NCBI GenBank assembly: GCA_964493485.1 | Contig: CAZBMQ010000001.1 | Location: 43,616 to 107,615 of the forward strand | Length of the DNA: 64,000 nt | DNA from: an uncultured Candidatus Saccharibacteria bacterium | Lineage (GTDB): Bacteria > Patescibacteriota > Minisyncoccia > Minisyncoccales > JANBVM01 | Direction of reading: 5' to 3' | Shown: positions 1-64,000 of the stretch, one piece after another | Position numbering within the stretch: the stretch's first letter is position 1 | How the letters are laid out: every line of letters starts with the position of its first letter | The notes under the pieces: generated by a model | The model's database searches: none | Told to the model about the DNA's origin: nothing | The model's input: only the letters and a program-made list of their open reading frames with translations | Translations under genes and position numbers: made by a program

Positions 1-249
1 CACCCCCTCTCCTGCTCTTCCAATTATCAAACCAGGTCTTGCTGTATGAATAATAATATTTATTTTTCCAGGTGACCTTTCGATCTCTATCTTGCCCACG
101 CCGAACCTTTTAGTCTTTTTTTCAAGAAATTCTCGTATCTTAAAATCCTCCTCTAAATATGAGGCAAAATCTTTCTCATAAAATCCTCTGGAATCCCAGT
201 CCTTTATACTCTTTATTCTAAATGCTTTTGGGTGGACTTTATGGGCCAT
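1..249 (-). CDS. rpsC: 30S ribosomal protein uS3, N-terminal 83 codons (gene continues beyond window start)
   Basis: Not in the ORF track because it is truncated. The minus strand from ATG at 249-247 reads MAHKVHPKAFRIKSIKDWDSRGFYEKDF...GKINIIIHTARPGLIIGRAGEG (uS3 KH region). It follows rplV as in the S10 operon. Confidence 0.85.
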   Translation of the reverse strand, partial: MAHKVHPKAFRIKSIKDWDSRGFYEKDFASYLEEDFKIREFLEKKTKRFGVGKIEIERSPGKINIIIHTARPGLIIGRAGEGV

Positions 250-321
250 AATAATTATTTGATTTTTATCATTTGAATTTGTTTCGAATTTCGAACTTAC
301 AATTTCGTATTTTTCCAAAGA

Positions 322-870
322 TTATATTGCTTTTCTTCTAAAGAATCTCTTCATTCCTCCTGGCAATTTTGGTTTTACTCTTTTAGGTTCAGGCCTCTTT
401 TTCATTTTTTTTATCTCTTCCTGCTCTAAAACTTCCTTTTCTTTTTTAGCCTCTTCTTTCTTTTCTAAAACCTTCTTTGTAGCCTTAGTTTTCTTTTCCT
501 TTTTGGGCACAGGTTTTTTCTTTTTGGTCTTTTTTTCTATTTCGTCAAGCACAAGCGTGATATGCGAAGTCTTTTTCTGTATTACATCTGCTCTCCCTCT
601 AGCTCTCGGAAGCTGTCTTTTAATTCTTGGCCCTTCATCTACCAAAATTTTAGCAATATATAAATTTCCCTCTTCTACTCTTGGATCTTCATTCTTTGCA
701 TTAGCCACTGCCTGATTTAAAAGCTTTAAAATAGGAAGGGCTGCTTTCTTTCTTGTAAAATTCAAAATAACCTGAGCTTTATCAACTCTTTCTCCTCTAA
801 TCAGGTCTGCCACCAATCTTACTTTCCGAGGCGCTATTCTTAAATATCTCAATTTAGCAGTAGAAATCAT
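322..870 (-). CDS. rplV: 50S ribosomal protein uL22 with ~70-aa Lys/Glu-rich C-terminal extension
   Basis: 182-aa ORF. The first ~110 aa (AKLRYLRIAPRKVRLVADLIRG...RARGRADVIQKKTSHITLVL) are canonical uL22. Operon position fits. Confidence 0.9.
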   Translation of the reverse strand: MISTAKLRYLRIAPRKVRLVADLIRGERVDKAQVILNFTRKKAALPILKLLNQAVANAKNEDPRVEEGNLYIAKILVDEGPRIKRQLPRARGRADVIQKKTSHITLVLDEIEKKTKKKKPVPKKEKKTKATKKVLEKKEEAKKEKEVLEQEEIKKMKKRPEPKRVKPKLPGGMKRFFRRKAI

Positions 871-897
871 AATTTTTTAAAAATCAAGTAAAATCAA

Positions 898-1212
898 CTA
901 ACTACTTCTCTTTTCTGCTTCCTTTTGAGCAGCTTTCTTTTCTAATTCTCTCTGCATCTTTCCACCGTGTCTTATAAACTTAGTGGTTGGAGCGAACTCG
1001 CCAAGCTTATGCCCTACCATGCTTTCATTTACTTTTACTGAAATAAATTCCTTTCCATTATGCACAAGGAAAGTAAAACCAATCATCTCTGGAGTAATCA
1101 CAGAAGACCTAGCCCATGTCTTAATGGGTTGTTTTTTATCCCCTTTCAACTTCTCAATCTTTTTCATTAGCTTTGGATCAATATATGGACCTTTTTTAAG
1201 ACTTCTTGTCAT
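898..1212 (-). CDS. rpsS: 30S ribosomal protein uS19
   Basis: [16 protein letters not shown]...[24 protein letters not shown] is typical uS19. Lies between rplB and rplV. Confidence 0.95.
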
Positions 1213-1237
1213 AGAATTTATTAAATATTTTTAACTT

Positions 1238-2038
1238 TTATTTTCTCTTTTTCTTTCTTCTTTTAATAATTAATTTATCTGTCCATTTCTTTTTTCTTGT
1301 CTTTACTCCTAAAGCAGGTTTTCCCCATGGAGTCTTAGGATGCTTCATTCCAATCGGACTCTTTCCTGAACCTCCACCATGAGGATGGTCATTTGGATTC
1401 ATCACAGTACCTCTTACTGTCGGTCTCCATCCTTTTAATCTCTTTCTTCCAGCCTTGCCAAGTCTCTCGAACCTCTTTCTTCGATTAGACACCTGGCCTA
1501 TTGAAGCAAAACACTCTGAAGGAATCTTTCTTATTTCTCCTGAAGGCATTTTCAAATTGGTATATCCTCCCTCATGAGCTAACACCTTAGCTGATGTTCC
1601 AGCAGCTCTCACCGTCTTTCCTCCTTTTTCAGGTTCCAATTCAATATTATAAACCTGAGTGCCTACAGGGATATTTTTAAGCCTCATTCTATTTCCAATT
1701 TTTATCTCTGCTTTGTCTGAACAAATTATCTCATCTCCAATCTTTAATTCTTCTGGAGCTAAAATATATCTTCTATTCCCATCTGTATATTCAATTAATG
1801 CCAAAAAGGCAGTTCTGTTTGGGTCGTATTCCAAAGCAACAACCTTTCCCTTTTTATCTTTTTTCTCTTGTCCGAAATCTACAATTCTATAAAGTCTTTT
1901 CACCCCCCCACCTCTGTGTCTAACCGAAATCCTGCCTGAGCTTGCTCTTCCTGCTTTTTTCTTGATAGCGACAAGCAAACTTTTTTCAGGTTCTTTCTTG
2001 GATAATATTTTTCTTGATGTGGTGGTTGTAGTTTTCAT
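1238..2038 (-). CDS. rplB: 50S ribosomal protein uL2
   Basis: [16 protein letters not shown] and [16 protein letters not shown] motifs. Operon position fits. Confidence 0.95.
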
Positions 2039-2045
2039 AATAAAT

Positions 2046-2564
2046 TTATATCACAAATTCCTCAATCTTCTGTCCTTCCTTTATCTTCACAATAGCTTTT
2101 TTATATTCTCTTCTCCATCCGCGTGTCATTCCCAATCTTCTCCTTTTCCTTGGCACTTTAATAATTTTAACATCTAATACATCTACTTTATATAATTGTT
2201 CTACCGCTTTTTTGATTTCAGTTTTATTCGCATCTGGATATACCCTAAAAGTATATTTATTTTCTCGTGCCAAATCAGTTGTTTTTTCTGTTATATGAGC
2301 TGACTTTAAAATACGGTATGCTAACTTACCTCCAGCAATTATGCTTTTTTCCTTTTTTGTCTTTTCTTTCTTTGTCTTTTCTTTCTTTAATTTTTCTTTT
2401 TTAACCTCTTCTTTCTTTTCTATTTTCTTTTCTTTAACCTCTTTCTCTTTTATTTCTTTTTCTGGAGAAGGCTTTTTCAATTCCTTCTTCTCTTTTTTTT
2501 CTTTCTTTTCTTCTTTCTTTTCTTTTATTTTTTTCTTTTTTTTGAAAATATCTAATAAAGCCAT
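2046..2564 (-). CDS. rplW: 50S ribosomal protein uL23 with ~75-aa Lys/Glu-rich N-terminal extension
   Basis: The C-terminal ~95 aa ([26 protein letters not shown]...[13 protein letters not shown]) are uL23-like. The N-terminus is a [13 protein letters not shown] low-complexity tract. Confidence 0.85.
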
Positions 2565-2576
2565 AAAATTTTAAAA

Positions 2577-3299
2577 TTATTTTTTCTTTTGTTTTTCTTT
2601 TGTTTTCTGCTTTTTACTCTTTATCTCTTGTTTTTTGTCTTTTGTTTCTTGTTCTTGCTCTTCAACTTTCTGTTTTAAAAATGTTTCTTTTATTACATTT
2701 ATACTTTCTAATGGCATCACTAAGTATTTAAATGAAAGCAGATCCAAACAATTTAAGTCCTTTGCCTGAATGGTTGCTTTTTTAGGTATATTTCTTGTCG
2801 CCCTAATAACATTTCTATCCATCTCAGGCAAGGCTACCAAAGAACTTTCTTCTTTGATGGGAAGTTTGTTAAAAATCTCTGCCATTAATTTTGTCTTTGG
2901 TTGTTCGATTTTTAAATTGTCCAACAATACTATTAATTTGTTTTTTGCTTTAGCGGATAAAACCATAAAAAGAGCTTTTCTCTTCATCTTCTTTGGAATT
3001 TTTTTCTTGAAAATTTTTGTCTTTACTGGTCCGAAAGCCACGCCTCCTCCCACCCATATTGGAGATCTTATAGAACCATGCCTTGCTCTTCCCAATCCTT
3101 TTTGACGCCATGGTTTTCTTCCACCCCCACTCACCTCTCCTCTATCTTTGGTATGGGCTATAGCTTTTCTTTTATTTGCCATCTGAGACACAACTACCTG
3201 ATGAATCAAATCAGGATTAACCTCTATTCCAAAAACCTCCTTTGGCAGTAAGGTCTCTTTGACTTTTTTTCCTTCTTTGTTCAAAACCTCGTATTTCAT
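2577..3299 (-). CDS. rplD: 50S ribosomal protein uL4 with Lys-rich C-terminal tail
   Basis: GGGRKPWRQKGLGRARHGSIRSPIWVGGGVAFGP core motif. Operon position fits. Confidence 0.9.
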   Translation of the reverse strand: MKYEVLNKEGKKVKETLLPKEVFGIEVNPDLIHQVVVSQMANKRKAIAHTKDRGEVSGGGRKPWRQKGLGRARHGSIRSPIWVGGGVAFGPVKTKIFKKKIPKKMKRKALFMVLSAKAKNKLIVLLDNLKIEQPKTKLMAEIFNKLPIKEESSLVALPEMDRNVIRATRNIPKKATIQAKDLNCLDLLSFKYLVMPLESINVIKETFLKQKVEEQEQETKDKKQEIKSKKQKTKEKQKKK

Positions 3300-3327
3300 A
3301 CTTTTTCTTTGTTAAAGATTCTTTTTT

Positions 3328-3939
3328 TTATTCTACTCGTATCTCCAGCAAACTTCCCTTACTCCCCGGCACTGCGCCTTTTAAAAGAAGTAGATTCTTT
3401 TCTGGATCAACTTTTACAATTTTAAGATTTTTAACTGTTACTCTTTCTCCTCCCATTCTTCCTGGCATTTTCTTTCCTTTTATAACTCTGGCTGGGGTAG
3501 ATCCCCCTATTGAACCAATTTTTCTTAACTCGTGCTTTGTCCCTCTTGTTCTGGGTCTCCCATGAAAACCCCATCTTTTCATTCCCCCTGCAAAACCCTT
3601 TCCTTTGGAAGTTCCTGAAATCTTTACCAGTTCTCCTTCATTAAAAACTGAAACATCTATTTTCTGCCCTACTTCGTATTTTTTAATTTCTTCTCCTGTA
3701 TCTTTTTTGATGCGAAATTCCCGTATATATCTAAAAGGCTTGTCCTTCTGGGTTTTCTTTACCTTCTTTTCTTTTAACTTCTTAAAACCTACCTGTATTG
3801 CTTCGTATCCATCTTTATCTTTTGTTTTTAACTGTAAAACCTGACAGGGACCTGCCTCAACCACAGTAACTGGAATCTGATTCCCTTCTTCATCAAATAT
3901 CTGGGACATTCCGACTTTTACTCCTAATATAAATTTCAT
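3328..3939 (-). CDS. rplC: 50S ribosomal protein uL3
   Basis: GVKVGMSQIF...GTSKGKGFAGGMKRWGFHG is typical uL3. Confidence 0.95.
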   Translation of the reverse strand: MKFILGVKVGMSQIFDEEGNQIPVTVVEAGPCQVLQLKTKDKDGYEAIQVGFKKLKEKKVKKTQKDKPFRYIREFRIKKDTGEEIKKYEVGQKIDVSVFNEGELVKISGTSKGKGFAGGMKRWGFHGRPRTRGTKHELRKIGSIGGSTPARVIKGKKMPGRMGGERVTVKNLKIVKVDPEKNLLLLKGAVPGSKGSLLEIRVE

Positions 3940-4115
3940 ATTTTTATAAATAACCTCTTTTCTAATGAAATACCGGGCAACTAACCCGGTATCAGATTAA
4001 TAGTTGCTCCAAATGTTTCTTACTATTAATTTAATTTAAAAAATCCATTGAAATTACTAATTATACACTGAAATTTCTTACAAGTTAAGAAAGGTTTAAT
4101 AATATCTTAAATAAA

Positions 4116-4451
4116 TTACATCTTTATCTCAATATCTACACCTGCTGGCAGATTCAAATTTCTCAAAGCATCAATCACTTTCATATTTGGCTCCAACACA
4201 TCAATCAATCTTTTATGAACTCTTATTTCAAACTGCTCTCTACTGTCTTTATGCACAAAAGTAGATCTGTTAACTGTATATTTATGAATCTCCGTAGGCA
4301 AAGGTACAGGACCTGAGAATTTGACCCCATAACGATTAACAACCTCCACAATCTGTTTAGCAGAGGTATCAATTACTTTATGGTCATAACTTCTCAATTT
4401 AATCCTTAGCTTAGGTTTTGCCTCTTTTTCCTCTGTTTTTTTCTTTGCCAT
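4116..4451 (-). CDS. rpsJ: 30S ribosomal protein uS10
   Basis: [22 protein letters not shown]...GPVPLPT...[12 protein letters not shown] is typical uS10. First gene of the S10 operon. Confidence 0.95.
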
Positions 4452-4493
4452 CTCTATCTTTTCTCAAGTATTTAGTGTTAATATTTAGGGTTC

Positions 4494-4521
4494 ATTATAC
4501 TGATATATAATTCAAAATCAA
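4494..4521 (-). promoter_or_regulatory. Candidate sigma70-type promoter of the S10 operon (TTGATT-N16-TATAAT on minus strand)
   Basis: -35 is the complement of 4516-4521 and -10 is the complement of 4494-4499. It sits just downstream of the tuf terminator hairpin and ~45 nt upstream of the rpsJ ATG. Confidence 0.5.
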
Positions 4522-4522
4522 G

Positions 4523-4554
4523 AGCTAGTAGCCTTTTTGTTTAAGCTACTAGCT
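4523..4554 (-). terminator. Hairpin after tuf (10-bp perfect stem AGCTAGTAGC/GCTACTAGCT)
   Basis: The stem arms are 4523-4532 and 4545-4554. The hairpin starts 5 nt after the tuf stop and is followed on the minus strand by CTTGATTTTG. Confidence 0.55.
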
Positions 4555-4559
4555 GTTGA

Positions 4560-5759
4560 CTATTTTATTATCTTCGTCACTACTCCTGCGCCTACGGTCT
4601 TTCCTCCTTCTCTGATAGCAAACCTCTGTTTTTCTTCCATAGCAATTGGTGCAATCAATTTAATCTTTAGGTTGACAGTATCACCGGGCATTACCATCTC
4701 TGTTCCTTCTGGTAAAGTGACTTCACCTGTAACATCTGTGGTTCTGAAATAAAATTGAGGCTTGTATCCAGTAAAGAATGGAGTATGTCTTCCGCCTTCT
4801 TCCTTGGTTAATACATAGACCTGTCCTTCAAACTCACTGTGAGGAGTAATGCTTCCCGGTTTAGCTAATACCTGTCCTCTCTCAACATCCTCTTTCTTTA
4901 GTCCTCTCAATAAAATACCAACATTATCACCTGCTCTTCCTTCATCAAGAATCTTGTTAAACATCTCAATTGAGACTGCTGTTGTTTTGACAGTATCTCT
5001 AATACCTACTAATTCAACCTCTTCGTTTGGCTTAATTACTCCTCTTTCAATCCTTCCAGTAGCTACAGTTCCCCTTCCTGCAATTGAGAATACATCCTCA
5101 ATTGCCATTAAGAAAGGTTTATCTATTTCTCTGGAAGGCTCTGGAATATATTCATCAACAGCCTTGATTAGATCAAGAATCGGCTTAGCTGCTTCATCCT
5201 CTAAAGATGTAACATCTAATGCTTTTAATGAAGATCCTCTGATTATTGGAATCTCATCTCCTGGAAATTCATATTTCTTTAATAGTTCTCTCAATTCTGA
5301 CTCAACCAAATCAATAATCTCCGGGTCATCAATCATATCGCATTTATTGATAAAAACCACCATTGAAGGCAGACCTACCTGCCTAGCTAAAAGAATATGC
5401 TCTCTTGTCTGAGGCATAGCCCCGTCAACAGCTGAAACAACCAGAATAGCTCCATCCATCTGGGCAGCTCCAGTAATCATATTTTTAATATAGTCTGCGT
5501 GCCCCGGACAATCAATCAAGGCATAGTGGCGCTTGTCGCTCTCAAACTCTACGTGAGAAACAGAAATGGTCAAGCCCCGTGCCTTTTCTTCAGGAGCAGC
5601 ATTCAAATCATCCACACCAGCATCTGAGGCTTGTAGACCTCTTAGCTTTGTTATTTTCAATATAGCTGCTGTGGTGGTAGTCTTACCGTGTGCCACATGA
5701 CCAATAGTACCTATATTGACATGCGGCTTTGTTCTAACAAATTTCTCTTTTTCTGCCAT
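4560..5759 (-). CDS. tuf: Elongation factor Tu
   Basis: [17 protein letters not shown] and NKCD G-motifs. I place the start at MAEKEKF (ATG at 5759); the 14 codons upstream in the track ORF lie inside the repeat hairpin. Confidence 0.95.
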
Positions 5760-5770
5760 AGTTTTTAGGG

Positions 5771-5851
5771 CCCGAAATTCGAACCTCGAAATCCAAAACA
5801 ATCTCTAAATATCTAAATTGTTTCGGATCTCGGATTTCGTGCTTCGGATTT
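5771..5851. repeat. CGAAAT/ATTTCG-rich long imperfect inverted repeat (family copy A)
   Basis: The core ATCCAAAACAAT (5791-5802) pairs with ATTGTTTCGGAT (5817-5828). The one mismatch becomes G-U only on the minus (mRNA) strand. The arms share GGATTTCGTGCTTYGGATTT with the copy at 10220-10339. Confidence 0.6.
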
Positions 5852-5925
5852 TTAAGATTATATATTTATTATTTTATTAACCTTTTTAAAAATAGTCAAC
5901 CCTTTTTATGGTTTTATTATCTCTT

Positions 5926-8073
5926 TTATTTCCTTTTCCCCTCAATAATTTCTTGAGCAATATTCGGAGGCACCTCAGCATATCGGTCAAACTCCATTGT
6001 AAATGTTCCTCTTCCTTCAGTCAAGCTTCTCAGCGTGGTAGCATATCCAAACATTTCAGATAAAGGTACATCTGCGTCAATAATTTTAAGATTTAATCTA
6101 TCTTTTGTTTCTTTTATTTTTCCTCTTCTTGAGGCTAAATCCCCTATCACATCACCAAAGAATTCAGCAGGCACAATCACCTCCAGTCTCATTATTGGCT
6201 CCAATAATACAGGATTTGCTTTCTTTGTTGCTTCCTGTAATGCCATAGAAGCTGCTATCTTAAAAGCAAACTCTGAAGAATCAACCTCGTGGAAAGAACC
6301 ATCATAAAGAGTTACCTTCATATCAACCAAAGGATAACCTGCAATAACTCCTTTCTCCATTGCCTCTTTTACTCCTTTTTCAACAGCAGGAATGAATTCG
6401 CTTGGTATTATCCCTCCTTTAATTTCGTCTTTAAACTCAAAACCCTCTCCCCTTTCTTTTGGCTCTAATCTAAGCCAAACATGTCCATATTGTCCTCTAC
6501 CCCCTGATTGTCTAATATATTTGCCCTCAGCTTCTGCCATTGCCTTAATTGTTTCTTTGTATGCAACCTGAGGTCTTCCCACATTAGCTTCAACATTAAA
6601 TTCTCTTTTTATTCTATCTACAATAATCTCTAAATGAAGCTCACCCATACCAGAAATAATCGTCTCTCCAGTCTCCTCGTCTCCCTTCACTCTAAATGTA
6701 GGGTCTTCTTGCGACAATCTCTTTAAAGCCGTATTCAACTTCTCTTCATCTGCTTTATTTTTTGGTTCAATACGAATAGAAATAACAGGCTCTGGAAAAG
6801 TAATCTTTTCTAAAACAATTGGATGACCTTCATCGCAAAGAGTATGGCCTGTAATAGTCTTTTTCAACCCAATAGTAGAAGCAATGTCTCCAGCAAACAC
6901 CTCATCAATATCCTCTCTCTTATCAGCCCTCATTCTTAAAATCCTGCCTATTCTCTCTTTCTCACCTGTGGTGGTATTTAATACATAAGAGCCTTTATTA
7001 AGATGACCTGAATACACCCTGAAATAGCTTAATGTTCCGACATATGGATCTGCAGCCACCTTAAACACCAGAGCAGCGAAAGGTTCTGAGTCATCACTCT
7101 TTCTTTCAATCTGTTCTCCGGTTTTTGGATCAGTTCCCTTCACTGGAGGCAGGTCAAGAGGGCTTGGTAAATAATACACTATTGCATCTACAAGAGGCTG
7201 AACCCCTTTGTTTTTCAAAGCTGAGCCGCAAAATACAGGGATGAGTTTGTAATTTACTGTGGCTTTTCTCAAAACATTTCTTAATTCTTCGATAGAAATC
7301 TTTTCTTGTCCTAAATACTTTTCTAAAAGCTTATCATCTTCTGCAACAATCTTCTCTACTAATTTTTCTCTCCATTCTTTTGCTTTTTCCAATAAATCTG
7401 AAGAAACCTCTTTTTGCCCTTCTGGATGAGGATTGCCGTTTTCATCCAAAAGAGGAATCTCTATTACTTTCTCACCAAACTCTCCTTCAAATTTAATTGC
7501 CTTCATCTTCAGCAAATCGATTACTCCTTTAAAATTCTCCTCAGCCCCAATTGGAAGCTGAAGAGCTACTGCATTAGGAGATAACTTGTGCCAAATTGAC
7601 TCTAAGCTTTTTTCGAAATTAGCTCCCATACGATCCATCTTATTAATAAAACATATTCGAGGCACATTGAATTTATCAGCTTGACGCCATACTGTCTCTG
7701 ACTGAGGCTCTACACCAGCAACACCATCAAAAACAACAACCCCTCCGTCAAGTACGCGCAGGGATCTTTGCACTTCAGCTGTAAAGTCAATATGGCCTGG
7801 GGTATCAATAATGTTTATTTTATAATCTTTGTCTTCCTTGTTTTTTAAATCATCAGGCAGCCAGAAACAAGTAATGGCAGCTGAAGTAATTGTAATACCT
7901 CTTTCTCTCTCTTGCTCCATCCAATCTGTAATAGTGGTTCCTTCATCCACATTCCCAATTTTATATGTCATACCAGTATAAAATAAAATACGCTCGGTAG
8001 TTGTAGTTTTACCAGCATCAATGTGTGCAATAATTCCTATGTTCCTATATTTTTCAAGTGGATATTGTCTCAT
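5926..8073 (-). CDS. fusA: Elongation factor G
   Basis: [20 protein letters not shown] and NKMDR motifs. 715 aa, located between rpsG and tuf. Confidence 0.95.
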
Positions 8074-8078
8074 AATAA

Positions 8079-8124
8079 TGTTTGATGTTTGATGTTTGAT
8101 GTTTGATGTTTGATGTTCGATGTT
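8079..8124. repeat. Tandem heptamer TGTTTGA x6.5 (mRNA sense AACAUCA) immediately 5' of the fusA ATG
   Basis: Read directly: tgtttga repeated at 8079, 8086, 8093, 8100 and 8107, then the variant tgttcga at 8114 and a partial tgtt. Confidence 0.9.
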
Positions 8125-8139
8125 AAATATTTAGTCTTG

Positions 8140-8610
8140 TTATCTTGCAAAATGTGCAAATGCTCTGTTTGCTTCTGCCATCTTATGGGTATCCTCTTTT
8201 TTCTTCACTGCCCATCCAGTATTATCAGCTGCCGCAAGCAGTTCCTCTGCTAATTTTTCTTTCATTGGCTTTCCTTTCTTTTGTTTTGCCGCTTTAATAA
8301 TCCAGCGGAGAGCCAAAGCCAATCTTCTATCCCCTCTTACCTCCATTGGAATCTGATATGTAGCTCCTCCAATCCTTTTAGGTCTTACCTCCATAAGAGG
8401 ACTGGCATTTTTTATTGCTGTTTTGAAAACCTCTAGAGGATCTTTCTTGGTCTTTTCTTTTATAATGTCAAAAGCGCCATAAACAATTTTTCTGGCAATA
8501 GTCTTTTTTCCCTTTCTCATCACATAATTGATAAGCTTTGCGACAACCACATCATTATAAATAAGGTCTGGTTTGATTTCTCTTTTTTTTATTTTTTTTC
8601 TCCTGGCCAT
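8140..8610 (-). CDS. rpsG: 30S ribosomal protein uS7
   Basis: [23 protein letters not shown]...[10 protein letters not shown]...ANRAFAHFR is typical uS7. Confidence 0.95.
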
Positions 8611-8761
8611 AGTGGTAATACATCATCAGGTCGCTCGCTGAAGCTCGCTCCTTAGAAACCCACGGTTTCTAACGTTTTCGCCTTCAGCGAAAGCCTGTTT
8701 TCCTACACGGGGGCACCGAAGGGTTCCCCCGACCCCCCTCCGATATGTGAAGATTTAAACT
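8611..8761 (-). promoter_or_regulatory. GC-rich structured rpsL-rpsG intercistronic RNA element
   Basis: Nested hairpins are visible: TTAGAAACC-CAC-GGTTTCTAA (8652-8672) inside CGCTGAAG...CTTCAGCG, plus GGGGGCACC-GAAG-GGTTCCCCC. The segment is much more GC-rich than its surroundings. Confidence 0.5.
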
Positions 8762-9172
8762 TTATTTTTCTTTTTTTGTGCCGTACTTTGAACGCTCTTG
8801 TTTTCTTCCCTCAACTCCAGCTGCATCCAACACTCCTCTTATTACTTTATAGTTGACACCAGGCAAGTCTTTTATTCTCGCTCCTCTTATCAATACAACT
8901 GAGTGCTCCTGCAGATTATGACCCTCTCCCGGAATAGCAGCAGTCACCTCCTGCCCATTGCTTAAACGAACCCTCGCTACCTTTCTTAAAGCTGAGTGGG
9001 GCTTCTTTGGGGTCATTGTAAAAACCTTAACACAAACCCCCCTCTTAAAGGGAGACAAATATTTTGACCTTCTGTTCTTCAAAGTGTTAAATCCATATTT
9101 AAAAACAGGCGTTCTTGTGCGCTTCTTTGTCTTTTTCCTTCCCTTTTTAACTAATTGATGAATTGTAGGCAT
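8762..9172 (-). CDS. rpsL: 30S ribosomal protein uS12
   Basis: [53 protein letters not shown] is typical uS12. Confidence 0.95.
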
Positions 9173-9304
9173 TATACAATTTAATGAAATTAAATTTTGA
9201 AATTTAAAACAATTAAGCGCGGAGCGCTTAATCTAAAAGATTAACACGGATTAAAATAAAAGTCAATTCTCCTATAGATATTCTTCCATTAAAAAACAAA
9301 ATAA

Positions 9305-9922
9305 TCAACCCACAAAAATAGAAAAAAGAAAAAATGCCCCAAAAGAGATTAGCCCAAACCCAAAAAATATAAAAAGGAACAAAAGAATAATACTGTATCT
9401 CAATAGAAAAATTTTAATCTCTGAAAATTTCTCTGGAAGCAGTGAAAAAAGAATATGGTATCCATCAAGAGGTGGAATTGGAACTAAATTAAATAATCCC
9501 CAGGCAAAGTTATAAACTGCAATAATCTTGAAAAATTCAATCAAAGCCACAGGCAGTCTTAAACCAAAAAATCTTATAGCTAAACTAAAGATTATCCCAA
9601 TCAAAAAATTAACTGCAGGTCCGGCAATAGCAACCTTTAACTCTCCCCATTTTTGATCCCTGTAATTATAAGGATTGACAGGAACTGGTTTTGCCCACCC
9701 AAAGATTGGTCCCTGTCCTTGTGTGGCTATAAATAAAAACAAAGGAAAAAGAATAGAACCAAAAGGATCCAAATGTTTCAAGGGATTCAATGTCAACCGT
9801 CCAGAATATTTTGCAGTAGGGTCTCCCAAATACAAAGCCATACTGCCGTGAGCAATCTCATGAATAATGATTGAAAAAAGCAAAACAATCAATGTGAATA
9901 TGGTAACTATAGCGCCGCTCAT
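9305..9922 (-). CDS. Site-2 protease family (M50) membrane zinc metalloprotease
   Basis: HEIAHG (HExxH) lies in the first TM helix and the protein is polytopic and hydrophobic. The LNPLKHLDPFG motif is typical of the small SpoIVFB-like family. Confidence 0.75.
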   Translation of the reverse strand: MSGAIVTIFTLIVLLFSIIIHEIAHGSMALYLGDPTAKYSGRLTLNPLKHLDPFGSILFPLFLFIATQGQGPIFGWAKPVPVNPYNYRDQKWGELKVAIAGPAVNFLIGIIFSLAIRFFGLRLPVALIEFFKIIAVYNFAWGLFNLVPIPPLDGYHILFSLLPEKFSEIKIFLLRYSIILLFLFIFFGFGLISFGAFFLFSIFVG

Positions 9923-9944
9923 AATCTAAAAATTATATCACAGC

Positions 9945-9973
9945 TTGCTAAATTTGAAAAACTTTTCTATTAT
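9945..9973 (+). promoter_or_regulatory. Candidate promoter TTGCTA-N17-TATTAT for rpmB (near-leaderless)
   Basis: -35 is at 9945-9950 and -10 at 9968-9973. The ATG at 9982 is only ~9 nt after the -10. Confidence 0.4.
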
Positions 9974-9981
9974 TATTTATC

Positions 9982-10203
9982 ATGGCAAAAGAATGTCAAA
10001 TCTGTCACAAAAAATCTCATATATTCAAAAAAAGAATAAAACTGAGAGGTAAATATAATCCAAGCACTAAGAAAAGAAGATATCCAAATCTGCAATGGGT
10101 CAGGGTTCCTGTTGGGGTAAAAAAACAGGCTTTTAAAGAATTTGCTGGAAAAAGAATTTTAGCCTGCACTAAATGTATTAAAACACTCTCTAAGAAAAAA
10201 TAG
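9982..10203 (+). CDS. rpmB: 50S ribosomal protein bL28 (probable)
   Basis: 73 aa and basic. It starts MAKECQIC and carries the RRYPNLQWVRV motif resembling the bL28 R-x-F-x-PNLQ core. Confidence 0.55.
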   Translation: MAKECQICHKKSHIFKKRIKLRGKYNPSTKKRRYPNLQWVRVPVGVKKQAFKEFAGKRILACTKCIKTLSKKK

Positions 10204-10219
10204 ATAAACTCGAAATACG

Positions 10220-10339
10220 AAATTCAAAATCCAAACCAAACACCAATACCGAAGATTCAAACAACAAAAGCAGGTTTTGAATATTTGAGCATTCGGATTT
10301 TTGATTTGTTTCGGGTTTCGTGCTTTGGATTTAGAATTT
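10220..10339. repeat. 120-nt rod-like inverted repeat (family copy B) ending 7 nt before tRNA-Pro
   Basis: AAATTCAAAATCCAAA (10220-10235) pairs 15/16 with TTTGGATTTAGAATTT (10324-10339). There is an inner ATTCAAA/TTTGAAT apical stem. Shares arm sequence with 5771-5851. Confidence 0.6.
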
Positions 10340-10346
10340 ATCTACT

Positions 10347-10421
10347 CGGGGCATGGTGTAGCGGCAACATGCACCCTTGGGGTGGGTGTGACGGCGGGTT
10401 CGACTCCCGCTGCCCCGACCA
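10347..10421 (+). tRNA. tRNA-Pro (anticodon GGG), CCA encoded
   Basis: Hand-folded cloverleaf. Acceptor CGGGGCA/TGCCCCG, D stem GTGT/ACAT, anticodon stem CACCC/GGGTG with loop TTGGGGT (GGG at 10379-10381, G37). T arm GCGGG-TTCGACT-CCCGC, followed by ACCA. Confidence 0.85.
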
Positions 10422-10440
10422 AAAAATAATTAAATTTAAA

Positions 10441-10470
10441 AAACATCTATTTTGGATGTTTTTTTGTTTT
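10441..10470 (+). terminator. Weak hairpin plus T-run after tRNA-Pro
   Basis: AAACATC (10441-10447) pairs with GATGTTT (10455-10461), followed by TTTTTGTTTT. Confidence 0.45.
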
Positions 10471-10484
10471 TAATTTTTAGTATA

Positions 10485-10652
10485 AAAAACTAAAAAACAC
10501 CGCAGATGCGATGTGCTTTAGGGGCCCTGCTTTTCTGAAAAATGATCCTGAAATAAATCCAGGTGGGTGCCTAAGATGTACCCCGCAGGATACATACATT
10601 ATCAGGCTCCCAATGAGAGCTTATACGGGATTTTTACAGAAATAGCAGGGCT
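10485..10652 (-). ncRNA. Candidate ~170-nt rod-shaped sRNA, 6S-RNA-like architecture
   Basis: Its own promoter is at 10659-10686. A 14-bp closing helix (GCCCUGCUAUUUCUG / CAGAAAAGCAGGGC) is extended by AAAAAUCC/GGAUCAUUUUU. A ~16+16 nt central internal loop follows. The apical stem GGGAGCCU/AGGCACCC is capped by GUAUCC-UGCG-GGGUAC. The 3' terminator is at 10497-10514 plus a U-run. G-U pairs form only on the minus strand. Confidence 0.4.
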
Positions 10653-10658
10653 TATTTC

Positions 10659-10686
10659 ATTCTATCTCAAGCTGCCTGCCTGTCAA
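10659..10686 (-). promoter_or_regulatory. Candidate promoter TTGACA-N16-TAGAAT driving the sRNA
   Basis: -35 is the complement of 10681-10686 and overlaps the stop codon of the upstream ORF. -10 is the complement of 10659-10664. Confidence 0.5.
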
Positions 10687-10958
10687 CTTTCGAGCTTCCT
10701 CAACAAGGCATACACTATGTTGTTCATATCATAAGGAGTTAAGGTCAATGCTTCCCTTCTTCCTTTTTCAATAAGTCTTTTTCCTTCTTTTAACCGTTGA
10801 AGCGTTTTTCTGCCGCTATAATACCATAATGTCTTTTTCCCTGATTCCTCAATCCTTTTTATTTCTTCTTCTAAAATCTCTAAAGCCCCTTCATAGGGAA
10901 AGCGGTGTAAATAGTAATCTTTTTCTGTAAATTCTTCTTCTGTAAATTCTTTTTCCAT
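10683..10958 (-). CDS. Hypothetical 91-aa protein (tandem paralog 1)
   Basis: Shares KKTLWY-x-G-x-K-x-TL-x-x-L...LTP-x-D-[MV]-[ND]-NI-[IV]-Y-x-LL with the adjacent ORF. Confidence 0.6.
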   Translation of the reverse strand: MEKEFTEEEFTEKDYYLHRFPYEGALEILEEEIKRIEESGKKTLWYYSGRKTLQRLKEGKRLIEKGRREALTLTPYDMNNIVYALLRKLES

Positions 10959-10964
10959 ATATCT

Positions 10965-11225
10965 TTATTTTGCTTTTCTTTTTTCTCTTTCTTTTTGTTT
11001 TATTAATATCAATAAAAAATAAATGATATTATCAACATCATGAGGAGTTAAATTCTTGCCTCCTTCTTCTTCTAAATGTCTAAGTGTATTTTTAGCTCCA
11101 AAATACCATAGGGTTTTCTTTCCTGCTTTTTCAATATCTGCTATCCCTTCTCTTAGAAATTTTAATACCTTTTCATAATACCCCAAATATAGAATATAAT
11201 CTTTTTGAGTGAATCTAGGTTTCAT
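10965..11225 (-). CDS. Hypothetical 86-aa protein (tandem paralog 2)
   Basis: Paralog of 10683-10958 (see the motif there). Confidence 0.6.
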   Translation of the reverse strand: MKPRFTQKDYILYLGYYEKVLKFLREGIADIEKAGKKTLWYFGAKNTLRHLEEEGGKNLTPHDVDNIIYFLLILIKQKEREKRKAK

Positions 11226-11233
11226 AACTCTCT

Positions 11234-12298
11234 CTAAAGATTAAAAATATCATCTAATTGCTTTATCAAAGAAACAACCACAGGAGGAGGCAATAAACTA
11301 TAAGAAGGAACTCCATCGTTATCTTTTACTACCCAAGGCCTTTCTTTCATCTTAACTTCCTCAGTCTTCTCATCAAACTCAAAAACATATTCTGGGGTTA
11401 TCTCATAATCATCAACAAATTCTTTTGCCTCCTCAATAGGAATAGAGTTTCTCAATAATACCTTGGGGATTCCATAAAGAGACAGTGCCTGTTTTATTAA
11501 AACCTCGTCTGTCTCTAATCTTTTCCTTATTGGCTCAATACCCAGCTCATCTCCTTCTTTCAACACCATCTTAGCTCCCTTGCATCTTGGATTGTCGCAT
11601 ACTAAATAAAATTCTTTCTTCTTTTTATCAAAGCCTACTTTTGAGGTTGGGAGAAGCTTTAAGTTCCTTGATGTTTGACATATAGGACAGACTCTTCTCC
11701 ATTTAATTCTCTCATCAATCACTTCATTTGGAACATCAATTAAAACGAACACATCCGGGTCGTCCCTATAACCTATCAAGTCTCTGAAAAACAAGGAAAA
11801 ATCTATCTGATCCAAATTTCTGGGAAATCCGTCAACAAACAATGTCTTCTTTTCCATCTTTTCTATTTCTCTCTTTACCAATGTCAAAATCAATTCTGTA
11901 GGCAAAAGCACCTTTGTACTCCTGTTTTCCAAACTGGAAATAATCTCTTCTATAGAAATCCTGCCTCGATAGTTTCTCTTTAAAAACTCAAACAATTCCT
12001 TTCTCTTTTTTTCATCAGCCAACTCCCCATCGATCCTCCTTATCATATCCCCTATTGAGAAATGTTCAATCCTGTCAGGGCCAATGATTTCAGCAAACAT
12101 CTTTGAATAAGTCCCTTTCCCTGAGCTTTTCTTTCCCAATAAATATGCAATAAAGCTGTTTTCTTTAAGAAATTCTCTCAATTCTCTAATTTCTTTTCCT
12201 GCTTTTGCTTCAAAATATTCTCTCTGGCCCTCAGGGCTTATTAAATCAAATTTTTTATCAATGCCTTGTATTTTGGTTTTAAAAAGTGGAAACTTCAT
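11234..12298 (-). CDS. Atypically long adenylate-kinase-family protein with Cys4 LID
   Basis: P-loop GKKSSGKGT, VDGFPRN motif, and LID CPICQ...CDNPRCKG. I place the start at the ATG at 12298 (MKFPLFK) because the track ORF starts at a TTG. There are ~65-aa N-terminal and ~90-aa C-terminal extensions relative to ~215-aa Adk. Confidence 0.65.
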   Translation of the reverse strand: MKFPLFKTKIQGIDKKFDLISPEGQREYFEAKAGKEIRELREFLKENSFIAYLLGKKSSGKGTYSKMFAEIIGPDRIEHFSIGDMIRRIDGELADEKKRKELFEFLKRNYRGRISIEEIISSLENRSTKVLLPTELILTLVKREIEKMEKKTLFVDGFPRNLDQIDFSLFFRDLIGYRDDPDVFVLIDVPNEVIDERIKWRRVCPICQTSRNLKLLPTSKVGFDKKKKEFYLVCDNPRCKGAKMVLKEGDELGIEPIRKRLETDEVLIKQALSLYGIPKVLLRNSIPIEEAKEFVDDYEITPEYVFEFDEKTEEVKMKERPWVVKDNDGVPSYSLLPPPVVVSLIKQLDDIFNL

Positions 12299-12384
12299 AT
12301 GTTTAAAAGTTATTTTTCTTAATATACAAACTACAAAATACAAGCTACCAATTAAAATAGCTTGTGGAGTATTAAGTTCAGGGT

Positions 12385-13245
12385 TTATTTAAATTTTAAT
12401 TGTCTGCCGTCTGAAACAATCTTTATATCACCATCAATATCAGTTCTTAAAACTTTTATATCATATTTCTCTAAAATTTCCAAAACCTCCTTGTGGGGAT
12501 GATCATACTTATTATTCTTTCCGACAGATATTACAGCTATTTGAGGACTGACATTTTGTAAAAATTCCTCACCAGTTGAAGTCTTACTGCCGTGATGAGC
12601 TGTCTTTAAAACATCAGAATCCAGCACCACTCCTTTTTCTATAAGTTTATTTTCCACTGATTTATAAATATCTCCTGTGAACAAAAAAGATGTATTATCA
12701 AACACCAAGCGAAGAACTATTGATGTATTATTTGTATTCCCTATTTTTCTCCCTTGCAAGTCTTCAAAAGGAGAAATCACTCTGAAGCTTAGAGCTGGAG
12801 TAATAATCTTTTGTCCCCTCTTTACTATTCTCGTATCAATTGATTCTTCTTTTAATATCTTCTCCCATTCTTGATATTCTCCTGTATCTCTTAATACTCC
12901 TGTCCATAAAACATAATCTACTTTATATCTTTTCAAAACCTCAATTAAACCTGCCATATGGTCATGCTCAGGATGAGTTAGGACAATTAAATCTATTGTC
13001 CTATCCCAAAAAGGCATTTCTTGTCCCAACTTTTCTAAAATTGCGGAGGACGGACCTCCGTCAATTAAAATCTGATAGTTATAAGGTGTCTCAATAAATA
13101 TTGCATCGCCCTGACCTACATTAAAAAAATTAACCTCAAGTAATTGAGGTTTAATCAGCTCATAAACAATACTCCAGCTACATATATTTATAAATAATAA
13201 AACCCCAAAAATAAAAAAGAGGGGTTTTTTGAGAATTTTTTCCAT
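12385..13245 (-). CDS. ComEC/Rec2-type metallo-beta-lactamase domain protein, stand-alone, N-terminal TM anchor
   Basis: Motifs FNVGQGDAIFIE, LVLTHPEHDHMAGL and KTAHHGSKTS are present. ATG at 13245 (MEKILKK); the track ORF begins at an upstream GTG. Confidence 0.75.
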   Translation of the reverse strand: MEKILKKPLFFIFGVLLFINICSWSIVYELIKPQLLEVNFFNVGQGDAIFIETPYNYQILIDGGPSSAILEKLGQEMPFWDRTIDLIVLTHPEHDHMAGLIEVLKRYKVDYVLWTGVLRDTGEYQEWEKILKEESIDTRIVKRGQKIITPALSFRVISPFEDLQGRKIGNTNNTSIVLRLVFDNTSFLFTGDIYKSVENKLIEKGVVLDSDVLKTAHHGSKTSTGEEFLQNVSPQIAVISVGKNNKYDHPHKEVLEILEKYDIKVLRTDIDGDIKIVSDGRQLKFK

Positions 13246-13312
13246 TCCTATATTATACCACAATCTCACAAAATATTATCTTCAAAATTCGTTCTCATTG
13301 ATATTCTTTTCC

Positions 13313-15544
13313 TCAACCTATCTCTTTCACCTTACTATCCTCTGCCTCTAAGAAGTATTTATCCCTTTGATTGTAGTATCCAGTCTTTTTGTAGGTAGTG
13401 TGGTGTTCTGACAGGTCACTGACAGATACAGGTAGATCATTGTGTACTTCTCCAAGCACCACAACAGGTACATTTATTGATCTTGCATATTCCTTAAGAT
13501 AGGAAAAGAGTTTCTGAGTGAGCTGTGTGGGATATCTGGTAGAATAGTCAGTGTTGGCTTCAATGTTGTCAACCACTAAGGCAATGTTTCCTTGTGGGTC
13601 TGTACCTATCCAGCACCAGGCTGCAACAATGGGTTTTCCTTCTTTCTTGTCATATATGTTGACAACCTGTATGCCCAGATCAGTGAGATAGTCTGCAATG
13701 GTGACCTCTCCACCTTGGAACTTGCTGTCAATAGAGATACAGCATGGAGAGTAGTTACCTTGATAGAGGTCAATGTCTGGGTTCCTGTTCCATACAGATA
13801 CATACATTGGATTACCATAGAACCTTTGCTTTTTCTTGGAGAACATCTGGTTGATTGTGTGAGTGTCAGTAGCTATGTGTTCAAGGGATTCTGAGAGATC
13901 TTGGTTGAGTTCTTGTATGAGGGAGTCCTTTCTTTCTTTGCCAAGATGGGTGGAGAGAAGCTGGTCTAGTTCTTGTTTGAAGATATCTATTCTCTTTTGG
14001 GTTTTTGTGAATAGCTCCTTGAGAGAGTGTTTTGTTCTTGATATGCGTTGGGATAATTGTTTGGTAAATCCTTGTGTCTGTAGTGTGTGTTCTAATTCTT
14101 CTAAGGATGTGTTCTTTTGGGTTAGTGAGGTGAGTTGTTGTTCTATTGTGGAAATTCTGTTTTGTATGTGTTGCCATACAGAGATGGGTTTTTCTTGTTT
14201 GAGGTTGAGTTCTTCTTTCTGGAGCTGTACCTTAAGTCTTTGTATCTTTGTGAGGTTCTTTTTTGGTTTGGATTGTTCTTTTTTTATCTCTTCTTTAAGG
14301 TTGTGTATTGTTTGCTGTCTCTTTGTCTCAATATATAATGTATTCAGATCCTTGTCATATTCATAGTCTTGTAAGAGCTTGGGTATACTGTTTAGATACT
14401 CTTGTGCAGATGAGATGAATCTTTGAAGGTTGGGTTTGAGTATCTGGGAAAAGGTTTCTGGTTCTTCCTTTTCTGTTCCTAAGATAAAGTCTTGTTGTAT
14501 TGAATAGTCAAGCCATTGTTCTATGTTGATTCCTTTGTTTTTTAGTTCCTCTAGTATGTGTTGGTTGTTCCAGAGAGATGTGAGGTGTTCTTGCATGAGT
14601 GTTCTGAATTCTTTGGTGTTAGGATCAATATGTGGGTGTTCTGAGAGTATTTGTTGTTTTATGTCATACAGGGTCTTGATTTTTTCTTTTGAGATGTTGT
14701 CAAAACTATAGTATTCTGTGAGTAGTTTGGGGCCAAAACGAGGATTGGCAAATACTGCTTCTTTTAAAAAAGGATAATCTTGTAGTTGCTTTTTTAAGAG
14801 ATCTGGATTCTTTATGAATCTGAATAAAGAGAAGAATAGGTTTGGTGAGGTCTGGGCTTTTTCATATATCTCAGGAAATCTCTTTTTTAGCATGTGAAAT
14901 AACCTCTCAGCTTTTGGAATCTCTTCAATTATCTCTTCTCGAGAAACACTGAATGAAAATGCTTTTTCTATTCTCAAAGCATAATCAGTATGATTTGATT
15001 CAAGCAGTCTAATAAAAACTTTTTTCACTATTTCTTGTGTATGATTTTTTGACAAATTAAACTTTTCTTTTATTTCTAAAGCAGCCCCAAAATAACCCTC
15101 TATTAATCTCCTAATAAAACCTTGTTCTGCCGCTCTTTTTATTTCCTTGGTTCTAATAAAACTCTTCGATAGATTAAATTTTTCTTCTATTGCTAAGGCA
15201 GAGTCGATATCACCTGATTTCAACTTTTTTATACATAATTGCTCTGCCATCTTTTTTATCTTCCTATTCTCAATAAATTCTTTTGGCAAATTAAGTTCTT
15301 CTTGAATGATTAATGCGTTATAAAAATTATCTGCCTTCAATCCCTTAATGAAGCTTTTCTTTGCCGCTCGGAGGATTTTTTTGCTCTTTATAAACTTTTC
15401 TGGTAGATTAAATTCATCTTTAATATCTAAAGCCTTATATATATCTCCTTCTTCTAAATATCTAACGAAAAGTTCTTTTCCCTCTTTTAATGATTCTCCT
15501 TCTCTTTCATATCCTTCTTTTAGTCTTTCTACATTTCTTGACAT
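13313..15544 (-). CDS. 743-aa hypothetical protein: 5 tandem ~37-aa helical repeats, Q/K/E/T-rich coiled-coil middle, Cys-containing C-terminal globular domain
   Basis: Repeats have the form ..A-L-x-I-x-E-x-F-N-L-[PS]-K-x-F-I..I-K-x-x-A. The C-terminal part reads YQGNYSPCCISIDSKFQGGEV...AAWCWIGTDPQGNIALVVDNIE. Confidence 0.7.
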   Translation of the reverse strand: MSRNVERLKEGYEREGESLKEGKELFVRYLEEGDIYKALDIKDEFNLPEKFIKSKKILRAAKKSFIKGLKADNFYNALIIQEELNLPKEFIENRKIKKMAEQLCIKKLKSGDIDSALAIEEKFNLSKSFIRTKEIKRAAEQGFIRRLIEGYFGAALEIKEKFNLSKNHTQEIVKKVFIRLLESNHTDYALRIEKAFSFSVSREEIIEEIPKAERLFHMLKKRFPEIYEKAQTSPNLFFSLFRFIKNPDLLKKQLQDYPFLKEAVFANPRFGPKLLTEYYSFDNISKEKIKTLYDIKQQILSEHPHIDPNTKEFRTLMQEHLTSLWNNQHILEELKNKGINIEQWLDYSIQQDFILGTEKEEPETFSQILKPNLQRFISSAQEYLNSIPKLLQDYEYDKDLNTLYIETKRQQTIHNLKEEIKKEQSKPKKNLTKIQRLKVQLQKEELNLKQEKPISVWQHIQNRISTIEQQLTSLTQKNTSLEELEHTLQTQGFTKQLSQRISRTKHSLKELFTKTQKRIDIFKQELDQLLSTHLGKERKDSLIQELNQDLSESLEHIATDTHTINQMFSKKKQRFYGNPMYVSVWNRNPDIDLYQGNYSPCCISIDSKFQGGEVTIADYLTDLGIQVVNIYDKKEGKPIVAAWCWIGTDPQGNIALVVDNIEANTDYSTRYPTQLTQKLFSYLKEYARSINVPVVVLGEVHNDLPVSVSDLSEHHTTYKKTGYYNQRDKYFLEAEDSKVKEIG

Positions 15545-15773
15545 ATATTATGAAATATGGTTACTCCATATACCATTTTAGCATGAAGAAAAAACTTAAA
15601 AAATTTCGTGATGATTCATAATAATACATTTTATGCTTATTTTTTGCTGGGGAATACTCTGGATATTATCAATACAAGATGGAATTTCTATTTTTATTTA
15701 AATCAGAAAAAGCTTTTCATTAACAAACCGAATATTATTTTCAAAAAATTGATTGTCTCAAAAAACAAGATTG

Positions 15774-15796
15774 TTGCGGAGGTCCGTCCTCCGCAA
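15774..15796. repeat. Perfect 9-bp-stem hairpin TTGCGGAGG-TCCGT-CCTCCGCAA; 20 nt identical to comEC-like coding sequence at 13041-13063
   Basis: CGGAGGTCCGTCCTCCGCAA (15777-15796) equals the reverse complement of 13041-13060. Confidence 0.8.
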
Positions 15797-15890
15797 GCTT
15801 GATTTAAGGAAAAAAAGAAGTTTGTTTGACTAAAATACTTAATAAAGATAAAAAAAATATAAAGCATCTTAAAAATAAAGAGGGATAGAT

Positions 15891-16148
15891 TTGAATATAA
15901 AACTGTCTTTAATTATATTCAGCGCTGGAATTACTCTCTACTTTATAATGTTTGTATGGCTTTTTGATTCTACAGAAATTGCGATATTAGGAATGATAAC
16001 AATATTTCTTGTTTTAGTTTGGACTGTAGAATCTGTTTCTTTGTCAATAATACAAAAATACTATTTCTCAGAACTCGAAGAAACAACTAAAAAACTAGAA
16101 GAGAATCTTAAAAAAATAGCCGAAAAACTAGAGGAAACTTTTAACTAA
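15891..16148 (+). CDS. Small membrane protein (2 TM plus short coiled coil), TTG start
   Basis: Hydrophobic segments IIFSAGITLYFIMFVWLF and ILGMITIFLVLVW. A terminator follows at 16161-16187. Confidence 0.4.
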   Translation: MNIKLSLIIFSAGITLYFIMFVWLFDSTEIAILGMITIFLVLVWTVESVSLSIIQKYYFSELEETTKKLEENLKKIAEKLEETFN

Positions 16149-16160
16149 ATAATAAATAGA

Positions 16161-16187
16161 AAGGGCAAAAGCCCTTATTTTTTTATT
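16161..16187 (+). terminator. Intrinsic terminator AAGGGC-AAAA-GCCCTT plus T-run
   Basis: Read directly. Confidence 0.65.
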
Positions 16188-16200
16188 AAAAATTCTTTAT

Positions 16201-16228
16201 TTGACAGAGATTCTCTGAGAGTTAAAAT
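16201..16228 (+). promoter_or_regulatory. Candidate promoter TTGACA-N16-TAAAAT
   Basis: -35 at 16201-16206 and -10 at 16223-16228. SD AGGGGGTGAG lies at 16261-16270, before the ATG at 16274. Confidence 0.5.
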
Positions 16229-16273
16229 AAAATGGTGGATTCATTCTTTTAAAAAGGGTTAGGGGGTGAGCAT

Positions 16274-16573
16274 ATGCCTAAATTTTTCAGAGATGCTCAA
16301 GGGAGAAGAATCTCAATTGAGGAGATCGAAGAAAAAATTAGAAAGAAACGAGGAATTAACATTACTTCAAGAAGAGGGGTTATTCGGAGAGTCATACCGC
16401 ACAGAATAATATTTAAAAGATGTGAAGAGTGCGGCTTCCCCGTATTAGAAAAAATAAGAGAAGACGAAACTCAAATCAGAGCTGGATGTCCTTACTGCGG
16501 AACCTGTATTAATTTATTTTTAAAAACTCTTGAACATCTCACAAAACAAGGTGCAAAAGCACCTCTTTTTTAA
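16274..16573 (+). CDS. Hypothetical zinc-ribbon protein (CEECG...CPYCG)
   Basis: Strong SD and two CxxC pairs. Terminator hairpin AGGTGC-AAAA-GCACCT (16549-16564) overlaps the 3' end. Confidence 0.5.
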   Translation: MPKFFRDAQGRRISIEEIEEKIRKKRGINITSRRGVIRRVIPHRIIFKRCEECGFPVLEKIREDETQIRAGCPYCGTCINLFLKTLEHLTKQGAKAPLF

Positions 16574-16605
16574 AAAATAATCTTTCAAAACACCTGAAAT
16601 GTCTA

Positions 16606-17205
16606 TTACCACCTCAATAAAAACTCATGGTATTCATCTCCTTTAAACGGGCATTTTGTTTCTTTGCAGTCAACAGGTACATTAACCACCATTTTAATCA
16701 TATTGCCAAAATATCCTTCTAAAAGAGTACAGTGAAGCGGATGCAAAACAAAATTTTTAAGCCTTAAAATCACTTTCTTTTTTTTACTATCTATTTCTAT
16801 CACTTCAAAATCTCCTGTTGTATAATATTTCCTCCAAATCTTCGGACCTTGTTTTGCAAGCATCTCAAGAGAAACAAAAAATTTCATAAAAAGCTTTACA
16901 ATCAATGAAATCTTAGTCTGAAAAGCACCCATCTGTCTAAATTTTTCTTTATCAAAACCAAAAAGTTCCTTTATCGCCAAAAGCTCTATTCCTCTTAACC
17001 CCACAGGATAAAAATCCATAGGCCTTATCTCTTTGTATCTTATTGAAAAACCAAAATCATTTAATCTCTTTTCTAGTCTTGCCAACCCCTTTTGTCCTTC
17101 TTCCTTCAAAATAAATTCTCCATCAGACTTCAATGAGGTTCCTCTTGCCTCCCCTTGTATTTCCATTAATTTTTGTACAATCTCCTTTGTGAGTACTTCT
17201 TCCAT
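16606..17205 (-). CDS. V4R/H-NOX-like sensor-domain protein, paralog 1 of 6
   Basis: Aligns over its full length with 52090, 56537, 57807, 58439 and 60290. Ends CKETKCPFKGDEYHEFLLRW. I place the start at the ATG at 17205 (MEEVLTKE) to match paralog length; the track ORF starts at the TTG at 17277. Confidence 0.7.
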   Translation of the reverse strand: MEEVLTKEIVQKLMEIQGEARGTSLKSDGEFILKEEGQKGLARLEKRLNDFGFSIRYKEIRPMDFYPVGLRGIELLAIKELFGFDKEKFRQMGAFQTKISLIVKLFMKFFVSLEMLAKQGPKIWRKYYTTGDFEVIEIDSKKKKVILRLKNFVLHPLHCTLLEGYFGNMIKMVVNVPVDCKETKCPFKGDEYHEFLLRW

Positions 17206-17275
17206 ATCTTCTATGGTTATAATACCATAAATATCATTATCATTCCAGCTAAATATTTTGGGGGGGGTATTAAAC

Positions 17276-17305
17276 AAAATGCCAGCCCTTAAAGACTGGC
17301 ATTTT
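17276..17305 (-). terminator. Hairpin AAAATGCCAG...CTGGCATTTT (10-bp stem) after the small zinc-ribbon gene
   Basis: Read directly. It is flanked by A-runs and T-runs, so it could act in both directions. Confidence 0.55.
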
Positions 17306-17331
17306 GTTAAAAGACTTCCGGAAATCCTTTA

Positions 17332-17493
17332 TTAGGCCTTCCCTAAAATTCTAAACATCTTAGTGCCACATTTAGGACATTTTCCGGTTACAGCTCTTCT
17401 TTTTACCCCACCCTTTCCCTTCATTATTATTTCCTTTTCATCCTGCATTGTCTGCTTTTTTTTACATTTTACACAGTATCCTTGTGTTGCCAT
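17332..17493 (-). CDS. 53-aa Cys4 zinc-ribbon protein (DUF5679-like by recollection); absent from ORF track (<60 aa)
   Basis: Hand translation: MATQGYCVKCKKKQTMQDEKEIIMKGKGGVKRRAVTGKCPKCGTKMFRILGKA. A terminator lies 26 nt downstream. Confidence 0.6.
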   Translation of the reverse strand: MATQGYCVKCKKKQTMQDEKEIIMKGKGGVKRRAVTGKCPKCGTKMFRILGKA

Positions 17494-17561
17494 ATTGTTC
17501 TAAATTTAATTTTCCAAGACACGACCTTTAATAAATTAAACTAAATTTAATTTATTTTATC

Positions 17562-18125
17562 TTATTTTTTTAAAAAATGACAGTTAAAACACTCAAGTAC
17601 TATTGAGAGTATTGTCTTCACATCGATTATCTTTTTTTCTTTTATCATTTTCAAGGATTCTTGTAAATCAAATATCTTTACCCTGTTAATAACCTCTCCT
17701 TCTGTTTCGTCAAGAGATTGCTCTCCTTTTTTTAACATACTTGCCCTAAAAAGATGCATATATTCCTTTGTATAACCAGGAGAAACATAAAACTCCCCTA
17801 TCTTTTCTAATCTCCCTGCTTTAAATCCTGTCTCTTCCTTTAACTCTCTTTTGGCAGCTTCCTTTGGCTGTTCTCCTTTATCCACTTTGCCTGCTGGAAT
17901 CTCCCATAATTCTTTTTGAGCAGGAAAACGATACTGTCTAATCAATACTATTTTATTTTTACCCAACAAAGGCAGTACACCCACTGTATTGGGAAAATCA
18001 ACAATCTCTGCCTTCAATCTCTTATTTTTAAATTTAAACTCCACCACATCTAAAGATACTGCTCTTCCAGTAAATTTGTGTTCTTTTTTAATTATCTTAA
18101 TCTTTTGTTTCTTCTTGTTTTTCAT
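17562..18125 (-). CDS. NUDIX hydrolase (ADP-ribose pyrophosphatase-like)
   Basis: Nudix box GKVDKGEQPKEAAKRELKEETGF. Confidence 0.85.
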   Translation of the reverse strand: MKNKKKQKIKIIKKEHKFTGRAVSLDVVEFKFKNKRLKAEIVDFPNTVGVLPLLGKNKIVLIRQYRFPAQKELWEIPAGKVDKGEQPKEAAKRELKEETGFKAGRLEKIGEFYVSPGYTKEYMHLFRASMLKKGEQSLDETEGEVINRVKIFDLQESLKMIKEKKIIDVKTILSIVLECFNCHFLKK

Positions 18126-18676
18126 AGACCTAACTCTTCAGAGATCTTTTGCATTGAACACAACACAATCTCAATAAATTTTTCTAAAGATAAACTTAAA
18201 TATTCCTCACATTTTGCAATAATTTCTCTATTCGCTCCTCTGGCAAAAGCTTTTTCTTTAAAACGCCTTAAAACATTTTCCACCTTCAGCTCATTTATCT
18301 TTTTTGAAGGCAATACCAAAGTAGCAGCTACTATCAGCCCTGTCAAAGGATCAACGCAATACAGGGCTTTTGCCATCAGGCTGTTAGGTTCAATTCCATG
18401 TGCTTCATTATGAGTCAGCACTGCTTCACAGATTTCCTTATCTAAACCTGCTTTTTCAAGCATTTCACTTCCTTCTTTTGAATGCAACTCCATATTTTCT
18501 TTTACTCTTTCGTAATCAATATCATGCAATAAACCGCAAATCCCCCATTTTTCAACATCTTCTTTAAAATATTCAGCCAATCCTCTCATTGCTGATTCTA
18601 CTGCCAAACTATGTTTAAGTAAATTTTTGTTTTTTAAATTTTCTTTTAATAAATTTAAAGCCTGTTCTCTGTTCAT
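18122..18676 (-). CDS. HD-domain phosphohydrolase
   Basis: Motifs HSLAVESAM...GLLHDIDYE...LTHNEAHG. Has a 4-nt overlap with the downstream Nudix gene. Confidence 0.8.
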   Translation of the reverse strand: MNREQALNLLKENLKNKNLLKHSLAVESAMRGLAEYFKEDVEKWGICGLLHDIDYERVKENMELHSKEGSEMLEKAGLDKEICEAVLTHNEAHGIEPNSLMAKALYCVDPLTGLIVAATLVLPSKKINELKVENVLRRFKEKAFARGANREIIAKCEEYLSLSLEKFIEIVLCSMQKISEELGL

Positions 18677-18804
18677 ATTTTCTAATATTACTATATTATC
18701 TCATAATTTAAAACAAAATCTTCTCTTTTACAATCAATTAAGCTATAATAGATACTGATAAAAGTCTGTTTTTTTATTAAAAAATATAAAAATTTTCTTT
18801 TTCT

Positions 18805-19755
18805 ATGAAAAAAGAAAAACCAATATATATCACAGGTCATAAAAAACCAGATACTGACACAATCTGTTCTCCTATTGCCTATGCTGATTATTTGAATAAA
18901 AAAAATCCCTCATCTGACGGAAAAAAAGTCATTCCATGCAGATTGGGCAAGATAAATTCTGAAACCAGGTTTGTATTGAATTATTTTAAGGTAAAAATAC
19001 CAAAGCTTTTAAACAGCGCTAAAGGAAAAAGAATCATTCTGCTTGACCATAATGAAAAAACCCAAACCCTTGATGATATTGAAAAAGCAGAAATTATAGA
19101 AATCATTGACCACCACAAGATAAATTTTGAATACGAAAAGCCCATCTTTTTCCACACAGAACCTATTGGTTCTACTGCGAGCTTGATTGCAAAAAGGTAT
19201 TTTAATGATAAAAAAGCAAAGCTTTCAAAAAAAATTGCAGGCATACTCCTTTCTGCAATACTATCTGACACAGTGGTATTCCGCTCTCCAACCACAACAA
19301 AAGAAGATAAAGAAATTGCAAAAAAATTAGCTAAAATTGCAGGAATCAAGGATATAGAAAGTTTCGGTATTGAGATTAAAAAAGCAAAAGCCAGCCTGAA
19401 AGGAATGAAGGCGAAAGACATAATCTTTTCAGATTCAAAACAATACAAATTCGGCAATATAAAGCTTGGAGTGGGACAGGTAGAGGTATGCGGATTAGAA
19501 GAAGTAAATGCAAGAAAAAAAGAAATTCAAAAAGAATTAGAAAACTCAGCAAAAAAGGAAAATTATGATTTATTGGTATTAATGGCAACAGACATAATTA
19601 AAATGGGTTCCCTACTCTTGTTCTGGGAAAAAGAAAACTATATTGAAAAAGCTTTTAATAAAAAACCTAAAGACAATACTATTTATCTTAAAGGCGTAAT
19701 ATCAAGAAAAAAACAAATTATTCCCCCTTTGACCAAGCTATTTTCTAAAAAATAA
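18805..19755 (+). CDS. ppaC: Family II (DHH/DHHA2) manganese-dependent inorganic pyrophosphatase
   Basis: ITGHKKPDTDTICSPIAYADYLN and IIDHHK (DHH) motifs. ~310 aa with a DHHA2-like C-terminal half. Confidence 0.85.
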   Translation: MKKEKPIYITGHKKPDTDTICSPIAYADYLNKKNPSSDGKKVIPCRLGKINSETRFVLNYFKVKIPKLLNSAKGKRIILLDHNEKTQTLDDIEKAEIIEIIDHHKINFEYEKPIFFHTEPIGSTASLIAKRYFNDKKAKLSKKIAGILLSAILSDTVVFRSPTTTKEDKEIAKKLAKIAGIKDIESFGIEIKKAKASLKGMKAKDIIFSDSKQYKFGNIKLGVGQVEVCGLEEVNARKKEIQKELENSAKKENYDLLVLMATDIIKMGSLLLFWEKENYIEKAFNKKPKDNTIYLKGVISRKKQIIPPLTKLFSKK

Positions 19756-19783
19756 TTGGTTTGTTGTAAAGTAAAGAATAAAA

Positions 19784-19810
19784 ACGCAGAAGAAATTCTT
19801 CTGCGTTTTT
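19784..19810 (+). terminator. Intrinsic terminator ACGCAGAAG...CTTCTGCGT plus TTTT
   Basis: Perfect 9-bp stem, read directly. Confidence 0.7.
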
Positions 19811-19816
19811 AGGGTA

Positions 19817-19856
19817 TAAAAATACACAGGGTCGACCTGTGAATTACCTGTGTATT
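19817..19856 (-). terminator. Terminator of the giant surface-protein gene (AATACACAGG...CCTGTGTATT, 10-bp stem)
   Basis: Read directly. An alternative inner hairpin CACAGG-GTCGA-CCTGTG exists, and T-runs lie on both sides. Confidence 0.6.
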
Positions 19857-19889
19857 TTTTGTGTGTTATTAAGGGTTAAATTTTCCCTT

Positions 19890-22800
19890 TTATATTACCT
19901 TTTCCTTTTTTTGGAAGTACCAGGAAAGGAAGAAGCTAATCAAACCCAACAAAATGAATATCCATACATTCACACAGAAAGGCAATGTCTGTAAATAGCA
20001 TAGTACAGTTAATACCACAAGCAAAAGCATCCATATAAACCAAATCTTAGCTTGCTTCTTTCTTAACTTTCTCCAGTCATCCATAGCTTTTAACAATGAA
20101 TATCCAGCAAATACCAAGATTGACCAGCAAGGAAGACAGAGACAAGCGCCCCCAAACATTCCAGAAAAAAATCCACCAATACTAGCTAAAAGATTAGCAA
20201 AGAAGTTTCCTTCTGCTGGCTGCACTACCTCAGCCATCATTTCCTCTTCTGGAGCTTCAGCTTCTTCTACTACTTCTTCTTCAGAAGAAGTAGCTACAAC
20301 CTCCTCTTCAGGAAGACCTTCCTCTGCAGGAGGTACTTCTTCTGGACCACCCTCTGTTTCAGCAGGAGCGGCTTCTGGAACAGAAGGAAAAGTCTCTTCC
20401 ATCTTGCATAATGTGGAAAAACTATACTCTGGACTAAATACGGGAGGTGAAGCTGAAGAAACAATTCTGTAATAATAGGTAGTACAAGCTTTCAAGTCTG
20501 GAACAAATATGCTGTGCAAACTTACCATTCTAGTATCTGCTGGGTCAGGATAGGCATGAGCATAGCCATAGTAAGGCGGACTAGATTCATCTAAATTATG
20601 AGGTTCGTCTTCTCCAGAATAGATTATCTGGCTTGTAGAATCTAGATTGGTCTGCCAGTTAACAATTACATGATCCTCTGTAATGTCGAAATGATATTCA
20701 TTAAATATCCTCAATTCAGTTGTACCGCCTCTTCCACCAGCACCTTGTCCTCCTTCTCCTGTGCATACTGGATTCTGTGCACAATCTTCATCATCGCAAT
20801 CTGTATAACCATCGCAGTCATCATCTAATTGGTTATCGCAGACCTCTGAAGCTCCGGGATTAATATTAGAATTTGAATCATCGCAATCATCTCCTACCAA
20901 GCATAAAGGATCAGAATAGGCATAATAACCATCTTGGTCTGTATCAATACAACCATGTCCAGTGCCAGTGGTCCATCCTCCGCCGCCTCCTCCGCCGCCT
21001 CCTCCATCTCCAGATCCCTGACAATCAGAATCATTATCATCAACATCTCCATCACAATCATTATCTATTCCATCATCACAAATTTCAGTAGCCCCAGGAT
21101 TTACAGCAGAATTGGTATCATCACAATCTCCATCCTGAGTAGCTGTGTAGTCGCCTGAAGGCTCTGTTAAACATTGGCTATCACCTGTCACCCCATAACC
21201 ATCTTGGTCTGAATCTTTATAATAATTAGTGCATTCAGGCCCCTCTTCACAAGCTGGATTCTGTGCACAATCTTCATCATCGCAATCTGTATAACCATCG
21301 CAGTCATCATCTAATTGGTTGTCGCAGACCTCTGGAATAGGTTCTGAATCTGGAACACATTCTCCCCAAAAACCATCTTGCGTACATGTCTGAGTTCCAG
21401 CTGAACAAATACCTAATTGTCCTGTATCACAAACTCTTTGTTCTCCTGGTTCACACTCTTCTTCAATCATACAATCAGCTGAACAGCCATCACCATTTTC
21501 ATTGTTTCCATCATCACACTCTTCACCTTCTTCTACTATTCCATTGCCGCATACTGGTCCTGGAGGAGTTTCTTGTTCACAGAGGCAGGTATCCAAATTA
21601 CATACTGTGCCTTCTGGACAAGCACATTCATAGCCTATTTCACATTGTTCCTCTCCTTCTAAAACCCCATTACCACAGACTGGAGCACTGCATTCTTCAG
21701 TTGGTTGATAATATAACCTTACCCTGTCCCTATGAACATTGGTAATACTGCAGATATCACCTGTATTTTCTCCAGAGACAAAATTATATTCGTCATTTCC
21801 TGGTTTATCATTTTGAGGATCTCCTTCTACAATACCACACCCTTGGGTATCAGGTTTTTCATAACCTCCATCTGGTCCATTTTGAATCTGATCTATTAAG
21901 GCATTAATAAACTCAATATCAGCCTTAACAGATTCTCTTGTTTCTTTATGGTTAAATCCATAAGCGCTTATCTCAACGAAAAGACCAGTTTCATTTTCTC
22001 CTCTTTGAATATGAAGCCCAGGAACATCATCCTGGAAGGAGCTGACCTGAGGATCTATAATAGGATTTGTTCTATTGTCGGTTGTCAAAGGAATTACAAC
22101 CAAGGTTTGTCCGAAAGGCTCTGAATCATTCCCTACATACACATAATCAGACATATCAGCATGTTTGATAGCTCCCTCAGGATCGTAATTAGCAAAATAG
22201 GTTATATGAACCTTTAAGAAAGATTCACACTCTTCTTCAATCATACAATCAGCTGAACAGCCATCACCATTTTCATTGTTTCCATCATCACACTCTTCAC
22301 CTTCTTCTACTATTCCATTGCCGCATACTGGTCCTGGCTCTGGTTCGCAAAGACAGGTATCAGTATTGCACACATATCCGGGACAACAATCATATCCTAC
22401 CTCACATTCCTCACCCGGTTCTAAAATACCGTTCCCACAAACAGGTTCTGTTTCTTCTTGATAATTACCAAAATCCACATATACAGGTTCTTCACCTCCA
22501 AATGTAATCTCCTGATACAATGGTGTGGAGTTTATCCATCCTGACTGTAAAACCTCCTCTATTCTATAATCACCAGGCTCAACAGAGTTAAAGCAATAAT
22601 TACCATTTTCATCGGTTATATCACTGTCAACAACCTCCCAATCAGAAATACAATGAATAGCTTTTACTCCGTCTACATCAAAACCATCAACAACTCCTGT
22701 AAAATCATTAGGGTCTGTAACATCCTCCAGCTTTAAGTATTTAGCCCAAGCCAACCCATTTAAATCAAATTCACTATCCAAACACCCTATACCTAAATCC

Positions 22801-24107
22801 TCCCATGTACCGTCTGCACCTGTTTGCGAGGCAAAAACATGAACTTTTTCCGGATACTGAGTGCAACTTGGACTGCCATAAGAGGTCTCAACAACCTCTA
22901 TGTCGTTCCCAGCCCCATTAATAATATAATTATCAAATTTCAAAACCAAAGAACCACCAAAGCCCAAAGAAACAAAATTCAATGTATCATTGTATTGAGC
23001 AGGTCCTAAAGCCTTTGAAGAATCTGTTCTTTCTATATCAAGAGGATCTCCATTGCTCTTTGTACCCTGATTATATTCAATAACCTCATCTGCCCATTCT
23101 TCTCCTTCTTCACAAGCAACAGGTTTCTTTAATTGAATTGTCCAACCTGATAACCCTTGCTCTTCATCATTAATACCGTTTTGGTTCTCATCATAAAATT
23201 TTACTCCAGAGATATCACATTGCTGTTCACAAAGGCATGTATCTAAATTACATACTGTGCCTTCTGGGCAAGCACATTCATAGCTTATTTCACACTCTTC
23301 ACCTTCTTCTAAAATTCCGTTTCCGCATACAGGCTCTGGCTCTTGAACAAGAGCGTTAAAGGCAACACAATAATAAGTTTCTCCTAACTGAGGATTTTTA
23401 ATATAGTCGTAATTGTCGAAATTTAAAATATCATCATGACACCACATCTCAGCTGATATATCATTTTGAAGACTCCCTGGAGGATTAGCAAAGGGAATAT
23501 ATCCCTCTTGTAAATTTTCTCTTACCCAAATCTTTGAAGTTCCTTCTTGTAAATCATAAATCTCTACTTTGGCTGGAATTCCTCCTTCACCTGTTGAAGA
23601 ATCAAAATCATTCCACCCCGTGCCCTCTGGAGCAGGACCTATATAATCTCCTTGCTGTTTTTGTCCTTGAGGCCCCCATTGGAATTCCCAACCAGAAGCT
23701 AAAAAACATCTGCCCTGACTATTAGCAACATAGTCAGCCGCAGTATCTGCAGTAATAACCTCAGGCTCTCCCAGCTGTAATCCTTTTAAGCCCCAGTTTG
23801 GCAAATCTTCTTCACTTTCACAAATTACTTTATATGCAATAATCGTAAGTGGTGAGGGCTCTGGTTCCTCAGGTTCGCAGAGACAGGTTTGAGTATTGCA
23901 TACTGTACCCTCTGGACACATACACTCCCAACCTATCTCGCATTCCTCATCAGGATCTAATATGCCATCACCACAATATGGTTCACAAGGATGGCAAGCA
24001 AATGTGTTTCGAAAAAAACCAAAAAGTGCAAAACCTATAATAAAAGTAAAAAATAGTATTGCCTTTAAGTTTTTTTCTGAATTATTTCTTAGAGTTAATT
24101 TTTCCAT
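19890..24107 (-). CDS. 1405-aa Cys-rich giant surface protein
   Basis: N-terminal signal anchor. Repeated CGNG-[IV]-[LV]-E-x-GEECDDGN..DGCS..C modules (myxobacterial-type Cys-rich repeat, by recollection). One Cna-B/SdrD-like unit (DENGNYCFNSVEPGDYRIEE). DNDCDG metal-binding-like repeats and a Gly10 run. Acidic E/P/A/V linker, then C-terminal TM helices. Confidence 0.8.
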   Translation of the reverse strand: MEKLTLRNNSEKNLKAILFFTFIIGFALFGFFRNTFACHPCEPYCGDGILDPDEECEIGWECMCPEGTVCNTQTCLCEPEEPEPSPLTIIAYKVICESEEDLPNWGLKGLQLGEPEVITADTAADYVANSQGRCFLASGWEFQWGPQGQKQQGDYIGPAPEGTGWNDFDSSTGEGGIPAKVEIYDLQEGTSKIWVRENLQEGYIPFANPPGSLQNDISAEMWCHDDILNFDNYDYIKNPQLGETYYCVAFNALVQEPEPVCGNGILEEGEECEISYECACPEGTVCNLDTCLCEQQCDISGVKFYDENQNGINDEEQGLSGWTIQLKKPVACEEGEEWADEVIEYNQGTKSNGDPLDIERTDSSKALGPAQYNDTLNFVSLGFGGSLVLKFDNYIINGAGNDIEVVETSYGSPSCTQYPEKVHVFASQTGADGTWEDLGIGCLDSEFDLNGLAWAKYLKLEDVTDPNDFTGVVDGFDVDGVKAIHCISDWEVVDSDITDENGNYCFNSVEPGDYRIEEVLQSGWINSTPLYQEITFGGEEPVYVDFGNYQEETEPVCGNGILEPGEECEVGYDCCPGYVCNTDTCLCEPEPGPVCGNGIVEEGEECDDGNNENGDGCSADCMIEEECESFLKVHITYFANYDPEGAIKHADMSDYVYVGNDSEPFGQTLVVIPLTTDNRTNPIIDPQVSSFQDDVPGLHIQRGENETGLFVEISAYGFNHKETRESVKADIEFINALIDQIQNGPDGGYEKPDTQGCGIVEGDPQNDKPGNDEYNFVSGENTGDICSITNVHRDRVRLYYQPTEECSAPVCGNGVLEGEEQCEIGYECACPEGTVCNLDTCLCEQETPPGPVCGNGIVEEGEECDDGNNENGDGCSADCMIEEECEPGEQRVCDTGQLGICSAGTQTCTQDGFWGECVPDSEPIPEVCDNQLDDDCDGYTDCDDEDCAQNPACEEGPECTNYYKDSDQDGYGVTGDSQCLTEPSGDYTATQDGDCDDTNSAVNPGATEICDDGIDNDCDGDVDDNDSDCQGSGDGGGGGGGGGGWTTGTGHGCIDTDQDGYYAYSDPLCLVGDDCDDSNSNINPGASEVCDNQLDDDCDGYTDCDDEDCAQNPVCTGEGGQGAGGRGGTTELRIFNEYHFDITEDHVIVNWQTNLDSTSQIIYSGEDEPHNLDESSPPYYGYAHAYPDPADTRMVSLHSIFVPDLKACTTYYYRIVSSASPPVFSPEYSFSTLCKMEETFPSVPEAAPAETEGGPEEVPPAEEGLPEEEVVATSSEEEVVEEAEAPEEEMMAEVVQPAEGNFFANLLASIGGFFSGMFGGACLCLPCWSILVFAGYSLLKAMDDWRKLRKKQAKIWFIWMLLLVVLTVLCYLQTLPFCVNVWIFILLGLISFFLSWYFQKKEKVI
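20768..20848. repeat. 81-nt intragenic repeat, copy 1 (80/81 identical to 21254-21334)
   Basis: Encodes EVCDNQLDDDCDGYTDCDDEDCAQNP. Read directly. Confidence 0.85.
21254..21334. repeat. 81-nt intragenic repeat, copy 2
   Basis: See 20768-20848. Confidence 0.85.
21450..21563. repeat. 114-nt intragenic repeat, copy 1 (apparently identical to 22224-22337)
   Basis: Encodes PGPVCGNGIVEEGEECDDGNNENGDGCSADCMIEEECE. Compared by eye. Confidence 0.85.
22224..22337. repeat. 114-nt intragenic repeat, copy 2
   Basis: See 21450-21563. Confidence 0.85.
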
Positions 24108-24162
24108 AATTTTATAAGTTCTTTTTAGAACTAATTATTTATTTTATTTATGCCACTAATAA

Positions 24163-24192
24163 GTTATAGGCATAAATTACGAGCATTGTCAA
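24163..24192 (-). promoter_or_regulatory. Candidate proximal promoter of the giant gene (TTGACA-N18-TATAAC)
   Basis: -35 is the complement of 24187-24192 and -10 is the complement of 24163-24168, ~55 nt upstream of the ATG at 24107. A second candidate, TTGACA-N17-TAAGAT, lies at 24376-24404. Confidence 0.45.
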
Positions 24193-24404
24193 TAACCTGA
24201 CCTTTGGTTCACAAAATATTTATGAAACACACCAAAAATGGGCTAAAGTTTTAGCTTTGTATAAACAAAGGATAAATGTCTTAATTTTTGTCAATGAGTA
24301 CTTTTTATCTTTAACAGATAAAAAGACAAAGAAGAAAAAGAAAGAACTATTATTCTAAAACTCTAAAGATGATAAATCTTATAAGGAAAAATAAGTATTG
24401 TCAA

Positions 24405-24436
24405 ATTGAATAATCAATTAATTGAATAATCAATTA
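24405..24436. repeat. Perfect tandem 2 x 16 nt ATTGAATAATCAATTA, each an ATTGA-N4-TCAAT palindrome
   Basis: Read directly. Sits just upstream of the distal TTGACA box. Confidence 0.85.
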
Positions 24437-24460
24437 AATTAATTACTTAAATGTCAAAGA

Positions 24461-24521
24461 TTAGGACATTTTAATTCTATGTCCTAATTTTGTCCTATTT
24501 TAGTGTCCTAATTTTGTCCTA
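24461..24521. promoter_or_regulatory. Cluster of five TGTCCTA/TAGGACA motifs (one inverted pair forming a 9-bp hairpin, then GTCCTAATTTTGTCCTA x2)
   Basis: TAGGAC at 24462; GTCCTA at 24481, 24492, 24505 and 24516 (spacings 11, 13, 11). The cluster overlaps the last codons of 24500-27553. Confidence 0.5.
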
Positions 24522-27500
24522 GTTCTTCTCTTTCTGACTATTTTCTTTACTTTTTTGTTTTTGGATTCCTCTTCTGAATCTCGTCTTTTCCAAAATAATA
24601 AAATCAATAAAAGAATAGGAAAAGCTATCCCATACATTTCATCGTCAGAAAGAAATTGTCCAACTGCAGCCAAAAGGTTGCCAAATACATTGTATTCTTT
24701 TTGATAGGAGAATTCGTCAGACATCAAATCATAGTATTTCGATTCGTAAGTTTCCGGTTCTCCTGTCTCTTCCTCTGCTAACACCTCTTGCACTATTGTT
24801 TTTACAAATTTTTCTGCTGGAGGTTCGGGGGTAATTCTTTGTATCTCTTCGTTTATTATCCTTATTTGTTTTTCAATCTCATCTAACTTTTCTTCAATCT
24901 CTTCAATAGAAACACCAGGCTCCTCTTGAGACTCCTCTGGTTCTGTTGCTTCCTCTTCAGAAAGAAGTTCTCCATTTCTTACCTCAATTGTCGTAGAAGC
25001 TATTTCTGAACTTACTGGATTGCCCAGTTGTCCAAAACCAATAGCCTGAGCAGTATTAGTATACAATCCAGATGGAATTTCTCCTCCTATAGCCACAGTG
25101 TAATCTATTGTTATCTCCTCATGTGGTAGTACCACGCCCAAATCCCAAGTATAGGTATTAATCACCTCTGAATCTTCATTTAATATGGTGTCTGTTACAA
25201 CCACATCATATGCTGCCCCATTACTATTATTAAGCAATACAATGGTATAACCTACATTCACAGGAGGAGAAACATAATCAGTATTATTTGTTTTTGTGAT
25301 TTCTAATTTAGGAAAAAACCACAAAAGAGGAACTGTTTTATATACTTCTACAGACAGACTGTCTGAATTATCTGCCTCATTCCAGTCGTCCTCATAACTG
25401 TCTATTATAGCCTCATTAACTAAATAACTATTTCCAGAAGGGATATCAGAATTAACTGTCACAGTATAAGAAACTGAACCAGAACCGCCTGCTGGAACTG
25501 TCCCAATTTCCCACATTATCTCTCCAGGATTATCTATCACAGTACCTCCCCCCTTATCTTTTATTGAAATATATCTTTCATCAAAATCATCTGTGATGAC
25601 AACCCCAGTAGCATCAGCATCCCCGTTGTTTCTATAGGTTAAAGTGTATGTAATAGTACCTCCTGGTTGAGTTGGTGTAGATTGAGTAATAGCGCTCTCA
25701 CCAATCCATAAATCTGGTCTGCCAAAAGCAAGATTGCCTTCCCAAGTGCCAAAAATGTTTATCATTCCCAGCAGCCAGTTTGTTCCAATCAGATCTGAAT
25801 TTAAAATATTTATAAGATTACTGAATACATTGGCATTCCCTGTCTGAATTGCAGCTTCTCCATTCTCAGCAAAAGCTGTATTGTCTCCAGTAGAGACATT
25901 CACTATTACACTATTTTTAATAAATCCTGTATTATCATTGACAATATCTAATACAGTATTTCCTGCCGGATTATTAAAGCCGTCGGAATCTAAATTATAA
26001 ATTTTAATTCCATTTATGTCTTCTGCTATATCTAATCCAGGAGGCAGGCTGAAAATATTTCCCTTCCATCCTCCAAACACATTAATTGCCATTATTAACC
26101 ATCTCCCTCCTACAAAGCTAGTGTTTACCATGTTCATAATATTGCTTTTAACAGTGCTGTCTCCTGTATAAATTACTGCATCCTCTCCTTCAGCTTCGTT
26201 TGTTCCAGTATCAGCATTTATTGAAACTTCGTTCTCCACCACACCTTCTGATGTATTGATTATAGAAGCCCCGCATCCTCCTATACAAGCAGTTGGCTGG
26301 TCTAAAAATCCCTGCACAGAATCTTTATTAGGAAGTATTAAGTCCCCTACCCAGTTATCAAATACATTAATAATTAAATTAGTCCAGTTTGAACCAATAA
26401 CATTGGTATTTAAAAGATTAAAAATACTGGCTGAGACATTTACATCTCCAGTATTGATAAATGCATCTCCATCTTCACTGGTAGCTGTATTCGAACCGCT
26501 TGAACCTTCAATAAACACATTGTTTTCAATTACTCCCGCATTCTCGTTGTGAATATCAAAACAATCTGTTGTAGAAAGCGCATGATTTTCAGAGATAGAG
26601 TTATCTAAAATATCAGAGATATTAATGTCTCCTTGTAAAAATTCAAAAATATTAAATAGAAAATTAGAAAAATCAGAATTGATAATATTTGTATTAACGG
26701 TATTGGTCAAAGCCACTACTAAATTTGTATTTCCAGTATAGATAAAACTGTCTCCTGAGTTACTTTCTGCTGTATTTTCTCCTGTCTCTCCTTCTAACAC
26801 TATATTATTTTCCACTATTGCCTCGTCTTCATTAACAATGCCAATTTCACAATCACATTCACATGGACATTCGCATTCCTCCTCAGGCTCTCCGCATTCG
26901 CATTCTTCTGGACACTCACATCCACAGGTTTCTGTTTCTGTCTCATCAGAATTTACTTCATTTTCAATATCAACTTCCCCATCTGCATCTCCTGTGACTA
27001 CAACACTATCTTCGTTTCCATCTTCATTCCCCTCTTGTAATCCTTCGTCTTCAGGCAAAGTTTCTTGAATATCATCTGAACTTGAGGAATTATTTGTTTC
27101 CTCTGGAGCTGTGTTTTCTGAGCTTGTTGCAGCTGGTGTTTCAAATTCTTCAGTACTCTCTCCTTCATTGTTCTCACTGTTCTCTCCTTCAGAATCCTCC
27201 TGGGCTGTATCTTGATCTGTGCTTCCTGAACCTTCATTATCTTGTGCTTCACTATCAGCGTCGTTTTCTTCTTCTGGAGCTTCTCCATTATCAGACCCGT
27301 TCTCTTCTGGATTCTCCTGGGTATTGCTCTCTTCCCCAGTACTCTCTTCATTTGAATCTCCTCCATTGCCTCCATTATCCATATCTGAATTCTGTTCAGA
27401 GTCTTCGTTTTCATCTGAAACAACGTCTGTATTAATTGAAGACCCTCCGTCTTCTGCTAAAGCAAAAAAGGTGTGATTATTGAAAACCACTAAACTAAAA

Positions 27501-27553
27501 ATAACTACACCCGCCAGAAAGAACCTTTTTAATTTATTTTGTTTTTTGTTCAT
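24500..27553 (-). CDS. 1017-aa secreted surface protein
   Basis: Signal peptide, then an acidic D/E/N/S region and a Cys-rich CxC patch. Four copies of the TG-x-N-x-A / TG-[DN] module. Two DUF11/CARDB-like repeats (ITYTLTYRNNGDADATGVVITD...). Acidic linker, then C-terminal NLLAAVG motif, TM helix and basic tail. Confidence 0.8.
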   Translation of the reverse strand: MNKKQNKLKRFFLAGVVIFSLVVFNNHTFFALAEDGGSSINTDVVSDENEDSEQNSDMDNGGNGGDSNEESTGEESNTQENPEENGSDNGEAPEEENDADSEAQDNEGSGSTDQDTAQEDSEGENSENNEGESTEEFETPAATSSENTAPEETNNSSSSDDIQETLPEDEGLQEGNEDGNEDSVVVTGDADGEVDIENEVNSDETETETCGCECPEECECGEPEEECECPCECDCEIGIVNEDEAIVENNIVLEGETGENTAESNSGDSFIYTGNTNLVVALTNTVNTNIINSDFSNFLFNIFEFLQGDINISDILDNSISENHALSTTDCFDIHNENAGVIENNVFIEGSSGSNTATSEDGDAFINTGDVNVSASIFNLLNTNVIGSNWTNLIINVFDNWVGDLILPNKDSVQGFLDQPTACIGGCGASIINTSEGVVENEVSINADTGTNEAEGEDAVIYTGDSTVKSNIMNMVNTSFVGGRWLIMAINVFGGWKGNIFSLPPGLDIAEDINGIKIYNLDSDGFNNPAGNTVLDIVNDNTGFIKNSVIVNVSTGDNTAFAENGEAAIQTGNANVFSNLINILNSDLIGTNWLLGMINIFGTWEGNLAFGRPDLWIGESAITQSTPTQPGGTITYTLTYRNNGDADATGVVITDDFDERYISIKDKGGGTVIDNPGEIMWEIGTVPAGGSGSVSYTVTVNSDIPSGNSYLVNEAIIDSYEDDWNEADNSDSLSVEVYKTVPLLWFFPKLEITKTNNTDYVSPPVNVGYTIVLLNNSNGAAYDVVVTDTILNEDSEVINTYTWDLGVVLPHEEITIDYTVAIGGEIPSGLYTNTAQAIGFGQLGNPVSSEIASTTIEVRNGELLSEEEATEPEESQEEPGVSIEEIEEKLDEIEKQIRIINEEIQRITPEPPAEKFVKTIVQEVLAEEETGEPETYESKYYDLMSDEFSYQKEYNVFGNLLAAVGQFLSDDEMYGIAFPILLLILLFWKRRDSEEESKNKKVKKIVRKRRTRTKLGH

Positions 27554-27563
27554 AAAATAATTT

Positions 27564-28139
27564 TTACAGATTGATTATATTAATAAGATTTTGAAAAAAT
27601 GATTTTAGATTTTCGACAAGACCTAAATACCATTTTTTAATAAAATTAACTTGTTGTGTTTGAAATGCTTCATTTTCTTTAATACCTACACTGCTTGTTT
27701 CTATTTTCTGTGGGTTTTCTAAACTCACTTCATAAGTGTGTGTGCTCTTTTTTGAATCAATTTCTACTTCTCTTTCAACCTTAATTTCATCACCTTCTCC
27801 ATCTGTCTCAATCTTATTTTCTACTTTCACCTTATTTGCTTCTACCTCAATCTCAATTGGCTCTATCTCTACACCATTAATTACATTTTTTACCTCCACC
27901 TTTATCTCTTTTTTCCCTTCTTTTATTGAAGATGTTCCATTGTCAGCCTCATTCCCGCCTGTATTGGAAGAGACATTGATTTTGTTAATAACTCTAGTTT
28001 CTCCCTCAGTAGTATTATCTCTAGAAAACCAATCATCAAAGAGATCTTCTAGAAAAAACCCCTGACAATATCTTGGAATAATTCCTAAAAACACAAGCAA
28101 GACAAACAATCCAATTTCTTTTTTAATTATTTTTCTCAT
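27564..28139 (-). CDS. 191-aa secreted/anchored protein with one partial TG-x-N-x-A module and E/K/V-rich beta-like repeats
   Basis: N-terminal hydrophobic segment IGLFVLLVFLGIIP, and VINKINVSSNTGGNEADNG. Confidence 0.6.
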   Translation of the reverse strand: MRKIIKKEIGLFVLLVFLGIIPRYCQGFFLEDLFDDWFSRDNTTEGETRVINKINVSSNTGGNEADNGTSSIKEGKKEIKVEVKNVINGVEIEPIEIEVEANKVKVENKIETDGEGDEIKVEREVEIDSKKSTHTYEVSLENPQKIETSSVGIKENEAFQTQQVNFIKKWYLGLVENLKSFFQNLINIINL

Positions 28140-28229
28140 CTTCCTTTGTATGAACCCTTAAACATCGGCTTAAAAGCTCGTACAAAGGAAGAGGCAAGGA
28201 ACCCTCTTCCTTGTGATTAACAGTCAGTT

Positions 28230-29018
28230 CTAGCGTAAAATTCTGTTAATCACAGAGTTAATAACATTCATAACATTTGCCTGTGCCCAAGCATTACCTG
28301 TGAAGATAACACCCCCATTACCGCCTCTGCCGCCATTTCCGCCATCACCACCATTGTTTCTCTGTTCTCCCCATGCACAATGGCCACAACCGCCGCTGTT
28401 TCCATTATGGTTGGCGTCACCAGCATTACCGCCATTGCCGCCGTCCTCACCATTGGCTCCGTTTTGACCGCTTTCAGCATCAACAGATACTGTATTGTAA
28501 ACATCAGCCCAGTCTTTATTGACAACTATTATGTCATCAATACAGCCGCAAGGAGGATATGATGGTCCACATCCGTTTCTTTCAATACAAGAATCGTTGC
28601 ATGGCTCATTTTCAGGAGGACAAGCGCAGGCATTAATCTTGGTATCATTTGTATTGACAAGATTATTTACATTTGCCCGTGCCAAAGCATTCCCAGTATC
28701 CACAAAGCCTCCATTGCCGCCAGCTCCTCCATTTCCGCCATTACCACCATTGTTTCTCTGGTCGCCTCTCCAGTTTCTATTGTAAGAAGCAGAACCAGCA
28801 TTACCGCCGTTGCCGCCATCATCACCATTGGCTTCGTTATAGCCAGTGCTGGCACTTACTTCTACCCTGTTCTTCACTACTGCATCCTTTTTGTTCACAA
28901 CTATAATATCGTGACCAAAAAATCCAAATGGGAAAAACCCATCTCCTGCAAATACAGGTGCAGCAGCAGAAACGAGTAAGGCTGCGGTGGTAAAAACGCC
29001 TAAAATTTTCTTGTTCAT
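28230..29018 (-). CDS. 262-aa secreted Gly/Asn-rich protein, two copies of the shared module each split by a GGNGGNGG tract
   Basis: Signal peptide MNKKILGVFTTAALLVSAAAPVFA. Module halves VVNK..V.N.V.V.A.[ST]G.N.ANG ... NNGG[ND]GGNGG.GGNGG.[IV].TGNA.A.ANV.N, present twice. Confidence 0.7.
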   Translation of the reverse strand: MNKKILGVFTTAALLVSAAAPVFAGDGFFPFGFFGHDIIVVNKKDAVVKNRVEVSASTGYNEANGDDGGNGGNAGSASYNRNWRGDQRNNGGNGGNGGAGGNGGFVDTGNALARANVNNLVNTNDTKINACACPPENEPCNDSCIERNGCGPSYPPCGCIDDIIVVNKDWADVYNTVSVDAESGQNGANGEDGGNGGNAGDANHNGNSGGCGHCAWGEQRNNGGDGGNGGRGGNGGVIFTGNAWAQANVMNVINSVINRILR

Positions 29019-29039
29019 TTTTGTTTTGAAATTATTTAC

Positions 29040-29300
29040 TCCGCCTCAATCCTATATAGGATATCAACGGATCTCTCTGCTATTTTTTCGTTTGCCCGAT
29101 AAGTCTTTCATTTTTGTCAGCAGAGATTTTTTCGGGCAACGCGACCTTTGCTAGGTTCTAATCCCTGAACCTTGCTCCGAACTCCATAGAGCTCGGGACT
29201 CGCCCCGAACCTTTATGGATCGGGGCATGGCACAGGATAGAGCCCAAGCTTTAATGCATTTTGATGCACTAAAGCCAGAGTTCTATTATTGTGCTTTTAA
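29040..29300 (-). promoter_or_regulatory. Structured ~260-nt leader upstream of the Gly/Asn-rich protein gene
   Basis: Stems seen: GCCCCGA/TCGGGGC, CCGARCTC/GAGCTCGG, GCTTTARTGCAT/ATGCACTAAAGC, CGTTTGCCCGA/TCGGGCAACG interleaved with TCTCTGCT/AGCAGAGA (pseudoknot order), and palindrome ATCCTATATAGGAT. Mismatches become G-U only on the minus strand. Confidence 0.5.
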
Positions 29301-29311
29301 AAAAAATAAAA

Positions 29312-29334
29312 AACTTCTCCTTCCGGAAGAAGTT
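29312..29334. terminator. Hairpin AACTTCT(CC-TTCC-GG)AGAAGTT flanked by A-run and T-run
   Basis: Read directly. It lies inside the long minus-strand leader. Confidence 0.5.
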
Positions 29335-29728
29335 CTTTTTGGAACTAGGTATTTATATTTATTTGTATCAATCTGCCATTTCCTCCCTGGCATTTAAATC
29401 TCAATCTAGTCCTCCCCTAAATTGATACAACACTACCTAGTCCTCCTATCTAGATAGCGATGAATTTGTCATGTTTTTCTATTTTATGCTATTTCAAAAA
29501 ATAATGTTAAGCGGGGAAAAATTTTTTGTCCTTATCTTATGTCCTGCTTTTACCTACTCTATCTCTTTTTAAAACAAAAGTCAAGAAAACTCTCAACCAT
29601 AAATAGCCTATTGTCCTAATCTATACTATTTTCGAAAAAAGTCAAGAAAAACATATTCTTTTTAAAATATCTTAATTTCTTTTACAAAATTATTTCTTTC
29701 TATTCTCTTTTTGTTTTTTAAAAACAAA

Positions 29729-29793
29729 AAGGCTGTCTTTGGGCGCCATAACTAAGGAGGAATTCATTTAGTACGGCGCCCAGAGACAGCCTT
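29729..29793. terminator. 24-bp hairpin (19-bp lower stem plus ACTAA/TTAGT) with a 12-nt apical loop GGAGGAATTCAT, flanked by A-run and T-run
   Basis: AAGGCTGTCTTTGGGCGCC (29729-29747) pairs with GGCGCCCAGAGACAGCCTT (29775-29793). There is one T-G (plus sense) or A-C (minus sense) position. Confidence 0.6.
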
Positions 29794-29861
29794 CTTTTTT
29801 CTGTTTACTACGAAATATTTAACTTAATTAAAAACATAGAATTTGCACTCTATGTTTCTTT

Positions 29862-29889
29862 ATTATACCAAGTCAAAAAATTTTGTCAA
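29862..29889 (-). promoter_or_regulatory. Near-consensus promoter TTGACA-N16-TATAAT pointing toward the leader and secreted-protein genes
   Basis: -35 is the complement of 29884-29889 and -10 is the complement of 29862-29867. Confidence 0.6.
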
Positions 29890-29894
29890 TATTT

Positions 29895-29975
29895 CCTGTC
29901 CTATCTTCTAACACCTTGTCCTACCTTATATCATATAATTAGGACAATTTAAAGATAGGACAGGAGTCTTAGGAC
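29895..29975. promoter_or_regulatory. Nested inverted repeats built from TGTCCTA/TAGGACA between the divergent promoters
   Basis: Outer pair CCTGTCCTATC (29895-29905) / GATAGGACAGG (29954-29964), perfect 11 bp. Inner pair TTGTCCTA (29916-29923) / TAGGACAA (29940-29947). An extra TAGGACA lies at 29970. Confidence 0.55.
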
Positions 29976-29983
29976 AAAGTTAT

Positions 29984-30012
29984 TTGACTTTTTTAATTTT
30001 AAAAGGTAATAC
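29984..30012 (+). promoter_or_regulatory. Candidate promoter TTGACT-N17-TAATAC for the GT2 operon
   Basis: -35 at 29984-29989 and -10 at 30007-30012. ATG at 30049. Confidence 0.4.
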
Positions 30013-30048
30013 AAGAATATAAATTCATAATATGTCAAACATAGAAGT

Positions 30049-31383
30049 ATGAAAACATCTCTGATTGAGCTTACAAATGAATTATATCAATTAACTCTTC
30101 TTTTTCCGAAAAAAGAACCTCTGCGCTACAAACTTAGAGAAACAGCTGATGATATCTTGGCAGATTTTATTTCTCTTACTTCCTATTCCTCTATATATCA
30201 ACAAAATGAAATAGTTCTACAAACTAAAAACTTAAAAACAAAACTAGAAATCCTTGATAGTTTTTTGGAAGTCGCAAAGAATCAAAATTGGGTCAATAAA
30301 GAAAATATTTTAAGGTTAAAAGAGAAATATCAAAAATTATTAAAACCTTTCCTGCTTCAAGATATAAAAATTTCAATATTAATCCCCTGCTTCAATGAAG
30401 AAAAATCAATACGAAAATGTATTGAGTCTTGTTTAAACCAAACAAAAAAACCCTATGAAATTGTAGTAGTAGATGATGGAAGCACAGATAGAACTCCGGA
30501 AATATTAAAAAGTTTTGAAGATAAAATAACAGTAGTACGGATTCCTAAAAATACTGGAAATAAAAGCTATGCACAAGAGTTTGGATTAAAATTTATTCAC
30601 GGAGATGTTTTCATTACAACTGATGCAGATACAATATTAGATAAGAATTTTGTAAAAAGAATCTTTTTAGATTTTAAAGATAGAAAAGTAGCAGCAGTGG
30701 CAGGTTATGTAAGGTCCTTAAAATATAATTGGTTAACTACCTGCAGAGAACTGGATTATATTATAGGACAAGATATACATAAATTAGCACAATCATATAT
30801 CAATGCCTTGTTTGTTATACCTGGATGTGCAGGCGCTTTCAGAACAGAAGTGTTTAAAAAATATATAGGTTTTGACCATGACACAGTAACAGAGGACTTA
30901 GATTTTACCTACAAACTTCATGAAAACCAATTCAAAATAATATATGATAAAAAAGCCATAGCATACACTCAAGATCCTCAAAATCTCAAATCCTATATCA
31001 ACCAAATGAAAAGATGGTATAGAGGCGGATGGCAAAACCTAATAAAGCATCTTAAATCCATAAGCAAAAAGGAAGTAAATGTGTTCGAGTTATCCTTAAT
31101 TTATATAGAAGGACTTATGTTCTCAGCTCTGTTGTTTCTAATACCTCTGCTTAATATTAATTTCTTTAGACATTACATCTTCTTTTATTTTGCTGTTTTA
31201 TTTGGATGCGCAGTTTATGGAGCCCTCACAAGAAAAAGGCTTGATTTACTATTCTGTTTCCCTTTTTATTTCTTGATTGTATTTTTAAATGCCTGGATAT
31301 TCTGGGAAGAATTTATTAAAGAAATAATATTTAAAAATGGAGACTTGGCCTGGTTTAAACCAGAAAGAGCCAGAATAATATGA
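30049..31383 (+). CDS. Processive family-2 glycosyltransferase (PgaC/NodC/IcaA-like) fused to an N-terminal ~110-aa four-helix-bundle-like domain
   Basis: GT2 motifs: SILIPCFNEE, VVVDDGSTDRT, TDADT, TEDLDF and QMKRWYRGGWQ (QxxRW), with C-terminal TM helices. The N-terminus (LTNELYQLTLLFPKKEPLRYKLRETADDI) resembles the 23S-IVS-type four-helix-bundle family (recollection). Confidence 0.75.
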   Translation: MKTSLIELTNELYQLTLLFPKKEPLRYKLRETADDILADFISLTSYSSIYQQNEIVLQTKNLKTKLEILDSFLEVAKNQNWVNKENILRLKEKYQKLLKPFLLQDIKISILIPCFNEEKSIRKCIESCLNQTKKPYEIVVVDDGSTDRTPEILKSFEDKITVVRIPKNTGNKSYAQEFGLKFIHGDVFITTDADTILDKNFVKRIFLDFKDRKVAAVAGYVRSLKYNWLTTCRELDYIIGQDIHKLAQSYINALFVIPGCAGAFRTEVFKKYIGFDHDTVTEDLDFTYKLHENQFKIIYDKKAIAYTQDPQNLKSYINQMKRWYRGGWQNLIKHLKSISKKEVNVFELSLIYIEGLMFSALLFLIPLLNINFFRHYIFFYFAVLFGCAVYGALTRKRLDLLFCFPFYFLIVFLNAWIFWEEFIKEIIFKNGDLAWFKPERARII

Positions 31384-31432
31384 ACACATTTGGAAGTCTA
31401 TCTTTAATAATTCATCTGTTTATCATTCTAAT

Positions 31433-32275
31433 ATGCAGAATAAAAAAGTTGACAAAAAGAGGTTAGCTTCATTTTTCATTGGATTAAGTGTTTTTACTCT
31501 CGCTTCTATCAGTGCAAGTTTTACTATTAAAAATTCTTTGGGTGAAGATTCAAATTTAAATTATTTAGCCCTTTTATTCCACAGGTGTGAACCCCTTAAC
31601 TATTTTAAAAAAGAAAAAAACATCATACTTAGAATAGATGACATCCAAGCATTTGCATGGAGGGATATCTCTATAAAAATGGTTAATGAAGCTTTTAAAA
31701 GAAAAATGCCGGTAGTTCTTGCTGTAATACCAGTAGGACTGGAGAAAGATAGAAAAATAGTAAATTATCTAAAGAAAAACCTCTGCAATATTGAGATTGC
31801 TCAGCATGGATGGGATAATAATATTTACAATAATCCTGACATACCTGAGTTCGGAGAATTAAATGAAAAAGAAGCCTATGAAAGAATAATAAAAGGAAAA
31901 AAAGTACTGCAAAAAATAACCAAAGACCCGATAATAACCTTTATCCCTCCAAACAACATATACTCTTCTGGAACCGCAGTGGCATTAGAAAAAACCGGTT
32001 TTAAAATTATCTCAAATGAAGGAAGCGGATATTTTGACTATACAGCTTCTACCTATGATTTTGAACATCATAAATTAACCAAAGTAACAGAGGTAATAAA
32101 TGAATGTAAAGAAGGTCTTTTAAGAAAGAATCTATGCATAATAATGCTGCATCCTCAAGATTATGCAACCGAAGGCAGATTAGATGAAGAGAAATATAAA
32201 AATTATTTAAAATTATTAGACGAATTAGAAAAAATGGATGTTGGGTTTGTTAAAATAAAAGATCTTATTAACTAA
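31433..32275 (+). CDS. Putative polysaccharide deacetylase (DUF2334/PgaB-like), membrane-anchored
   Basis: N-terminal TM. Motifs ILRIDDIQAF...VVLAVIP...IAQHGWDN...MLHPQDY. Lies directly downstream of the GT2 synthase. Confidence 0.55.
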   Translation: MQNKKVDKKRLASFFIGLSVFTLASISASFTIKNSLGEDSNLNYLALLFHRCEPLNYFKKEKNIILRIDDIQAFAWRDISIKMVNEAFKRKMPVVLAVIPVGLEKDRKIVNYLKKNLCNIEIAQHGWDNNIYNNPDIPEFGELNEKEAYERIIKGKKVLQKITKDPIITFIPPNNIYSSGTAVALEKTGFKIISNEGSGYFDYTASTYDFEHHKLTKVTEVINECKEGLLRKNLCIIMLHPQDYATEGRLDEEKYKNYLKLLDELEKMDVGFVKIKDLIN

Positions 32276-32375
32276 GATATATTTATCTTGAAAATATAAT
32301 TGACTTTTGTGTAAAGAAAGAGTAGGAAGAACAATATAACTTTATAGCTTTTTAAAAAAACAATAGGGATAAAAA

Positions 32376-33005
32376 ATGTCAGAAGAAAAAGATGAAATAA
32401 GAATTCTTATGCACGATATAAAAAATGTACTTTCGCGTTTTTTTCTAAGATTATCGTTAATCGAACAAAACATAAAAGACCCCGAAATCTTGAAATTGGT
32501 CTCTGAATTAAAAATAGATTCTGAGACAATAAAGGAAATAATAGAAAACTATGAAAAAATAGCTTTCCAAAAAACAGAAAAAAGGGAGTATATAAATCTC
32601 AAGAAAATATTTCAAGAAGCAGTTTCTCGTTTTCCTGAATTGAAAAGCAAAGAAATCAAGGTACAGTATGAATGCCAAGATAATCTTCTTTTGTGGGCAG
32701 ATTCGAGATTAATCATAATACTGCACAACCTAATTGACAATTCCCTCAAGCACGGCGGGGAAAACCTAAGTAAAATAACTCTTTCTTGCGAAAACAGACA
32801 AAATGAACTCAAAATATACTACAAAGACAATGGAATAGGAGTACCAGAAAAAGAAAAACAAAGAATCTTTTCAAAAAGCATTGGGTTATGGTATATCAAA
32901 AAGCTCTGCGGAATATATCGGTGGCAAGTAAAAGAGATTGGAGAAAAAGGATTTTGTCTTGAAATATCAATCAAAAACACCATAATTAAACCAAGAAAAT
33001 TCTAA
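32376..33005 (+). CDS. Minimal soluble histidine kinase (DHp plus HATPase_c only)
   Basis: H-box MHDIKNVLS, N-box LHNLIDNSLKHG, G1 DNGIGV. No sensor domain or TM, and no response regulator in the window. Confidence 0.7.
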   Translation: MSEEKDEIRILMHDIKNVLSRFFLRLSLIEQNIKDPEILKLVSELKIDSETIKEIIENYEKIAFQKTEKREYINLKKIFQEAVSRFPELKSKEIKVQYECQDNLLLWADSRLIIILHNLIDNSLKHGGENLSKITLSCENRQNELKIYYKDNGIGVPEKEKQRIFSKSIGLWYIKKLCGIYRWQVKEIGEKGFCLEISIKNTIIKPRKF

Positions 33006-33012
33006 ATTAAAA

Positions 33013-33043
33013 CCGATTTATTTTTAAAAATCGGCTTTTTTTT
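33013..33043 (+). terminator. Terminator CCGATTT...AAATCGG plus T8
   Basis: Read directly after the kinase stop. Confidence 0.6.
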
Positions 33044-33119
33044 ATTTCTTTTGCTTTATCTTTTCCTTTATTTCTTTTATTTTGTCTTTTATTTCTTCAA
33101 TTCTTCTTTTATCATTTCC

Positions 33120-33157
33120 ATACGCGTTAATTTCGGATATCCGAAATTAACGCGTAT
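33120..33157. repeat. 38-bp perfect palindrome ATACGCGTTAATTTCGGAT|ATCCGAAATTAACGCGTAT
   Basis: Read directly. Contains the ATTTCGGAT core of the intergenic repeat family. Confidence 0.9.
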
Positions 33158-33189
33158 ACTTTTGAAGCAACCATAAAGTAATTAAAAAT

Positions 33190-33240
33190 TCATACCATAA
33201 AAAATCATACCATAAAAATTCATACCATTTAAAACTCATA
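33190..33240. repeat. TCATACCAT(A)5 direct repeat, 15-nt period, 3.5 copies
   Basis: Copies at 33190, 33205 and 33220, with a partial copy at 33236. Confidence 0.8.
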
Positions 33241-33248
33241 AAGAAATT

Positions 33249-33290
33249 TTCGAATCAGTTAACTAATCATTCGAATCAGTTAACTAATCA
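33249..33290. repeat. Perfect tandem 2 x 21 nt TTCGAATCAGTTAACTAATCA; the second copy contains the copB stop codon
   Basis: Read directly. Each unit contains the palindrome AGTTAACT. Confidence 0.9.
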
Positions 33291-35245
33291 ATTGACAAGA
33301 ATCTGGCGTTAATTGCCACAATCACGGTGCTCAGAGACATCAAAACAGCACCAAGGGCAGGACTCAATAATATGCCAATACTATAAAAAACTCCAGAAGC
33401 CAATGGTATAGCGATTAAGTTATATCCTGTAGCCCAAAAGAGGTTTTGTTGCATCTTAGAGAAAGTGGCTTTTGCCAGTTTAACAACTGAGACCACATCT
33501 CTTGGATCATCTCTTACCAATATAATATCTGCTGACTCAATCGCAACATCAGTACCGGCTCCAATCGCAATCCCTACATCTGCCTGCACCAATGACGGAG
33601 CATCATTCACTCCATCCCCTACCATTGCCACATTTAGTCCATTAGATTGAAGCTTTTTTATTATCTCTGTCTTTTCGTGAGGAAGAAGTTCTGCAAAAAA
33701 TTCATCAAGCCCTAATTCATTGGCCACCCACTTTGCTGTCTGTCTATTGTCTCCAGTGAGCATCATACATTTAAATCCCATATCCTTTAGTCTCTTTACT
33801 GCTGTTTTTGATTCTTCTCTTATCAAATCAGCTAATCCTAAAATCCCGGCTATTTTCTCCTCTAATAAAATGTAAACCAATGTTTTGCCTTGTTCTAATA
33901 ATCTTTTAACTTCTGTTTCTGGTATTTTTATATCTTTTTCTTTAATATAATTCTGTCCCACTACCTTTATTCTTTTTCCTTCAACAACACCTTCAATACC
34001 TTTGCCAGGAAGCGATTTAAACTGCTGAGGTGGGGTTATTTCGATACCTTTTTCTTTGGCTTTGTTTAAAATACCTTTTGCTATAGGATGTTCTGAATTA
34101 GACTCCAAAGAAGCTGCATAAAAAAGAAGCTCTTCATCTTTAATATCAAAACTAACAATGTCTGTCACTCCAAACTCACCCTTTGTTAAAGTTCCGGTCT
34201 TGTCAAAAACAACTACATCTAAATCTTTTATTTTCTCAAAAGCTGCTCTGTTTCTTATTAAAAGTCCATGTTGCGCTGAGATTGATGTAGAGACAGCTAC
34301 CACTAAAGGAATTGCCAAACCCAAAGCATGAGGACAGGTAATTACCATTACTGTCACCATTCTTTCAATAGAAAAGGCGAAATCCTTTCCTAAAAAAGAC
34401 CAAGAAAACAATGTTATTACTCCAACAGAAATAGATATAACAGTAAGCCAAAATGCAGCTCTATCTGCAAAATCTTGAGTTTTTGACTTAGAAGCTTGAG
34501 CTTGTTTTACAAGCTGTATCACCTGGGAAAGATAAGAATCTTTGCCTGTTTTTCTCACCCTGACTTTTATCGATCCTTCGCCATTAATAGAACCTCCTAT
34601 TACTGTGTCTTCTTTTTGTTTAGATACAGGCTTTGATTCACCTGTAAGCATTGCTTCATTAACATTTGTTTTACCCTCTAGCACAATACCATCTACGGGA
34701 ATCTTTTCTCCTGGTTTTACAAGAACAATATTACCTACAACCAAATCAGAAATAGAAACTTCTTTTATCTTTCCATCTTCGTCTATTAAATGCGCCTGTT
34801 GTGGCATTAATTTTACAAGAGCTTCTAAAGCTTTCGAAGCTCCTAATACAGAGCGCATTTCTATCCAGTGTCCCAACAGCATGATATCAATTAGGGTAAC
34901 AAGCTCCCAGAAAAAAAGCTTTCCTTTAAAGCCAAATATTACTGCACTGCTATAGAAAAACGCTACACTTATAGCTAAAGCAATCAATGTCATCATCCCA
35001 GGCTGTTTCTTTTTAACTTCTTTTATAAATCCTTGTAAAAAAGGTTTACCTCCATAAAAAAATACAACTGAAGAAATAATAAAAAGCAGATATTTATCTC
35101 CTGTAAAAACAAATTTAAAATTAAAAAACTCCTGTATCAAAGGAGATAAAATCAACACAGGTAAAGTTAAAAGCAAAGAGAAAAAAAATCTCTTTTTAAA
35201 ATCCTCTGTCATCATCTTATGATGACCAATATGGGTAGATTTCAT
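33284..35245 (-). CDS. copB: P1B-type copper-transporting ATPase, CPH-motif (CopB-like), no HMA domain
   Basis: Motifs TGES, CPH (ITCPHALGLA), DKTGTLT and GDGVNDAP. Short His-containing N-terminus (HIGHHKMM). Confidence 0.88.
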   Translation of the reverse strand: MKSTHIGHHKMMTEDFKKRFFFSLLLTLPVLILSPLIQEFFNFKFVFTGDKYLLFIISSVVFFYGGKPFLQGFIKEVKKKQPGMMTLIALAISVAFFYSSAVIFGFKGKLFFWELVTLIDIMLLGHWIEMRSVLGASKALEALVKLMPQQAHLIDEDGKIKEVSISDLVVGNIVLVKPGEKIPVDGIVLEGKTNVNEAMLTGESKPVSKQKEDTVIGGSINGEGSIKVRVRKTGKDSYLSQVIQLVKQAQASKSKTQDFADRAAFWLTVISISVGVITLFSWSFLGKDFAFSIERMVTVMVITCPHALGLAIPLVVAVSTSISAQHGLLIRNRAAFEKIKDLDVVVFDKTGTLTKGEFGVTDIVSFDIKDEELLFYAASLESNSEHPIAKGILNKAKEKGIEITPPQQFKSLPGKGIEGVVEGKRIKVVGQNYIKEKDIKIPETEVKRLLEQGKTLVYILLEEKIAGILGLADLIREESKTAVKRLKDMGFKCMMLTGDNRQTAKWVANELGLDEFFAELLPHEKTEIIKKLQSNGLNVAMVGDGVNDAPSLVQADVGIAIGAGTDVAIESADIILVRDDPRDVVSVVKLAKATFSKMQQNLFWATGYNLIAIPLASGVFYSIGILLSPALGAVLMSLSTVIVAINARFLSID

Positions 35246-35868
35246 ATTTTAATATTGAATTTTCTTAAATCAGTTTTCAACTGTTTTGCATTCTTAAAAA
35301 GAATTGTATGCATCCCTAAAGACTTTTCCATCTCTAAAACCTGAGAAGAATTATCAACACAAACACATTCTTCGGGTTTGCATTTTATCTTTTTTAAAAG
35401 AATCTTATAGAATTTTTTTTCTTTTTTATTGGTGCCAAAATCAAATGAAAACACAAAATCATCAAACTCATTTAATAACCCGTATTTTTTATGTAAATAC
35501 TCAACTCTTTCTTTTATGTTTCCCGAAAAGACAATCACTCTATAATTCTTTCTTAATCTTCTCACAAGAGTCCTCATTCCCCTGTTGGGCTTATAAGAAG
35601 AATGCCAAATTTTTTCCAATCTGAGAAGCTGATTTTTACTAAGTTGAAGTTTTTTGGCAATCGCCTTCCAAAATTGCCTTCTTGTTAGTTTGCCCATACC
35701 ATAAAGAGCTTTTTCTTTACCTGTAAAAATATAATCAATCTTTCTTTTTCGGTCCTCTGGTAGGAATTTTAGCTTATTAAGATGTCGAAAAATTACTTTG
35801 GTTCCTGAACAAAAGTAAACACCACCCAAATCAAATACAATTGTTTTTATCATATTTTTTGTTTTCAT
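35242..35868 (-). CDS. HAD-superfamily hydrolase
   Basis: IVFDLGGVYF (motif I) with an ATGA overlap onto copB. The start may be the internal MIKTIVFD (35853). Confidence 0.65.
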   Translation of the reverse strand: MKTKNMIKTIVFDLGGVYFCSGTKVIFRHLNKLKFLPEDRKRKIDYIFTGKEKALYGMGKLTRRQFWKAIAKKLQLSKNQLLRLEKIWHSSYKPNRGMRTLVRRLRKNYRVIVFSGNIKERVEYLHKKYGLLNEFDDFVFSFDFGTNKKEKKFYKILLKKIKCKPEECVCVDNSSQVLEMEKSLGMHTILFKNAKQLKTDLRKFNIKI

Positions 35869-35889
35869 TGATATTTTAAATCTTGAAAT

Positions 35890-36051
35890 TTAGGATTTCC
35901 ATAATCCATGAACACTGCAACATTCTCTTGCTGTAATCCTCTTATCAGACTGGTGTAAATCAAACTCAACCTCAGGGTTATCTCCTGGTTTAAGAAATTT
36001 TCTATAAACCCTCTCCCCTACAACTATATTTGTATATTTGTCTCTGCCGGG
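35890..36051 (-). pseudogene. C-terminal remnant of a superoxide reductase (neelaredoxin-type)
   Basis: A 53-codon open frame without a start codon: PGRDKYTNIVVGERVYRKFLKPGDNPEVEFDLHQSDKRITARECCSVHGLWKS. The C-x-x-H-G-L-W end matches the SOR C-terminus (P. furiosus YCNIHGLWE, recollection). There is no room for the N-terminal His ligands before the rbr stop at 36072. Confidence 0.5.
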
Positions 36052-36071
36052 TCATATTTTATTTCTGTTAA

Positions 36072-36656
36072 TTAATATTCTTCACATTTTAACTCAAAAT
36101 AGTTCCTCGGATGATTGCAAGAAGGACAATACTCGGGAGGCTCTTCCCCTTCGTGAATATAACCACACTTTCTGCATACCCAATAAACCTTCTGTTCTTT
36201 TTTAAATACAGTATTTTGTTCTACTTCTTTTAACAACTTTTTGTATCTCTCTTCATGATGCTTTTCTGCTACAGCAATAGCACTCAATCTTGCTGCAATC
36301 TCTGGCAAACCCTCCTTTTCTGCTATATCTGCAAATTCAGGATACATTTGTGTATATTCATAATTTTCTCCTGCAATAGCTGATTTTAAATTATCTATAG
36401 TGCTACCCAAAATTGTGGGCACGCCAGCCTCTACTTTTATTTCATCGAACTCCTCATTGCTTTTCTTTTTTAAGTCATTAATCAACCTAAGAAGCCACTG
36501 AGCATGTTCTCTCTCATTTTCTGCGGTAATTAAAAAAATCTCTGAAATCTGCTCAAACCCTTCCTTTTTAGCTATCTTTGCATAAAAGGTATATCGATTT
36601 CTTGCTTGACTCTCCCCGATAAACGCCTTTGCTAAGTTTTCTATTGTGTTTTTCAT
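36072..36656 (-). CDS. rbr: Rubrerythrin
   Basis: Ferritin-like diiron domain ([20 protein letters not shown]) plus C-terminal rubredoxin-like CRKCG...CPSC. Confidence 0.9.
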
Positions 36657-36708
36657 AAATAGTATACTTTTTGTTAAATAAATAATATCGACCTTTTTAA
36701 AAATACAA

Positions 36709-37914
36709 TTAAGTCTCTTTGCAAGTATTGCAAACCATAAAAAATAAAACAGCTACTACAAAAGAAAGGGCTGCACCATAAACAAAAAGAAGGGTTGAAT
36801 TAATATCCCAAAGATATCCTGCAATAATACCTCCAGGAAGAGTCGCTAAACTTGTTGCTGTATGAAAAGTTCCCAAAGCAGTACCTCTCACTTCTTCTTT
36901 TGCCAAATCAGATATAAAAGCTCTCTCGGTAGCATTAACTAATGCATAATTCAAACCAAATAAAACAAATAAGATTATAAAAAACAAAAGAGAGTCTGAA
37001 AAAATAAAACCCAAACAAACCAATCCAAACAGTATATATCCCATCAATAAAACAGTTCTCCTACCTATTCTATCTGATAAAATCCCGGCTGGAACTGCAA
37101 ACAATGTATAAGCAGTATTGTAAAGAATATATAATAAAATAGGTATTCCTACAGCTGATCTCCCTTGAAAATAACTCTGACTCCTCAAAACAAAAAACAT
37201 ATAACTAAAATTACCTAAAGCAAACAAAGTTGCTAAAAAGATAAAAAGTCTGAGCGTTTTAGACAAGCTTTCTAATTTTATCCTCAAGCTTGTATTATCC
37301 TCTTTTGAGTTCTTTTTTTCTTCTTTTAGAAAAAATAAGGGAAATAAAGAAAAAAAGGCAATAATACCTGCTATCAAAAATATACTCTTGAAGCTTAATC
37401 TAAAATACCAAAACAAAACAAATGTAATAATAGCTCCCAAAACAGCTCCTCCGCTGTCCATGGCTCGATGAATACCAAAGCCCTTCCCTCTCTTGTCTTT
37501 TGTGGTAGAAGCAGCTAGGATTGCATCTCTCGGAGCTGACCTCACCCCCTTTCCAAACCTCTCTGTCATCCGCAAAAGCAATACATGGGGCCAAGTTCTT
37601 GCAAATGTAAATAAAAACTTACCAATAGAAGAGATAAAATAACCAAAAACGACAAAAGGTTTTCTTTTTTTAAATTTATCAGACCAATAACCTGCTATCA
37701 TTTTAAAAAGACTCGCAATGCTCTCGCCTAGCCCTGAAATCAAACCCACTGCCATGCCTCCTCCTCCTATTTCTTTAATAAAAAGAGGCAAGATAGGCAG
37801 AATAATCTTGCTGGAAGTGTCATTAATAAAACTGACCAAACCCAGCAAAATAACATTTTTTTGCCCTTCAGATTGTTTAGAGTTTTCATTATTAAAAGAC
37901 TCTTTTTCTTTCAT
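36709..37914 (-). CDS. MFS transporter
   Basis: ~12 TM segments with MFS loop motifs [12 protein letters not shown] and LSDRIGRR. Confidence 0.8.
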
Positions 37915-37919
37915 TTTTT

Positions 37920-38201
37920 TTATTTTCTTATCTTATATTCTTTTCTTTTTTTGTATTCTCTTTGTTTTGCAATATTCCATTGGGAAACTGGCCTCAAATA
38001 ACCGCACACCCTTGAATATACTTCGCATTTTCTAAAGTTTGTTAATCTTGGGTCTTTTTCAAAGCATTCTTTACATTTTACAACAAATAAATCCTTTCTC
38101 TCGTCTCTGTATTTTAATAAAACCTCCTCCCCTTCTTCAATCTCACTATTGCAATCATGGCAATAGCTATTTACTCTTCTCACATTTTTTGCAAATACCA
38201 T
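37920..38201 (-). CDS. 93-aa stand-alone NrdD C-terminal-type domain (zinc ribbon plus glycyl-radical motif RVCGY)
   Basis: CHDC...CKEC...EVYSRVCGYLRPVSQWNIAKQREYKKRKEY matches the class III RNR C-terminus. Overlaps the Fur-family gene by 35 nt. Confidence 0.6.
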   Translation of the reverse strand: MVFAKNVRRVNSYCHDCNSEIEEGEEVLLKYRDERKDLFVVKCKECFEKDPRLTNFRKCEVYSRVCGYLRPVSQWNIAKQREYKKRKEYKIRK

Positions 38202-38547
38202 AAATTAAAACTTGATATTTTTTAACTCTGCCGACCTTTGTCTTTTTAATCTCAGCCATCTTAATCTCTTCAAACACATCAAAAATCCCTCCGCATCTTT
38301 CACAAAAAAAATGGGCATGGGGAGACAAACATCCATCATAATGTCTTATCTCGCAAGGAAGTTCTTGAATTTCTCCTTTTTCTTTAAGATTGTTCAGAAT
38401 TCTATAAACAGTCCCCTTGCTTATCCGAGGAAGTTTCTTCCTTACATTTAAATAAACCTCTTCGGCTGAAGGATGGGATTTTGTTTTTTTTAAATAATCC
38501 AATATAATCTTCTTCTGAGAAGTGATTCTTTCTTTTACACTCTTCAT
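38167..38547 (-). CDS. Fur-family metalloregulator (PerR-like by context)
   Basis: Winged-helix N-terminus (HPSAEEVYLNVRKKLPRISKGTVYRILNNL), HFFCERCG and CKKC zinc site. Neighbours are rbr and an SOR remnant. Confidence 0.85.
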   Translation of the reverse strand: MKSVKERITSQKKIILDYLKKTKSHPSAEEVYLNVRKKLPRISKGTVYRILNNLKEKGEIQELPCEIRHYDGCLSPHAHFFCERCGGIFDVFEEIKMAEIKKTKVGRVKKYQVLIYGICKKCEKSK

Positions 38548-38598
38548 ATTAGTACTAATTCCTATTTAGATTCTATTCCTAATAAAAATAGCTGTCAA
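38548..38598 (-). promoter_or_regulatory. Promoter TTGACA-N17-TAGAAT plus 12-bp palindrome ATTAGTACTAAT abutting the Fur-family ATG
   Basis: -35 is the complement of 38593-38598 and -10 is the complement of 38570-38575. The palindrome is at 38548-38559. Confidence 0.5.
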
Positions 38599-38639
38599 CA
38601 AACAGCTTGTAGAAAAACAAAAAAGTTTTCAAAAATATA

Positions 38640-39014
38640 TTACTCTTCAACAGGCTCTCCTAACTTCCTTTTAAGTCTTTTTATTTCCTCTTTCAGTTCT
38701 ATCATCTTTAACTCTCTGCCCGTTGTCAGCTCACGCCACTGCTCAAGCTCCTCAAGTCTTTTCTTTGCTTCTTCTTCCCTCTTCCTTCTCTCTTCTTCCA
38801 TTTGTTTCCTTGTTTTTTCCAATTCCCGTAAGTCATCCATCATCAAACTCAATCCAATAAATAATTCTGAAAACTCATCTTCTTGTTCTGGAATTTCTAT
38901 TTTGCCTGAAAAATCTCCTACTGCTGCTTTCTGAATTATTGGAATCAACTGGGAAAGTCTCTTTTTTACATATTCTTTGTATTTTTTTAGCTCCTCTGAT
39001 TCTGTTTGATTCAT
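38640..39014 (-). CDS. 124-aa HAMP-like plus coiled-coil protein with TTGRELKMIELKEEI motif
   Basis: GDFSGKIEIPEQEDEFSELFIGLSLMMDDL is HAMP-like. The coiled coil shares a motif with the 49170-50084 C-terminus. Confidence 0.5.
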   Translation of the reverse strand: MNQTESEELKKYKEYVKKRLSQLIPIIQKAAVGDFSGKIEIPEQEDEFSELFIGLSLMMDDLRELEKTRKQMEEERRKREEEAKKRLEELEQWRELTTGRELKMIELKEEIKRLKRKLGEPVEE

Positions 39015-39035
39015 ATGTTTAATAAATATTATTAA

Positions 39036-39443
39036 TTAACCCTGCTTTAACCACTTTACTGCTTCTTCTTTTGAGCTAAATAATTTTATGTCTGATTTAA
39101 CTCCGCTTGCTGTTATTATAAATGAAGCTATGGTTCTTGCTATTATCCCTCCAAATACTGCCACCTTTTTAGGTGTCAATTCTTGAAACAACTCTTTCAC
39201 CCTACCTGCTATATCTTTTCTTAATTTAGAAGATAAAGGAATTAATCCGCTAGTAATATCTACCAAAACCAACAAATCTCCTGAAAATCTCCTTACTATT
39301 TCTCTCCCTTCTTTTATTAAATTGTCAATACTTTCCATATCTATATTTTTTATTAGTTTCACATTAGCTATCCCGTCTTGGTCTATCCAGATCTTCATTT
39401 CTTCCTTTGAACTTTCCCCAATTGTATTATCTTGGTCTGCCAT
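39036..39443 (-). CDS. SpoIIAA/STAS-like small protein, paralog 1
   Basis: Paralog of 57393-57785. C-terminal motif RTIA-x-FIITA...LFSSKE-x-A-x-x-WL. Confidence 0.55.
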   Translation of the reverse strand: MADQDNTIGESSKEEMKIWIDQDGIANVKLIKNIDMESIDNLIKEGREIVRRFSGDLLVLVDITSGLIPLSSKLRKDIAGRVKELFQELTPKKVAVFGGIIARTIASFIITASGVKSDIKLFSSKEEAVKWLKQG

Positions 39444-39476
39444 AGTTTTATTATAACATTTTTAGAAATTTATACA

Positions 39477-40244
39477 TCATCTTTTTTTCAAGAATACAGA
39501 CAAAAGAAAAAAGAAAGAATTTACTAGAATAATTAATGGCCCTGCAGAATATCCGGTTGATCTACTTATAAATATTCCAAAGATACAACTTACTGCACCT
39601 AATATCATTGCTCCATAAGAATATTGAAATAGGTTTTTGCTTAAATTTCTAGAAGCACATGCAGGAATAGCCACTAAAGCTGCTGTCAAAAGACCCCCTA
39701 CTATCTTTACGCCTAATACCACAATTATGGAAATACAAGCTAAATAAATAAAATTATATTTTCTTACATCTATTCCCTCTACCTTAGCTAAGTCTTCTGA
39801 GATGCTTAAAAAAATTATCTTGTTGTAAATTCTCTGAAGGATTAAAAAAATTATCAAAGATAATCCAACAGAAATAAAAGCCTCTAGAACCCCTACATTA
39901 GCAATATCACCTACCAAAGCTGTTTCTAAATCTTCAGAAGGAAGAATTAAAAAAGCCACAGCCACTCCAGTTGCAAACACCACAGCTGTAAGAGATTCTA
40001 CTGGTAAACGAGTTCTCATCTCAAAAAACCATATCAAAACAGCACCTAAAACCACAAAAGGTAAAGCTCCCAAAGAAACATCAAATCCATATATCAAAGC
40101 TAAAGCAATTCCCGGCAGAGTCAAATGTCCTAATGGTCCTGCAATCAAACCCATTTTCTTTGAAACCATCAAAGAGCCTAAATATCCTGCTGTTCCGCCA
40201 ATAAATATTCCTGTTATCAAACTAAATAAAAATTGATTATCCAT
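39477..40244 (-). CDS. ABC-3 family metal (Zn/Mn/Fe) transporter permease
   Basis: ~8 TM, ZnuB/MntB/TroD-like composition and size. Overlaps the ATPase gene. Confidence 0.8.
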   Translation of the reverse strand: MDNQFLFSLITGIFIGGTAGYLGSLMVSKKMGLIAGPLGHLTLPGIALALIYGFDVSLGALPFVVLGAVLIWFFEMRTRLPVESLTAVVFATGVAVAFLILPSEDLETALVGDIANVGVLEAFISVGLSLIIFLILQRIYNKIIFLSISEDLAKVEGIDVRKYNFIYLACISIIVVLGVKIVGGLLTAALVAIPACASRNLSKNLFQYSYGAMILGAVSCIFGIFISRSTGYSAGPLIILVNSFFFLLSVFLKKR

Positions 40245-40935
40245 GAAGATGTTGATAGAATTTTATTTCTCCTCCATAAAGCTGAACTAAGGTCTCCGGA
40301 GAAATAATTTCTCTCGGAGGTCCAAAGCATAAAGCTTTTTTATTAAGACACAATACTTTATCAGCTATCTTATATACAATATTTAAATCATGAGAAACCA
40401 AAAGCATTGTCATTTTCCTTTCTTTCTGAATTCTTCCTAAAAGATGGTAAATATTTTCCTGTCCTCCAATATCGATACCAAAAGTGGGTTCATCGAAAAG
40501 CAACACCTCTGGATTTTCGCATAAACCCCAAGCAACAAGGATTCTTTGAAACTGACCTGTAGAAAGAGTTGTTATTTTCTTTTTCAAAATGTCAGAGTGA
40601 AACATACCTACCGCCTTCAATATATTTAAAACCTCTTCATAATCTTTCTTTTTTAAATTAAAAAATTCCTTTATGGTCAAAGGAAAATCTTTTGCTAAAG
40701 GAAGATTTGTAGGAATATAACTTATTTTTAAACCCTTCCTCCAACTTATCTCTCCTTCATAGGGCAAAAGTCCCAACAAAGTCCTAAATAGAACAGTTTT
40801 TCCAGCACCGTTAGGCCCTAAGACAGTTAATGTTTCTCCCTCTTTTACTTTAAAACTTAAATCTTCAATAATTTTTTCTCCATTTAGCTTTACATTTAAA
40901 TTCTTCACTTCCAAAATATTGTTTTGCGTTTCCAT
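40237..40935 (-). CDS. Metal ABC transporter ATPase (ZnuC/TroB-like)
   Basis: Walker A GPNGAGKT, signature LSTGQFQR, Walker B LLFDEP. No substrate-binding protein gene is adjacent. Confidence 0.88.
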   Translation of the reverse strand: METQNNILEVKNLNVKLNGEKIIEDLSFKVKEGETLTVLGPNGAGKTVLFRTLLGLLPYEGEISWRKGLKISYIPTNLPLAKDFPLTIKEFFNLKKKDYEEVLNILKAVGMFHSDILKKKITTLSTGQFQRILVAWGLCENPEVLLFDEPTFGIDIGGQENIYHLLGRIQKERKMTMLLVSHDLNIVYKIADKVLCLNKKALCFGPPREIISPETLVQLYGGEIKFYQHLHG

Positions 40936-40993
40936 AATATTCCTATTCTATCACAAAAAATAAAATTAAAAAAAATTGTCTAATTTGTACATT

Positions 40994-41272
40994 CTATTTT
41001 CTGTGAATACGGATCGCTTTTCCTTCTATAAGAGCTTCGGCTATTTTTCTGCGAGCTGAGGCTAAAATCCTTCCAAGAGTACTTTGGGAAATTTTCATTT
41101 TTTTTGCTGCTTCTATCTGATCCAAATCTTTCAAATCACAAAGCCTTACTGCTTCTAACTCATCAACCCTTAAATCAACCTCTTCTAAATCAGAAAGAGG
41201 CACTGCTCTTGGCTTGAAATATGTCACATTAGGGTCAAATAAAATCCGTCTTGGTTTTATTGGTCTCACCAT
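40994..41272 (-). CDS. DUF134 (UPF0251) predicted DNA-binding protein
   Basis: MVRPIKPRR...YFKPRAVPL...LEAVRLCDLKDLDQIEAAKKMKISQSTLGRIL is a sigma-70 region-4-like HTH. Confidence 0.8.
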   Translation of the reverse strand: MVRPIKPRRILFDPNVTYFKPRAVPLSDLEEVDLRVDELEAVRLCDLKDLDQIEAAKKMKISQSTLGRILASARRKIAEALIEGKAIRIHRK

Positions 41273-41325
41273 AACACAATAATTAGGTGATAAGCTCTAA
41301 AGCTTACTCCTTGATATAATATATT

Positions 41326-42213
41326 TTACAAAATAAAAGTTAGTTTTTTAAAAATTTTAACAATTTCCTTTTTAGCTCTTAAATTAGTTTCCAAAATAGG
41401 AGTCAAATTGGCTACTGCCTTAAATATTCTTTTGTCGTAAGAAATACTTCCTAAAAACCTCTTGCCTGCCCATTTTTTTATTTCTTTTGCTATTTCTATA
41501 TTAATATCCCATTTATTTACAATAATCCTGTATGGAACCCTAAAATGATTTATTACCTCCAATACCCTCTTTAAATCAGAAAAACCAGAAACAGTAGGTT
41601 CTGTCACCAATACAGCAAAATTAGAATCCTGCAATGCCGCAATAACTGGACAACCTGTGCCGGGAGAAGAATCTAAAATCTGAATTTCAGCTTTATATCT
41701 ATCAGCTTCTTTTTTTATTTCTGTTATCACCTTACCTGAACCAGTCTCTCCAGGAAAAAGAATACCTGTTATTAAGGGAAACCCATATTTCGTAGCAACA
41801 ATAATCATTTCTCCATTTTGAACAGGCTTTAGCTTTACTGCTTTCTGAGGACAAACAATCTCACAAACCCCACATCCCTCACATAGGAAAGGATTTAAAA
41901 CAGGCTTCCCTTTTACTAACTCTATCGCTTTAAAACGACAATTTTTTATACATAAACCACAATTATTACATTTTCTCAAATCAATTTTTGGCTTTACAGA
42001 AGCAGTAATAGGGAGTTTTTTTAACATTCTCTCTCTTTTCTTCTCTATTGGTATACCAAGCCAGATTGCGAGATTTGGAGCATCAACATCACAATCAACA
42101 GCTGTTATCTTTTTCCTCTTCGCAAAAAGTAATGCGAAACTCGAAGCTATCATTGACTTTCCTACCCCTCCTTTACCAGATAGGATAACAATTTTTTTAA
42201 TCCTGCTTGCCAT
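41326..42213 (-). CDS. MinD/ParA-type P-loop ATPase with inserted 2x[4Fe-4S] ferredoxin motifs (copy 2)
   Basis: SGKGGVGKS, CNNCGLCIKNC and CEGCGVCEIVCP motifs. I place the start at MASRIKK (42213), which removes the overlap with the upstream gene. Confidence 0.8.
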   Translation of the reverse strand: MASRIKKIVILSGKGGVGKSMIASSFALLFAKRKKITAVDCDVDAPNLAIWLGIPIEKKRERMLKKLPITASVKPKIDLRKCNNCGLCIKNCRFKAIELVKGKPVLNPFLCEGCGVCEIVCPQKAVKLKPVQNGEMIIVATKYGFPLITGILFPGETGSGKVITEIKKEADRYKAEIQILDSSPGTGCPVIAALQDSNFAVLVTEPTVSGFSDLKRVLEVINHFRVPYRIIVNKWDINIEIAKEIKKWAGKRFLGSISYDKRIFKAVANLTPILETNLRAKKEIVKIFKKLTFIL

Positions 42214-42232
42214 TTTATACCTTTTAGGTTTC

Positions 42233-42748
42233 TTATTCAGGAAGAATACAAAGGGTGTTATTGAATCTATTAATATAGTTAAACAATCCAATAATTGACA
42301 CTATTTCTATTATCTCTTCTTCTGAAAAATCTTTTTTCAATTCTTCTAAAAGTTCGGGAGTACACACATGTGCTTTTAGCGTCACTTCTTTTACCAAAGT
42401 CAACACTTCCTTTTCATCTTGATTTGAACCTTCTCCGCTTCTCACCTGTTCTATCATCTCGTCTGAAGCTCCCAAAGATTTTAACATCTTTGTGGTCACA
42501 TCTACACAAAAAGGACATCTTAAAGAATTAGAAACCACAAATGCTATTTTCCACTTTAATAAAGGTTCTATTTTGCCTTCACCCATTATTACTTTAAAAA
42601 GCTCTGTAAATTCTTTTACTATTTTGGGGCTATGAGCCATTACTTTCACCCACTCAGGCACTTTTCCTGTTTGTTTTTCAAATTTCTCATAAACCTCACG
42701 AGCTATCTCATTTACCTCGTTTTTTTCTAATGAAGGAATTATCGCCAT
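42233..42748 (-). CDS. AhpD/carboxymuconolactone-decarboxylase-like protein
   Basis: CMD-like helical protein with a CPFC (CxxC) motif. Confidence 0.65.
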   Translation of the reverse strand: MAIIPSLEKNEVNEIAREVYEKFEKQTGKVPEWVKVMAHSPKIVKEFTELFKVIMGEGKIEPLLKWKIAFVVSNSLRCPFCVDVTTKMLKSLGASDEMIEQVRSGEGSNQDEKEVLTLVKEVTLKAHVCTPELLEELKKDFSEEEIIEIVSIIGLFNYINRFNNTLCILPE

Positions 42749-42765
42749 ATATTTAGTTTCTGAAT

Positions 42766-43599
42766 TTAGAATTTTTCTATATTTAATAAGCGACCTTTTG
42801 AATAGGATTCTGCCAATTCTCTTGAATAAGGAATCTCTTCTTCTATTTTTGTTTTAAATTTTCTAAGCACACTTATAACTTCTCTCTTATCTCCCAAGTC
42901 TGCTTGATTTAAAATTATCTTAGAGGGAATCTTCAGTTTTTCACACAACCTTAAAATCAAGCCCAAATCATGAGCTCCCATTGGAGTCGGCTCAGTTATA
43001 ATCATCGCTAAATCACAATTCAACAAAGCTGAAATTACAGGACAATGTGTGCCTGGTGCTGTATCAAATAGAATAATGTCAGCTTTTTGTTTTTTAGCAA
43101 AATCTAAAGCAAACTCTTTGGTTCTTAACACAATAGGACCTGTTTCTTCAATGCCAGGATTTGATAAGCCTGTAATCAACCAAAAATTATTTCTTACCTT
43201 ATTAACAAAAATCTGGCCTACTTTTTCCTTTTTCCTTTTTATCGCATTGTTTGGACAAACCATCCAACAAGCTCCACATGAAGAGCATAAATCTTTAATA
43301 AAAACAGGAAACTTTCCAGGAGCCTGGAAAATAGCATTGTTCTTGCAATTCCTTACGCACAATCCGCATTTCTTACATTTTGTCTTCAATAATTTAGGGT
43401 ATTCATTGTAAATATATTTTCTCGGTTTCTTTAGCCTCTCTCCAAGCAACAAATAATCATTTGGACATTCAACATCGCAATCGCATAAAATTATCCTTTT
43501 CTTTCTCTTTACAAACTGCTCTGCTTTCAACACAGCAACTGTTGATTTTCCTACACCTCCCTTACCTCCTGTGATTGCTATCTTTTTTAAATCCTTCAT
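42766..43599 (-). CDS. MinD/ParA-type P-loop ATPase with inserted 2x[4Fe-4S] ferredoxin motifs (copy 1)
   Basis: GGKGGVGKST, CKKCGLCVRNC and CSSCGACWMVCP motifs. Confidence 0.8.
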   Translation of the reverse strand: MKDLKKIAITGGKGGVGKSTVAVLKAEQFVKRKKRIILCDCDVECPNDYLLLGERLKKPRKYIYNEYPKLLKTKCKKCGLCVRNCKNNAIFQAPGKFPVFIKDLCSSCGACWMVCPNNAIKRKKEKVGQIFVNKVRNNFWLITGLSNPGIEETGPIVLRTKEFALDFAKKQKADIILFDTAPGTHCPVISALLNCDLAMIITEPTPMGAHDLGLILRLCEKLKIPSKIILNQADLGDKREVISVLRKFKTKIEEEIPYSRELAESYSKGRLLNIEKF

Positions 43600-43600
43600 T

Positions 43601-44845
43601 TTATTCTTTTTCTTTTGTAGGCTTGTCTAATTTTATTAATTTATTCCCAAAAAACTGTTTGATTACTTCTCCTACCTTATCTTGTTCTGCCTTATATACT
43701 TCTATTAGATTATTTTTCAAACTCTGAAAGGCTATCGGGCCAATCTCTTTTGTAATTAATATATCAGGCTCTTCTTTTGATAAATGCTCTGCCACAGCCA
43801 AACCTGCTCTTATTTCTTTGTTTTTGAAAGGATTTTCTTTAAATTCAAAAGACTGGATATTGTTTTTCTTAATTTTAACAAGAATAAAAGAATCTGCTCT
43901 TGCAAAACTATCGGATATTAAAGAATCAAGTCCGCTTTTTTGTTTTATTGGAACTACAATCATCTGCTCGAAAGATTTAAAAGGCTCAATATGAATAATA
44001 AAAGACTCAATCTGAGGAATCGCCTCTTTCACCTTCCTTTCTATCTGATCTGTTATATCATGGGCTCTTGCTACTTCAATAAATTTTTTAATTTTAATAT
44101 TCACTTCTCCAAAAATAAAAGGGCCTGATTTTCTCAGTTTTAATCCCGAAAAAGCCTTAATCTCTGAAATAGATTTCAAGACATCTGCAATTCTCTTTTC
44201 TATTTCTTCGCTCGGACTAACATCCATCAAAGAATAAATTGAGTCTTTAAAAGATTCAAGCCCTATCCTGAAAATAAGCAATGAAAACAAAATACCTATA
44301 ATCCCTTCTAATTTGGGAATATTCAAATAAGAAGAAAGAATTCCAACCACCACTAGAAAAGAAGAAACAATATGAGACTTTGCTTCTGTGCCATGTGCTA
44401 TCAAGCTTTGAGAATTTATCTCTCTACCAACTCTTACTTCATACTTTCCTACCAAATAGATTAAAAACGCGTCTAATATTGAAATAGCTATCGCAATAAA
44501 TGGAAGCTTTAAACTATACAAAACAGAAATTCTCTCACAGCTCTCTCTGGCAATCTCATAACCGGCATATAAAATCAAAACAGAAACCATCAAAGAGACA
44601 AGATTTTCTGCTTTATAAAATCCATAAGGAAATTGTTCTGTTGGTTTTCTTTGAGATATTTTAAAACCAAGCCATACAAAAAAAATAGAAAAAGCATCAC
44701 CAATACTATGAATAGCATCAGATAGAAGTGCTACACTTCCAGAAATAATACCTATCAACATCTTTAAACCCGCCAACAAAAAAACAACCATATTTACTTT
44801 TTTTGCTGTGGCTTCCCCTGTTTTTAAAATTTCTTCCTTTTTCAT
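43601..44845 (-). CDS. Cation diffusion facilitator (CDF) transporter fused to a C-terminal NifX/NifB-type cofactor-binding domain
   Basis: CDF TM core (LSDAIHSIGDAF, FPYGFYKAEN) plus a cytoplasmic CTD. Then ~110 aa (IVVPIKQKSGLDSLISDSFARADSFILVKI...ILITKEIGPIAFQSLKNNLIEVY) resembling the next gene. Confidence 0.7.
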   Translation of the reverse strand: MKKEEILKTGEATAKKVNMVVFLLAGLKMLIGIISGSVALLSDAIHSIGDAFSIFFVWLGFKISQRKPTEQFPYGFYKAENLVSLMVSVLILYAGYEIARESCERISVLYSLKLPFIAIAISILDAFLIYLVGKYEVRVGREINSQSLIAHGTEAKSHIVSSFLVVVGILSSYLNIPKLEGIIGILFSLLIFRIGLESFKDSIYSLMDVSPSEEIEKRIADVLKSISEIKAFSGLKLRKSGPFIFGEVNIKIKKFIEVARAHDITDQIERKVKEAIPQIESFIIHIEPFKSFEQMIVVPIKQKSGLDSLISDSFARADSFILVKIKKNNIQSFEFKENPFKNKEIRAGLAVAEHLSKEEPDILITKEIGPIAFQSLKNNLIEVYKAEQDKVGEVIKQFFGNKLIKLDKPTKEKE

Positions 44846-44865
44846 ATATTTACTTCTTTTTTTAT

Positions 44866-45291
44866 TTATCTTCCTCCTCTATGTCTGTGCCTATGTCTTC
44901 GTCTTTTTCCAAACCCAGAGCCAAAACCTCTTTGAAAATGTCCAGGAACACTTGGAATCTTAAGCTGGGTTAATTGATTTTTCTTCCACATTAAAAACAC
45001 CTGTTTTACTGTAAGATTAAACGGGGCAAAGAAAATCTTTACCCCGGCTGTGCTTAAAACATCGAAAGCATTGGGACCAATATTCCCTGTAATCAATACT
45101 CCTGCCTTTTTCGAAGCAATCTCTTGAGCAGCGGCGATTCCTGCTCCTCTCATAGCCCTTATTCCTGCATTCGGACATATATCTATTAAATCTCCATTTT
45201 CATCTAAAAAAAGAAAATAAGGAGCTCTTCCAAATCGAGGGCTGATAGGAGAATCCAGTGTTTTGCCTAAAGAAACTACACAAATATTCAT
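44866..45291 (-). CDS. NifX/NifB-C/NafY-type (dinitrogenase FeMo-cofactor-binding fold) small protein with His/Arg-rich tail
   Basis: SPRFGRAPYFLFLD...GVLITGNIGPNAFDVLSTAGVKIF, with tail KRRRHRHRHRGGR. Confidence 0.78.
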   Translation of the reverse strand: MNICVVSLGKTLDSPISPRFGRAPYFLFLDENGDLIDICPNAGIRAMRGAGIAAAQEIASKKAGVLITGNIGPNAFDVLSTAGVKIFFAPFNLTVKQVFLMWKKNQLTQLKIPSVPGHFQRGFGSGFGKRRRHRHRHRGGR

Positions 45292-45298
45292 ATTGTTT

Positions 45299-45676
45299 TT
45301 ATTTCTTTTTTTTCTCTAACCCTTTGAGTCTTTCTTCTATTGCTTTCATTTCTTCTCTTAAAACCTCAAGTTCATCTTTTAATATTTCTTTTTCTTCCTT
45401 TAATAACTCTTTCTCTTCTTTCGGAGTCAATTCTTCAACAGGATAGTCAAAATAAGGAAACATCCAAGCTGGAGGATATCCCCATCTTCGCCCCCATCCA
45501 AGACCCCATCCTCTGCCCCAACCTCTTCGCCAACCGAATCCTCGACCCCATCCTCTGCCCCATCCTCTGCCTATTGGGTTTAAATATCCAGGATACGGAT
45601 ATCCAGCACAATATCCCAATCTTCTCCCAGTACCAGGACCTAATCCCAAGGGACCTGTTTTATCTCCTAATGGCAT
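45299..45676 (-). CDS. DUF5320-family protein (Gly/Arg/Trp-rich N-half, coiled-coil C-half)
   Basis: MPLGDKTGPLGLGPGTGRRLGYCAGY, then (RGWG)n, then a LKEEKEILKDELEVLREEMKAIEERLKGLE coiled coil. ATG at 45676; the track ORF starts at an upstream TTG. Confidence 0.7.
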   Translation of the reverse strand: MPLGDKTGPLGLGPGTGRRLGYCAGYPYPGYLNPIGRGWGRGWGRGFGWRRGWGRGWGLGWGRRWGYPPAWMFPYFDYPVEELTPKEEKELLKEEKEILKDELEVLREEMKAIEERLKGLEKKKK

Positions 45677-45749
45677 ATTTTTCAAAAAAATAAATTATTT
45701 TAAGAAAAATCGACCTTTCTTCCGCTACATTATGAGTATATACCCATAA

Positions 45750-46943
45750 TTATTCCTTGTCAAGAGCTTTTCTCTCTCGAAGCCTCATTCCAAAAAGAAA
45801 ACGCATAATTCCTATTCTTTTAATAAATACCTCATAGATAAGAAATATTAAAATTAGAGAAAATATATCAATAAAGAAAAATTTAGCTAAAGCAGAAATA
45901 TTCCATTTTATCACATAAAATCCAACCCCAACTATTACTGTTTGATGCAATATAAAAAAGGGCAATACTGTTCCATTGAAATACTGTAATACTTTATTAT
46001 TAAAGCTCATAAATCTTTTTCCAAGATATAATACAGCCAATGTCCAAAACCAAATATTTATTCCTCGTAAACTCTCGAATATGTATTTTTTAACTATAAA
46101 ATCAAAAGAATATCTCTGTTTTGTGGCCAAAAATCCTATTTCTTTCCATCCAATCTTAAAAAGAATTAAGCTAAATACAACCGCTAAAATCAAAGAGGTT
46201 TTTCCATATTTTTCAATTGTTTCTTTAAATCTCTCATCTGAAAAAAGAAAAAATCCATATATAAAAATAGCAATATATAAAAATGGATTTTGAAAAAATG
46301 ACCATCCTTTTAGGGCTCGGGCTATCACCTCAATCACTGCCAAAGGAACTGCCAACAAAAATATACCAGCTGATGAATTACAAAAATCTGTTATTTTGGA
46401 AAGAATTTCTCTTCTTTGTTTAAAATAAATAAAAAACGGAAGAGTGATAAAGGAAAAAATAAATAAAATAGCCAGAAACCATAAATGAGCCAATTCAAAA
46501 CTTCCAGAATAGCTCCCCCCTAAAGGATATTCTCGATTAATATTAAAAAAATAATAAGAATAAAATTCTAAATAAGACTCCTGATATTCTGGAATACTTT
46601 TTAAAACAAAATAAAGTTGCGGAGGAACAATTATCAATACCCCGAAGATGAATGGAACTATAAGACGTTTGAATCTTTCTATTATATATTCTTTCTCTGT
46701 ACGATATCTCAAGGAAAAACAAGCTGCAGCACCAGCTATAAAAAAAAGAAAAGGAAGCTGCCATTGGTCAAGAAAAAAAATAAGGGTGTCACAAAAAGAA
46801 CATAGATTTTTACTCTTGATATAAAATGGAGCCACAGAATCAAAAATCCTAGCAGTATGAAAAAAAAGAAATAAAAATACAGTTAAAACCCTCAACCAAT
46901 CTAAATAATAAACTCTGTCTGGTTTATTTTTAGTTTTCTCCAT
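45750..46943 (-). CDS. Acyltransferase-3 family integral membrane protein
   Basis: ~10 TM with N-terminal YLDWLRVLTVFLFLFFHTARIF, typical of the family. Confidence 0.65.
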   Translation of the reverse strand: MEKTKNKPDRVYYLDWLRVLTVFLFLFFHTARIFDSVAPFYIKSKNLCSFCDTLIFFLDQWQLPFLFFIAGAAACFSLRYRTEKEYIIERFKRLIVPFIFGVLIIVPPQLYFVLKSIPEYQESYLEFYSYYFFNINREYPLGGSYSGSFELAHLWFLAILFIFSFITLPFFIYFKQRREILSKITDFCNSSAGIFLLAVPLAVIEVIARALKGWSFFQNPFLYIAIFIYGFFLFSDERFKETIEKYGKTSLILAVVFSLILFKIGWKEIGFLATKQRYSFDFIVKKYIFESLRGINIWFWTLAVLYLGKRFMSFNNKVLQYFNGTVLPFFILHQTVIVGVGFYVIKWNISALAKFFFIDIFSLILIFLIYEVFIKRIGIMRFLFGMRLRERKALDKE

Positions 46944-46968
46944 AATCTTTTATTTTATCAAAAATAAA

Positions 46969-48093
46969 TTAAATCTTAATTTCTTCTCTCACCCCTTCTA
47001 ATGATAGTTGTGTGTTAATAAAATAAACACCATTTTTTTGCCATTCTTTTTTTATTCTCTCTGCGTCTTGTTTGTTAAATACTATTGCTATCCCACAATC
47101 CCCTCCTCCAGCACCTGAAAGTTTTCCTGCTCCCCTGTTTCTATTCGCAATTTCGCTTAACTTTCTTAAAGTAGGAGTCTCTATATTAACATTAGATTTT
47201 TCCCCAAGCTCTCTCAAATAATATTCGTTTTCTCTTATCAGCTTCAAGATTTTTTCTTTATTATTTTTTTTCCAGTGTTTTAATAAATCTCTTACTAAAT
47301 TATTTATCTTTTTAATTATTTGTTTGTACTCCTTCTGATTTTTTACCTTCCATTTATTTAATTTCTTTACCATTTCTGCTGTAGAAGAAGATTTTCCTGT
47401 CCAGCCAACAAGTAAATGAAAATCTCTTGGAGTTTTCAATCTCTCAATATAAAAACCAGGCCACTTCATTTCGATTATTTTTTTTAGTCTCACTCTTTTC
47501 TTAATTCTATTAATCAGCCATTTTGAACTAAATCTTTTATAAACAAGTACTCCTCCAAATGTTGAAGCTGCAACATCAAAACCAGAACCTATTTTCCCTT
47601 GGACAAAAAAATGTGATATAGCTGCTAATTTAAATATTTTTTCTGATATCTTTTTCTCAATTTTCTTTCCATAAAATCTAAAAAGACCCGCAATAACAGC
47701 CACAGTAACAGCGGCAGAAGAACCAAAACCAATCGATTCTGTTTTCCCTCTTTTTTTTATAATTGTCTCTCCCCCCCATGTTTCTATCTCAAACGGCTGC
47801 GTAATCTCTAAATAATTTAAAACTGTCTCAATAGCGCGCCTTACAAAAGATACATACTTTTTCTCTTTTTTGGTTAATCTTTCTTTAAACCTAAGCTCCC
47901 CCTCTTGAAAATAAGCCTTAAGGTTTTTAATGCCAAAATCTCTAAGGGTAATGTGAATATATTTGTCTTTTGATTTTTTTATTTTCACAAATACCCTTTT
48001 TTCAAGAGCTGCCACAATCAAAGGATTACCTGTCTCTAGCACAGCCCATTCTCCTGCAATACAAATCTTTCCTGGAGCAGATATTTTTATCAT
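46969..48093 (-). CDS. mvaK2: Phosphomevalonate kinase (GHMP family, ERG8/MvaK2 type)
   Basis: ISAPGKICIAGEWAVLE, GFGSSAAVTVA and SGAGGGDCGIA motifs. Adjacent to mvaD. Confidence 0.7.
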   Translation of the reverse strand: MIKISAPGKICIAGEWAVLETGNPLIVAALEKRVFVKIKKSKDKYIHITLRDFGIKNLKAYFQEGELRFKERLTKKEKKYVSFVRRAIETVLNYLEITQPFEIETWGGETIIKKRGKTESIGFGSSAAVTVAVIAGLFRFYGKKIEKKISEKIFKLAAISHFFVQGKIGSGFDVAASTFGGVLVYKRFSSKWLINRIKKRVRLKKIIEMKWPGFYIERLKTPRDFHLLVGWTGKSSSTAEMVKKLNKWKVKNQKEYKQIIKKINNLVRDLLKHWKKNNKEKILKLIRENEYYLRELGEKSNVNIETPTLRKLSEIANRNRGAGKLSGAGGGDCGIAIVFNKQDAERIKKEWQKNGVYFINTQLSLEGVREEIKI

Positions 48094-48099
48094 ATAAGA

Positions 48100-49101
48100 T
48101 TAAAACAAATGCTTATTTGTTATTCTTGCTCCTCTTCCCGGTCTTGTCACAATAACTTTCTCTACCCCTTTGATGTACCTGCATCTTTTGATAATTTTTT
48201 TTATGTCTTTTTCCAAACAAATAATTTTTACTTGAGGACCTGCATCAATAGTAAAATAGCATTCTATTCCCTGGTTTTTCCATTCAATAATTCTATTAAT
48301 CAAATCTATGGTGGTGCTGTTCCAATAAAATATAGAGGGTTTCGATGTCATTGTAAGAGCGTGCATCTTTAAGCAATTTTCTTGAGCAGTCTCACCTACA
48401 AGTGTAAAATTTCTATCTTTTATTCCTTTTTTTATTCTTTTAATATCCTGGTCTATGGTTTTTAACCAAGCTTTATACATTGGAGAAGTGCGCACTGTTC
48501 TTTCCATTCCAGTCCTTGAAGACACCTTCTTTTCCCTACTCGAAGTAATACATATTATCATTCTAAAATCCTGCCAATAATCTGCAGGTACAATCTGGTG
48601 TGCATAGGAATCTAAACCATCTCTTCTTTTACCTTTTTTCCATTCTACAAAACCGCCAAAAATAGACCTCGAGGCAGACCCAGAGCCCCTTCTTGCAAGA
48701 ATACTTAATTCTTTTTTGTTTAGATTTAAACAAAGCGCCTGATTTACAGCAAGAGCTAAGGCTGCAAATCCGGCAGCTGAAGAAGCTAAACCAGCGGCTG
48801 TAGGAAAATTATTATAACTCATAATCTTGGCTCTCAAACGAATACCTGCTTTCTTTCTAACAACATTTAAAAATCTCCCTACTCCATCATCATATTCTTT
48901 CGAACCTTTTTTAAATGTTTTTCCATTTAAAATAAACAAATCTTCTTTATATTCTTTACTAAATTCAATTGTAGTATGAGTCATCAATCCTTCTGTTGTC
49001 ATACTAATACTGCTGTTATAAGGCAGCTTTAATGTTTTGTTTCTCTTCCCCCAATATTTTACTAATGCGATATTGGCATTGGCAATTGCTGAAGCCTTCA
49101 T
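48100..49101 (-). CDS. mvaD: Diphosphomevalonate decarboxylase
   Basis: ANIALVKYWGKRN, GLASSAAGFAAL and RRGSGSASRSIFGG motifs. Confidence 0.85.
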   Translation of the reverse strand: MKASAIANANIALVKYWGKRNKTLKLPYNSSISMTTEGLMTHTTIEFSKEYKEDLFILNGKTFKKGSKEYDDGVGRFLNVVRKKAGIRLRAKIMSYNNFPTAAGLASSAAGFAALALAVNQALCLNLNKKELSILARRGSGSASRSIFGGFVEWKKGKRRDGLDSYAHQIVPADYWQDFRMIICITSSREKKVSSRTGMERTVRTSPMYKAWLKTIDQDIKRIKKGIKDRNFTLVGETAQENCLKMHALTMTSKPSIFYWNSTTIDLINRIIEWKNQGIECYFTIDAGPQVKIICLEKDIKKIIKRCRYIKGVEKVIVTRPGRGARITNKHLF

Positions 49102-49169
49102 AGATAGTTTAGTTTAAAATTAAAACAACCTTATGGGCTGTCTTTGGAGATTAATATAATACATTTTTT

Positions 49170-50084
49170 CTATTTTTGTTTTTTGAGCTTCTCTTCTAAT
49201 TCTTCGATTTTCTTTTTTAACTCTACCATTTTCATTTCTCTACCCACGGCGAACTTTTGAAATCTTTCTAATTCTTCTACCTTCTCTTGTAATTCAATTG
49301 TTCTTTCCTTCACCTGCTGTTCCAGACTTTTTGCCAGCTCCTCCAATTCCTTTGTTCTCGCTCTCACCCTTATTTCTAATGTATCTCTTGTTTCTTCCAA
49401 TTTAAATTTTGCTTTCTGTAATTCCCTTCTTTCTTTGCTTAACTCCCTTCGTATTCTTCTAAATGTCTTTGAAAAATGCCTAACCAAAAAAGCAACATAA
49501 TGAAAACCAAAAACTGCCCCTGCGCATATAGTCACAAGCAAATAATTAAGATTTTTATAGGGCTCAGTGGCTGGAATAAAAAATTTATAATGAGGAAGAA
49601 TTCCGAAATACTCAAGAAATCCTAAAGCGGCATAAGAAATTGTAGCCAATACAGTAAAAAATACTGCCTTTCTTCTTGAAAGAAAAACATTAGCTTCTAC
49701 TATCTGAAAAAAATATATAAAAATTCCAATCCATTCCACCCCTCCAATATAATGAACAATTCCAGAATAAATTACCAAATTAGCCACAAAATAAGCGAAA
49801 CATAAATTTTCTATTTTATATATTCCACCTTCTTTTTCTTTTAATAAAGCATTCAGTGAATATATATAACCTGAAAGCACTACGCCAAATAAAAAAAGAA
49901 GGGCTAATACTCCTATTGAAATGGGTGCATCAAATATAAATTTAAGAATAGAAAATCCAATAAAAGCAATGAAAATTATCAAAATTGCTTTTTCGTTGAG
50001 AACAGTAAGAGCCTTCAATATCTCAACATATTCTATCAACTCTCCCCCTGCAAGTTCTTTTACCTTTTTCTCTTTTTTTTCCAT
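49170..50084 (-). CDS. Polytopic membrane protein (5-6 TM) with C-terminal coiled coil carrying the ERFQKFAVGREMKMVELKKKI motif; no catalytic output domain
   Basis: The TM region resembles sensor-kinase input modules. The C-terminal motif is shared with 38640-39014. Confidence 0.6.
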   Translation of the reverse strand: MEKKEKKVKELAGGELIEYVEILKALTVLNEKAILIIFIAFIGFSILKFIFDAPISIGVLALLFLFGVVLSGYIYSLNALLKEKEGGIYKIENLCFAYFVANLVIYSGIVHYIGGVEWIGIFIYFFQIVEANVFLSRRKAVFFTVLATISYAALGFLEYFGILPHYKFFIPATEPYKNLNYLLVTICAGAVFGFHYVAFLVRHFSKTFRRIRRELSKERRELQKAKFKLEETRDTLEIRVRARTKELEELAKSLEQQVKERTIELQEKVEELERFQKFAVGREMKMVELKKKIEELEEKLKKQK

Positions 50085-50128
50085 TTTATTTTATCCTATC
50101 ATATTCTATTTTTAAATTCTAATACCAA

Positions 50129-50932
50129 TTAAGAATGAGGCTTAATCCCAAATTCCAAAGCTGTTTTAATCTGAGTCAGTTCTAAAGGATTAATGTTTTT
50201 TAATGAATTACCTTTAAAGTTTTGGATGATTTTTATACCCTCTATATCTATAGCAATCCTGTCTGTAGAGGCTAATATCAATCCTGGTTCTTTTACCTCT
50301 CCCTCAGCCGGTCCTTTTTTGATAAAACATTTTCTTGCGTCCATAATTATTAAATCAGGATGTATAATTTTATTTAATTCTGCTATTTTTTCCTGTAAAT
50401 ATCTAAAATGAAAACCTACTCTCTGAAATGGCTTCATAAAACCCATTGATAATTTTAAACTTCCTGTAAATTGAGCTAAAAAATGCGTTTTTAAACAAGG
50501 AAGAAGTATTAACTTATCAGCTCTGTCTAAATATTCTGTAACAAAAACATTTTTCAGGTATTTCGCGTTTGGTATCTCTTTTTTTATCCATCTCCGTTCA
50601 TCAAAAACATAAATCCTTGGAGGTATTTCCATTTTTTCCAATTCAAAGACCCCGAGCTCCTCCATTACTTTTCTTGTATTCAAACTCATAGTGGAAGAAT
50701 CTCCAATCATAACTATCTTTGGCTCTTGTTCATAAGCAAGTTCTACTACAGCTTTTAAAAACTCTAAATCAGTAGATCCTGGAAAAGGATGAGATGTATT
50801 AAAATTCGGTTTTAATAAAACAACATCTCCCTTGTTAATAAACTTTTTAAAACCCCCTATCTCTTCTACTGCTTTTTTTATTGATTCTTTTAGATTCTCT
50901 TTAGCCTCTATTTTTGATACTCTTTCCAACAT
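50129..50932 (-). CDS. DUF362-domain protein
   Basis: GDVVLLKPNFN...IVMIGDSS...LKTH pattern is typical of DUF362. Confidence 0.65.
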   Translation of the reverse strand: MLERVSKIEAKENLKESIKKAVEEIGGFKKFINKGDVVLLKPNFNTSHPFPGSTDLEFLKAVVELAYEQEPKIVMIGDSSTMSLNTRKVMEELGVFELEKMEIPPRIYVFDERRWIKKEIPNAKYLKNVFVTEYLDRADKLILLPCLKTHFLAQFTGSLKLSMGFMKPFQRVGFHFRYLQEKIAELNKIIHPDLIIMDARKCFIKKGPAEGEVKEPGLILASTDRIAIDIEGIKIIQNFKGNSLKNINPLELTQIKTALEFGIKPHS

Positions 50933-50970
50933 AATAATATGAATAGTTTATCAATCTCTTAAAAACAAAA

Positions 50971-51005
50971 CCTCCTTCATGGTTTTTGCTTTTAAAAATG
51001 AAGGA
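50971..51005 (-). terminator. Hairpin TCCTTCAT...ATGAAGGA followed by a U-run on the minus strand
   Basis: Read directly, downstream of 51034-51261. Confidence 0.5.
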
Positions 51006-51033
51006 AACACAAATTAATCTTTTTTAAAAATGT

Positions 51034-51261
51034 TTATTGACTGGGGAGGTAAGGAGCGCACATCTGCTGAAGATTTGTCAAAGCTTGTTGACATTGTTGT
51101 GCTCCTGTCATACATTCATTTAATCCCGACTTCAGTTTTTCTACTCCTTGCGCACACTCCAACGCCTTGGACTTGCATAGTGTTAAACCAGAATACAGAT
51201 AATAGCATAAACCAGCCAACACCAGTACCGCCACAATCAAAAGAATATCTTTTGCGTTCAT
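51034..51261 (-). CDS. 75-aa membrane-anchored Cys-rich small protein
   Basis: TM segment ILLIVAVLVLAGLCYYLY followed by a Cys-containing helical segment. The overlapping plus-strand ORF is judged spurious. Confidence 0.45.
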   Translation of the reverse strand: MNAKDILLIVAVLVLAGLCYYLYSGLTLCKSKALECAQGVEKLKSGLNECMTGAQQCQQALTNLQQMCAPYLPSQ

Positions 51262-51296
51262 TCTTAATTTTTAATAAATATTAATATCCGACCTTT

Positions 51297-52061
51297 TTAT
51301 TTTTCTATCTCAATCTCTATTCCTATTGGACAATGATCTGAACCTTTAACATTACTCAAAATAAAAGCATCTTTTAGCTTTGGAGTCAATTTCTTTGAAG
51401 TAAAAGCATAATCTATTCTCCAACCCAAGTTTCTCTCTCTAGCATTCGCAAAATAAGGCCACCAAGTGTAATATCCTCCTTTTTTATGAAACTTCCTGAA
51501 GGTATCTGTAAAACCCAGGCTGATAATTCTATCTATCTGTTCTCTTTCTTTTGAGGTAAACATTATATTGTTTTGGTTTTCTTTTGGTCTTGCTAAATCA
51601 ATCTCTTGATGAGCAATATTGAAATCTCCAACCAATATTACACTTTTGTTTTTTATATCTTTTAAATAATCAAAAAGAAAATTATATACCTGAAGCTTAT
51701 AATCTAAATTTTCTTTCCCCCTCCCGCCATAAGGAATATATAAATTAATCAAAATAAAATAGGGATACTCTAACCTCAACATTCTCCCTTCTTGGTCAAA
51801 TCTCATCATCCCTATCTTCGTTCTTATCTTCAATGGTTTTTCTTTCACATACACTGCCACGCCGCTATATCCCTTTTTAAAGGCGGAATTAAAATAAGAA
51901 TCGTATCTATAAGGAGAAAGCAGCTCAGAGGGTAATTGCTCTGGCTGCGCTTTTGTCTCCTGGATGCATACAATATCTGCTTTTACTTTCTTTAACCATT
52001 CTAAAAAACCTTTTTTGTATACAGACCTCAACCCATTAACATTCCAAGATAAAATCTTCAT
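51297..52061 (-). CDS. xth: Exodeoxyribonuclease III (AP endonuclease)
   Basis: KILSWNVNGLRS, CIQETK, GDFNIAH and SDHCPI motifs. Confidence 0.9.
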   Translation of the reverse strand: MKILSWNVNGLRSVYKKGFLEWLKKVKADIVCIQETKAQPEQLPSELLSPYRYDSYFNSAFKKGYSGVAVYVKEKPLKIRTKIGMMRFDQEGRMLRLEYPYFILINLYIPYGGRGKENLDYKLQVYNFLFDYLKDIKNKSVILVGDFNIAHQEIDLARPKENQNNIMFTSKEREQIDRIISLGFTDTFRKFHKKGGYYTWWPYFANARERNLGWRIDYAFTSKKLTPKLKDAFILSNVKGSDHCPIGIEIEIEK

Positions 52062-52089
52062 AGCAAAACAGGTTATAACCCTTGAAACA

Positions 52090-52683
52090 CTACCATTTTA
52101 ACAAAAATTCATGATATTCATCTCCTTTAAATACACACTTTATTTCTTCACATTCCACCTTGCCGCCCACTACCATTCCTAATACACTGGCGAAATATCC
52201 TTTAAGCACCTGGCATTGCACAGGCACCAATCGGTAATTCTGAAGTCTCAACACTCCAGAAGATTCATCGAGCTTTACTACCTCTAAATCTCCTACTGTA
52301 AATGTCTGTCTCCAGATTTTAGGAGCCTCTCTTGCTGCTCTTTCAAGAGAAATAAAGTATTTCATAAAGATTCTTATAATAAAAGAGATTTTTGGCTCAA
52401 ACCTGCCCATTTCCTGAAATTTCTTGTCGTCGTAATTAAAAAGCCGTTCTATTACTGTCAACAGAACAGCATCATACCATAAAGGATAAAAAATCATCTC
52501 TTTCAGGTTTTTATATGTTATAGGACAACCAAAATCTGCTAATATCTTTTCTAGTTTCTCCAGATTACCCCTTCCCTCTTCCTTTAATATAAACTCCATA
52601 TTTTCCTTCAAAGCCACCCCCTTTACTTCTCCCTTTATCTTTTTAAACTCTTCTAATTCTTCTTTTGAAATTATTTGTTCCAT
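52090..52683 (-). CDS. V4R/H-NOX-like sensor-domain protein, paralog 2 of 6
   Basis: Full-length alignment to the family. Ends CEEIKCVFKGDEYHEFLLKW. Confidence 0.7.
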   Translation of the reverse strand: MEQIISKEELEEFKKIKGEVKGVALKENMEFILKEEGRGNLEKLEKILADFGCPITYKNLKEMIFYPLWYDAVLLTVIERLFNYDDKKFQEMGRFEPKISFIIRIFMKYFISLERAAREAPKIWRQTFTVGDLEVVKLDESSGVLRLQNYRLVPVQCQVLKGYFASVLGMVVGGKVECEEIKCVFKGDEYHEFLLKW

Positions 52684-52716
52684 ATTATTTTAGTTTATTT
52701 TAATTGTTTAATTTTA

Positions 52717-53403
52717 TCAAACATTATCCCAACCTTGAAGTTTTATTTTATGATTTTTAATATATTCAATTATTCTCCTGTCTATCAAGGTTTTGATTTC
52801 TTCTTCTCTTTCAACTGAATATGTACTAATCTTCCTCAACTCCAAATCTGCAAATCCCGGATGACACATTAGTTCATTAACACCATCTGCTAAATTAGAT
52901 AGAATATCCAAAAGAGAATTTGTGCTAATTCTTTCTAAATCTGTTTCTCCGGATTCATTTTTCCCAAAAAAAGATTCGATAAGATGGAATTTCCCTAATC
53001 CCCTTACAGGAATATTGTTCTCTTTTGAATATTCTTCGAATATAGGTTTAATTTGGGAATGAAAATGAATATGATGGTGGGAATCTAAATGGTCTGGCGG
53101 TTTTCCTAATATTTTGGCAAACTCATTAATTTGATTTTTAAATTCTTTTTTTATATTTTCTATTGTCAAAGAAGAAAGTATTTCTCTTTTTATTAATTTT
53201 GACCTTAATCTTTTATCAAAAATATCAAAATGAAGACCAACAGAAAGCGGATATTCCAATAATTCCCTTGCCTGCTTTGCCGCCATTCCATACACCATTA
53301 CTGAAGTACTAGTAACAATGCCTTGAGTATGGGCTTTTATTATCCCTTTATTCACTCCCTTGCTATATCCATAATCATCAGCATTAACCACTAAAACTTT
53401 CAT
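52717..53403 (-). CDS. ChbG/YdjC-family carbohydrate deacetylase
   Basis: MKVLVVNADDYGYSKGVNKGIIKAHTQGIVTSTSVMV plus HLDSHHHIH. Confidence 0.8.
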   Translation of the reverse strand: MKVLVVNADDYGYSKGVNKGIIKAHTQGIVTSTSVMVYGMAAKQARELLEYPLSVGLHFDIFDKRLRSKLIKREILSSLTIENIKKEFKNQINEFAKILGKPPDHLDSHHHIHFHSQIKPIFEEYSKENNIPVRGLGKFHLIESFFGKNESGETDLERISTNSLLDILSNLADGVNELMCHPGFADLELRKISTYSVEREEEIKTLIDRRIIEYIKNHKIKLQGWDNV

Positions 53404-53425
53404 GTTTGAATTCCTTTATTAATAA

Positions 53426-54301
53426 CTATATCTCATACCAAGCACATACCAAGGTATCAGGTCCCACTATAGCTCCAACTATATTATTAATGATATTTAT
53501 AAAAATCACCTCTGCTTTTGGAAAATTATCTTCTATCATTTTTTTTAATCTCTCAGCTCCTTTCAAATCATCGCCATGTGTTATCACTATTTTTAAACTA
53601 TTCTCCTTTTTTCTCTTTTTCATTTCTGTCTCAAATTGCTTGAAAAGGGCTGTGGGAATATCTTTAGCATGCATCTTTACTCCAGAAGGCACTAAAACTC
53701 CATTTTTAAATGTAAGAAGAGGTCGAACACCAGCACCAGCTAATCTTCTCAACAACCCAGCTACAATAGAAGAAATTCTCCCGCTCGCCTCTAACCACTT
53801 TGGGTCCTTAAACATCAAAAAAAGCCTAACTCTTGAAATTAGCTTTTTTAATTCCTCTATCACATCCTCTATCCCTTTTCCTTCCTTTATCAACTCAACA
53901 GCATACAAAATTAAAAGCGCTTCTCCAGCGCTGGCGTTTAATGTATCTACAACAAATACTTTCTCTTTTTTCTCTTGTGGAAGAAAGTTCTTTGCTTGAA
54001 TTGCTGAATTGTATGTTCCAGAAAGTTTCGAGGTAAGAGTAATACAAAGTACTATATCAAAAGATTCAAATTGTTTTTTATAAGCATCTAAAAAAGCTTT
54101 TGGAGAAGGCTGTGAGGTTTTACCAAAACTCTTTATGCCTCTTTTTTCTAATTCTCTCATTTTTTGAAATATATTCTCTCCTGGAAGATTCTCTATCTCT
54201 GGCCAATCGAGTTTAACTTTGGCTATCTCTATACGATTATTCTCAATTATATCTTGAGGTAAATCAGCTGCCTCTTCTGTTACAATGCCGATTTTTTGCA
54301 T
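53426..54301 (-). CDS. DegV-family fatty-acid-binding protein
   Basis: IGIVTEEAADLP...SQPSP...LSGTYNSA motifs, ~290 aa. Confidence 0.85.
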   Translation of the reverse strand: MQKIGIVTEEAADLPQDIIENNRIEIAKVKLDWPEIENLPGENIFQKMRELEKRGIKSFGKTSQPSPKAFLDAYKKQFESFDIVLCITLTSKLSGTYNSAIQAKNFLPQEKKEKVFVVDTLNASAGEALLILYAVELIKEGKGIEDVIEELKKLISRVRLFLMFKDPKWLEASGRISSIVAGLLRRLAGAGVRPLLTFKNGVLVPSGVKMHAKDIPTALFKQFETEMKKRKKENSLKIVITHGDDLKGAERLKKMIEDNFPKAEVIFINIINNIVGAIVGPDTLVCAWYEI

Positions 54302-54497
54302 AAACTTGACACTGAATTAAACAAAAGTCTCAACCGCAAAAAAGATTGAAACAATATATTTTTATTTTAGCAAGAATCCCCTATATCAAAAAGCATATCT
54401 GTGGAAAAATTTCAATAAAAACCCAGCACAAAGCTGGGAAACAAAAAATTTTGATCTCTATTCTTATTTAATAAAACCAGTGAAGTTTCTATTGGTA

Positions 54498-54653
54498 TTA
54501 CTTAATATATAAAGTATAGCCTATATAAAAAACTATAATAGAGGCAATCGTTCCAGCAATAAAACCTGCTAAGCTGGAAGCTAGTGTGTTTCCAATCTTA
54601 AAAGTAAAATCTCTATTTTCGTTTGAAACAAACTCTCGAATTAATTTATTCAT
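54498..54653 (-). CDS. Possible 51-aa single-TM peptide (not in ORF track)
   Basis: Hand translation: MNKLIREFVSNENRDFTFKIGNTLASSLAGFIAGTIASIIVFYIGYTLYIK. No other support. Confidence 0.3.
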   Translation of the reverse strand: MNKLIREFVSNENRDFTFKIGNTLASSLAGFIAGTIASIIVFYIGYTLYIK

Positions 54654-54845
54654 AAAGATTAAGTTTTAAAAATTTATTAACTCGACCTCAAAATTTTATA
54701 CTATATTATATTATATATCAATAGAGGTTACAAAAAATGTTGTGGAAAATTATTATTTCTTTCTTTTGCTTAGATGTATGGTATTATCTTATATTTTTAG
54801 TAAAATAAAATAATATAAAGGTCGTATCATCAAATTCACAAAAAT

Positions 54846-55412
54846 ATGGTTTTTTCTTTAATTCTTCGCATAGTCAACGGAGTAAAAGAAGGAGTAAGAG
54901 CTGGTTTAAAAGGTGTCACTGATGTTGGTAGTGTAATTGTAGATGTTGTTAAAAATACTACCGTTACCACCCTGGAGAAAACTGGAGAATTTCTTGCAAA
55001 AGGAGTAGAAACAGCTGCTTCAATAGTAGAAGGGGCAATTTCAGGAGTTGCAGATATCGGTGTATCAGTAATTGAAACAATAAGAGGAATCGTCAGAGGA
55101 GCAGTGAGAGGTTTCATGGAAATGGGAGGTAAACAAGATTCTGCAGTAACAGGAGCTGTGTCTCAAGCAATACATAGCGCAAAGACGTTAGGACTTGATA
55201 TTGGAGAAACAGCAGTAGAAGCAGTAAAAGGCTCCATAGAAGCTGTAAGAACAGTTGGTGGAGATGTGGTAGAAGCCACAAAAACTGCGGTATTAGCTGC
55301 TGTTGGAGCTGCAAAAGATATAGGAGGAGAAACAGTAGATGCAGTAAAAGACGCTCTTGAAAGCGGAGTGGAAGGAGCAAAAGATATTATTGACGCAATA
55401 AAAGAAGAGTAA
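54846..55412 (+). CDS. 188-aa Ala/Val/Gly/Glu-rich repeat protein (amphipathic 11-mer-like repeats)
   Basis: Repeats of the type AV-x-GA-x-x-x-AKD-IGGETVDAVK. A plus-strand gene isolated among minus-strand genes, with a terminator at 55449-55472. Confidence 0.55.
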   Translation: MVFSLILRIVNGVKEGVRAGLKGVTDVGSVIVDVVKNTTVTTLEKTGEFLAKGVETAASIVEGAISGVADIGVSVIETIRGIVRGAVRGFMEMGGKQDSAVTGAVSQAIHSAKTLGLDIGETAVEAVKGSIEAVRTVGGDVVEATKTAVLAAVGAAKDIGGETVDAVKDALESGVEGAKDIIDAIKEE

Positions 55413-55448
55413 AAAACTCTAGGTGGTTCAATCTTTGTTTTTAATAAA

Positions 55449-55472
55449 AACACCTAATTTGTTTTAGGTGTT
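55449..55472. terminator. Bidirectional terminator AACACCTAA-TTTGTT-TTAGGTGTT between convergent genes
   Basis: Perfect 9-bp stem, read directly. Confidence 0.65.
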
Positions 55473-55475
55473 TAT

Positions 55476-56498
55476 CTATTTTTCAGATTCAATCCATCTT
55501 GTCTTTAACATTTCTTCTACCTCTCTACTTTCTCCCAACTGGTCATGTTCTGAAGCCCACAGATGCAGAAATACTCCTGTTACATTATATTCCTTCAAAA
55601 CATCTAAGCTTAAATTGTATCCTTGTGCTCTTATCTCAGGAGAAGGCTCCTTGCCATACCAATAATCCATACCAAGTGTTGCTACAATCCTGCAGTCTGT
55701 ATTATACTTTTCTCCTAAATCATTTAATAATTCAACTTGTTTCTGAGTATGTTGTTTTAAATCTTCGAAACTCCTAAGATCATGTTCTCCGTCATAATCC
55801 TTCCAGGGGAAAATTGTAATACCTACACAATCATATCCTTCAAATACATTATCTTTTTCAATAAACTCCCATTGTTCTCCGTATGGAATTTCAGCAAAAG
55901 TAATCTTGCCTTTGTACACTTTTCTTATTTCAGGAAGAATTGTCTTAAACCACTTTTTTGCCTCTTCTTTATCCATAATTATCGCCATCTCAAACCCTGG
56001 AGCAAAAAGTTCTACATTGTTTTCCTGAGCAAAACGAGCCCACTTCAATACTTTCTCAGTCCATTTTTCAACATCAAGATTCCATTTTCTTTTGGGCCAG
56101 AATTCCATTGATTCAATAAAGGGACTAAGGAAAATTTTAATGTCGTAATTGTGCGCTATCTCAATTGCCTTCCTAAGAGATTCCTCTGCCTTTCTATCAT
56201 CTCCAATAAGTTTGCCTTCCTCAGTTCCACTATAAAAAGCTCTTATCAATAAATAATTAGCTCCTACATTTTTAGCTTTTTTAACCAAACGCTCATTAGC
56301 AGAAGGGTTGTATATTTCAGAATAAATAGATGGATTATAATAATAAGCAATAGATCTCCACATCAAACCTTGAATCTTAAATTCTTCGTGTCTTTTCGGA
56401 AAATGAAAATTAGTATTCTTTTGTGTTTTTTGAAAATAAAAAAAAGAGGTTAACCCAGCCAAACCAATTATTAACAAAATTATTGTCTTTTTTTTCAT
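55476..56498 (-). CDS. Secreted TIM-barrel glycoside-hydrolase-like protein (clan GH-A/GH5-like)
   Basis: Signal peptide, with alternating beta/alpha pattern resembling 63039-64000. The assignment is weak. Confidence 0.5.
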   Translation of the reverse strand: MKKKTIILLIIGLAGLTSFFYFQKTQKNTNFHFPKRHEEFKIQGLMWRSIAYYYNPSIYSEIYNPSANERLVKKAKNVGANYLLIRAFYSGTEEGKLIGDDRKAEESLRKAIEIAHNYDIKIFLSPFIESMEFWPKRKWNLDVEKWTEKVLKWARFAQENNVELFAPGFEMAIIMDKEEAKKWFKTILPEIRKVYKGKITFAEIPYGEQWEFIEKDNVFEGYDCVGITIFPWKDYDGEHDLRSFEDLKQHTQKQVELLNDLGEKYNTDCRIVATLGMDYWYGKEPSPEIRAQGYNLSLDVLKEYNVTGVFLHLWASEHDQLGESREVEEMLKTRWIESEK

Positions 56499-56536
56499 CT
56501 TTACAAATTGAAACCAAAAAACTTAGATACTTTGTT

Positions 56537-57139
56537 CTACCATTCCATTAAAAACTCATAACATTCATCTCCTCTAAAGGGAGATTTTATTTCTTCCCCT
56601 TTAGCTTTCTGTCCTCCTATCATCTGAAGGACGCTTGAAAAATAACCTATAAGAACCTGTCCTTGAAGAGGGTGAACTTTGAAATTCTCAATCCTTAAAA
56701 TCAAGCGTCTCTTCTCCTCATTGTATTCCATTAGCTTAACTTGTCCTATAGTATATGATTTTCTCCACATCTCGGGAGCTCGCTTCATTATTTCTTTAAC
56801 AGAGAAAAAATATCTTGCAAAAACTCTAACAAGTATTGAGCTTTTTGCTGAAAACTCTCCTATCTCCTGAAATGTCTCTGCTGTATAATTAAACATTCGC
56901 TTCATTAACTCCAAAATTACTGCCTGTAAACCTACAGGATAAAAATGCATTCCTTTCACTTCTTTAAATCTAAAGGGATACCCAAAGTCTGTTATTATCT
57001 CTTCTATCTCTTTTGTTTTCTCTTCTCCCTCTTTTTTAAGCAAATAATCCCCATATCCTTTTAGCGTCACCCCCCTCACCTCTCCTTTTATCTTCATCAG
57101 TTCATCAAATTCTTCTTTTGTAAGAAGAATCCTATCCAT
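56537..57139 (-). CDS. V4R/H-NOX-like sensor-domain protein, paralog 3 of 6 (Cys3-His positions all substituted)
   Basis: Aligns to the family. The C-terminus KGEEIKSPFRGDECYEFLMEW lacks the C-x4-C and the His. Confidence 0.7.
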   Translation of the reverse strand: MDRILLTKEEFDELMKIKGEVRGVTLKGYGDYLLKKEGEEKTKEIEEIITDFGYPFRFKEVKGMHFYPVGLQAVILELMKRMFNYTAETFQEIGEFSAKSSILVRVFARYFFSVKEIMKRAPEMWRKSYTIGQVKLMEYNEEKRRLILRIENFKVHPLQGQVLIGYFSSVLQMIGGQKAKGEEIKSPFRGDECYEFLMEW

Positions 57140-57208
57140 ACAATTATTGTATCAAAAAACCAAAATCTTTAAATCTCAATATTATCTTGATTGCTTTTTT
57201 ATATTAAA

Positions 57209-57230
57209 AAGGCGTCTTTCGAGACGCCTT
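57209..57230 (-). terminator. Intrinsic terminator AAGGCGTCT-TTCG-AGACGCCTT, 5 nt after the poly-Lys mini-ORF stop
   Basis: Perfect 9-bp stem with a TTCG loop and a U-run on the minus strand. Confidence 0.7.
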
Positions 57231-57235
57231 TCAGT

Positions 57236-57280
57236 CTATTTCTTCTTTTTCTTTTTCTTCTTTTTCTTTTTCTTTGCCAT
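57236..57280 (-). CDS. 14-codon mini-ORF MAKKKKKKKKKKKK (possible leader peptide)
   Basis: Hand translation: atg gca (aag/aaa)x12 tag. Not in the ORF track. Confidence 0.3.
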   Translation of the reverse strand: MAKKKKKKKKKKKK

Positions 57281-57392
57281 TTTGAAAAAGATTTATCAAA
57301 TAAGGATGCGGGAGACCATCCCCGCTATCTCTTTTTTTCTCTTATATAGAAGACGCATTTCCTATTAATTTATTACACTTTTCTAATCAAAA

Positions 57393-57785
57393 TTAAAAAC
57401 TTCTCAACCATTCCAAGGCTCTCTCTTTAGAAGAGAAAAGTCTTACATTTTTAATGTTAATTGCTGTAATAATAAACATTGCTATTGTTCTTGAAAAAAC
57501 ACTTTCTTCACAGATTGCCGCTCTCTCAAATACTATTTCTTTTAATTTCTCTCCTACCTTTCTTCTAAACCTATAAGAACGCAAAACCGAACCTTTCATT
57601 AAATTAACAATCAAAAGTTTAGGTTTTTTAGGAAATGACTCTGTGGTTTTTTTTGTTTCTTCAAGCAAACTCAAAATATCCTCTTCTGTCGTCTTTTCCC
57701 TCCTCACTTCTACATGAATAATGCCGTCTTTTTCTACAAAAACTTTATTTCCATTTTCTTTATTATTCTCTTGTAAATTATCCAT
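57393..57785 (-). CDS. SpoIIAA/STAS-like small protein, paralog 2
   Basis: Paralog of 39036-39443 (RTIAMFIITAINIKNVRLFSSKERALEWL). Last gene of a V4R-V4R-STAS tandem. Confidence 0.55.
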   Translation of the reverse strand: MDNLQENNKENGNKVFVEKDGIIHVEVRREKTTEEDILSLLEETKKTTESFPKKPKLLIVNLMKGSVLRSYRFRRKVGEKLKEIVFERAAICEESVFSRTIAMFIITAINIKNVRLFSSKERALEWLRSF

Positions 57786-57806
57786 ACTCTTAATAGGTTA
57801 TAATAA

Positions 57807-58409
57807 TTATTTCCACCTTAAAACAAACTCATGATACTTATCTCCTTTATGAATACATTTTGTTTCTTTACAAACAACCTCACCTTTTGTTACTATCTTC
57901 AACAATCCTACAAAAGAACCTCTTAAAGAATGACATTGCATAGGAAGATTTAGGAAATTCTCAAGTCTTAAAACAGCGTATTTGTCTTTTTCGTTGTATT
58001 CTATTACCTTAATATCTCCTATTGAAAAATATCTCCTCCACATTTTTGCAGCTCCATTTACAATACCTTTAATAGAACCGAAATACCTCATAAAAAGCCG
58101 AGTTAATAAAGAAGATTTTGTATGAAACTCACCCATTTCAAAAAAATCTTTATCTTTAAAACCCAAAAATTTCTCCAGGCAAGTTAATAAAAGATTATCT
58201 ATTCCTATGGGATAAAAATTTAAAGCCTTTATTTCTCTATATCTAATCGGATATCCAAACTCTTCCATTTTCTTTTCTATCTCTTCTATCTTTTCTTTGC
58301 CAAATTTTTTAAGGATATAATCAAAATCATTTCTCAAAGCTATTCCTCTTATCTCACCCTTCATATTAACTAATTTTTCAATCTCTTCTTTTGTTATTGT
58401 TTGCTCCAT
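57807..58409 (-). CDS. V4R/H-NOX-like sensor-domain protein, paralog 4 of 6
   Basis: Ends CKETKCIHKGDKYHEFVLRWK. Confidence 0.7.
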   Translation of the reverse strand: MEQTITKEEIEKLVNMKGEIRGIALRNDFDYILKKFGKEKIEEIEKKMEEFGYPIRYREIKALNFYPIGIDNLLLTCLEKFLGFKDKDFFEMGEFHTKSSLLTRLFMRYFGSIKGIVNGAAKMWRRYFSIGDIKVIEYNEKDKYAVLRLENFLNLPMQCHSLRGSFVGLLKIVTKGEVVCKETKCIHKGDKYHEFVLRWK

Positions 58410-58438
58410 AATTGTTTTTTATTAGTTTTTTATTTTTA

Positions 58439-59041
58439 TTATTCCCATTCTAAAACAAACTCATGATACTTATCTCCTTTATGAATACATTTTGTTTCTT
58501 TACAAGTAACCTTGCTTTTAACTAACATCTGAATCATATTAGCATATATACCTGTCATCACAGCACATTGAACAGGATGTAAACAATAATTCTTTAATCT
58601 CAAAATTCCTCTTTTTTTCTTTTTATCAAAATCTATAGCTTCCAATTCGCCTACTGTAAAATATTTTTTCCACATTTCAGGAACCTTTTTTATTGCTTTT
58701 TCAAAAGAAAAAAAATAATTTATGAAAATTTTAATAAACACATATGCTCTAGACCTAAACCTTCCCATCTCATGAAGATCTTCGTAAGTGTACTTAAAAA
58801 GTCTTTGAGTTACTAAAAGTGTAAGACCTAATAAATTAAGAGGGTAAAAACCTATTGATTTTATTCTATTGTAATTTATTGGATATCCCAATTCTGCCAT
58901 TACCTTCTCTAACTTTTGCAATCCCTCTCTCCCTTCTTTTTTCAATACAAAATCAGCAGTATTTTTCATAGCAATTCCTCTTACTTCTCCTTTTATCTTC
59001 ATCAGCTCATTAATTTCTTCTCTTGAAATCATTTGTTGCAT
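58439..59041 (-). CDS. V4R/H-NOX-like sensor-domain protein, paralog 5 of 6
   Basis: Ends CKETKCIHKGDKYHEFVLEWE. Confidence 0.7.
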   Translation of the reverse strand: MQQMISREEINELMKIKGEVRGIAMKNTADFVLKKEGREGLQKLEKVMAELGYPINYNRIKSIGFYPLNLLGLTLLVTQRLFKYTYEDLHEMGRFRSRAYVFIKIFINYFFSFEKAIKKVPEMWKKYFTVGELEAIDFDKKKKRGILRLKNYCLHPVQCAVMTGIYANMIQMLVKSKVTCKETKCIHKGDKYHEFVLEWE

Positions 59042-59132
59042 ATTCTTTTATTATATCAAATAACCAAGTAATGAAAACTATATTGATTTTTAAAAGAATT
59101 TATAAAAAAACGCCTAAACATATAAGGCGTAT

Positions 59133-60119
59133 TTACAGCATATCCATTTTCTGAAACCATTTAATTATATCTCTTATCGAATTTCTAATAGGATAATGAT
59201 GATAGCCTAACTCCCGAGTTGCTTTTTCATGACTTACTAAAGGAGGGTTTACAATAGTATCTATAGAATACTTTGTAAAAAGAGGCTCTTTGTTCACTAG
59301 TTGAGAATATGCAACAGCAAAAAAAGCTATTATCTTTGCCGCCCATGCAGGCATTTTAAATCGAGGAGGCTCTACACCTGTTATATCTTGAAGCACTGAC
59401 ATCATTTCCTCTATTGTGATTAACTCCCCAGAAATAATATATCTTTCTCCGCAAAGCCCTTTTTGGCAAGCAAGGATAAGTCCTCTCGCAACATCTCTCA
59501 CATCAACGAAATTAAATGCACCTCCGACATAAGCTTTAAGTTTCTTCTTTGCAAAACTAAGAAAGAATTGTCCCATTTGAGAAGGTTTAAAATCCCAAGG
59601 TCCTACAACCCCTGTAGGACATACTATTACTGCATCAAGACCCTGCTCTTCTACTGCTTTTAAAACCTCTAAGCTCGCTTGAGCTTTTGTCCTGTCATAT
59701 TCTCCCCTTCTTCTCGTATAGGGATCAAATGGCACAGATTCATCAATTATCTCTCCCTTAGGAACATCAGCTAAGGCATGGATAGAGCTTGTATATACCA
59801 TTCTAGAAATCCCACAATCTAAACAAGCTTTTATTACATTAATTGTTCCATCTACATTCACGCTTCTCATCAACTCATTTTTACCAGGCATTGTTGATAT
59901 CACTGCGGCAAGATGATATACAACTTGGGCATCTTTAAAAGCTTTATACAAAGAATTAATATTTAAAATATCTCCCTCAACTTTCTCCACATCCAATCCT
60001 TTAAGTGAGGTTTCATTTTCAAATGGAGGAATCACTACCTTAACCTCTTCTCCTATTGAAAGCAATTGGCGAACAAGAACATTTCCTACATGACCCGTAC
60101 CTCCTGTGACTACAATCAT
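59133..60119 (-). CDS. NAD-dependent epimerase/dehydratase (extended SDR)
   Basis: VTGGTGHVGNVL Rossmann motif and YDRTK (YxxxK). ATG at 60119; the track ORF begins at an upstream TTG. Confidence 0.8.
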   Translation of the reverse strand: MIVVTGGTGHVGNVLVRQLLSIGEEVKVVIPPFENETSLKGLDVEKVEGDILNINSLYKAFKDAQVVYHLAAVISTMPGKNELMRSVNVDGTINVIKACLDCGISRMVYTSSIHALADVPKGEIIDESVPFDPYTRRRGEYDRTKAQASLEVLKAVEEQGLDAVIVCPTGVVGPWDFKPSQMGQFFLSFAKKKLKAYVGGAFNFVDVRDVARGLILACQKGLCGERYIISGELITIEEMMSVLQDITGVEPPRFKMPAWAAKIIAFFAVAYSQLVNKEPLFTKYSIDTIVNPPLVSHEKATRELGYHHYPIRNSIRDIIKWFQKMDML

Positions 60120-60289
60120 TTTCAATCACACTCATTTTTTTATTTAATTGTTAACAAATATATCCTTCTTACAACTTATAGAGAGCAACACACCCTGTCA
60201 AGAACCTTAATTAAAATTCCTTAAGTATTTTTAAAAAATAAAAAACGTCAATATAGACATTTCCATAAACAGTTTAATATTCTCAACCT

Positions 60290-60889
60290 TTACCATTCAA
60301 CTATAAACTCATGATATTTGTCTCCCATACGAGGGCATTTTATCTCTTTGCAAAAAACTTGGCTTTTTACTACCATCTGAACCACCCCAGAGAAATATCC
60401 TTTGAGTATATCACAATGAGCAGGGAAATAAGGAAAATTTTCGATTCTCAAGATTATATATCTTTTTTTCTCATCAAACTCTATCAATCTAGCTTCTCCG
60501 ATTGTATAATATTTCCTCCAATATTCTGGAATGGTAGTTACTATCTTCTTAAGTGAAACAAAATATTTCATAAAAATCCTAACAAGCATTGAAAGCTTGG
60601 CACCCATTTTTCCCATATCTTGAAAATTTTTATCATCATAATCAAAAAGTCGCTTCATCACTAACAAAGTTATTGCGAGTAGTTTTATAGGATAAAGATT
60701 GTTTTCTTTAATCTCCTGATACTTTAATGGAAATCCAAGTTTAATCATTGTATCTTCTATTTTTTTTAATCCATTTTCTCCCTCCCTTTCAAAAACAAAA
60801 TTCATAGGTTCTCTTATTCCTCTTCCTCTTACTTCACCTTTTATCTTCATTAAATTATTAAATTCTTCTTTTGAAATTATCTGCTCCAT
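60290..60889 (-). CDS. V4R/H-NOX-like sensor-domain protein, paralog 6 of 6
   Basis: Ends CKEIKCPRMGDKYHEFIVEW. Confidence 0.7.
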   Translation of the reverse strand: MEQIISKEEFNNLMKIKGEVRGRGIREPMNFVFEREGENGLKKIEDTMIKLGFPLKYQEIKENNLYPIKLLAITLLVMKRLFDYDDKNFQDMGKMGAKLSMLVRIFMKYFVSLKKIVTTIPEYWRKYYTIGEARLIEFDEKKRYIILRIENFPYFPAHCDILKGYFSGVVQMVVKSQVFCKEIKCPRMGDKYHEFIVEW

Positions 60890-61014
60890 ATTTTAATTAT
60901 AACAAAAACAGAAACTGTTTCATCAATTTCTTCTATAAACTAAATTTCTTCCAACTAAAAAACTACAATTTTCATAAATTGCAGCTTTTAAAAAGATTGA
61001 AAGAAAATCCTTTT

Positions 61015-61215
61015 CTATTCAAATATTCCAAATCTATTCTTCAACTCTCTTATTTTCTTTTCATACTCTTCTTTTATCTGTCTGGAAATCGCATCAATCA
61101 ATCTCTGTTTATTCCTGCTATGCTCTGCCTTCAGGAGAAATATTCCTATCCCTAAGCTAAGTCCGAACCCTATAAAAAACCAAATTGTACAAAATAAATT
61201 ACAGGAAATACTCAT
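61015..61215 (-). CDS. Small membrane protein (1 TM plus basic helix)
   Basis: TM segment WFFIGFGLSLGIGIFLL. ATG at 61215. Confidence 0.35.
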   Translation of the reverse strand: MSISCNLFCTIWFFIGFGLSLGIGIFLLKAEHSRNKQRLIDAISRQIKEEYEKKIRELKNRFGIFE

Positions 61216-61223
61216 TTTCACTC

Positions 61224-61257
61224 TTTTCTTTCAGCTCTTTAAAGAGCTGAAAGAAAA
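61224..61257. repeat. 34-bp perfect palindrome TTTTCTTTCAGCTCTTT|AAAGAGCTGAAAGAAAA
   Basis: Read directly. Probably a terminator between 61364-61603 and 61015-61215. Confidence 0.8.
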
Positions 61258-61363
61258 ATCGTTTCTAAGTTTTTATGATAATCATTCAAAAACCAAAGTC
61301 AAGTATTATACTGAAAAATAGAAAATATATAAAAAATAGGAAGAATTTATTTTCTTCCTTTAA

Positions 61364-61603
61364 CTAGTAACTAGAAATTATCTTTTGAAGCTCAATTTTG
61401 TTGTCGTTTGCGTTTTTTATTTCTTTCTCTAAGTATTGCTTTTTTCTCTTAAATTCATCCTCATCAATCTTCCCTTGTTTTTTTTGTTCCAGTAAGGAAA
61501 GTCTCTCTTCGGTAAGTTCTGAAATATATTGATCCCACTGACCTATTGCTATTCTCATCTTTTCTATTGTTTTTTTGTCTAATTCTTTTTTATTAATCTC
61601 CAT
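61364..61603 (-). CDS. 79-aa coiled-coil protein, hypothetical
   Basis: ORF only; heptad-like K/E/L pattern. Confidence 0.4.
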   Translation of the reverse strand: MEINKKELDKKTIEKMRIAIGQWDQYISELTEERLSLLEQKKQGKIDEDEFKRKKQYLEKEIKNANDNKIELQKIISSY

Positions 61604-61665
61604 TCATATCACCCATCGGTTTTATACCAGAAATTAATAATTTTGTAAATCTGACTTTAATAAAC

Positions 61666-62145
61666 CTAAAAGCTTTCTTTTCGTATTTTTGTTAATATCT
61701 TGCAAAAAAGTTTAGCCGGAAGCGAACTTTTCTTTAACTCTCTCTGACCTATTTGATGAATCAGTTTTATTCCTCTTGTGGCTAATAAGGCTCTCATTGC
61801 TTCTCTATTTTGTTCAAACTTAGCTCTAATAGCCCTCTCTATTAGCTTATGATGTTTTCTAGACCCGTATTTTATTTTTTCTCCTTTCCACCAAACGAAT
61901 TTTTTCTCTGCCATCTTCCTCCCAAGATACTGAGCTCTTAACTTTTCTTTTATTGTATTTGCTCTGAAACATTCCCTTCTATAATGATGATTTTCATAAA
62001 ACTTTATCCCCTGTATAAATCCTTCTACTGAATTTATTTCCACTCCATCTATAACAAAAGGGTCATCAGAAAAATTACTTAATCTCTTAGCTCTCCAATC
62101 TTTTGATTTACTGCTGATATTTAAAACTTCTTTCAAATTATTCAC
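61666..62145 (-). CDS. NADAR/YbiA-family protein
   Basis: LSNFSDDPFVIDGVEINSVEGFIQGIKF and AIRAKFEQNREAMRALLAT closely resemble E. coli YbiA segments (FSNF...SEHYFQAQKF; ALRAKFEQH.ELRALLLAT, recollection). GTG start. Confidence 0.6.
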   Translation of the reverse strand: MNNLKEVLNISSKSKDWRAKRLSNFSDDPFVIDGVEINSVEGFIQGIKFYENHHYRRECFRANTIKEKLRAQYLGRKMAEKKFVWWKGEKIKYGSRKHHKLIERAIRAKFEQNREAMRALLATRGIKLIHQIGQRELKKSSLPAKLFCKILTKIRKESF

Positions 62146-62344
62146 CTAAATGGATTATTCCTCCCATAATATTTTCATAGGTTTTGTTTTTTTCCTCTGT
62201 TTCATCTTTTTATCAAATTCTTTAATTATTTTTAAGGTACTCAATTATCGGTATTTCATATTTATACAACAAATTCTTCTTGTCAATTTAAAAAAAGCCG
62301 AGTCTACGACTCGGGTGAGAATTTTCTTATTAAAAATATAAAAA

Positions 62345-63025
62345 TTATTTCTGGAGTGTTCTTTGAATCTTTTCACTTGCTAATTCTTTTATAGCATCCC
62401 TGGCAATCCATTTAGCGGTTTTGGAGTCAATCTTTTCAATCTCTTTTGCAAGTTTTACAGCTTTTTTGTTCAAATAAAGATTTCTCTTTCCTATCTGCCT
62501 CAATGCCCAATTTACAGCTTTTTTTACAAAGCTCCTTTCATCTTCTGCCGAATATTTTTTAATAACAGGAAAAAATCTTAAAAATTTCTCGTCTTTTGCT
62601 TCCTTATTATGCCATGCCAGACATGCCATTAAAGCAAATCCAGCGCGCCTCACAAATTCTTCTTCTAGTCTTGCCCACTCTATTGCTTTTTTCCAGGCAA
62701 TAGGAAGTTTATCAAAAAGATTCATACAGCATTGGTCGCACAAATCCCAAGAGTTAAATTCTTCCACCCATTCATCCATTTGTCTTTCATTCACTTTTTC
62801 TGGTTCTTCAATCATGCTGACTAATATCCTGGCTTCATGAATCTTTGTATGCCACAATTCCTGAGCCAATTTGTGATTTCTACCTATCTTTTTTGCTAAA
62901 GTCCTCAAAACCGGCACTCTCACCCCTAAAGCATATTCTGGATTAATACCAAATCGTGCCATTCCTTTTCTATCTTTAGGATTAGAATGTTTTTTTAATT
63001 GAATAATAATCTCTTTAAAATCCAT
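62345..63025 (-). CDS. DNA alkylation repair protein (AlkC/AlkD-like HEAT-repeat glycosylase family)
   Basis: MARFGINPEYALGVRVPVLRTLAKKIG...HEARIL...WDLCDQC...VRRAGFAL pattern. Confidence 0.75.
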   Translation of the reverse strand: MDFKEIIIQLKKHSNPKDRKGMARFGINPEYALGVRVPVLRTLAKKIGRNHKLAQELWHTKIHEARILVSMIEEPEKVNERQMDEWVEEFNSWDLCDQCCMNLFDKLPIAWKKAIEWARLEEEFVRRAGFALMACLAWHNKEAKDEKFLRFFPVIKKYSAEDERSFVKKAVNWALRQIGKRNLYLNKKAVKLAKEIEKIDSKTAKWIARDAIKELASEKIQRTLQK

Positions 63026-63038
63026 TTTATTAAATTAA

Positions 63039-64000
63039 CTACCGAGAAAACCATTCTTTTACCACATCCTCTGCTTTTCTATCTCTAAAACTAAATTCCA
63101 AGTCAGACCAGCCCAAAAAACAATATCCATCAACCTTTCCCCAAGTTTCCTCAAGAATAGTCCTAAAAATCTCAGCTTGAGTGTTTTCATCAACTCTCGA
63201 GTTTTCAGCTCCAAGTTCTCCAAAAATAAATCCTTTTAAGTTATACTTCTCTTTCAAACTATTCCCTTTAGCAACAGCTGTTCTTAAACGATCTCTCAAT
63301 TCGTTATACCTATTATCTCCCCACATAATATCGAAAGCTAAATAATCATAACCTTCTATATCGCTAATTTTCTCGGGACCAATATCAGCAAACTTCAACA
63401 CCAATCCTCCGGAAAAATCATCTTTCAGTTCTTTTGAAGACTGAATCCATTCATCAATAAGTTTTTGTGTGGCAAAGAAAGCATTAGGTTCATTAAGAGG
63501 CGAGAAAAATTCAACATTCTCTTCTTCTGCTATCTTTGCCCACTCTGAAGCGATATCTATAAAAGTATCAATATATCTGGGATCATCTGTCTGTTGCAGT
63601 CTCCCAAAAGTAAAAGCATTCGGTTCAAGAAACACAGCAAATCCAGCCTGATGAGCCTTTCTTATTAAATCTATATAATAATCCTTCCAGCCGAATAAAT
63701 AAGCTTTTCCATTTCCAGTAGTCTGATACATAGGACAAATCCTTATCCCATTTACATTCAAAGATTTAAGTTCAGATATCTCAGCTTCATCTAATTCATA
63801 TCTTCCATCCTCACTGGAAACAAACCTTAAAAAAGATATCTTTTCTGTTTGGGATTCTTCTGGCGAGGAAGTAGCGTTTTTTTCTTGTGTAGAGGTGGAA
63901 ATTTTCTGTTCTATTGGCTGTTCTTCTTGTATTTCAGCAGTTTCTTGTTGTGTGCTCTCTTGAGGTGATTGGTCTGGAATCACCTGCTCTTGCTGGGTCT
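63039..64000 (-). CDS. Secreted GH5-like glycoside hydrolase, 5' end beyond the window
   Basis: FSPLNEPN (GH5 acid/base NEP) and IFGELG (nucleophile-like) motifs. The frame stays open to position 64000 upstream of the GTG at 63983. Confidence 0.6.
   Translation of the reverse strand, partial: TQQEQVIPDQSPQESTQQETAEIQEEQPIEQKISTSTQEKNATSSPEESQTEKISFLRFVSSEDGRYELDEAEISELKSLNVNGIRICPMYQTTGNGKAYLFGWKDYYIDLIRKAHQAGFAVFLEPNAFTFGRLQQTDDPRYIDTFIDIASEWAKIAEEENVEFFSPLNEPNAFFATQKLIDEWIQSSKELKDDFSGGLVLKFADIGPEKISDIEGYDYLAFDIMWGDNRYNELRDRLRTAVAKGNSLKEKYNLKGFIFGELGAENSRVDENTQAEIFRTILEETWGKVDGYCFLGWSDLEFSFRDRKAEDVVKEWFSR

What the first reader, a model, noticed from the sequence alone, without database searches (positions are those of the whole stretch)
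19890..32275. Cell-envelope island: giant Cys-rich adhesin, repeat-module proteins and a PNAG-like synthase operon linked by one shared DNA motif
Twelve kb encode four large secreted or anchored proteins, plus a divergent GT2-synthase and deacetylase pair.

The heptamer TGTCCTA/TAGGACA is clustered only in this island's two control regions. There are five copies in 24461-24521, upstream of the giant gene's candidate promoters. There are five more in 29895-29975, exactly between the divergent promoters at 29862-29889 (minus) and 29984-30012 (plus). A related palindrome, ATCCTATATAGGAT, sits ~30 nt upstream of the 28230-29018 start.

This suggests a single unidentified DNA-binding factor coordinates surface proteins and exopolysaccharide. 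No obvious transcription factor is encoded inside the island; the nearest signalling gene is the orphan mini histidine kinase at 32376-33005.

These genes also look GC-richer than their surroundings and carry many alternative-frame ORFs. That may simply reflect their G/E/D/P/C-rich composition.
Basis: partly seen in the sequence, partly recalled or inferred. Interest (0 to 1): 0.6.

Follow-up and report, generated by a model that had tools for sequence, protein, structure and literature searches.

The report
Repeated TGTCCTA boxes flanking adhesin operon
Two tight clusters of the exact 7-base word TGTCCTA sit in the control regions of surface-adhesin and polysaccharide-synthase genes of an uncultured Parcubacteria (CPR) bacterium; they are most likely docking sites for one still-unidentified DNA-binding regulator, which is an ordinary kind of element in a group whose gene regulation is almost unknown.

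Summary
TGTCCTA/TAGGACA occurs 22 times in the window against about 6 expected. Ten exact copies form two clusters, at 24462-24521 and 29897-29976. No 7-mer reached 5 copies per 100 bp in 60 Markov simulations.

- **Cluster 2** is a ~120-bp imperfect palindrome (29870-29990) between divergent genes. On each side the outermost heptamer lies exactly 7 bp upstream of a TTGAC(A/T) -35 box.
- **Cluster 1** holds two TGTCCTA-ATTT-TGTCCTA pairs (11-bp phasing) plus one inverted copy. It overlaps the last codons of the DUF11/CLIPPER adhesin gene and lies about 60 bp upstream of a promoter-like site for the giant Cys-rich gene.
- **A distant relative** (Nomurabacteria-like) has its only two exact heptamers in 16.7 kb at the same position, after its CLIPPER gene. 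About 40 other lineages, including the two closest with data, have none.

No regulator gene lies in the 83 kb I could reach. The adjacent sensor-less kinase is EnvZ/PhoR/WalK-like, which weakly suggests an OmpR/PhoB-type partner.

Best reading: operator or activator boxes for an unknown factor (about 0.5). Hairpin or RNA function, neutral repeat and palindrome growth, and recombination sites remain rivals. The higher GC comes from amino-acid composition.

The parts
24462..24521 (.). Cluster 1. On the plus strand: TAGGACA-N11-TGTCCTA-ATTT-TGTCCTA-TTTTAG-TGTCCTA-ATTT-TGTCCTA. Four direct copies spaced 11/13/11 bp plus one inverted copy. The last two copies overlap the final codons of the CLIPPER gene.
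29897..29976 (.). Cluster 2: TGTCCTA x2 (+) then TAGGACA x3, start-to-start spacing 20, 23, 16, 14 bp.
29870..29990 (.). Imperfect ~120-bp palindrome containing cluster 2. It has three nested arm pairs with a common centre near 29930, including the perfect 14-mer TCCTGTCCTATCTT/AAGATAGGACAGGA. The outer arms carry the two -35 boxes.
   Evidence: I8, I12; DNA fold -29.6 against -8.2 kcal/mol, z -8.7
29862..29889 (-). Consensus sigma-70-type promoter, TTGACA-16-TATAAT with a TG extension. The heptamer at 29897-29903 lies 7 bp upstream of its -35 box.
   Evidence: sequence
29984..30012 (+). Candidate promoter of the GT2 operon (TTGACT-17-TAATAC, weak -10). The heptamer at 29970-29976 lies 7 bp upstream of its -35 box.
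   Evidence: analogous TTGAC(T/G)-16-TATAAG in relatives; not reported by the scan
24376..24404 (-). Candidate promoter for the giant gene (TTGACA-17-TAAGAT, 10/12), 58 bp downstream of the nearest heptamer.
29527..29618 (.). One further exact copy (29612) and two one-mismatch copies (TGTCCTT at 29527, TGTCCTG at 29540) inside the 1030-bp intergenic region, next to weak minus-strand promoter-like sites.
19890..24107 (-). 1405-aa Cys-rich membrane-anchored surface protein. It has MopE and DUF4215 repeats, myxo-type disulfide repeats and an FN3-like Pur_ac_phosph_N domain.
24500..29018 (-). Three-gene module conserved across Parcubacteria: a 262-aa Gly/Asn-rich secreted protein (28230-29018), a 191-aa secreted protein (27564-28139) and a 1017-aa DUF11/CLIPPER adhesin with a C-terminal TM anchor (24500-27553).
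   Evidence: CLIPPER described in PMC12617251
30049..33005 (+). Three genes: a GT2 processive-synthase-like gene with a conserved ~100-aa N-terminal extension (30049-31383), a DUF2334/polysaccharide-deacetylase-like gene (31433-32275) and a 209-aa sensor-less HisKA-class histidine kinase (32376-33005).
29071..29251 (-). Conserved structured 5' leader RNA upstream of the 262-aa gene. It lies in the same intergenic region as cluster 2 but is a separate element.
29732..29792 (.). Bidirectional terminator-like hairpin about 60-120 nt downstream of the consensus minus promoter. It is exactly inverted in a 99.98%-identical strain.

Best explanation
The exact heptamers TGTCCTA (extended form about TTGTCCTAW) are recognition boxes for one sequence-specific DNA-binding regulator that is not encoded in the reachable 83 kb.

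At 29870-29990 the boxes form a mirror-symmetric upstream region shared by two divergent promoters.
- The leftward promoter has a perfect consensus. It drives a short terminated RNA and, by read-through, possibly the leader and the 262/191/CLIPPER adhesin operon.
- The rightward promoter drives GT2, the deacetylase and the mini-kinase.

At 24462-24521 a second array sits just after the CLIPPER gene and about 60 bp upstream of a promoter-like site for the giant Cys-rich adhesin gene.

Binding of the factor just upstream of the -35 boxes, about -45, -60 and -76 from the inferred start sites, would activate or co-repress these units together. This would couple surface adhesins with exopolysaccharide synthesis.

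My most likely candidate class is an OmpR/PhoB-type winged-helix response regulator. It would be fed by the adjacent sensor-less EnvZ/PhoR/WalK-like kinase.

Shown: the clustering, the geometry, and the partial conservation. Inferred: protein binding, the direction of regulation, and the class of the factor.
For: 1. **Non-random clustering.** 22 copies against 6 expected. There are 5 copies within 100 bp, twice, with the same heptamer, and never in 60 Markov simulations. Only one more copy occurs in a further 18.7 kb of the contig.
2. **Only the 7 bases are shared.** Flanks differ and no other copy of either region exists in 83 kb. It is therefore a short recognition word, not a dispersed repeat.
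3. **Promoter geometry.** TAGGACA-N7-TTGACA precedes the 12/12 consensus minus promoter. TAGGACA-N7-TTGACT sits on the plus side.
4. **Helical phasing.** Cluster 1 has two TGTCCTA-ATTT-TGTCCTA units, a 7-bp repeat plus a 4-bp AT spacer, which is one helical turn. From established knowledge, this is the layout of Pho boxes and WalR boxes bound head-to-tail by OmpR/PhoB-family dimers.
5. **Partial phylogenetic footprint.** In the Nomurabacteria-like locus L129 (46% GC; 262-aa homologue 43% identical) the only two exact heptamers in 16.7 kb lie between the CLIPPER gene and the next large surface genes, next to AAGGACA and TGTCCTT variants. They are about 55 bp upstream of TTGACA-16-TAAAGT. The background rate in 677 kb of module loci is 1 per 20 kb. 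That gives P about 4e-4 for this region, or about 0.015 after allowing for about 40 lineages.
6. **No RNA family match**.
7. **Kinase class.** The neighbouring 209-aa kinase aligns over residues 5-167 with CreC, SapS, WalK, PhoR, RstB, CpxA and EnvZ models. These kinases normally pair with OmpR/PhoB regulators.
8. **Architecture seen elsewhere.** Irregular arrays of this very heptamer at 11-12-bp spacing with one inverted copy occur in unrelated genomes next to winged-helix or HTH protein genes, namely a Rep3 initiator and a DeoR-HTH/ECF sigma pair. This is a usual protein-binding layout.
Against: - No DNA-binding protein gene lies in or near the island. In 83 kb only a Fur-family and a DUF134 HTH protein are present, both tied to other operons, plus a receiver-only response regulator.
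- The motif is absent upstream of the GT2 gene in relatives at 65-67% protein identity.
- It is absent from the CLIPPER modules of all other lineages sampled, including the two closest with that region (L135, L136).
- All 11 intergenic copies are perfect 7/7 matches with no degenerate copies inside the two clusters. That is unusual for regulator sites.
- Cluster 1's four direct copies can be derived from two tandem duplications (21-nt unit). Cluster 2 can be derived from an inverted duplication. The number of independently selected sites is therefore smaller than ten.
- Spacing in cluster 2 (20, 23, 16, 14 bp) does not follow the 11-bp rule.
- Cluster 1 is 270-410 bp from the giant gene's ATG and overlaps the 3' end of a gene.
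- The plus-strand promoter is weak or uncertain.
Confidence: 0.5

Rival explanations
1. The elements work through structure, as hairpin-forming elements (DNA cruciform or RNA stem-loops), not as protein boxes. Cluster 1 would be an intercistronic or 3'-end stem-loop after the CLIPPER gene, acting as a terminator, stabiliser or processing site. Repeated UAGGACA (containing AGGA) could bind an RNA-binding protein of the CsrA type. Cluster 2 would be a long hairpin or attenuator ahead of the GT2 gene.
For: - The 141-nt region around cluster 2 folds at -29.6 kcal/mol against -8.2 for shuffles, z -8.7. It is followed by a T-run on the plus strand.
- Cluster 1 contains a 13-bp stem, AAGATTAGGACAT/ATGTCCTAATTTT, immediately after the stop codon. 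It is certainly transcribed with the CLIPPER mRNA.
- In L129 the two heptamers form the base of a stable hairpin, z -4.7, at the same position.
- In transcribed sense orientation the word is mostly (U/A/C)AGGACA.
Against: - Structure alone would not hold the stem sequence constant between genomes of 33% and 46% GC while the loops differ.
- The four tandem copies in cluster 1 are not needed for one hairpin.
- Cluster 1 as RNA has only z -2.9, and no terminator was called there.
- Cluster 2 lies upstream of both predicted promoters, so it is probably not transcribed.
- The single wobble positions favour the plus strand in cluster 1, which is not the mRNA strand.
- No csrA-like gene was seen in 83 kb.
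Confidence: 0.17
2. The arrays are neutral products of local mutation: replication slippage produced the tandem copies and quasi-palindrome template switching produced the inverted copies. One seed word was copied between two nearby AT-rich intergenic regions. They have no dedicated function.
For: - Cluster 1 is a duplicated 21-nt unit that is itself a duplicated 11-nt unit.
- Cluster 2 is an inverted duplication.
- A 61-bp hairpin only 100 bp away is inverted between two 99.98%-identical strains, so template-switch or inversion events are active here.
- Other intergenic regions also hold arrays and palindromes: (ATGTTTG)x6 at 8078-8120, and a 38-bp perfect palindrome plus 3x and 2x direct repeats at 33120-33291.
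- The motif is missing in nearly all relatives.
Against: - Two arrays 5.4 kb apart using the same heptamer, with no other shared sequence, has odds of about 1 in 8000 if they arose independently.
- The mirror placement exactly 7 bp from the two -35 boxes argues against chance.
- The same word recurs at the homologous site of a distant genus.
- Flanks of the copies differ, so the copies are not recent duplicates.
Confidence: 0.13
3. The two clusters are recombination or transposition sites that bracket the 5.4-kb CLIPPER module. They would be arm-type sites of a tyrosine recombinase, multi-site transposon ends, or inverted repeats for a phase-variable inversion.
For: - The clusters flank exactly the conserved module plus its leader, and run in opposite orientation: four (+) copies on the left and three (-) on the right.
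- The module sits in different genomic neighbourhoods in different Parcubacteria.
- Strain differences concentrate in this region.
Against: - No integrase, invertase or transposase is present in 83 kb.
- The two available strains are collinear across the segment.
- The end architectures are not mirror images of each other.
- L129 has the word at only one end of its module.
Confidence: 0.07
4. The arrays are iterons or DnaA-box-like repeats of a replication origin or partition site.
For: - Arrays of short exact repeats in both orientations are typical of origins and centromere-like sites.
- One unrelated contig has the same heptamer as iterons next to a Rep3 initiator.
Against: - GC skew is uniformly negative across the whole window, with no switch.
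- No dnaA, dnaN, rep or parAB genes are nearby.
- The heptamer lacks the TCCACA core of DnaA boxes.
Confidence: 0.02

Closest known systems
Pho box / WalR (YycF) box: binding sites of OmpR/PhoB-family response regulators
   Same: - In cluster 1, 7-bp direct repeats beginning with TGT are separated by a 4-bp AT-rich spacer, giving an 11-bp period.
- The arrays sit upstream of -35 boxes.
- The target genes are cell-envelope genes.
- An EnvZ/PhoR/WalK-like kinase gene is adjacent.
   Different: - The sequence is different: TGTCCTA against CTGTCAT or TGTWAH.
- Cluster 2 has inverted copies and 14-23-bp spacing.
- No OmpR/PhoB-type regulator gene was found in the reachable DNA.
- All copies are perfect rather than degenerate.
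NarL heptamers and Spo0A '0A boxes' (TGTCGAA)
   Same: A 7-bp recognition word is used in several copies, in both orientations and at variable spacing, upstream of the regulated promoters. TGTCCTA shares five of seven positions (T, G, T, C and the final A) with the 0A box.
   Different: - Spo0A is restricted to Firmicutes.
- NarL consensus is TACYYMT.
- No such regulator was identified here.
- The resemblance is recalled from knowledge and was not tested.
Iteron or operator arrays bound by winged-helix proteins (Rep3-type initiators; omega/ParG-type heptad operators)
   Same: Exact short repeats at about one helical turn, with one inverted copy. The same heptamer is used this way in unrelated contigs L101 and L084.
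   Different: - No initiator or partition genes are present here.
- It is not an origin.
- Omega-type heptads are contiguous, whereas these are spaced.
pgaABCD / icaADBC PNAG operons
   Same: A GT2 processive synthase is followed by a polysaccharide-deacetylase-like gene.
   Different: - PgaC_IcaA scores 148 bits against an equivalog cut-off of 422.
- The deacetylase is DUF2334 type.
- There is no PgaA, PgaD or IcaD.
- The synthase carries an extra conserved ~100-aa N-terminal domain.

Membership tests
OmpR/PhoB-type response-regulator binding sites | Head-to-tail direct repeats of 6-7 bp with a 10-11-bp period and an AT-rich 4-5-bp spacer | tested here: inconclusive
   Met in cluster 1: TGTCCTA-ATTT-TGTCCTA twice. 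Not met in cluster 2: spacing 20/23/16/14 bp and mixed orientation.
OmpR/PhoB-type response-regulator binding sites | Sites overlap or lie just upstream of the -35 region of regulated promoters | tested here: met
   The proximal heptamers lie 7 bp upstream of TTGACA (29889-29884, minus) and of TTGACT (29984-29989, plus). Cluster 1 is about 58 bp upstream of a 10/12 promoter-like site. The promoters are predictions only.
OmpR/PhoB-type response-regulator binding sites | A cognate winged-helix response regulator and a HisKA kinase are encoded in the genome | tested here: inconclusive
   A HisKA-class mini-kinase is adjacent, with weak NCBIfam hits to CreC, WalK, PhoR and EnvZ. The only receiver protein in 83 kb has no DNA-binding domain.
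Conserved regulon motif (phylogenetic footprint) | The same motif lies upstream of orthologous genes in related genomes | tested here: inconclusive
   Present at the orthologous intergenic position in L129 and its strain copies. Absent in L123-L125 (GT2) and in L132, L133, L135, L136 and the other module loci.
Replication origin / iterons | A GC-skew switch with adjacent dnaA/dnaN or rep initiator genes | tested here: not met
   Skew is negative throughout the window. No such genes appear.
Invertible or mobile segment bounded by recombination sites | A recombinase or transposase gene, and alternative orientation or junctions among strains | tested here: not met
   No recombinase is present in 83 kb. 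The window and the ENA strain are collinear over 20049-41383 except for a 61-bp hairpin.
Dispersed repeat / MITE | Several copies of the whole element in the genome | tested here: not met
   blastn of both cluster regions against 82.7 kb finds only self matches. Only part of the genome was tested.
Known RNA families (Rfam 15) | A score at or above the gathering threshold | tested here: not met
   Only tRNA-Pro at 10347 passes. Permissive scans of both intergenic regions give only sub-threshold hairpin-like hits.
Intrinsic terminator (for cluster 1) | A G+C-rich stem-loop followed by a T-run | tested here: not met
   No terminator-like site in 24000-24700. The stem is AT-rich and is followed by TGACATTT.
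PNAG synthase operon (PgaC/IcaA + PgaB/IcaB) | An equivalog-level match of the synthase, and the accessory subunits | tested here: not met
   TIGR03937 scores 148 bits against a cut-off of 422.3. The deacetylase matches DUF2334 and only weakly Polysacc_deac_1. No pgaA/pgaD/icaD-like genes are adjacent.

The most novel reading that the evidence does not exclude
The heptamer arrays, the 120-bp palindrome and the strain-variable 61-bp hairpin together form a switch for surface variation in an ultra-small, probably host-attached bacterium. An unknown factor, perhaps an OmpR-type regulator, would drive it through the sensor-less mini-kinase. That kinase might in turn be controlled in trans by the expanded family of stand-alone V4R/H-NOX-fold sensor proteins. 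The factor would bind TGTCCTA boxes to couple fibrillar adhesins with exopolysaccharide. Local inversions would flip an sRNA loop between CCUCC and GGAGG. This would be a first defined cis-regulatory circuit in Patescibacteria.
Probability: 0.1. Interest if true: 0.7.

Novelty: new member of a known kind. Interest (0 to 1): 0.4.

Why it matters
Almost nothing is known about how Patescibacteria (CPR) regulate genes. They have very few transcription factors, and their surface structures are thought to mediate attachment to hosts.

A short, exact, experimentally tractable DNA word marks the control regions of a conserved fibrillar-adhesin module, a giant Cys-rich adhesin and a polysaccharide synthase. 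This gives a concrete handle for finding a regulator by DNA-affinity capture, DAP-seq or a regulon scan.

If the motif is only a local repeat or palindrome, the region is still useful. It shows active quasi-palindrome rearrangement and gene conversion in surface-protein loci between near-identical strains.

Tried and rejected
1. **Genome-collection scan.** I scanned genome contigs for three heptamers with 4-9-nt gaps. The one Parcubacteria hit (L079) is coding, a Cys-Pro-Asn repeat.
2. **A common binder.** Irregular TGTCCTA arrays in other phyla sit next to unrelated genes: a Rep3 initiator, an ECF sigma/DeoR-HTH pair, a Schlafen-HTH protein and BlaR1. No common binder can be named.
3. **Literature.** A search for the heptamer found nothing relevant.
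4. **Alternative-sigma -35 element.** No common -10 lies 16-18 nt downstream of the copies.
5. **oriC, iterons or DUS-like uptake sequence.** Rejected by the skew and by only about two-fold excess outside the clusters.
6. **The ~200-aa paralogous V4R proteins as the missing regulator.** There are six in the window, and one lies directly upstream of GT2 in L123. The AlphaFold model (pLDDT 90) matches H-NOX and MopR sensor folds over its full length and has no HTH. They are sensors, not DNA binders.
7. **Kinase homologues, to find the partner regulator.** None is closer than 28% identity among 5.8 billion proteins.
8. **Linkage of the CLIPPER module with GT2 in L136.** The downstream genes there are unrelated.
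9. **Covariance model of the leader RNA over 807 kb of related loci.** It found only the three sequences it was built from.
10. **Solved structures.** PDB sequence searches for the 262-aa protein and the V4R family gave no meaningful hits.

Full report
**Source and context**

The window comes from an uncultured Patescibacteria/Parcubacteria genome of about 33% GC. The GT2 protein is found unchanged on a 133-kb ENA metagenome contig, and its relatives are all Patescibacteria. Using end genes I extended the readable DNA to 82.7 kb of that contig. GC skew is negative over the whole window, so there is no origin or terminus here.

**Check of the observation**

TGTCCTA occurs 22 times on both strands, against 6.0 +/- 2.4 expected and a maximum of 11 in shuffles.

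Ten copies form two clusters:
- Cluster 1: 24462(-), 24480, 24491, 24504, 24515(+).
- Cluster 2: 29897, 29917(+), 29940, 29956, 29970(-).

One further intergenic copy lies at 29612. One-mismatch copies lie at 29527, 29540 and 24277. All other copies are scattered inside ORFs, including 17373, which encodes Cys-Pro-Lys of a 53-aa zinc-ribbon ORF.

The word was chosen after the fact, so I ran a control for that. I simulated 60 order-3 Markov sequences of 64 kb and recorded the largest number of copies of any 7-mer within 100 bp. The result was 3 or 4, never 5. The real sequence reaches 5 twice with the same word.

Only the heptamer is shared between the copies. Flanks differ, apart from a weak preference for T before it and for A or T followed by pyrimidines after it. 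blastn finds no second copy of either region in 82.7 kb.

**Anatomy of cluster 2**

The region 29870-29990 is an imperfect palindrome with three nested arm pairs around a common centre near 29930:
- Outer arms: AAGTCAAAAAATTTTGTC / GACAAAGTTATTTGACTT.
- Middle arms: the perfect 14-mer TCCTGTCCTATCTT / AAGATAGGACAGGA.
- Inner arms: TTGTCCTA / TAGGACAA.

As single-stranded DNA it folds at -29.6 kcal/mol against -8.2 for shuffles, z -8.7.

The outer arms carry the -35 boxes. On the minus strand there is a 12/12 consensus promoter with a TG extension at 29889-29862, and the heptamer at 29897-29903 is exactly 7 bp upstream of its TTGACA. On the plus strand the heptamer at 29970-29976 is exactly 7 bp upstream of TTGACT (29984-29989).

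The -10 of that plus-strand promoter (TAATAC) is weak and failed the scan. However, the orthologous GT2 genes of two relatives are preceded by TTGAC(T/G)-16-TATAAG.

With the inferred start sites, the heptamer centres fall near -45 and -65 on the left, and near -46, -60 and -76 on the right. These are activator-type positions outside the core promoters.

**Anatomy of cluster 1**

On the strand of the genes it reads TAGGACA-N4-TAGGACA-N6-TAGGACA-N4-TAGGACA-N11-TGTCCTA-N4-TTGACA. This amounts to two units of a 7-bp repeat plus a 4-bp AT spacer (11-bp period), then one inverted copy.

The inverted copy and its neighbour form a 13-bp stem. As RNA the region is only modestly stable, z -2.9. No terminator was called there.

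A 10/12 promoter-like site (TTGACA-17-TAAGAT, 24404-24376) lies 58 bp downstream. The ATG of the giant gene lies 270 bp beyond that.

**The genes**

- **19890-24107(-):** a 1405-aa Cys-rich protein with a signal/anchor sequence. It has MopE, DUF4215 and myxo-type disulfide repeats, an FN3-like Pur_ac_phosph_N domain and C-terminal TM helices.
- **28230-29018, 27564-28139 and 24500-27553(-):** two secreted proteins and a 1017-aa protein with DUF11/CLIPPER domains and a C-terminal anchor. CLIPPER is an isopeptide-bonded stalk domain of fibrillar adhesins (PMC12617251).
- **30049-31383(+):** a GT2 synthase of the PgaC/NodC/chitin-synthase type. It scores far below the PgaC equivalog cut-off (148 against 422 bits). 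It carries a ~100-aa N-terminal extension that is conserved in its two closest relatives and absent from most homologues.
- **31433-32275(+):** a DUF2334/deacetylase-like protein.
- **32376-33005(+):** a 209-aa kinase without a sensor or TM region. It has weak full-length similarity to CreC, SapS, WalK, PhoR, RstB, CpxA and EnvZ models and no close homologue anywhere.

The higher GC of the surface genes lies in codon positions 1 and 2 only. GC3 is 0.22-0.25 against 0.27 +/- 0.04 for 46 other genes. The cause is therefore composition, not foreign origin.

**Comparative evidence**

The order [262-like][191-like][CLIPPER ~1000 aa] is a conserved Parcubacteria module. It is present in L129/L130, L132 and L133, and CLIPPER-family relatives were found in 59 further metagenome loci. 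It lies in different neighbourhoods in different genomes.

The GT2-deacetylase pair is conserved separately and is not next to the module elsewhere. The 'island' is therefore a juxtaposition specific to this genome.

One relative shares the motif. In L129 (46% GC) the only two exact heptamers in 16.7 kb lie in the 580-bp gap after the CLIPPER gene. They lie upstream of the next large surface genes, one of which shares the FN3-like domain with the giant protein.

The arrangement there is AAGGACA-N7-TAGGACA-N31-TGTCCTA-N11-TTGACA. A TGTCCTT lies just after the stop codon, and a 10/12 promoter-like site lies about 55 bp downstream.

The background is 33 heptamers in 677 kb of module loci. On that basis, two in that gap has P of about 4e-4, or roughly 0.015 after allowing for about 40 independent lineages. 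L130, L148, L150 and L175 are the same species, so this is one extra lineage, not five.

The negative evidence is as follows:
- There is no heptamer upstream of GT2 in relatives at 65-67% identity.
- There are none, and no other heptamer arrays, in the closest CLIPPER relatives that include the region (L135, L136).
- No cluster appears under a relaxed hexamer search in any other lineage.
- The two near-identical strains are identical at both clusters, which is uninformative.

**Who binds?**

No DNA-binding protein is encoded in the island. Within 83 kb there are three candidates:
- A Fur-family protein next to a Znu-type transporter.
- A DUF134 HTH protein next to Fe-S/NifB-like genes.
- A receiver-only response regulator.

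The expanded ~200-aa V4R family was a candidate, because one member sits directly upstream of GT2 in L123. Its high-confidence model matches H-NOX and MopR sensor domains over its full length and has no HTH. These proteins are ligand sensors.

Stand-alone H-NOX sensors are known to control sensor-less kinases in trans. The mini-kinase could therefore be their output. This is inference only.

Two things point to an OmpR/PhoB-type regulator encoded elsewhere: the HisKA class of the kinase and the 7+4-bp direct-repeat units of cluster 1. Cluster 2's spacing does not fit that rule, so I hold this identification loosely.

**Explanations weighed**

| Explanation | Confidence | Main reason |
|---|---|---|
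| Protein boxes for one regulator | about 0.5 | Best accounts for the shared exact word, the mirror placement at the -35 boxes, the helical phasing and the recurrence in L129 |
| Structural or RNA role | about 0.17 | Supported by the strong palindrome and the conserved hairpin position, but does not explain sequence constancy or the tandem copies |
| Neutral slippage or template-switch origin | about 0.13 | Supported by the internal duplication structure, nearby inversion activity and other arrays in this genome, but does not explain the same word at two loci and in another genus |
| Recombination or transposon ends | about 0.07 | No recombinase and no rearranged strain |
| Origin or iterons | about 0.02 | Contradicted by the skew and the gene content |

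**Other features of the 1030-bp intergenic region**

These bear on 'control' of the operon:
- A conserved, highly structured leader lies on the gene strand at 29071-29251. The wider stretch 29019-29300 folds with z -6.7. It is 76-78% identical to the sequence upstream of the 262-like genes in L131 and L149. It has compensatory changes in two helices.
It is not conserved in L131.
- Two terminator-like hairpins lie at 29338-29308 and 29732-29792.
- The consensus minus promoter would first produce a ~135-nt RNA ending at the second hairpin.

**Verdict**

This is a real, non-random cis element. It is most probably a set of operator or activator boxes for an unidentified regulator that wires adhesin genes and a polysaccharide synthase together in this lineage. 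It is a new instance of a familiar kind of element. Its interest is moderate because it lies in a phylum where regulation is uncharted and because it is directly testable.

Noticed in passing
window 29071-29251 (minus strand); L131:15-146; L149:287-428: A conserved, GC-rich, highly structured 5' leader lies upstream of the 262-aa surface-protein gene. The wider stretch 29019-29300 folds with z -6.7. It is 76-78% identical in two relatives. Helices show compensatory changes: GCCCGA/TCGGGC against ACCCAA/TTGGGT against GGTCGG/CCGGCC, and CTCTGCT/AGCAGAG against TTCTGCC/GGCAGAA. It has no Rfam match. A covariance model found only these three copies in 807 kb of related loci. It is a candidate lineage-specific cis-regulatory RNA.
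   Followed up: partly
window 29732-29792; L001:9684-9744: A 61-bp terminator-like hairpin (17-bp arms, 27-nt loop containing TAAGGAGGAATTC) is exactly inverted in a strain that is otherwise 99.98% identical, while the flanks stay collinear. The inversion swaps GGAGG and CCUCC in the loop of whatever RNA is made from the consensus promoter at 29889-29862.
   Followed up: partly
window 20577-20835, 21433-22335, 25736-25799: Differences between the window and the ENA strain are clustered in internal repeats of the giant Cys-rich gene and of the CLIPPER gene. There are 34 mismatches in the 21-kb stretch that spans the island, against 2 per 10-21 kb elsewhere. This looks like gene conversion among repeats.
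   Followed up: partly
window 16606-17277, 52090-52683, 56537-57139, 57807-58409, 58439-59041, 60290-60889: There are six paralogues of a ~200-aa V4R-domain protein. The AlphaFold model (pLDDT 90) matches H-NOX and MopR sensor folds at TM about 0.7. One family member (57807-58409) lies next to a SpoIIAA-like/DUF7793 protein (57393-57785); a second such protein is at 39036-39443. In relative L123 a paralogue sits directly upstream of the GT2-deacetylase pair. This is an unusual expansion of stand-alone sensors in a tiny genome.
   Followed up: partly
window 33110-33291: The gap between the convergent kinase and P-type ATPase genes holds three repeat features: a 38-bp perfect palindrome (ATACGCGTTAATTTCGGATATCCGAAATTAACGCGTAT), three TCATACCAT(A/T)AA repeats at 14-15-bp spacing, and two 21-bp direct repeats (TTCGAATCAGTTAACTAATCA).
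   Followed up: no
window 8078-8120: A tandem heptamer repeat, (ATGTTTG) x about 6, fills the short gap between the rpsG and fusA genes.
   Followed up: no
window 30049-30350: The GT2 synthase carries a ~100-aa N-terminal extension. It is conserved in the two closest relatives (442 aa) but missing from most of the ~340-aa Patescibacteria homologues. No Pfam match.
   Followed up: no
window 24500-29018; L129, L132, L133, L134-L192: The gene order [Gly/Asn-rich ~230-280 aa][~160-225 aa][CLIPPER ~950-1030 aa] is conserved in L129, L132 and L133, and 59 metagenome loci encode CLIPPER-family relatives. All three proteins share a repeat of the type 'VxNxVxVxAxTGxNxA...TGxAxAxxxxxNxxNTN'. It has no solved relative and may form a common surface fibre.
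   Followed up: partly
window 17332-17493 (minus): A 53-aa double CxxC zinc-ribbon ORF lies between the NUDIX gene and a V4R paralogue. The TGTCCTA copy at 17373 is part of its coding sequence.
   Followed up: no
L132 9140-9200 and 9920-9960; L133 9850-9870; window about 29142-29152: The short word AAAGGTCG(C/A) recurs upstream of 262-like genes in distant module loci as well as in the conserved leader. It may be the most widely conserved piece of that leader.
   Followed up: no

Follow-up and report, generated by a model that had tools for sequence, protein, structure and literature searches.

Terminator-based attenuators and riboswitch platforms, among them the c-di-GMP riboswitches that precede pilus and adhesin genes, are among the closest described parallels to the leader reported here: in both, a folded element within a long gene-strand leader leads into a terminator made of a stem and a U-tract, surface-protein genes lie downstream, and alternative pairings are conserved. 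The present leader departs from them in having no described aptamer or antiterminator and about 280 nt of additional structure between the terminator and the start codon, and what it responds to may be not a metabolite but a small RNA encoded next to it. It also resembles the antisense attenuation of plasmids pT181, pIP501 and pAMbeta1, in which an unpaired loop of a small, highly structured RNA can base-pair with the 5' portion of a leader that ends in a terminator, but here the two RNAs are encoded in tandem on one strand, the complementarity extends over 7-12 nt only, and the effect on termination is putative.

Genes for surface-layer and outer-membrane proteins that are expressed at a high level typically have long, structured 5' UTRs, and 5' stabilisers such as the ompA 5' hairpins, the S-layer gene leaders and the STAB-SD of Bacillus thuringiensis cry3A resemble this locus in combining stable hairpins with a short, unpaired, purine-rich motif well ahead of the start codon of a highly expressed gene for a secreted protein. 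The beginning of the STAB-SD (GAAAGGAGG) resembles the AAAGG of the motif AAAGGUCG found here, but the GUCG of the motif misfits the usual anti-Shine-Dalgarno and the genome is without Shine-Dalgarno usage; moreover, the motif lies about 30 nt before many unrelated genes as well, and the module includes a pseudoknot. Ribosomal-protein pseudoknot operators control translation or decay through a bound protein. The pseudoknot operators of rpsO (S15), the alpha operon (S4) and phage T4 gene 32 are like this one in having two interleaved 8-bp helices, A-rich loops, a place in the 5' UTR and covariation, whereas in those cases the ribosome-binding site lies within or next to the pseudoknot and the protein that binds is known; the pseudoknot here ends 55 nt before the AUG, and no candidate binding protein was identified. 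The rRNA-complementary 'epsilon' enhancer of phage T7 gene 10 is likewise short and conserved and lies 5' of where ribosome-binding sites are usually placed, but our motif is farther out (21-42 nt) and in a genome without a Shine-Dalgarno signal.

Organisation of the intergenic region

The window, by which we mean the whole 64,000-nt stretch of DNA that was analysed, belongs to an uncultivated Parcubacteria-type bacterium. It contains an intergenic gap of 1030 nt (29019-30048) between a minus-strand gene (28230-29018) and a divergent plus-strand glycosyltransferase gene (30049-31383), and the GC content of 0.40-0.57 within 29050-29250 drops to 0.19-0.35 farther out, in keeping with the 1-kb gap and GC-enriched gene-proximal part described in an initial annotation of the sequence. 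The minus-strand gene leads an operon in which it is followed by genes for a 191-aa protein, a 1017-aa DUF11/CLIPPER protein and a 1405-aa repeat protein; this is probably a major cell-surface operon, encoding secreted and surface proteins, and its gene order is kept in L003, L006, L021, L028 and L031. The segment 29019-29345 is a real, conserved, folded RNA leader of this surface-protein operon, and it belongs to no described RNA family. The features of the region, from 5' to 3' on the gene strand, are as follows.

29862-29889, minus strand: predicted promoter of unit 1 (TTGACA, 16-nt spacer, TG, TATAAT), with 12 of 12 consensus positions
29720-29796, minus strand: unit 1, a candidate small RNA with a long hairpin (29729-29796), a C-rich apical loop AUGAAUUCCUCC (29756-29767) and a U-run (29720-29730)
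29618-29645 and 29556-29584, minus strand: weaker TTGACT-type promoter candidates from a promoter scan
29481-29510, minus strand: candidate promoter of unit 2 (TTAACA, 18-nt spacer, TAAAAT; 10 of 12), a window assignment that we infer
29341-29443, minus strand: unit 2 element, with P1 (29434-29443/29341-29351), P2 (29421-29430/29363-29372) and the P3 hairpin (29374-29392) with purine loop GGGAGGAAA
29299-29340, minus strand: predicted intrinsic terminator, a 13-bp stem (29308-29340) followed by UUUUUUAUUUUUUUU, which agrees with the definition of a Rho-independent terminator
29230-29294, minus strand: H1, a 65-nt rod hairpin directly 3' of the terminator, with two G-U/U-G pairs and one A-C on the minus strand
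29202-29226, minus strand: H2, GCCCCGA/TCGGGGC (as RNA GCCCCGA...UCGGGGC)
29177-29196, minus strand: H3, a fold prediction, as RNA CCGAGCUC/GAGUUCGG with one G-U
29150-29175, minus strand: H4, AAGGUUC...GAACCU, a hairpin abutting the AAAGGUCG motif
29142-29149, minus strand: motif AAAGGUCG, a lineage-wide upstream motif, single-stranded in the MFE fold
29074-29139, minus strand: H-type pseudoknot supported by covariation, with S2 (29132-29139 with 29092-29099), S1 (29119-29126 with 29074-29081) and A-rich connecting loops
29041-29070, minus strand: H5, a hairpin with GAGGCGG in its 3' arm and 22 unpaired A/U-rich nt between it and the AUG
28230-29018, minus strand: downstream (regulated) gene, for a 262-aa Gly/Asn-rich protein with a signal peptide and two repeats

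The segment itself thus runs through the predicted terminator, four hairpins, AAAGGUCG, the pseudoknot, a last hairpin and about 22 unstructured A/U-rich nt to the AUG. Ahead of homologous genes, at least eight other lineages share the order of small hairpin RNA, then promoter, G-rich stem element and terminator, then hairpins, AAAGGUCG and start codon, where promoters, transcription starts and terminators are consensus predictions throughout.

In a consensus fold of seven unit 1 homologs, 19 of the 25 pairs still pair after changes on both sides. The corresponding covariance model, R1, gives the window 53.3 bits on its minus strand and 25.4 on its plus strand, and finds one copy per locus, including in L003, which was not among the sequences used to build it. 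At the place equivalent to the unit 2 promoter, TTGACA promoters close to consensus are present in the homologous loci, and the succession of promoter, element and terminator recurs in L003, L006, L021, L022, L025, L028 and L032. The unit 2 element contains repeated GGAGGA and GGGGAGGA tracts, and folded together with the terminator it gives z = -3.4, with 1 of 200 shuffles as good. We tentatively regard it as homologous to the GGGGAA-stem element of the other loci; the GGGGAA/UUCCCC stem found elsewhere is absent from it.

In the relatives the C-rich loop of unit 1 is complementary to the unit 2 G-rich arm, with covariation in the flanks. L025 has the longest match, 12 nt, which 1 of 300 shuffles equals in length; the matches of 10 nt in L032 and 9 nt in L021 are each equalled by 5 of 300, L022 has 8 nt (GAGGAAAC with GUUUCCUC), and in the window the match is 7 nt only, which is not significant. 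No antiterminator pairing was found in the leader. Because the terminator is at the 5' edge of 29019-29345, any element that decides on termination must lie upstream (29341-29475), outside the segment first singled out. The initial annotation had suggested a terminator at 29312-29334, and one is indeed predicted there, but the hairpins that it flagged are downstream of the decision point.

With cmsearch, the 4227 families of Rfam 15 gave only a tRNA-Pro for the whole window at the gathering score, only sub-threshold hairpin-type matches for 28900-30100 at E up to 10, and nothing relevant for L002, L003 and L006, in line with the earlier statement that the region matches no known riboswitch consensus. 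ARAGORN, searching the window for tRNA and tmRNA, likewise returned only the tRNA-Pro (10347-10421). There is no second copy of the element in the 64-kb window, where a repeat element (REP, MITE) would be expected to have several, and we found neither the AAAGGUCG motif nor the leader described in the literature. A two-block DNA pattern matched three times by chance inside coding regions of unrelated phyla in the genome collection, not at all in the viral collection, and in the metagenome collection nine times by chance and once in L017, which is identical to the window. With so few real matches the window-type leader is rare in searchable data, and this version is common to only 2-4 sequences.

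At the protein level, L002 holds an ortholog whose protein is 53% identical to that of the window. An alignment of 15 family proteins contained no stretch conserved enough for a related-locus search, a second protein search (query P0002) gained only L031 and L032, and the 191-aa neighbour had zero homologs in the protein search. The AlphaFold model of the Gly/Asn-rich protein, with a mean pLDDT of 47, was too low in confidence to use.

Folding, covariation and strand

Folded as the minus strand, 29019-29345 has a minimum free energy of -116.2 kcal/mol, and as the plus strand one of -113.8 kcal/mol, both with z of about -7.3 and 0 of 100 shuffles as good; with the terminator left out (29041-29296, minus strand), z is -6.0 and 0 of 200 shuffles are as good. 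Over this shorter stretch the plus strand of the window folds slightly better (-98.7 vs -96.4 kcal/mol on the minus strand). Among the other leaders the gene strand folds better in 11 of 11, by a margin of 2-25 kcal/mol, and with R1 it is ahead by 22-59 bits in every locus. It is because the homologs favour the gene strand that we orient the RNA on the minus strand; the window's own fold energies and G-U asymmetry do not settle the matter. The argument from G-U asymmetry made at the outset therefore stands in part, since both wobbles are real but the folding energies of the window fail to discriminate the strands, and the minus-strand structured RNA co-oriented with the Gly/Asn-rich gene to which it pointed is supported by the homologs.

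All of the stems named in the initial annotation are present in the sequence. The core of H1 is GCTTTAATGCAT/ATGCACTAAAGC, with one G-U on the minus strand, and its 3' half is kept in L002, the contig of which stops inside H1. H2 has an identical stem and a different loop in L002 and is thus conserved and uninformative for covariation. Read as CCGAACTC/GAGCTCGG, H3 has a single A-C on the plus strand that is a G-U on the minus strand, and its L002 counterpart, CCGGGC/GUUCGG, has two G-U pairs that become mismatches if read on the plus strand. These three hairpins are lineage-specific, being present in the window and L002 only, and can be compared with that one partial sequence only. The widely conserved parts of the leader are the motif-adjacent hairpin and the motif, with the pseudoknot in one subgroup. 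In 10 of 11 family leaders, with differing sequences, a hairpin is predicted whose end lies no more than about 11 nt from GGUCG, and in the predicted folds of L003, L006, L021, L022, L023 and L025 the 5' arm of H4 has an alternative pairing into an upstream long hairpin. The position of H5 is not conserved, and the counterpart hairpin of L002 (AAGGAGG) sits inside the pseudoknot loop.

The interleaved helices pair TCTCTGCT (29074-29081) with AGCAGAGA (29119-29126) and TTGCCCGA (29092-29099) with TCGGGCAA (29132-29139). When the stem arms of four sequences (the window, L002, L020 and L031) were aligned by hand, MAFFT having misaligned the loops, 63 of 64 cells were paired (98.4%) and 6 of the 16 pairs had changed on both sides. 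No shuffle among 500 reaches the covariation score of these four sequences, and slid registers lower the paired cells to 37-55%. A pseudoknot this good, anchored right after GGUCG, arises in 2, 18, 15 and 13 of 500 shuffles of the four sequences, the value for the window being 2 of 500. From these comparisons the helices, which had been noted earlier to stand in pseudoknot order, form an H-type pseudoknot; with compensatory changes in both helices the support is good, if not deep. The covariation among relatives that had been proposed as a check is therefore seen, as conservation with compensatory changes in a hand alignment of four leaders.

The AAAGGUCG motif

The most conserved element of the leader is AAAGGUCG, which is present in 13 of 13 family leaders and before the VWA genes of L025 and L028, and which also precedes many unrelated genes by about 30 nt, a spacing without known parallel among bacterial ribosome-binding signals. 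AAGGTCG occurs eight times in the window, against 2.1 expected; no shuffle reaches eight, all occurrences are on the coding strand, and seven of them lie 21-42 nt before an ATG. Judged by this distribution, the motif is a genome-wide signal and not a gene-specific sensor. Its raw distance to the AUG within the family is 29-218 nt, and once predicted helices are removed 12-45 unpaired nt are left (33 in L025 if a weak 6-bp helix is ignored), a conserved unpaired distance that rests on predicted folds.

Of 69 genes, 7 have a Shine-Dalgarno-like 4-mer upstream, where the background is 13.6%, so that there is no Shine-Dalgarno signal, and 16 have a strong -10-like hexamer 4-18 nt ahead of the ATG, against 4.5%; many genes of the genome look leaderless. 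Only the AAAGG of the motif would pair with the canonical 16S tail CCUCCUUU, the organism's own 16S rRNA being encoded outside the window and the loci compared.

Several identities for AAAGGTCG were rejected. Read as a sigma-70 promoter element, it has no -10 or -35 partner at a constant distance in the 20 sites read; as the -35 of leaderless promoters, it has no proper -10 at -12 to -7; as a -10 element or discriminator, its distance to A/T-rich hexamers is variable. Nor does it fit the sigma-28, ECF or sigma-H consensus sequences. A Shine-Dalgarno role for an upstream non-AUG start is contradicted by an in-frame stop 9 nt before the AUG at 17522 and by disagreeing frames at 54818.

Proposed control of the operon and alternatives

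The explanation that we favour, and to which we give an even chance of being right, is that 29019-29345 is the gene-proximal two-thirds of a minus-strand 5' leader of about 460 nt, which acts by attenuation and then through protective or switchable folds around a 5'-UTR signal. Most transcripts from the promoter near 29.5 kb would stop at the terminator, read-through being set by the element just upstream of it, and the small hairpin RNA may join in this decision by virtue of the loop complementarity seen in the relatives. The compact hairpins and the pseudoknot would protect the read-through mRNA, and the folds would hold AAAGGUCG about 20-45 unpaired nt from the AUG, near its spacing of 21-42 nt at ordinary genes. 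We read AAAGGUCG itself as a putative general signal, either of translation or of the 5' end of the mRNA; the genome has no Shine-Dalgarno signal and many genes look leaderless.

A bolder combination of these elements is possible, although we hold it only tentatively and would expect it to fail as a whole. In it, AAAGGUCG would be an unrecognised lineage-wide signal of Parcubacteria without Shine-Dalgarno sequences, marking or recruiting the translation machinery or defining the mRNA 5' end about 30 unpaired nt upstream of starts on leadered mRNAs, and the operon would be under a three-part RNA control in which the tandem small hairpin RNA sets read-through by pairing with the G-rich arm while the pseudoknot and switchable hairpins gate access to the signal or its spacing. 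The bacteria of the Candidate Phyla Radiation account for much of bacterial diversity, do not grow on their own and possess ribosomes that are reduced and unusual, and very little is known of their gene control; the locus offers a conserved stretch of regulatory RNA whose defined helices and pseudoknot lend themselves to in vitro probing. The motif may matter more than the leader, as a concrete candidate for the recognition or maturation of leadered mRNAs in a genome without Shine-Dalgarno sequences, and it could improve the prediction of gene starts and operons in such genomes.

A constitutive stabilising leader, whose folds guard an abundant mRNA and fix its translation rate, is unlikely, but has several observations in its favour. 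The terminator would then end a separate small transcript, and the mRNA would have its own promoter near H1 or the motif. Structured 5' UTRs are usual at genes for abundant surface proteins, the hairpins are near-perfect and stable, and AAAGGUCG stands beside -10-like A/T-rich hexamers at some generic sites, as at 54683, where TATAAA is 7 nt upstream of it. However, the generic sites have no consistent -35/-10 spacing to the motif, a reading of the leaders of GC-rich relatives gave no convincing promoter between terminator and gene, and the mutually exclusive pairings are kept in six relatives.

Control of translation or decay by a protein, either an operon product or a general factor that recognises AAAGGUCG, bound to the hairpin, motif and pseudoknot, strikes us as rather improbable. 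An invariant single-stranded 8-mer flanked by structure in every family leader and the A-rich loops of the pseudoknot would suit such an operator, and the presence of the motif at unrelated genes would fit a global factor, but no candidate protein was found, the 191-aa neighbour being without homologs, and the stem sequences of the pseudoknot vary freely, so that recognition would need shape.

H-type pseudoknots act as aptamers in several known riboswitch classes, and an aptamer-like fold stands immediately before the intrinsic terminator, so that either the pseudoknot or P1-P3 could be the aptamer of a small-molecule or ion riboswitch, an idea raised in the initial annotation. We consider this very unlikely. 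Rfam gives no match even at relaxed E values; across the family only AAAGGUCG and the stem arms are conserved. The sole invariant unpaired block is the genome-wide motif, in a set of sequences too small for a riboswitch core to be defined. The pseudoknot overlaps no expression platform, lying over 150 nt past the terminator and 55 nt short of the AUG, and the downstream genes encode structural proteins and not enzymes or transporters. Of the new cis-regulator first envisaged, then, the conserved structured leader stands, but there is no sign of a small-molecule aptamer and the motif is not gene-specific.

Least probable is that the plus strand gives rise to a small RNA of about 300 nt, antisense or independent, that stops at the same, bidirectional hairpin, or that the palindromes act at the DNA level (as protein sites or a repeat element): the plus strand of the window folds equally well and has a short T-run after hairpin 29308-29340, but it has only weak promoter matches, the homologs' G-U pairs would turn into A-C mismatches on it, all 11 other homologs favour the gene strand, and the element is single-copy, with stems conserved by compensation and not by sequence.

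Conservation and strand of the leader

The window is DNA of a Parcubacteria-type bacterium with low GC content, and its sequence is also present in a 114,559-nt NCBI contig, Logan contig L001 and JGI contig L017. The gap that holds the leader measures 1030 nt, in agreement with the ~1 kb of the initial annotation, and is bounded by:

28230-29018, minus: Gly/Asn-rich gene; 262-aa product with a signal peptide and two Gly/Asn-rich repeats
30049-31383, divergent from 28230-29018: glycosyltransferase gene

The Gly/Asn-rich gene is followed in its operon by genes for a 191-aa protein, a 1017-aa DUF11/CLIPPER protein and a 1405-aa repeat protein. Its protein family is small and divergent, with homologs annotated in Nomurabacteria, Portnoybacteria, Kaiserbacteria and Parcubacteria bins.

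We find that the leader is conserved and structured on the gene strand, and that it combines a predicted intrinsic terminator with a pseudoknot supported by covariation and a single-stranded motif that recurs across the lineage. All stems named in the initial annotation were recovered in place within 29019-29345, and the GC enrichment noted there is borne out (up to 0.57 in this stretch versus 0.19-0.35 farther upstream). The minimum free energy of 29019-29345 is -116.2 kcal/mol for the minus and -113.8 kcal/mol for the plus strand (z ~ -7.3 for both), and with the terminator left out (29041-29296) the minus strand has z = -6.0. No Rfam family matches, consistent with the earlier failure to recognise a riboswitch consensus; no tRNA or tmRNA matches the flagged region, and there is no second copy of the element within the 64-kb window. 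The elements used for comparison are:

29230-29294, minus: hairpin H1
29202-29226, minus: hairpin H2
29177-29196, minus: hairpin H3
29150-29175, minus: hairpin H4
29142-29149, minus: AAAGGUCG motif

We compared the regions upstream of 12 homologs (L002, L003, L006, L020-L023, L025, two tandem genes of L028, L031 and L032), few of which share the leader version found in the window. The L002 protein is only 53% identical, yet the 263 nt before its ATG align clearly to the window minus strand. H2 has the same stem with a different loop, H3 shows an A-U to G-U change and has two G-U pairs, H4 and the block AAAGGUCGCGUU are retained, and both pseudoknot helices persist, with the 3' arm of helix S1 displaced by a 59-nt insertion. 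L020 and L031 have the motif and pseudoknot module and lack H1-H3. When the leader DNA pattern was scanned in large sequence collections, only the window's own organism was recovered. The Portnoybacteria-type loci (L031 1559-2340 and 3345-3680; L020 60-140) also hold many CCCCUCC...GGAGGGG hairpins, which flank the leader in place of unit 1 (the first RNA part of the gap) and resemble a family of palindromic repeats spread through the genome.

The strand had been assigned from G-U asymmetry. The two wobbles are real, but the plus strand of 29041-29296 folds marginally better (-98.7 versus -96.4 kcal/mol), so the window alone leaves the strand undecided. The homologs settle it as the gene (minus) strand. 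The gene strand is the more stable in 11 of 11 other leaders, by 2-25 kcal/mol; the G-U pairs of L002, L020 and L031 become A-C mismatches if read on the opposite strand; and the element always lies 5' of the homologous gene in the same orientation.

The pseudoknot and the AAAGGUCG motif

The two interleaved helices are:

29132-29139 with 29092-29099, minus: pseudoknot helix S2
29119-29126 with 29074-29081, minus: pseudoknot helix S1

As the variable loops were misplaced by MAFFT, the stem arms of four sequences (window, L002, L020 and L031) were aligned manually. Standard pairs occupy 63 of 64 cells, with both-side changes in 6 of the 16 pairs, and the covariation score is reached by none of 500 shuffles. 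Sliding the register lowers pairing to 37-55%, and an equally good pseudoknot right after GGUCG arises in 2, 18, 15 and 13 of 500 shuffles of the respective sequences. The interleaved helices proposed in the initial annotation are therefore a genuine H-type pseudoknot, and the comparison with relatives suggested at that time reveals both conservation of the leader and compensatory pair changes in this fold. In L021 (647-700) and L032 (~75 nt before the ATG), GGUCG has a possible partner farther 3', CGACC or UGACC, and the enclosed UUCCCU can pair with GGGGG, giving a different pseudoknot that would sequester the motif.

The window has eight copies of AAGGTCG, contained in AAAGGUCG, where 2.1 would be expected (0 of 100 shuffles reach eight), always on the coding strand and 5' of an ATG:

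17522-17528, 36689-36695, 38232-38238, 42791-42797, 45711-45717, 51289-51295, minus: AAGGTCG, 21-42 nt before ATG
54818-54824, plus: AAGGTCG, 21-42 nt before ATG
29142, minus: leader copy (the eighth), 123 nt before ATG
54683-54687, minus: GAGGUCG variant, 25 nt before a 51-codon ORF

The motif is found in 13 of 13 family leaders and also stands before VWA genes, at 30 nt in L025 (site 4520) and at 36 nt in L028 (site 3247). The genes that bear it are unrelated to each other, several encoding small proteins, and the stretch from motif to ATG is A/U-rich and lacks a Shine-Dalgarno sequence. It resembles a signal that this lineage uses generally upstream of genes, rather than a gene-specific one. 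A promoter element was rejected because a partner hexamer at constant spacing is absent, and so was a start signal acting on a non-AUG codon farther upstream, given the in-frame stop that lies in between. Motif and AUG are 29-218 nt apart in the raw sequence of the family leaders; with predicted helices removed, 12-45 nt are unpaired (33 for L025 if a weak helix is ignored). This unpaired distance in the predicted folds resembles the spacing at ordinary genes, a pattern suggesting that the motif acts at the RNA level and in connection with the start codon.

No Shine-Dalgarno signal was found in the genome, such 4-mers preceding 7 of 69 genes, under the 13.6% background. Strong -10-like hexamers lie 4-18 nt before the ATG of 16 of 69 genes (background 4.5%), which suggests that leaderless mRNAs are widespread; TGnTATAAT-like elements stand 6-9 nt before many ATGs (e.g. 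9922, 13245, 39443, 40935, 57139, 59041 and 60889).

Upstream units and a possible switch

Reading the whole gap beside its homologs, we recognised three units in succession along the gene strand, all promoters and terminators being consensus predictions:

29862-29889, minus: unit-1 promoter, perfect TTGACA-16-TG-TATAAT
29729-29796, minus: unit-1 long hairpin, then a U-run, following the promoter
29720-29889, minus: unit 1 with promoter, candidate small RNA with C-rich loop
29481-29510, minus: best unit-2 promoter candidate, weaker than in homologs
29299-29340, minus: terminator
Terminator to AUG, gene strand: unit 3, the flagged segment

The unit-1 hairpin is common to seven homologs, with 19 of 25 pairs kept through both-side changes. 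The covariance model derived from these homologs recovers a single copy at each locus, including L003 outside the training set (47 bits), always scores the gene strand 22-59 bits above the other, and finds no further copy in the window. Unit 1 is a candidate locus-specific small RNA. Unit 2 comprises a sigma-70-type promoter (near-consensus in L003, L006, L021, L022, L025, L028 and L032), a stem with a G-rich 5' arm (GGGGAA...) and a canonical intrinsic terminator. In relatives the unit-1 hairpin contains an inner apical hairpin and, after it, an unpaired C-rich tract, (A/U)UUCCCC. This tract is the Watson-Crick complement of the G-rich arm in unit 2, and the flanks show covariation.

Unit 1/unit 2 pairing in relatives, with shuffles giving a match as long
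L025: CUGCUUCCCCAG / CUGGGGAAGCAG, 12 nt, 1/300
L032: CACAUUCCCC / GGGGAAUGUG, 10 nt, 5/300
L021: UCAUUCCCC / GGGGAAUGA, 9 nt, 5/300
L022: GUUUCCUC / GAGGAAAC, 8 nt, 18/300
L028: GUUUCCCC / GGGGAAAC, 8 nt, 48/300

Window unit 2 (helices P1, P2 and P3) looks unlike that of other loci. In window unit 1, UUCCUCC lies within the apical loop, and its match to GGAGGAA of the P3 loop is only 7 nt and not significant.

Among the RNA readings, a classical metabolite riboswitch has the weakest support: the leader shows no known aptamer and, apart from the general motif, no conserved unpaired core among the few sequences compared, the pseudoknot overlaps no expression platform, and the genes downstream encode structural proteins. 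We propose instead that transcription would be attenuated at the terminator, that the neighbouring small hairpin RNA may modulate this step by pairing, and that the folds 3' of the terminator would protect the mRNA and control the spacing of, or access to, the AAAGGUCG signal.

Of 11 family leaders tested, 10 have a hairpin (H4) that ends no more than ~11 nt from the motif, with a sequence that differs between leaders. In L003, L006, L021, L022, L023 and L025 its 5' arm doubles as the 3' arm of a longer hairpin located upstream; full-length folding gives the long hairpin and local folding gives H4. A related alternative, a CGGGG...CCCG hairpin joining the H2 3' arm to the H3 5' arm, can be read in the window and L002. 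Such alternative pairings may constitute a switch.

Other repeats in the window

Motifs TTGTCCTA/TAGGACAA occur in both orientations at 29528-29550, 29612-29620 and 29894-29990, and among them, between the divergent promoters, is the 12-nt inverted repeat CTGTCCTATCTT...AAGATAGGACAG; the array looks like operator sites of a DNA-binding regulator. The 1405-aa surface-protein gene (19890-24107, minus) has internal DNA repeats, 99-100% identical, within 20768-22337 (114 nt at 21450 and 22224; 81 nt at 20768 and 21254), which suggest recent domain duplication or recombination. A 7-nt tandem repeat at 8078-8124 (ATGTTTG on the plus strand, 6.7 copies, 97% matches) lies directly 5' of the start codon of a 715-aa gene (5926-8073, minus), where it could provide slipped-strand (phase-variable) control of expression.

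Follow-up and report, generated by a model that had tools for sequence, protein, structure and literature searches.

The window analyzed here, i.e., the whole stretch of 64,000 nucleotides of DNA, carries on its minus strand a Parcubacteria surface-protein operon preceded by a long non-coding region. The first gene of the operon (28230-29018) encodes a 262-aa secreted protein with GGNGGN repeats, the second (27564-28139) a 191-aa protein, and the gene at 24500-27553 a 1017-aa CLIPPER/DUF11 protein. The neighbors of the non-coding elements described below encode a glycosyltransferase, a deacetylase-like protein, a histidine-kinase-like ATPase, and surface proteins. A Shine-Dalgarno (SD)-like sequence, even one of just 4 nt, is present upstream of 6 of the 54 ORFs of at least 150 aa, which is near the background frequency, and in many ORFs just 5-8 nt separate a -10 box from the ATG, an indication of leaderless mRNAs in the source genome. 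Overall, the source organism seems to do largely without SD sites and leaders.

The most conspicuous element of the non-coding region is the longest hairpin of the window, which we call M1 (29729-29793, minus strand) and which is far longer than the other terminators there. Its arms (29729-29747 and 29775-29793) form a 19-position outer stem with 18 Watson-Crick pairs and a single mismatch, T.G in plus sense and A.C in minus sense, and this stem is extended by ACUAA/UUAGU and capped by a 12-nt loop that reads AUGAAUUCCUCC in minus sense (29767-29756). The stem base is GC-rich (GGCUGUC/GACAGCC), the predicted fold energy is -40 kcal/mol, and the folding z-score is -9.4, with none of 200 shuffled sequences being equally stable. 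The U-run UUUUUGUUUUU follows directly on the minus strand (CUUUUUUCUGUUU on the plus strand); the U-run UUUGUUUUU at 29715-29728 is the likely 3' end of an RNA, and with 10 U in 11 nt this flank has a strong terminator shape. The outer stem, the extension, the 12-nt loop, and the U-run had all been described in an earlier note on this DNA, and each is present as described. Because the terminator scan accepted loops of up to 8 nt, M1 with its 12-nt loop is missing from the list that the scan produced. A C/U-rich motif, UUCCUCCUU (29754-29762, minus strand), extends over the 3' half of this loop and two bases into the stem. The hairpin occurs once, and a search of the window for further copies found none. 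By reading, the ORFs inside the putative M1 RNA are just 9 and 25 codons long, lack an SD, and are not conserved.

Upstream of M1 on the same strand lies the promoter P1, TTGACA-N16-(TG)gTATAAT (29862-29889), with a TG two bases before its -10 box. In agreement with the earlier note, which had called it the best promoter match in the window, P1 is the sole exact 12/12 match to TTGACA-N16-TATAAT in the 64 kb; seven sites match at 11/12. With a chance expectation of 0.12 exact matches per window, and at least one such match in 12 of 100 shuffles, the match by itself is only mildly significant. The predicted start, near 29855, lies 62 nt upstream of the M1 stem and 837 nt upstream of the ATG at 29018. 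Exactly at this start we found a small hairpin that the earlier note had missed (29832-29856, minus strand; predicted fold, sequence checked), with an ACAUAGA/UCUAUGU core followed by U5 and joined to M1 by a 38-nt AU-rich linker (29831-29794). This 5'-terminal hairpin could be a 5'-end stabilizer, a pause site, or a terminator.

Between M1 and the operon the minus strand contains several further elements, some of which the earlier note had overlooked. These include three promoter-like sites between M1 and the terminator T2, namely two promoter-like repeats (29645-29618 and 29584-29556) and the candidate promoter P2, TTAACA-N18-TAAAAT (29481-29510), which is closest to three small hairpins (29459-29430, 29425-29401, and 29392-29374) that each display GGAGGA in the loop, likewise newly recognized. 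We refer to these hairpins (29374-29459) as M2; they are the predicted partners of the M1 loop. T2 itself (29296-29340), which lies between P2 and the operon, consists of AACUUCUUCC GGAA GGAGAAGUU and a U-run; the second intrinsic terminator that the earlier note had placed at 29312-29334 is thus real, its stem spanning 29338-29308. A scan of the window found no promoter-like site between T2 and the ATG. The remaining stretch, M3 (29019-29295), forms a structured leader in front of the 262-aa gene, itself without an SD. M3 is conserved between the window and locus L004 even though the proteins are just 53% identical, and RNAalifold predicts 29 base pairs, 4 of them with compensatory changes. 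A multi-locus alignment of M3 gave nothing informative beyond the pair of the window and L004, and M3 has no match in Rfam.

The Infernal/Rfam check that the earlier note had proposed was carried out. At gathering thresholds no family was detected in the whole window, the covariance model of the RsaE/RoxS family included, and in E-value mode the region 28900-30150 and ten related loci retrieved only weak microRNA-like hairpin matches. There is no tRNA or tmRNA near the site. A replication origin was considered and rejected, as the cumulative GC skew is monotonic across the window, and leader peptides or other small ORFs following GGAGGA or GGGGAA were set aside on inspection, their frame, length, and spacing differing between loci.

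Six other Parcubacteria loci (L011, L014, L015, L016, L025, and L027) were found with a homologous operon, composed of a GGNGGN secreted protein, a small protein, and a CLIPPER/DUF11 protein of ~1000 aa, and the gene order is the same as in the window in L011, L014, L015, and L027. In all six, 450-750 nt of non-coding DNA upstream of the operon contain the same parts in the same order, i.e., a long hairpin (z-scores of -6 to -11) followed by a strong promoter, then by a G-rich motif, and then by a terminator and a leader. The layout comprises three parts: M1, the long hairpin, which bears a C/U-rich motif at its apex on the operon-sense strand; M2, with a second promoter, one or more G/A-rich motifs, and the terminator T2; and M3, the structured leader. 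The earlier note had held that absence of the hairpin from relatives would speak against its reading, and a long hairpin is found at the same place in all six. UUYCCC motifs are present in the 3' apical part of M1 in 6/6 of these loci, a C-rich motif lies on the operon-sense strand in 7/7 loci with the window included, and a terminator occupies the T2 position in 7/7, in a comparison that covers these seven loci and in which the motif windows were partly defined by eye. The counterparts of M2 in the six other loci carry GGGGAA or GGGAAA in a loop or helix 71-89 nt before T2.

The promoters recur as well. P1 has counterparts ahead of the long hairpin in L011 (TTGACA-N17-TAATAT), L025 (TTGACA-N17-TATAAC), and L014 (TTGATT-N16-TATATT), all good promoters, while L014 and L016 also have a small hairpin with a U-run just 5' of the long one, as in the window. 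P2 has counterparts matching at 11/12 in L014, L015, and L016. A U-run follows the long hairpin in L011, L016, and L025; it is absent from L014, L015, and L027, and M1 is therefore not a terminated small RNA everywhere. L025 provides the most compact example, its hairpin starting ~12 nt after the predicted transcription start and ending in a U-run, and M1 of this locus looks like a free-standing RNA of about 95 nt.

The stem sequences of M1 are wholly different between the loci, and even a crude alignment has double changes at 13 of its 17 consensus pairs. When a covariance model was trained on three of the loci, it recovered the hairpins of three loci outside the training set, each where it was expected and on the sense strand, with E-values of 4e-5, 2e-6, and 0.009. 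In the six relatives, G.U pairs favor the sense RNA, and the sense strand of M1 folds 0.6-7.8 kcal/mol better than the antisense strand. For the hairpin in the window, the covariance model R1 gives 28.8 bits on the minus strand and 25.4 bits on the plus strand, as compared to 22.1 bits for an unrelated palindrome, about 22 bits being what any long hairpin scores. Of the family features, the hairpin in the window has the outer stem and a C-rich 3' loop half and lacks the inner hairpin of the six relatives. As such, the homology of this simplified hairpin to the M1 family rests on its position, on the sense strand upstream of the series P2, G motif, T2, leader, and operon, which is the position of the long hairpins in all six relatives, and we place it in the family provisionally on these syntenic grounds.

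Searches for additional members were less productive. A metagenome scan returned six weak loci only, among which L021 and L023 duplicate L011 and L019 and L020 have a different hairpin variant. A GTDB genome scan with a protein pattern gave 199 matches to the pattern and no confirmed locus, and a GTDB scan with a DNA pattern taken from the conserved leader gave six matches in unrelated phyla, which we judged to be chance.

The C/U-rich motif of M1 is complementary to the G-rich motifs of M2. In the window, UUCCUCCUU can pair with each of the three GGAGGA loops (UUCCUCC with GGAGGAA) with duplex energies of -13.6, -12.7, and -11.7 kcal/mol, and these loops are three of the four best sites for the M1 loop in the 710-nt leader. 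The earlier note had suggested that the loop could sequester ribosome-binding sites. The target search over the leader found its best complements in the GGAGGA loops instead, and since SD-like sequences are near background frequency in this genome, we reject masking of ribosome-binding sites. The complementarity extends to 12 nt in L025 (CUGCUUCCCCAG with CUGGGGAAGCAG) and in L027 (GCUGGCUUUCCC with GGGAAAGCCAGC), 9 nt in L015, and 8 nt in L016, and in all loci the best M2 site for the M1 motif lies 51-89 nt before T2. As the inner hairpins confounded a matrix of RNAduplex energies for whole apices, motif-level tests were used in its place. In these, the duplex energies of the cognate pairs of the seven loci sum to -136.8 kcal/mol, whereas permuted pairings average -106 (sd 9), and 10 of 5040 permutations are equally good. 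The 12-nt cognate matches of L025 and L027, which have co-varying flanks, were equaled in 0 of 1000 shuffles. The co-variation of the seed is strong in L015, L016, L025, and L027 and, taken alone, weak in the window, L011, and L014, where strict Watson-Crick complementarity spans just 6-7 nt and is not significant alone; the cognate pair of L014 is the weakest in the motif matrix.

These comparisons bear on the simplest account of M1, namely that it is just a powerful intrinsic terminator working in both directions, or an insulator, that separates the divergent promoter region from the operon promoters, with its loop complementarity being an incidental match of low-complexity sequence. The A-run before the stem and the T-run after it do give both strands a terminator-like shape, other two-way terminators exist in the window (e.g., 19778-19812), and the short complementarity in the window would fit such a reading. 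However, the flanking genes are divergent, which leaves no gene upstream of M1 on either strand for it to terminate. M1 shares with ordinary two-way terminators a GC-rich stem base, a U-run on both strands, and high stability, but these typically have 5-15 bp and a loop of 3-8 nt, in contrast to its 24 paired positions and 12-nt loop. Together with the conserved position and strand of the C-rich loop motif, and with the shuffling and permutation results given above, this leads us to consider such an account quite unlikely.

The explanation that we favor, with moderate confidence, is that the region is the first module of a three-module RNA regulatory region before the surface-protein operon, and that M1 forms part of a terminated RNA of ~140 nt that pairs with the operon leader. 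A transcript initiated from P1 near 29855 would consist of the small 5' hairpin, the AU-rich linker, and M1, and the GC-rich base of M1 with its U-run would end transcription near 29718, releasing a free RNA. The unpaired C/U-rich motif atop M1 would then pair, loop to loop, with the GGAGGA loops of the three small hairpins, either in trans or within read-through transcripts. Those hairpins would form the 5' end of the operon's own leader, begun at the second promoter 350 nt downstream, and would be followed by the conserved terminator T2. Pairing may tune the survival of the leader RNA or passage through T2, and thereby the amount of surface protein. What is observed are the features of the sequence, the shared layout, and the co-variation of the two motifs, whereas transcription, termination, pairing in the cell, and the effect on the operon are inferred. 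The putative RNA has the hallmarks of a free-standing base-pairing small RNA, i.e., its own promoter and a terminator-shaped hairpin, no coding potential, and an unpaired seed complementary to a target and maintained by co-variation across the loci. The earlier note had suggested a terminated small RNA of ~110 nt, and this outline is supported in that promoter, long hairpin, and U-run recur ahead of the homologous operon in distant relatives, though with a predicted length nearer to 140 nt.

M1 could instead be a cis-acting domain of a single long leader, with P1 transcripts reading through, the C-rich loop kissing the G-rich loops of the same molecule, and M1 and T2 acting as successive attenuators, which we regard as possible though unlikely. 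The absence of a U-run after M1 in three of the loci is in line with this arrangement, as are the lack of a recognizable promoter from T2 to the start codon in the window and most relatives, and the spacing of the two motifs, just 100-160 nt apart in six relatives (about 300 nt, on the same strand, in the window). Against it, M1 of the window has the full terminator shape, and in five of the six other loci the stretch between M1 and M2 contains promoters matching at 9-11/12, so the operon does not need P1 and M1 need not be read through. The suggestion of the earlier note that M1 is the first of several attenuators in a long leader thus holds in that T2 is conserved and no recognizable promoter separates it from the operon, and is weakened in that strong promoters in other loci lie between M1 and T2. 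No alternative antiterminator fold was found: in constrained folding, which is a thermodynamic prediction, T2 forms with or without the G motif blocked in 7/7 loci, and we rejected an antiterminator model for T2.

The earlier note had also drawn an analogy to processive antitermination. The window resembles EAR, LoaP, and RfaH-ops systems in having a long leader with more than one terminator before envelope or surface genes, but internal promoters lie between its terminators, and none of the defining parts of these systems was found in the 64 kb. EAR is among the Rfam families that found no match, the leader contains no ops element, and no NusG paralog or other NusG/KOW protein was found among the 25 ORFs of 150-260 aa in the window. 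The analogy thus found no support in the window, which also counts against M1 as part of a single long leader.

The arrangement that we favor has partial parallels in known systems. In the attenuation systems of pT181, pIP501, and pAMbeta1, a small RNA contacts a hairpin loop of the nascent leader upstream of an intrinsic terminator, at first loop to loop, with the terminator located tens of nucleotides downstream and the regulator transcribed from the opposite strand and fully complementary to its target. The contact upstream of a terminator is shared, the terminator here being 51-89 nt downstream. In contrast, M1 is encoded upstream on the same strand and has 7-12 nt of complementarity, and folding predictions for the seven loci contain no competing antiterminator (preemptor) fold. 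RsaE/RoxS, the Rsa RNAs with UCCC motifs, and RNAIII of the Firmicutes share with M1 an own promoter and terminator hairpin, an unpaired C-rich motif, and G-rich targets. RoxS is able to bind the very 5' end of a target by base pairing and to change its 5'-to-3' decay (PMC5419742, PMC4409812), and the target motif of M1 is likewise at the 5' end of the leader. Nevertheless, M1 has no similarity to RsaE/RoxS in sequence or by model; the targets of RsaE are mostly SD regions, whereas the genome with M1 hardly uses SD; and M1 and the one target apparent for it are encoded in tandem, with M1 immediately upstream and its motif placed atop a stem of 19-27 bp. M2 for its part recalls CsrB/RsmZ in displaying GGA in the loops of three tandem hairpins, but M2 has one to three loops across the loci, and these are complementary to a neighboring RNA, which a sponge would not need.

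RNA-based regulation in CPR/Patescibacteria is almost unexplored. These bacteria do not grow by themselves, and metagenomes are the main source of what is known about them. The locus offers a concrete, testable candidate, with a putative small RNA, target loops, a conserved attenuator, and a structured leader, and none of its RNA parts is in Rfam. The large surface proteins of the operon probably mediate contact with hosts. Because the organism appears largely SD-less and leaderless, ribosomes are not necessarily involved where a GGAGG/CCUCC pair is found in such genomes.

The interior of the hairpin occurs in two orientations among public assemblies, which makes the earlier note's caution about orientation, based on the T-G or A-C reading of the mismatch, an apt one. 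In L001, an ENA assembly of a 99.8%-identical strain, the segment 29739-29783, which spans the loop and the inner arms with the position of the mismatch, is exactly reverse-complemented, so that the mismatch becomes U.G in the sense RNA as opposed to A.C in the window. Position 29794 is C in the window and T in L001, a change that perfects the stem extension, and flanking SNPs lie at 27622 and 28992. A third assembly contains both junction types in one sample, the Logan contig L002 having the right junction of the window type and L003 the left junction of the L001 type. All five assemblies of the L011 locus are identical to one another, as are both assemblies of L016, with no flips seen. The inversion destroys the 25-codon ORF that starts in the loop, and we rejected this ORF as a leader peptide.

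Both orientations being present, as in an inverton, M1 could be thought to act at the DNA level, either as a cruciform or inverted-repeat site for protein binding or recombination, or through inverted C- and G-motif repeats that flank an invertible P2 and cause phase variation. Besides the inverted interior, this would fit the 12-bp inverted repeats that bracket P2 in L025 and L027 and the surface proteins encoded by the operon. However, known invertases would, to our knowledge, need a longer spacer than the 27 nt present here, the neighboring genes include no evident recombinase, and P2 is oriented toward the operon in 7/7 loci. The inverted segment is only 45 nt long with no promoter inside, and both the three GGAGGA motifs in RNA hairpin loops and the G.U pairs of the six relatives point to RNA, which makes action at the DNA level very unlikely. 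Template switching accounts for the inversion of a spacer without a site-specific system (PMC8604942), and both spacer inversion and the perfecting of a neighboring position are known outcomes of it (PMC8604942, PMC8794818, PMC6824564). The "small inversions" of plastids and quasipalindrome mutagenesis are of this kind, and here too an exact reverse complement of spacer and inner arms lies between perfect outer arms. In contrast to those cases, the spacer inverted at this locus coincides with the predicted seed of a regulatory RNA, and its inversion alters what the putative RNA can pair with. We know of no description of a flipped spacer serving as a small-RNA seed.

The hairpin might accordingly be a recombinase-free switch, in which replication template switching between its arms flips the 45-nt interior, alters the exposed seed of the small RNA, and creates two heritable and interconvertible states of the operon; we offer this as a speculation to which we give little credence. 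If true, it would be phase variation written into a small-RNA seed and directed at a surface-protein operon, and if the flipped allele affects expression it would be a new source of heritable regulatory diversity. With no effect on expression, the flip would still clearly exemplify hairpin-spacer inversion in a bacterium and would call for caution with assemblies and strand assignment at long hairpins. In the sense RNA of L001 the flip exchanges UCCUCC for GGAGGA, and the pairing of M1 with M2 is therefore not kept in every genome. The flipped GGAGGA seed is not complementary to the GGAGGA loops and has its best match in the 5' arm of T2, at -11.3 kcal/mol.

The site of the finding is a 1030-nt gap separating two divergent genes in a window of about 33% G+C, whose minus strand carries most genes and whose protein matches (homologue names including Nomurabacteria and Kaiserbacteria) place it in the Parcubacteria (CPR). 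The gap is flanked by a family-2 glycosyltransferase gene (30049-31383, plus strand) and by the gene of a 262-aa secreted GGNGGN-repeat protein (29018-28230, minus strand), downstream of which lie genes for a 191-aa protein and a 1017-aa CLIPPER/DUF11 surface protein. The promoter that the earlier note had singled out as the best of the window, P1, is indeed its sole perfect TTGACA-N16-TATAAT (29889-29862, minus strand) and has an upstream TG; a perfect match of this type is expected by chance in about one window in eight. The hairpin reported behind it was likewise confirmed, with arms at 29729-29747 and 29775-29793 forming 18 Watson-Crick pairs and one mismatch, an ACUAA/UUAGU extension of the stem, a 12-nt loop and a following U-run. 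It is single-copy, the longest hairpin in the 64 kb, and has a folding z-score of -9.4. Missed at first reading were further minus-strand features: a small hairpin with U5 exactly at the predicted transcript start (29856-29832), three promoter-like sites downstream of the long hairpin (29645, 29584 and 29510) and three small hairpins with GGAGGA in each loop (29459-29374).

Non-identical homologues of the 262-aa protein reach no more than 53% identity, so the lineage is thinly sampled, and we used for comparison six loci from different Parcubacteria (L011, L014, L015, L016, L025 and L027). The homologous gene is present in all six, and in most of them genes for a small protein and a CLIPPER protein come next; in every case the operon is preceded by 450-750 nt of non-coding DNA in which three modules occur in identical order on the sense strand. 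The first, M1, is a long hairpin (z-scores of -6 to -11) in which the outer stem contributes 12-22 bp to a total of about 22-35 pairs, with a good promoter ahead of it in L011, L014 and L025. The second, M2, comprises a strong promoter (in L014, L015 and L016, TTGACA-N16 with TATTAT, TATCAT or TATAGT, an 11/12 match), a G-rich motif, GGGGAA or GGGAAA, lying 10-40 nt from the predicted start and often in a hairpin loop, a C-rich partner in cis after it, and then an intrinsic terminator, T2. The third, M3, is a leader of 150-280 nt with an AAGGTCG box. The order of parts is the same in the window, which has additional promoter-like repeats between M1 and M2.

Some features of these and other loci are recorded here as separate observations. 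L025 (537-2500) comes from a MAG record labelled Anaplasmataceae, yet it holds a Parcubacteria-type operon with all three RNA modules, and about 1.4 kb ahead of the operon and modules is without a called gene; the record appears to be taxonomically mislabelled. Upstream of a more distant homologue, a 411-aa protein (loci L019, 2005-2060, and L020, 2296-2355), a TTGACA promoter is followed by a 24-25-bp hairpin (AAACGGAGGC...GCCUCCGUUU) with a U-run, then by GAGGGG(G)GAAAGGAAA, a Shine-Dalgarno sequence and the ATG. This hairpin, with compensatory changes between the two loci in its upper stem, is an attenuator-like variant having GGAGG and CCUCC as its two arms. Just 5' of the long hairpin, the window (29801-29810) and L011 (about 1996-2003) share the 8-mer CGUAGUAA, with AUAU-rich sequence ahead of it in each; this sharing may be chance (roughly a few per cent).

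The stem sequences of M1 are wholly different between loci while pairing is kept, with double changes at 13 of 17 consensus pairs in a crude alignment, and the apex in the six relatives consists of an inner hairpin followed by unpaired pyrimidines (CAUUUCCCU, CAUUCCCC, GCUUUCCCAU, UGUUUCCCCCUC, UGCUUCCCCA, GGUUUUCCC). A covariance model trained on L014, L015 and L027 recovered the hairpins of the untrained loci where expected, in sense orientation: L011 with 32.3 bits (E = 4e-5; none listed on the antisense strand), L025 with 35.1 bits (E = 2e-6; antisense 17.0 bits) and L016 with 20.1 bits (E = 0.009; antisense 11.5 bits). Together with the better predicted folding of the sense strand, by 0.6-7.8 kcal/mol in all six relatives, this argues for M1 being an RNA read in the operon direction. 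The window hairpin is a reduced version: the inner hairpin is absent, and UUCCUCC makes up the 3' half of a plain loop. The model gave 28.8 bits for its minus strand and 25.4 for its plus strand, yet also 22.1 bits for an unrelated palindrome, so its putative membership of the M1 family rests on position and layout rather than on the model.

The loop motif of M1 and the G-rich motif of M2 vary together. For each locus, with 1000 shuffles, we searched for the longest Watson-Crick complement of the M1 motif in the sequence downstream of it. L025 and L027 each gave 12 nt (CUGCUUCCCCAG/CUGGGGAAGCAG and GCUGGCUUUCCC/GGGAAAGCCAGC; 0/1000 shuffles as good), L015 gave 9 nt (UCAUUCCCC/GGGGAAUGA; 7/1000) and L016 gave 8 nt (GUUUCCCC/GGGGAAAC; 56/1000), while the 6-7 nt (7-10 with G.U) of L011, L014 and the window were not significant alone. 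The flanks of the common motif core vary by locus with complementarity retained, and in the window the core itself is changed on both sides (UUCCUCC/GGAGGAA versus UUCCCC/GGGGAA elsewhere). In a second test, the targets were the 120 or 150 nt before T2, defined independently of the motif. The cognate duplex energies summed to -136.8 kcal/mol, whereas permuted pairings averaged -106 (sd 9) and only 10 of 5040 were as good, and the best pairing site always lay 51-89 nt before T2. When the window loop was compared with the whole 710-nt leader, the three GGAGGA loops were among the four best sites (-13.6, -12.7 and -11.7 kcal/mol). This comparative case rests on seven loci, in three of which, including the window, stand-alone complementarity is weak.

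The genome of the window appears nearly free of Shine-Dalgarno sites, as a similar sequence of at least 4 bases was found within the 17 bases ahead of the ATG in only 6 of the 54 ATG-ORFs that encode 150 aa or more. Many window genes have a TATAAT-like (TGnTATAAT-like) box 5-8 nt before the ATG, for instance the minus-strand ORFs starting at 59041, 57139, 13245, 9922 and 2038; boxes so near the ATG suggest leaderless mRNAs and widespread leaderless translation. The regions upstream of the 262-aa gene and its homologues contain no Shine-Dalgarno sequence. Given this absence and the rarity of such sites, a ribosome-related role for GGAGGA and UCCUCC is unlikely here, and the proposal that the loop masks ribosome-binding sites does not fit the organism.

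With P1, a GC-rich hairpin base and a U-run, the simplest reading of the window sequence is a terminated RNA of about 140 nt, and in L025 M1 has the appearance of an independent RNA of about 95 nt. The C/U-rich loop of the M1 RNA would contact G/A-rich loops at the 5' end of a leader started from P2, the candidate second promoter nearest to the G-loop hairpins of M2. In all seven loci T2 lies between P2 and the operon, with no recognisable promoter between T2 and the operon, so transcripts probably have to pass T2 for the operon to be expressed. In constrained folding, the G motif and T2 were not coupled. Pairing might alternatively alter 5'-end stability, as does that of RoxS at the 5' end of its target (PMC5419742). 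Since M1 lacks a U-run in L014, L015 and L027, it must act there inside a longer transcript or after processing. The same lack of a U-run favours M1 being a cis-acting domain of one long leader, an explanation that we consider rather improbable.

The element is thus probably a lineage-specific base-pairing regulatory RNA with an unusual polymorphic seed. Of the two readings in the earlier note, the sRNA is partly supported, through P1, the hairpin and the U-run, with the leader GGAGGA loops as target in place of ribosome-binding sites. The other, an attenuator in a long leader, is also partly supported; it gains from T2 before the operon and from the M1 hairpins without a U-run, but loses its analogy to EAR, ops or RfaH-LoaP processive antitermination, as no EAR, ops or NusG paralogue was found in the 64 kb. 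Neither the window nor the related loci matched an Rfam family. In function, the closest parallels are with C-rich-loop sRNAs from Firmicutes and with countertranscript-driven attenuation in Gram-positive plasmids; unlike in antisense attenuation, the regulator here is on the same strand as its target, and no preemptor fold was found.

The hairpin interior also occurs inverted. Over 13.3 kb, L001 (ENA ERZ27248458, contig k141_668513) matches the window at 99.8% identity, with 11 SNPs outside the hairpin, and its 29739-29783 is the exact reverse complement of the window sequence; at 29794 it has T in place of C, which lengthens the stem. The sense-RNA loop thus carries UCCUCC in the window form, with an A.C stem mismatch, and GGAGGA in the L001 form, with U.G. 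In a third assembly (Logan, SRR7051285), contigs L002 and L003 share a starting 30-mer inside the hairpin and then diverge, the right flank of L002 being an exact window-type continuation and the left flank of L003 an exact L001-type one; at 28992 L003 agrees with the window, at 27622 with L001. Because both orientations and both junction types are found, at least two structural alleles of the hairpin exist, and the SRR7051285 sample contains both of them or else a third form that is a perfect palindrome. A fourth contig (L030, ERZ27248139) ends within 1-2 nt of the hairpin boundary; this counts for less, as Logan contigs are interrupted at a perfect palindrome (33119-33158) too. That palindrome (17 bp, 4-nt loop; ACGCGTTAATTTCGGATATCCGAAATTAACGCGT), inside which L002 terminates, sits between a 209-aa ATPase-like gene and a P-type ATPase gene.

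Template switching at inverted repeats in replication produces exact spacer inversion and arm homogenisation (PMC8604942, PMC8794818), and these products are common in plastid hairpins (PMC6824564); no site-specific system is needed for the flip. In contrast to recombinase-driven invertons, the 45-nt segment has no promoter and no nearby recombinase. No flips were seen at the L011 locus in five assemblies or at L016 in two. The flip abolishes complementarity to the GGAGGA loops, the best leader match of the flipped loop being the 5' arm of T2 (-11.3 kcal/mol), and it may be neutral damage or a used switch. Of the SNPs between the window and L001, nine fall within 64 nt at 25736-25799, inside the 1017-aa CLIPPER gene, a local patch of hypervariability or gene conversion, and two lie in the other 13 kb.

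M3 of the window (29019-29295, minus strand) is conserved with positions 1-263 of L004, a JGI contig, though the proteins are just 53% identical. Among the conserved blocks are GCCAUGCCCCGA..UUCGGGGC, GCAAGGUUCAG, AAAGGUCGCGUU and AUCUCUGCU, and RNAalifold gave 29 pairs, 4 of them compensatory. By eye, a possible pseudoknot changes from GUUGCCCG/CGGGCAAC to GUUACCCA/UGGGUAAU with AUCUCUGCU/AGCAGAGAU kept. M3 had no Rfam match; it may represent a novel structured leader or an element resembling a riboswitch.

TGTCCTA/TAGGACA boxes number 33 in the window against 16 expected (0/100 shuffles reach 33). They cluster upstream of P1 (29897-29976), with a perfect 14-nt inverted repeat (29894-29907/29952-29965), and occur directly after two promoter-like leader repeats and upstream of a 1405-aa surface-protein gene (further coordinates 29527-29618, 24462-24521 and 12979-13003); they resemble the operators of a single regulator governing a regulon of surface proteins. 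Finally, the minus strand carries four tandem or near-tandem ORFs of about 200 aa whose products have a V4R domain at the C-terminus (60293-60889, 58442-59041, 57810-58409 and 52093-52683), together with a fifth of similar size without a match (56540-57139). All five appear leaderless, and the ORFs of this region may encode small-molecule-binding regulators.
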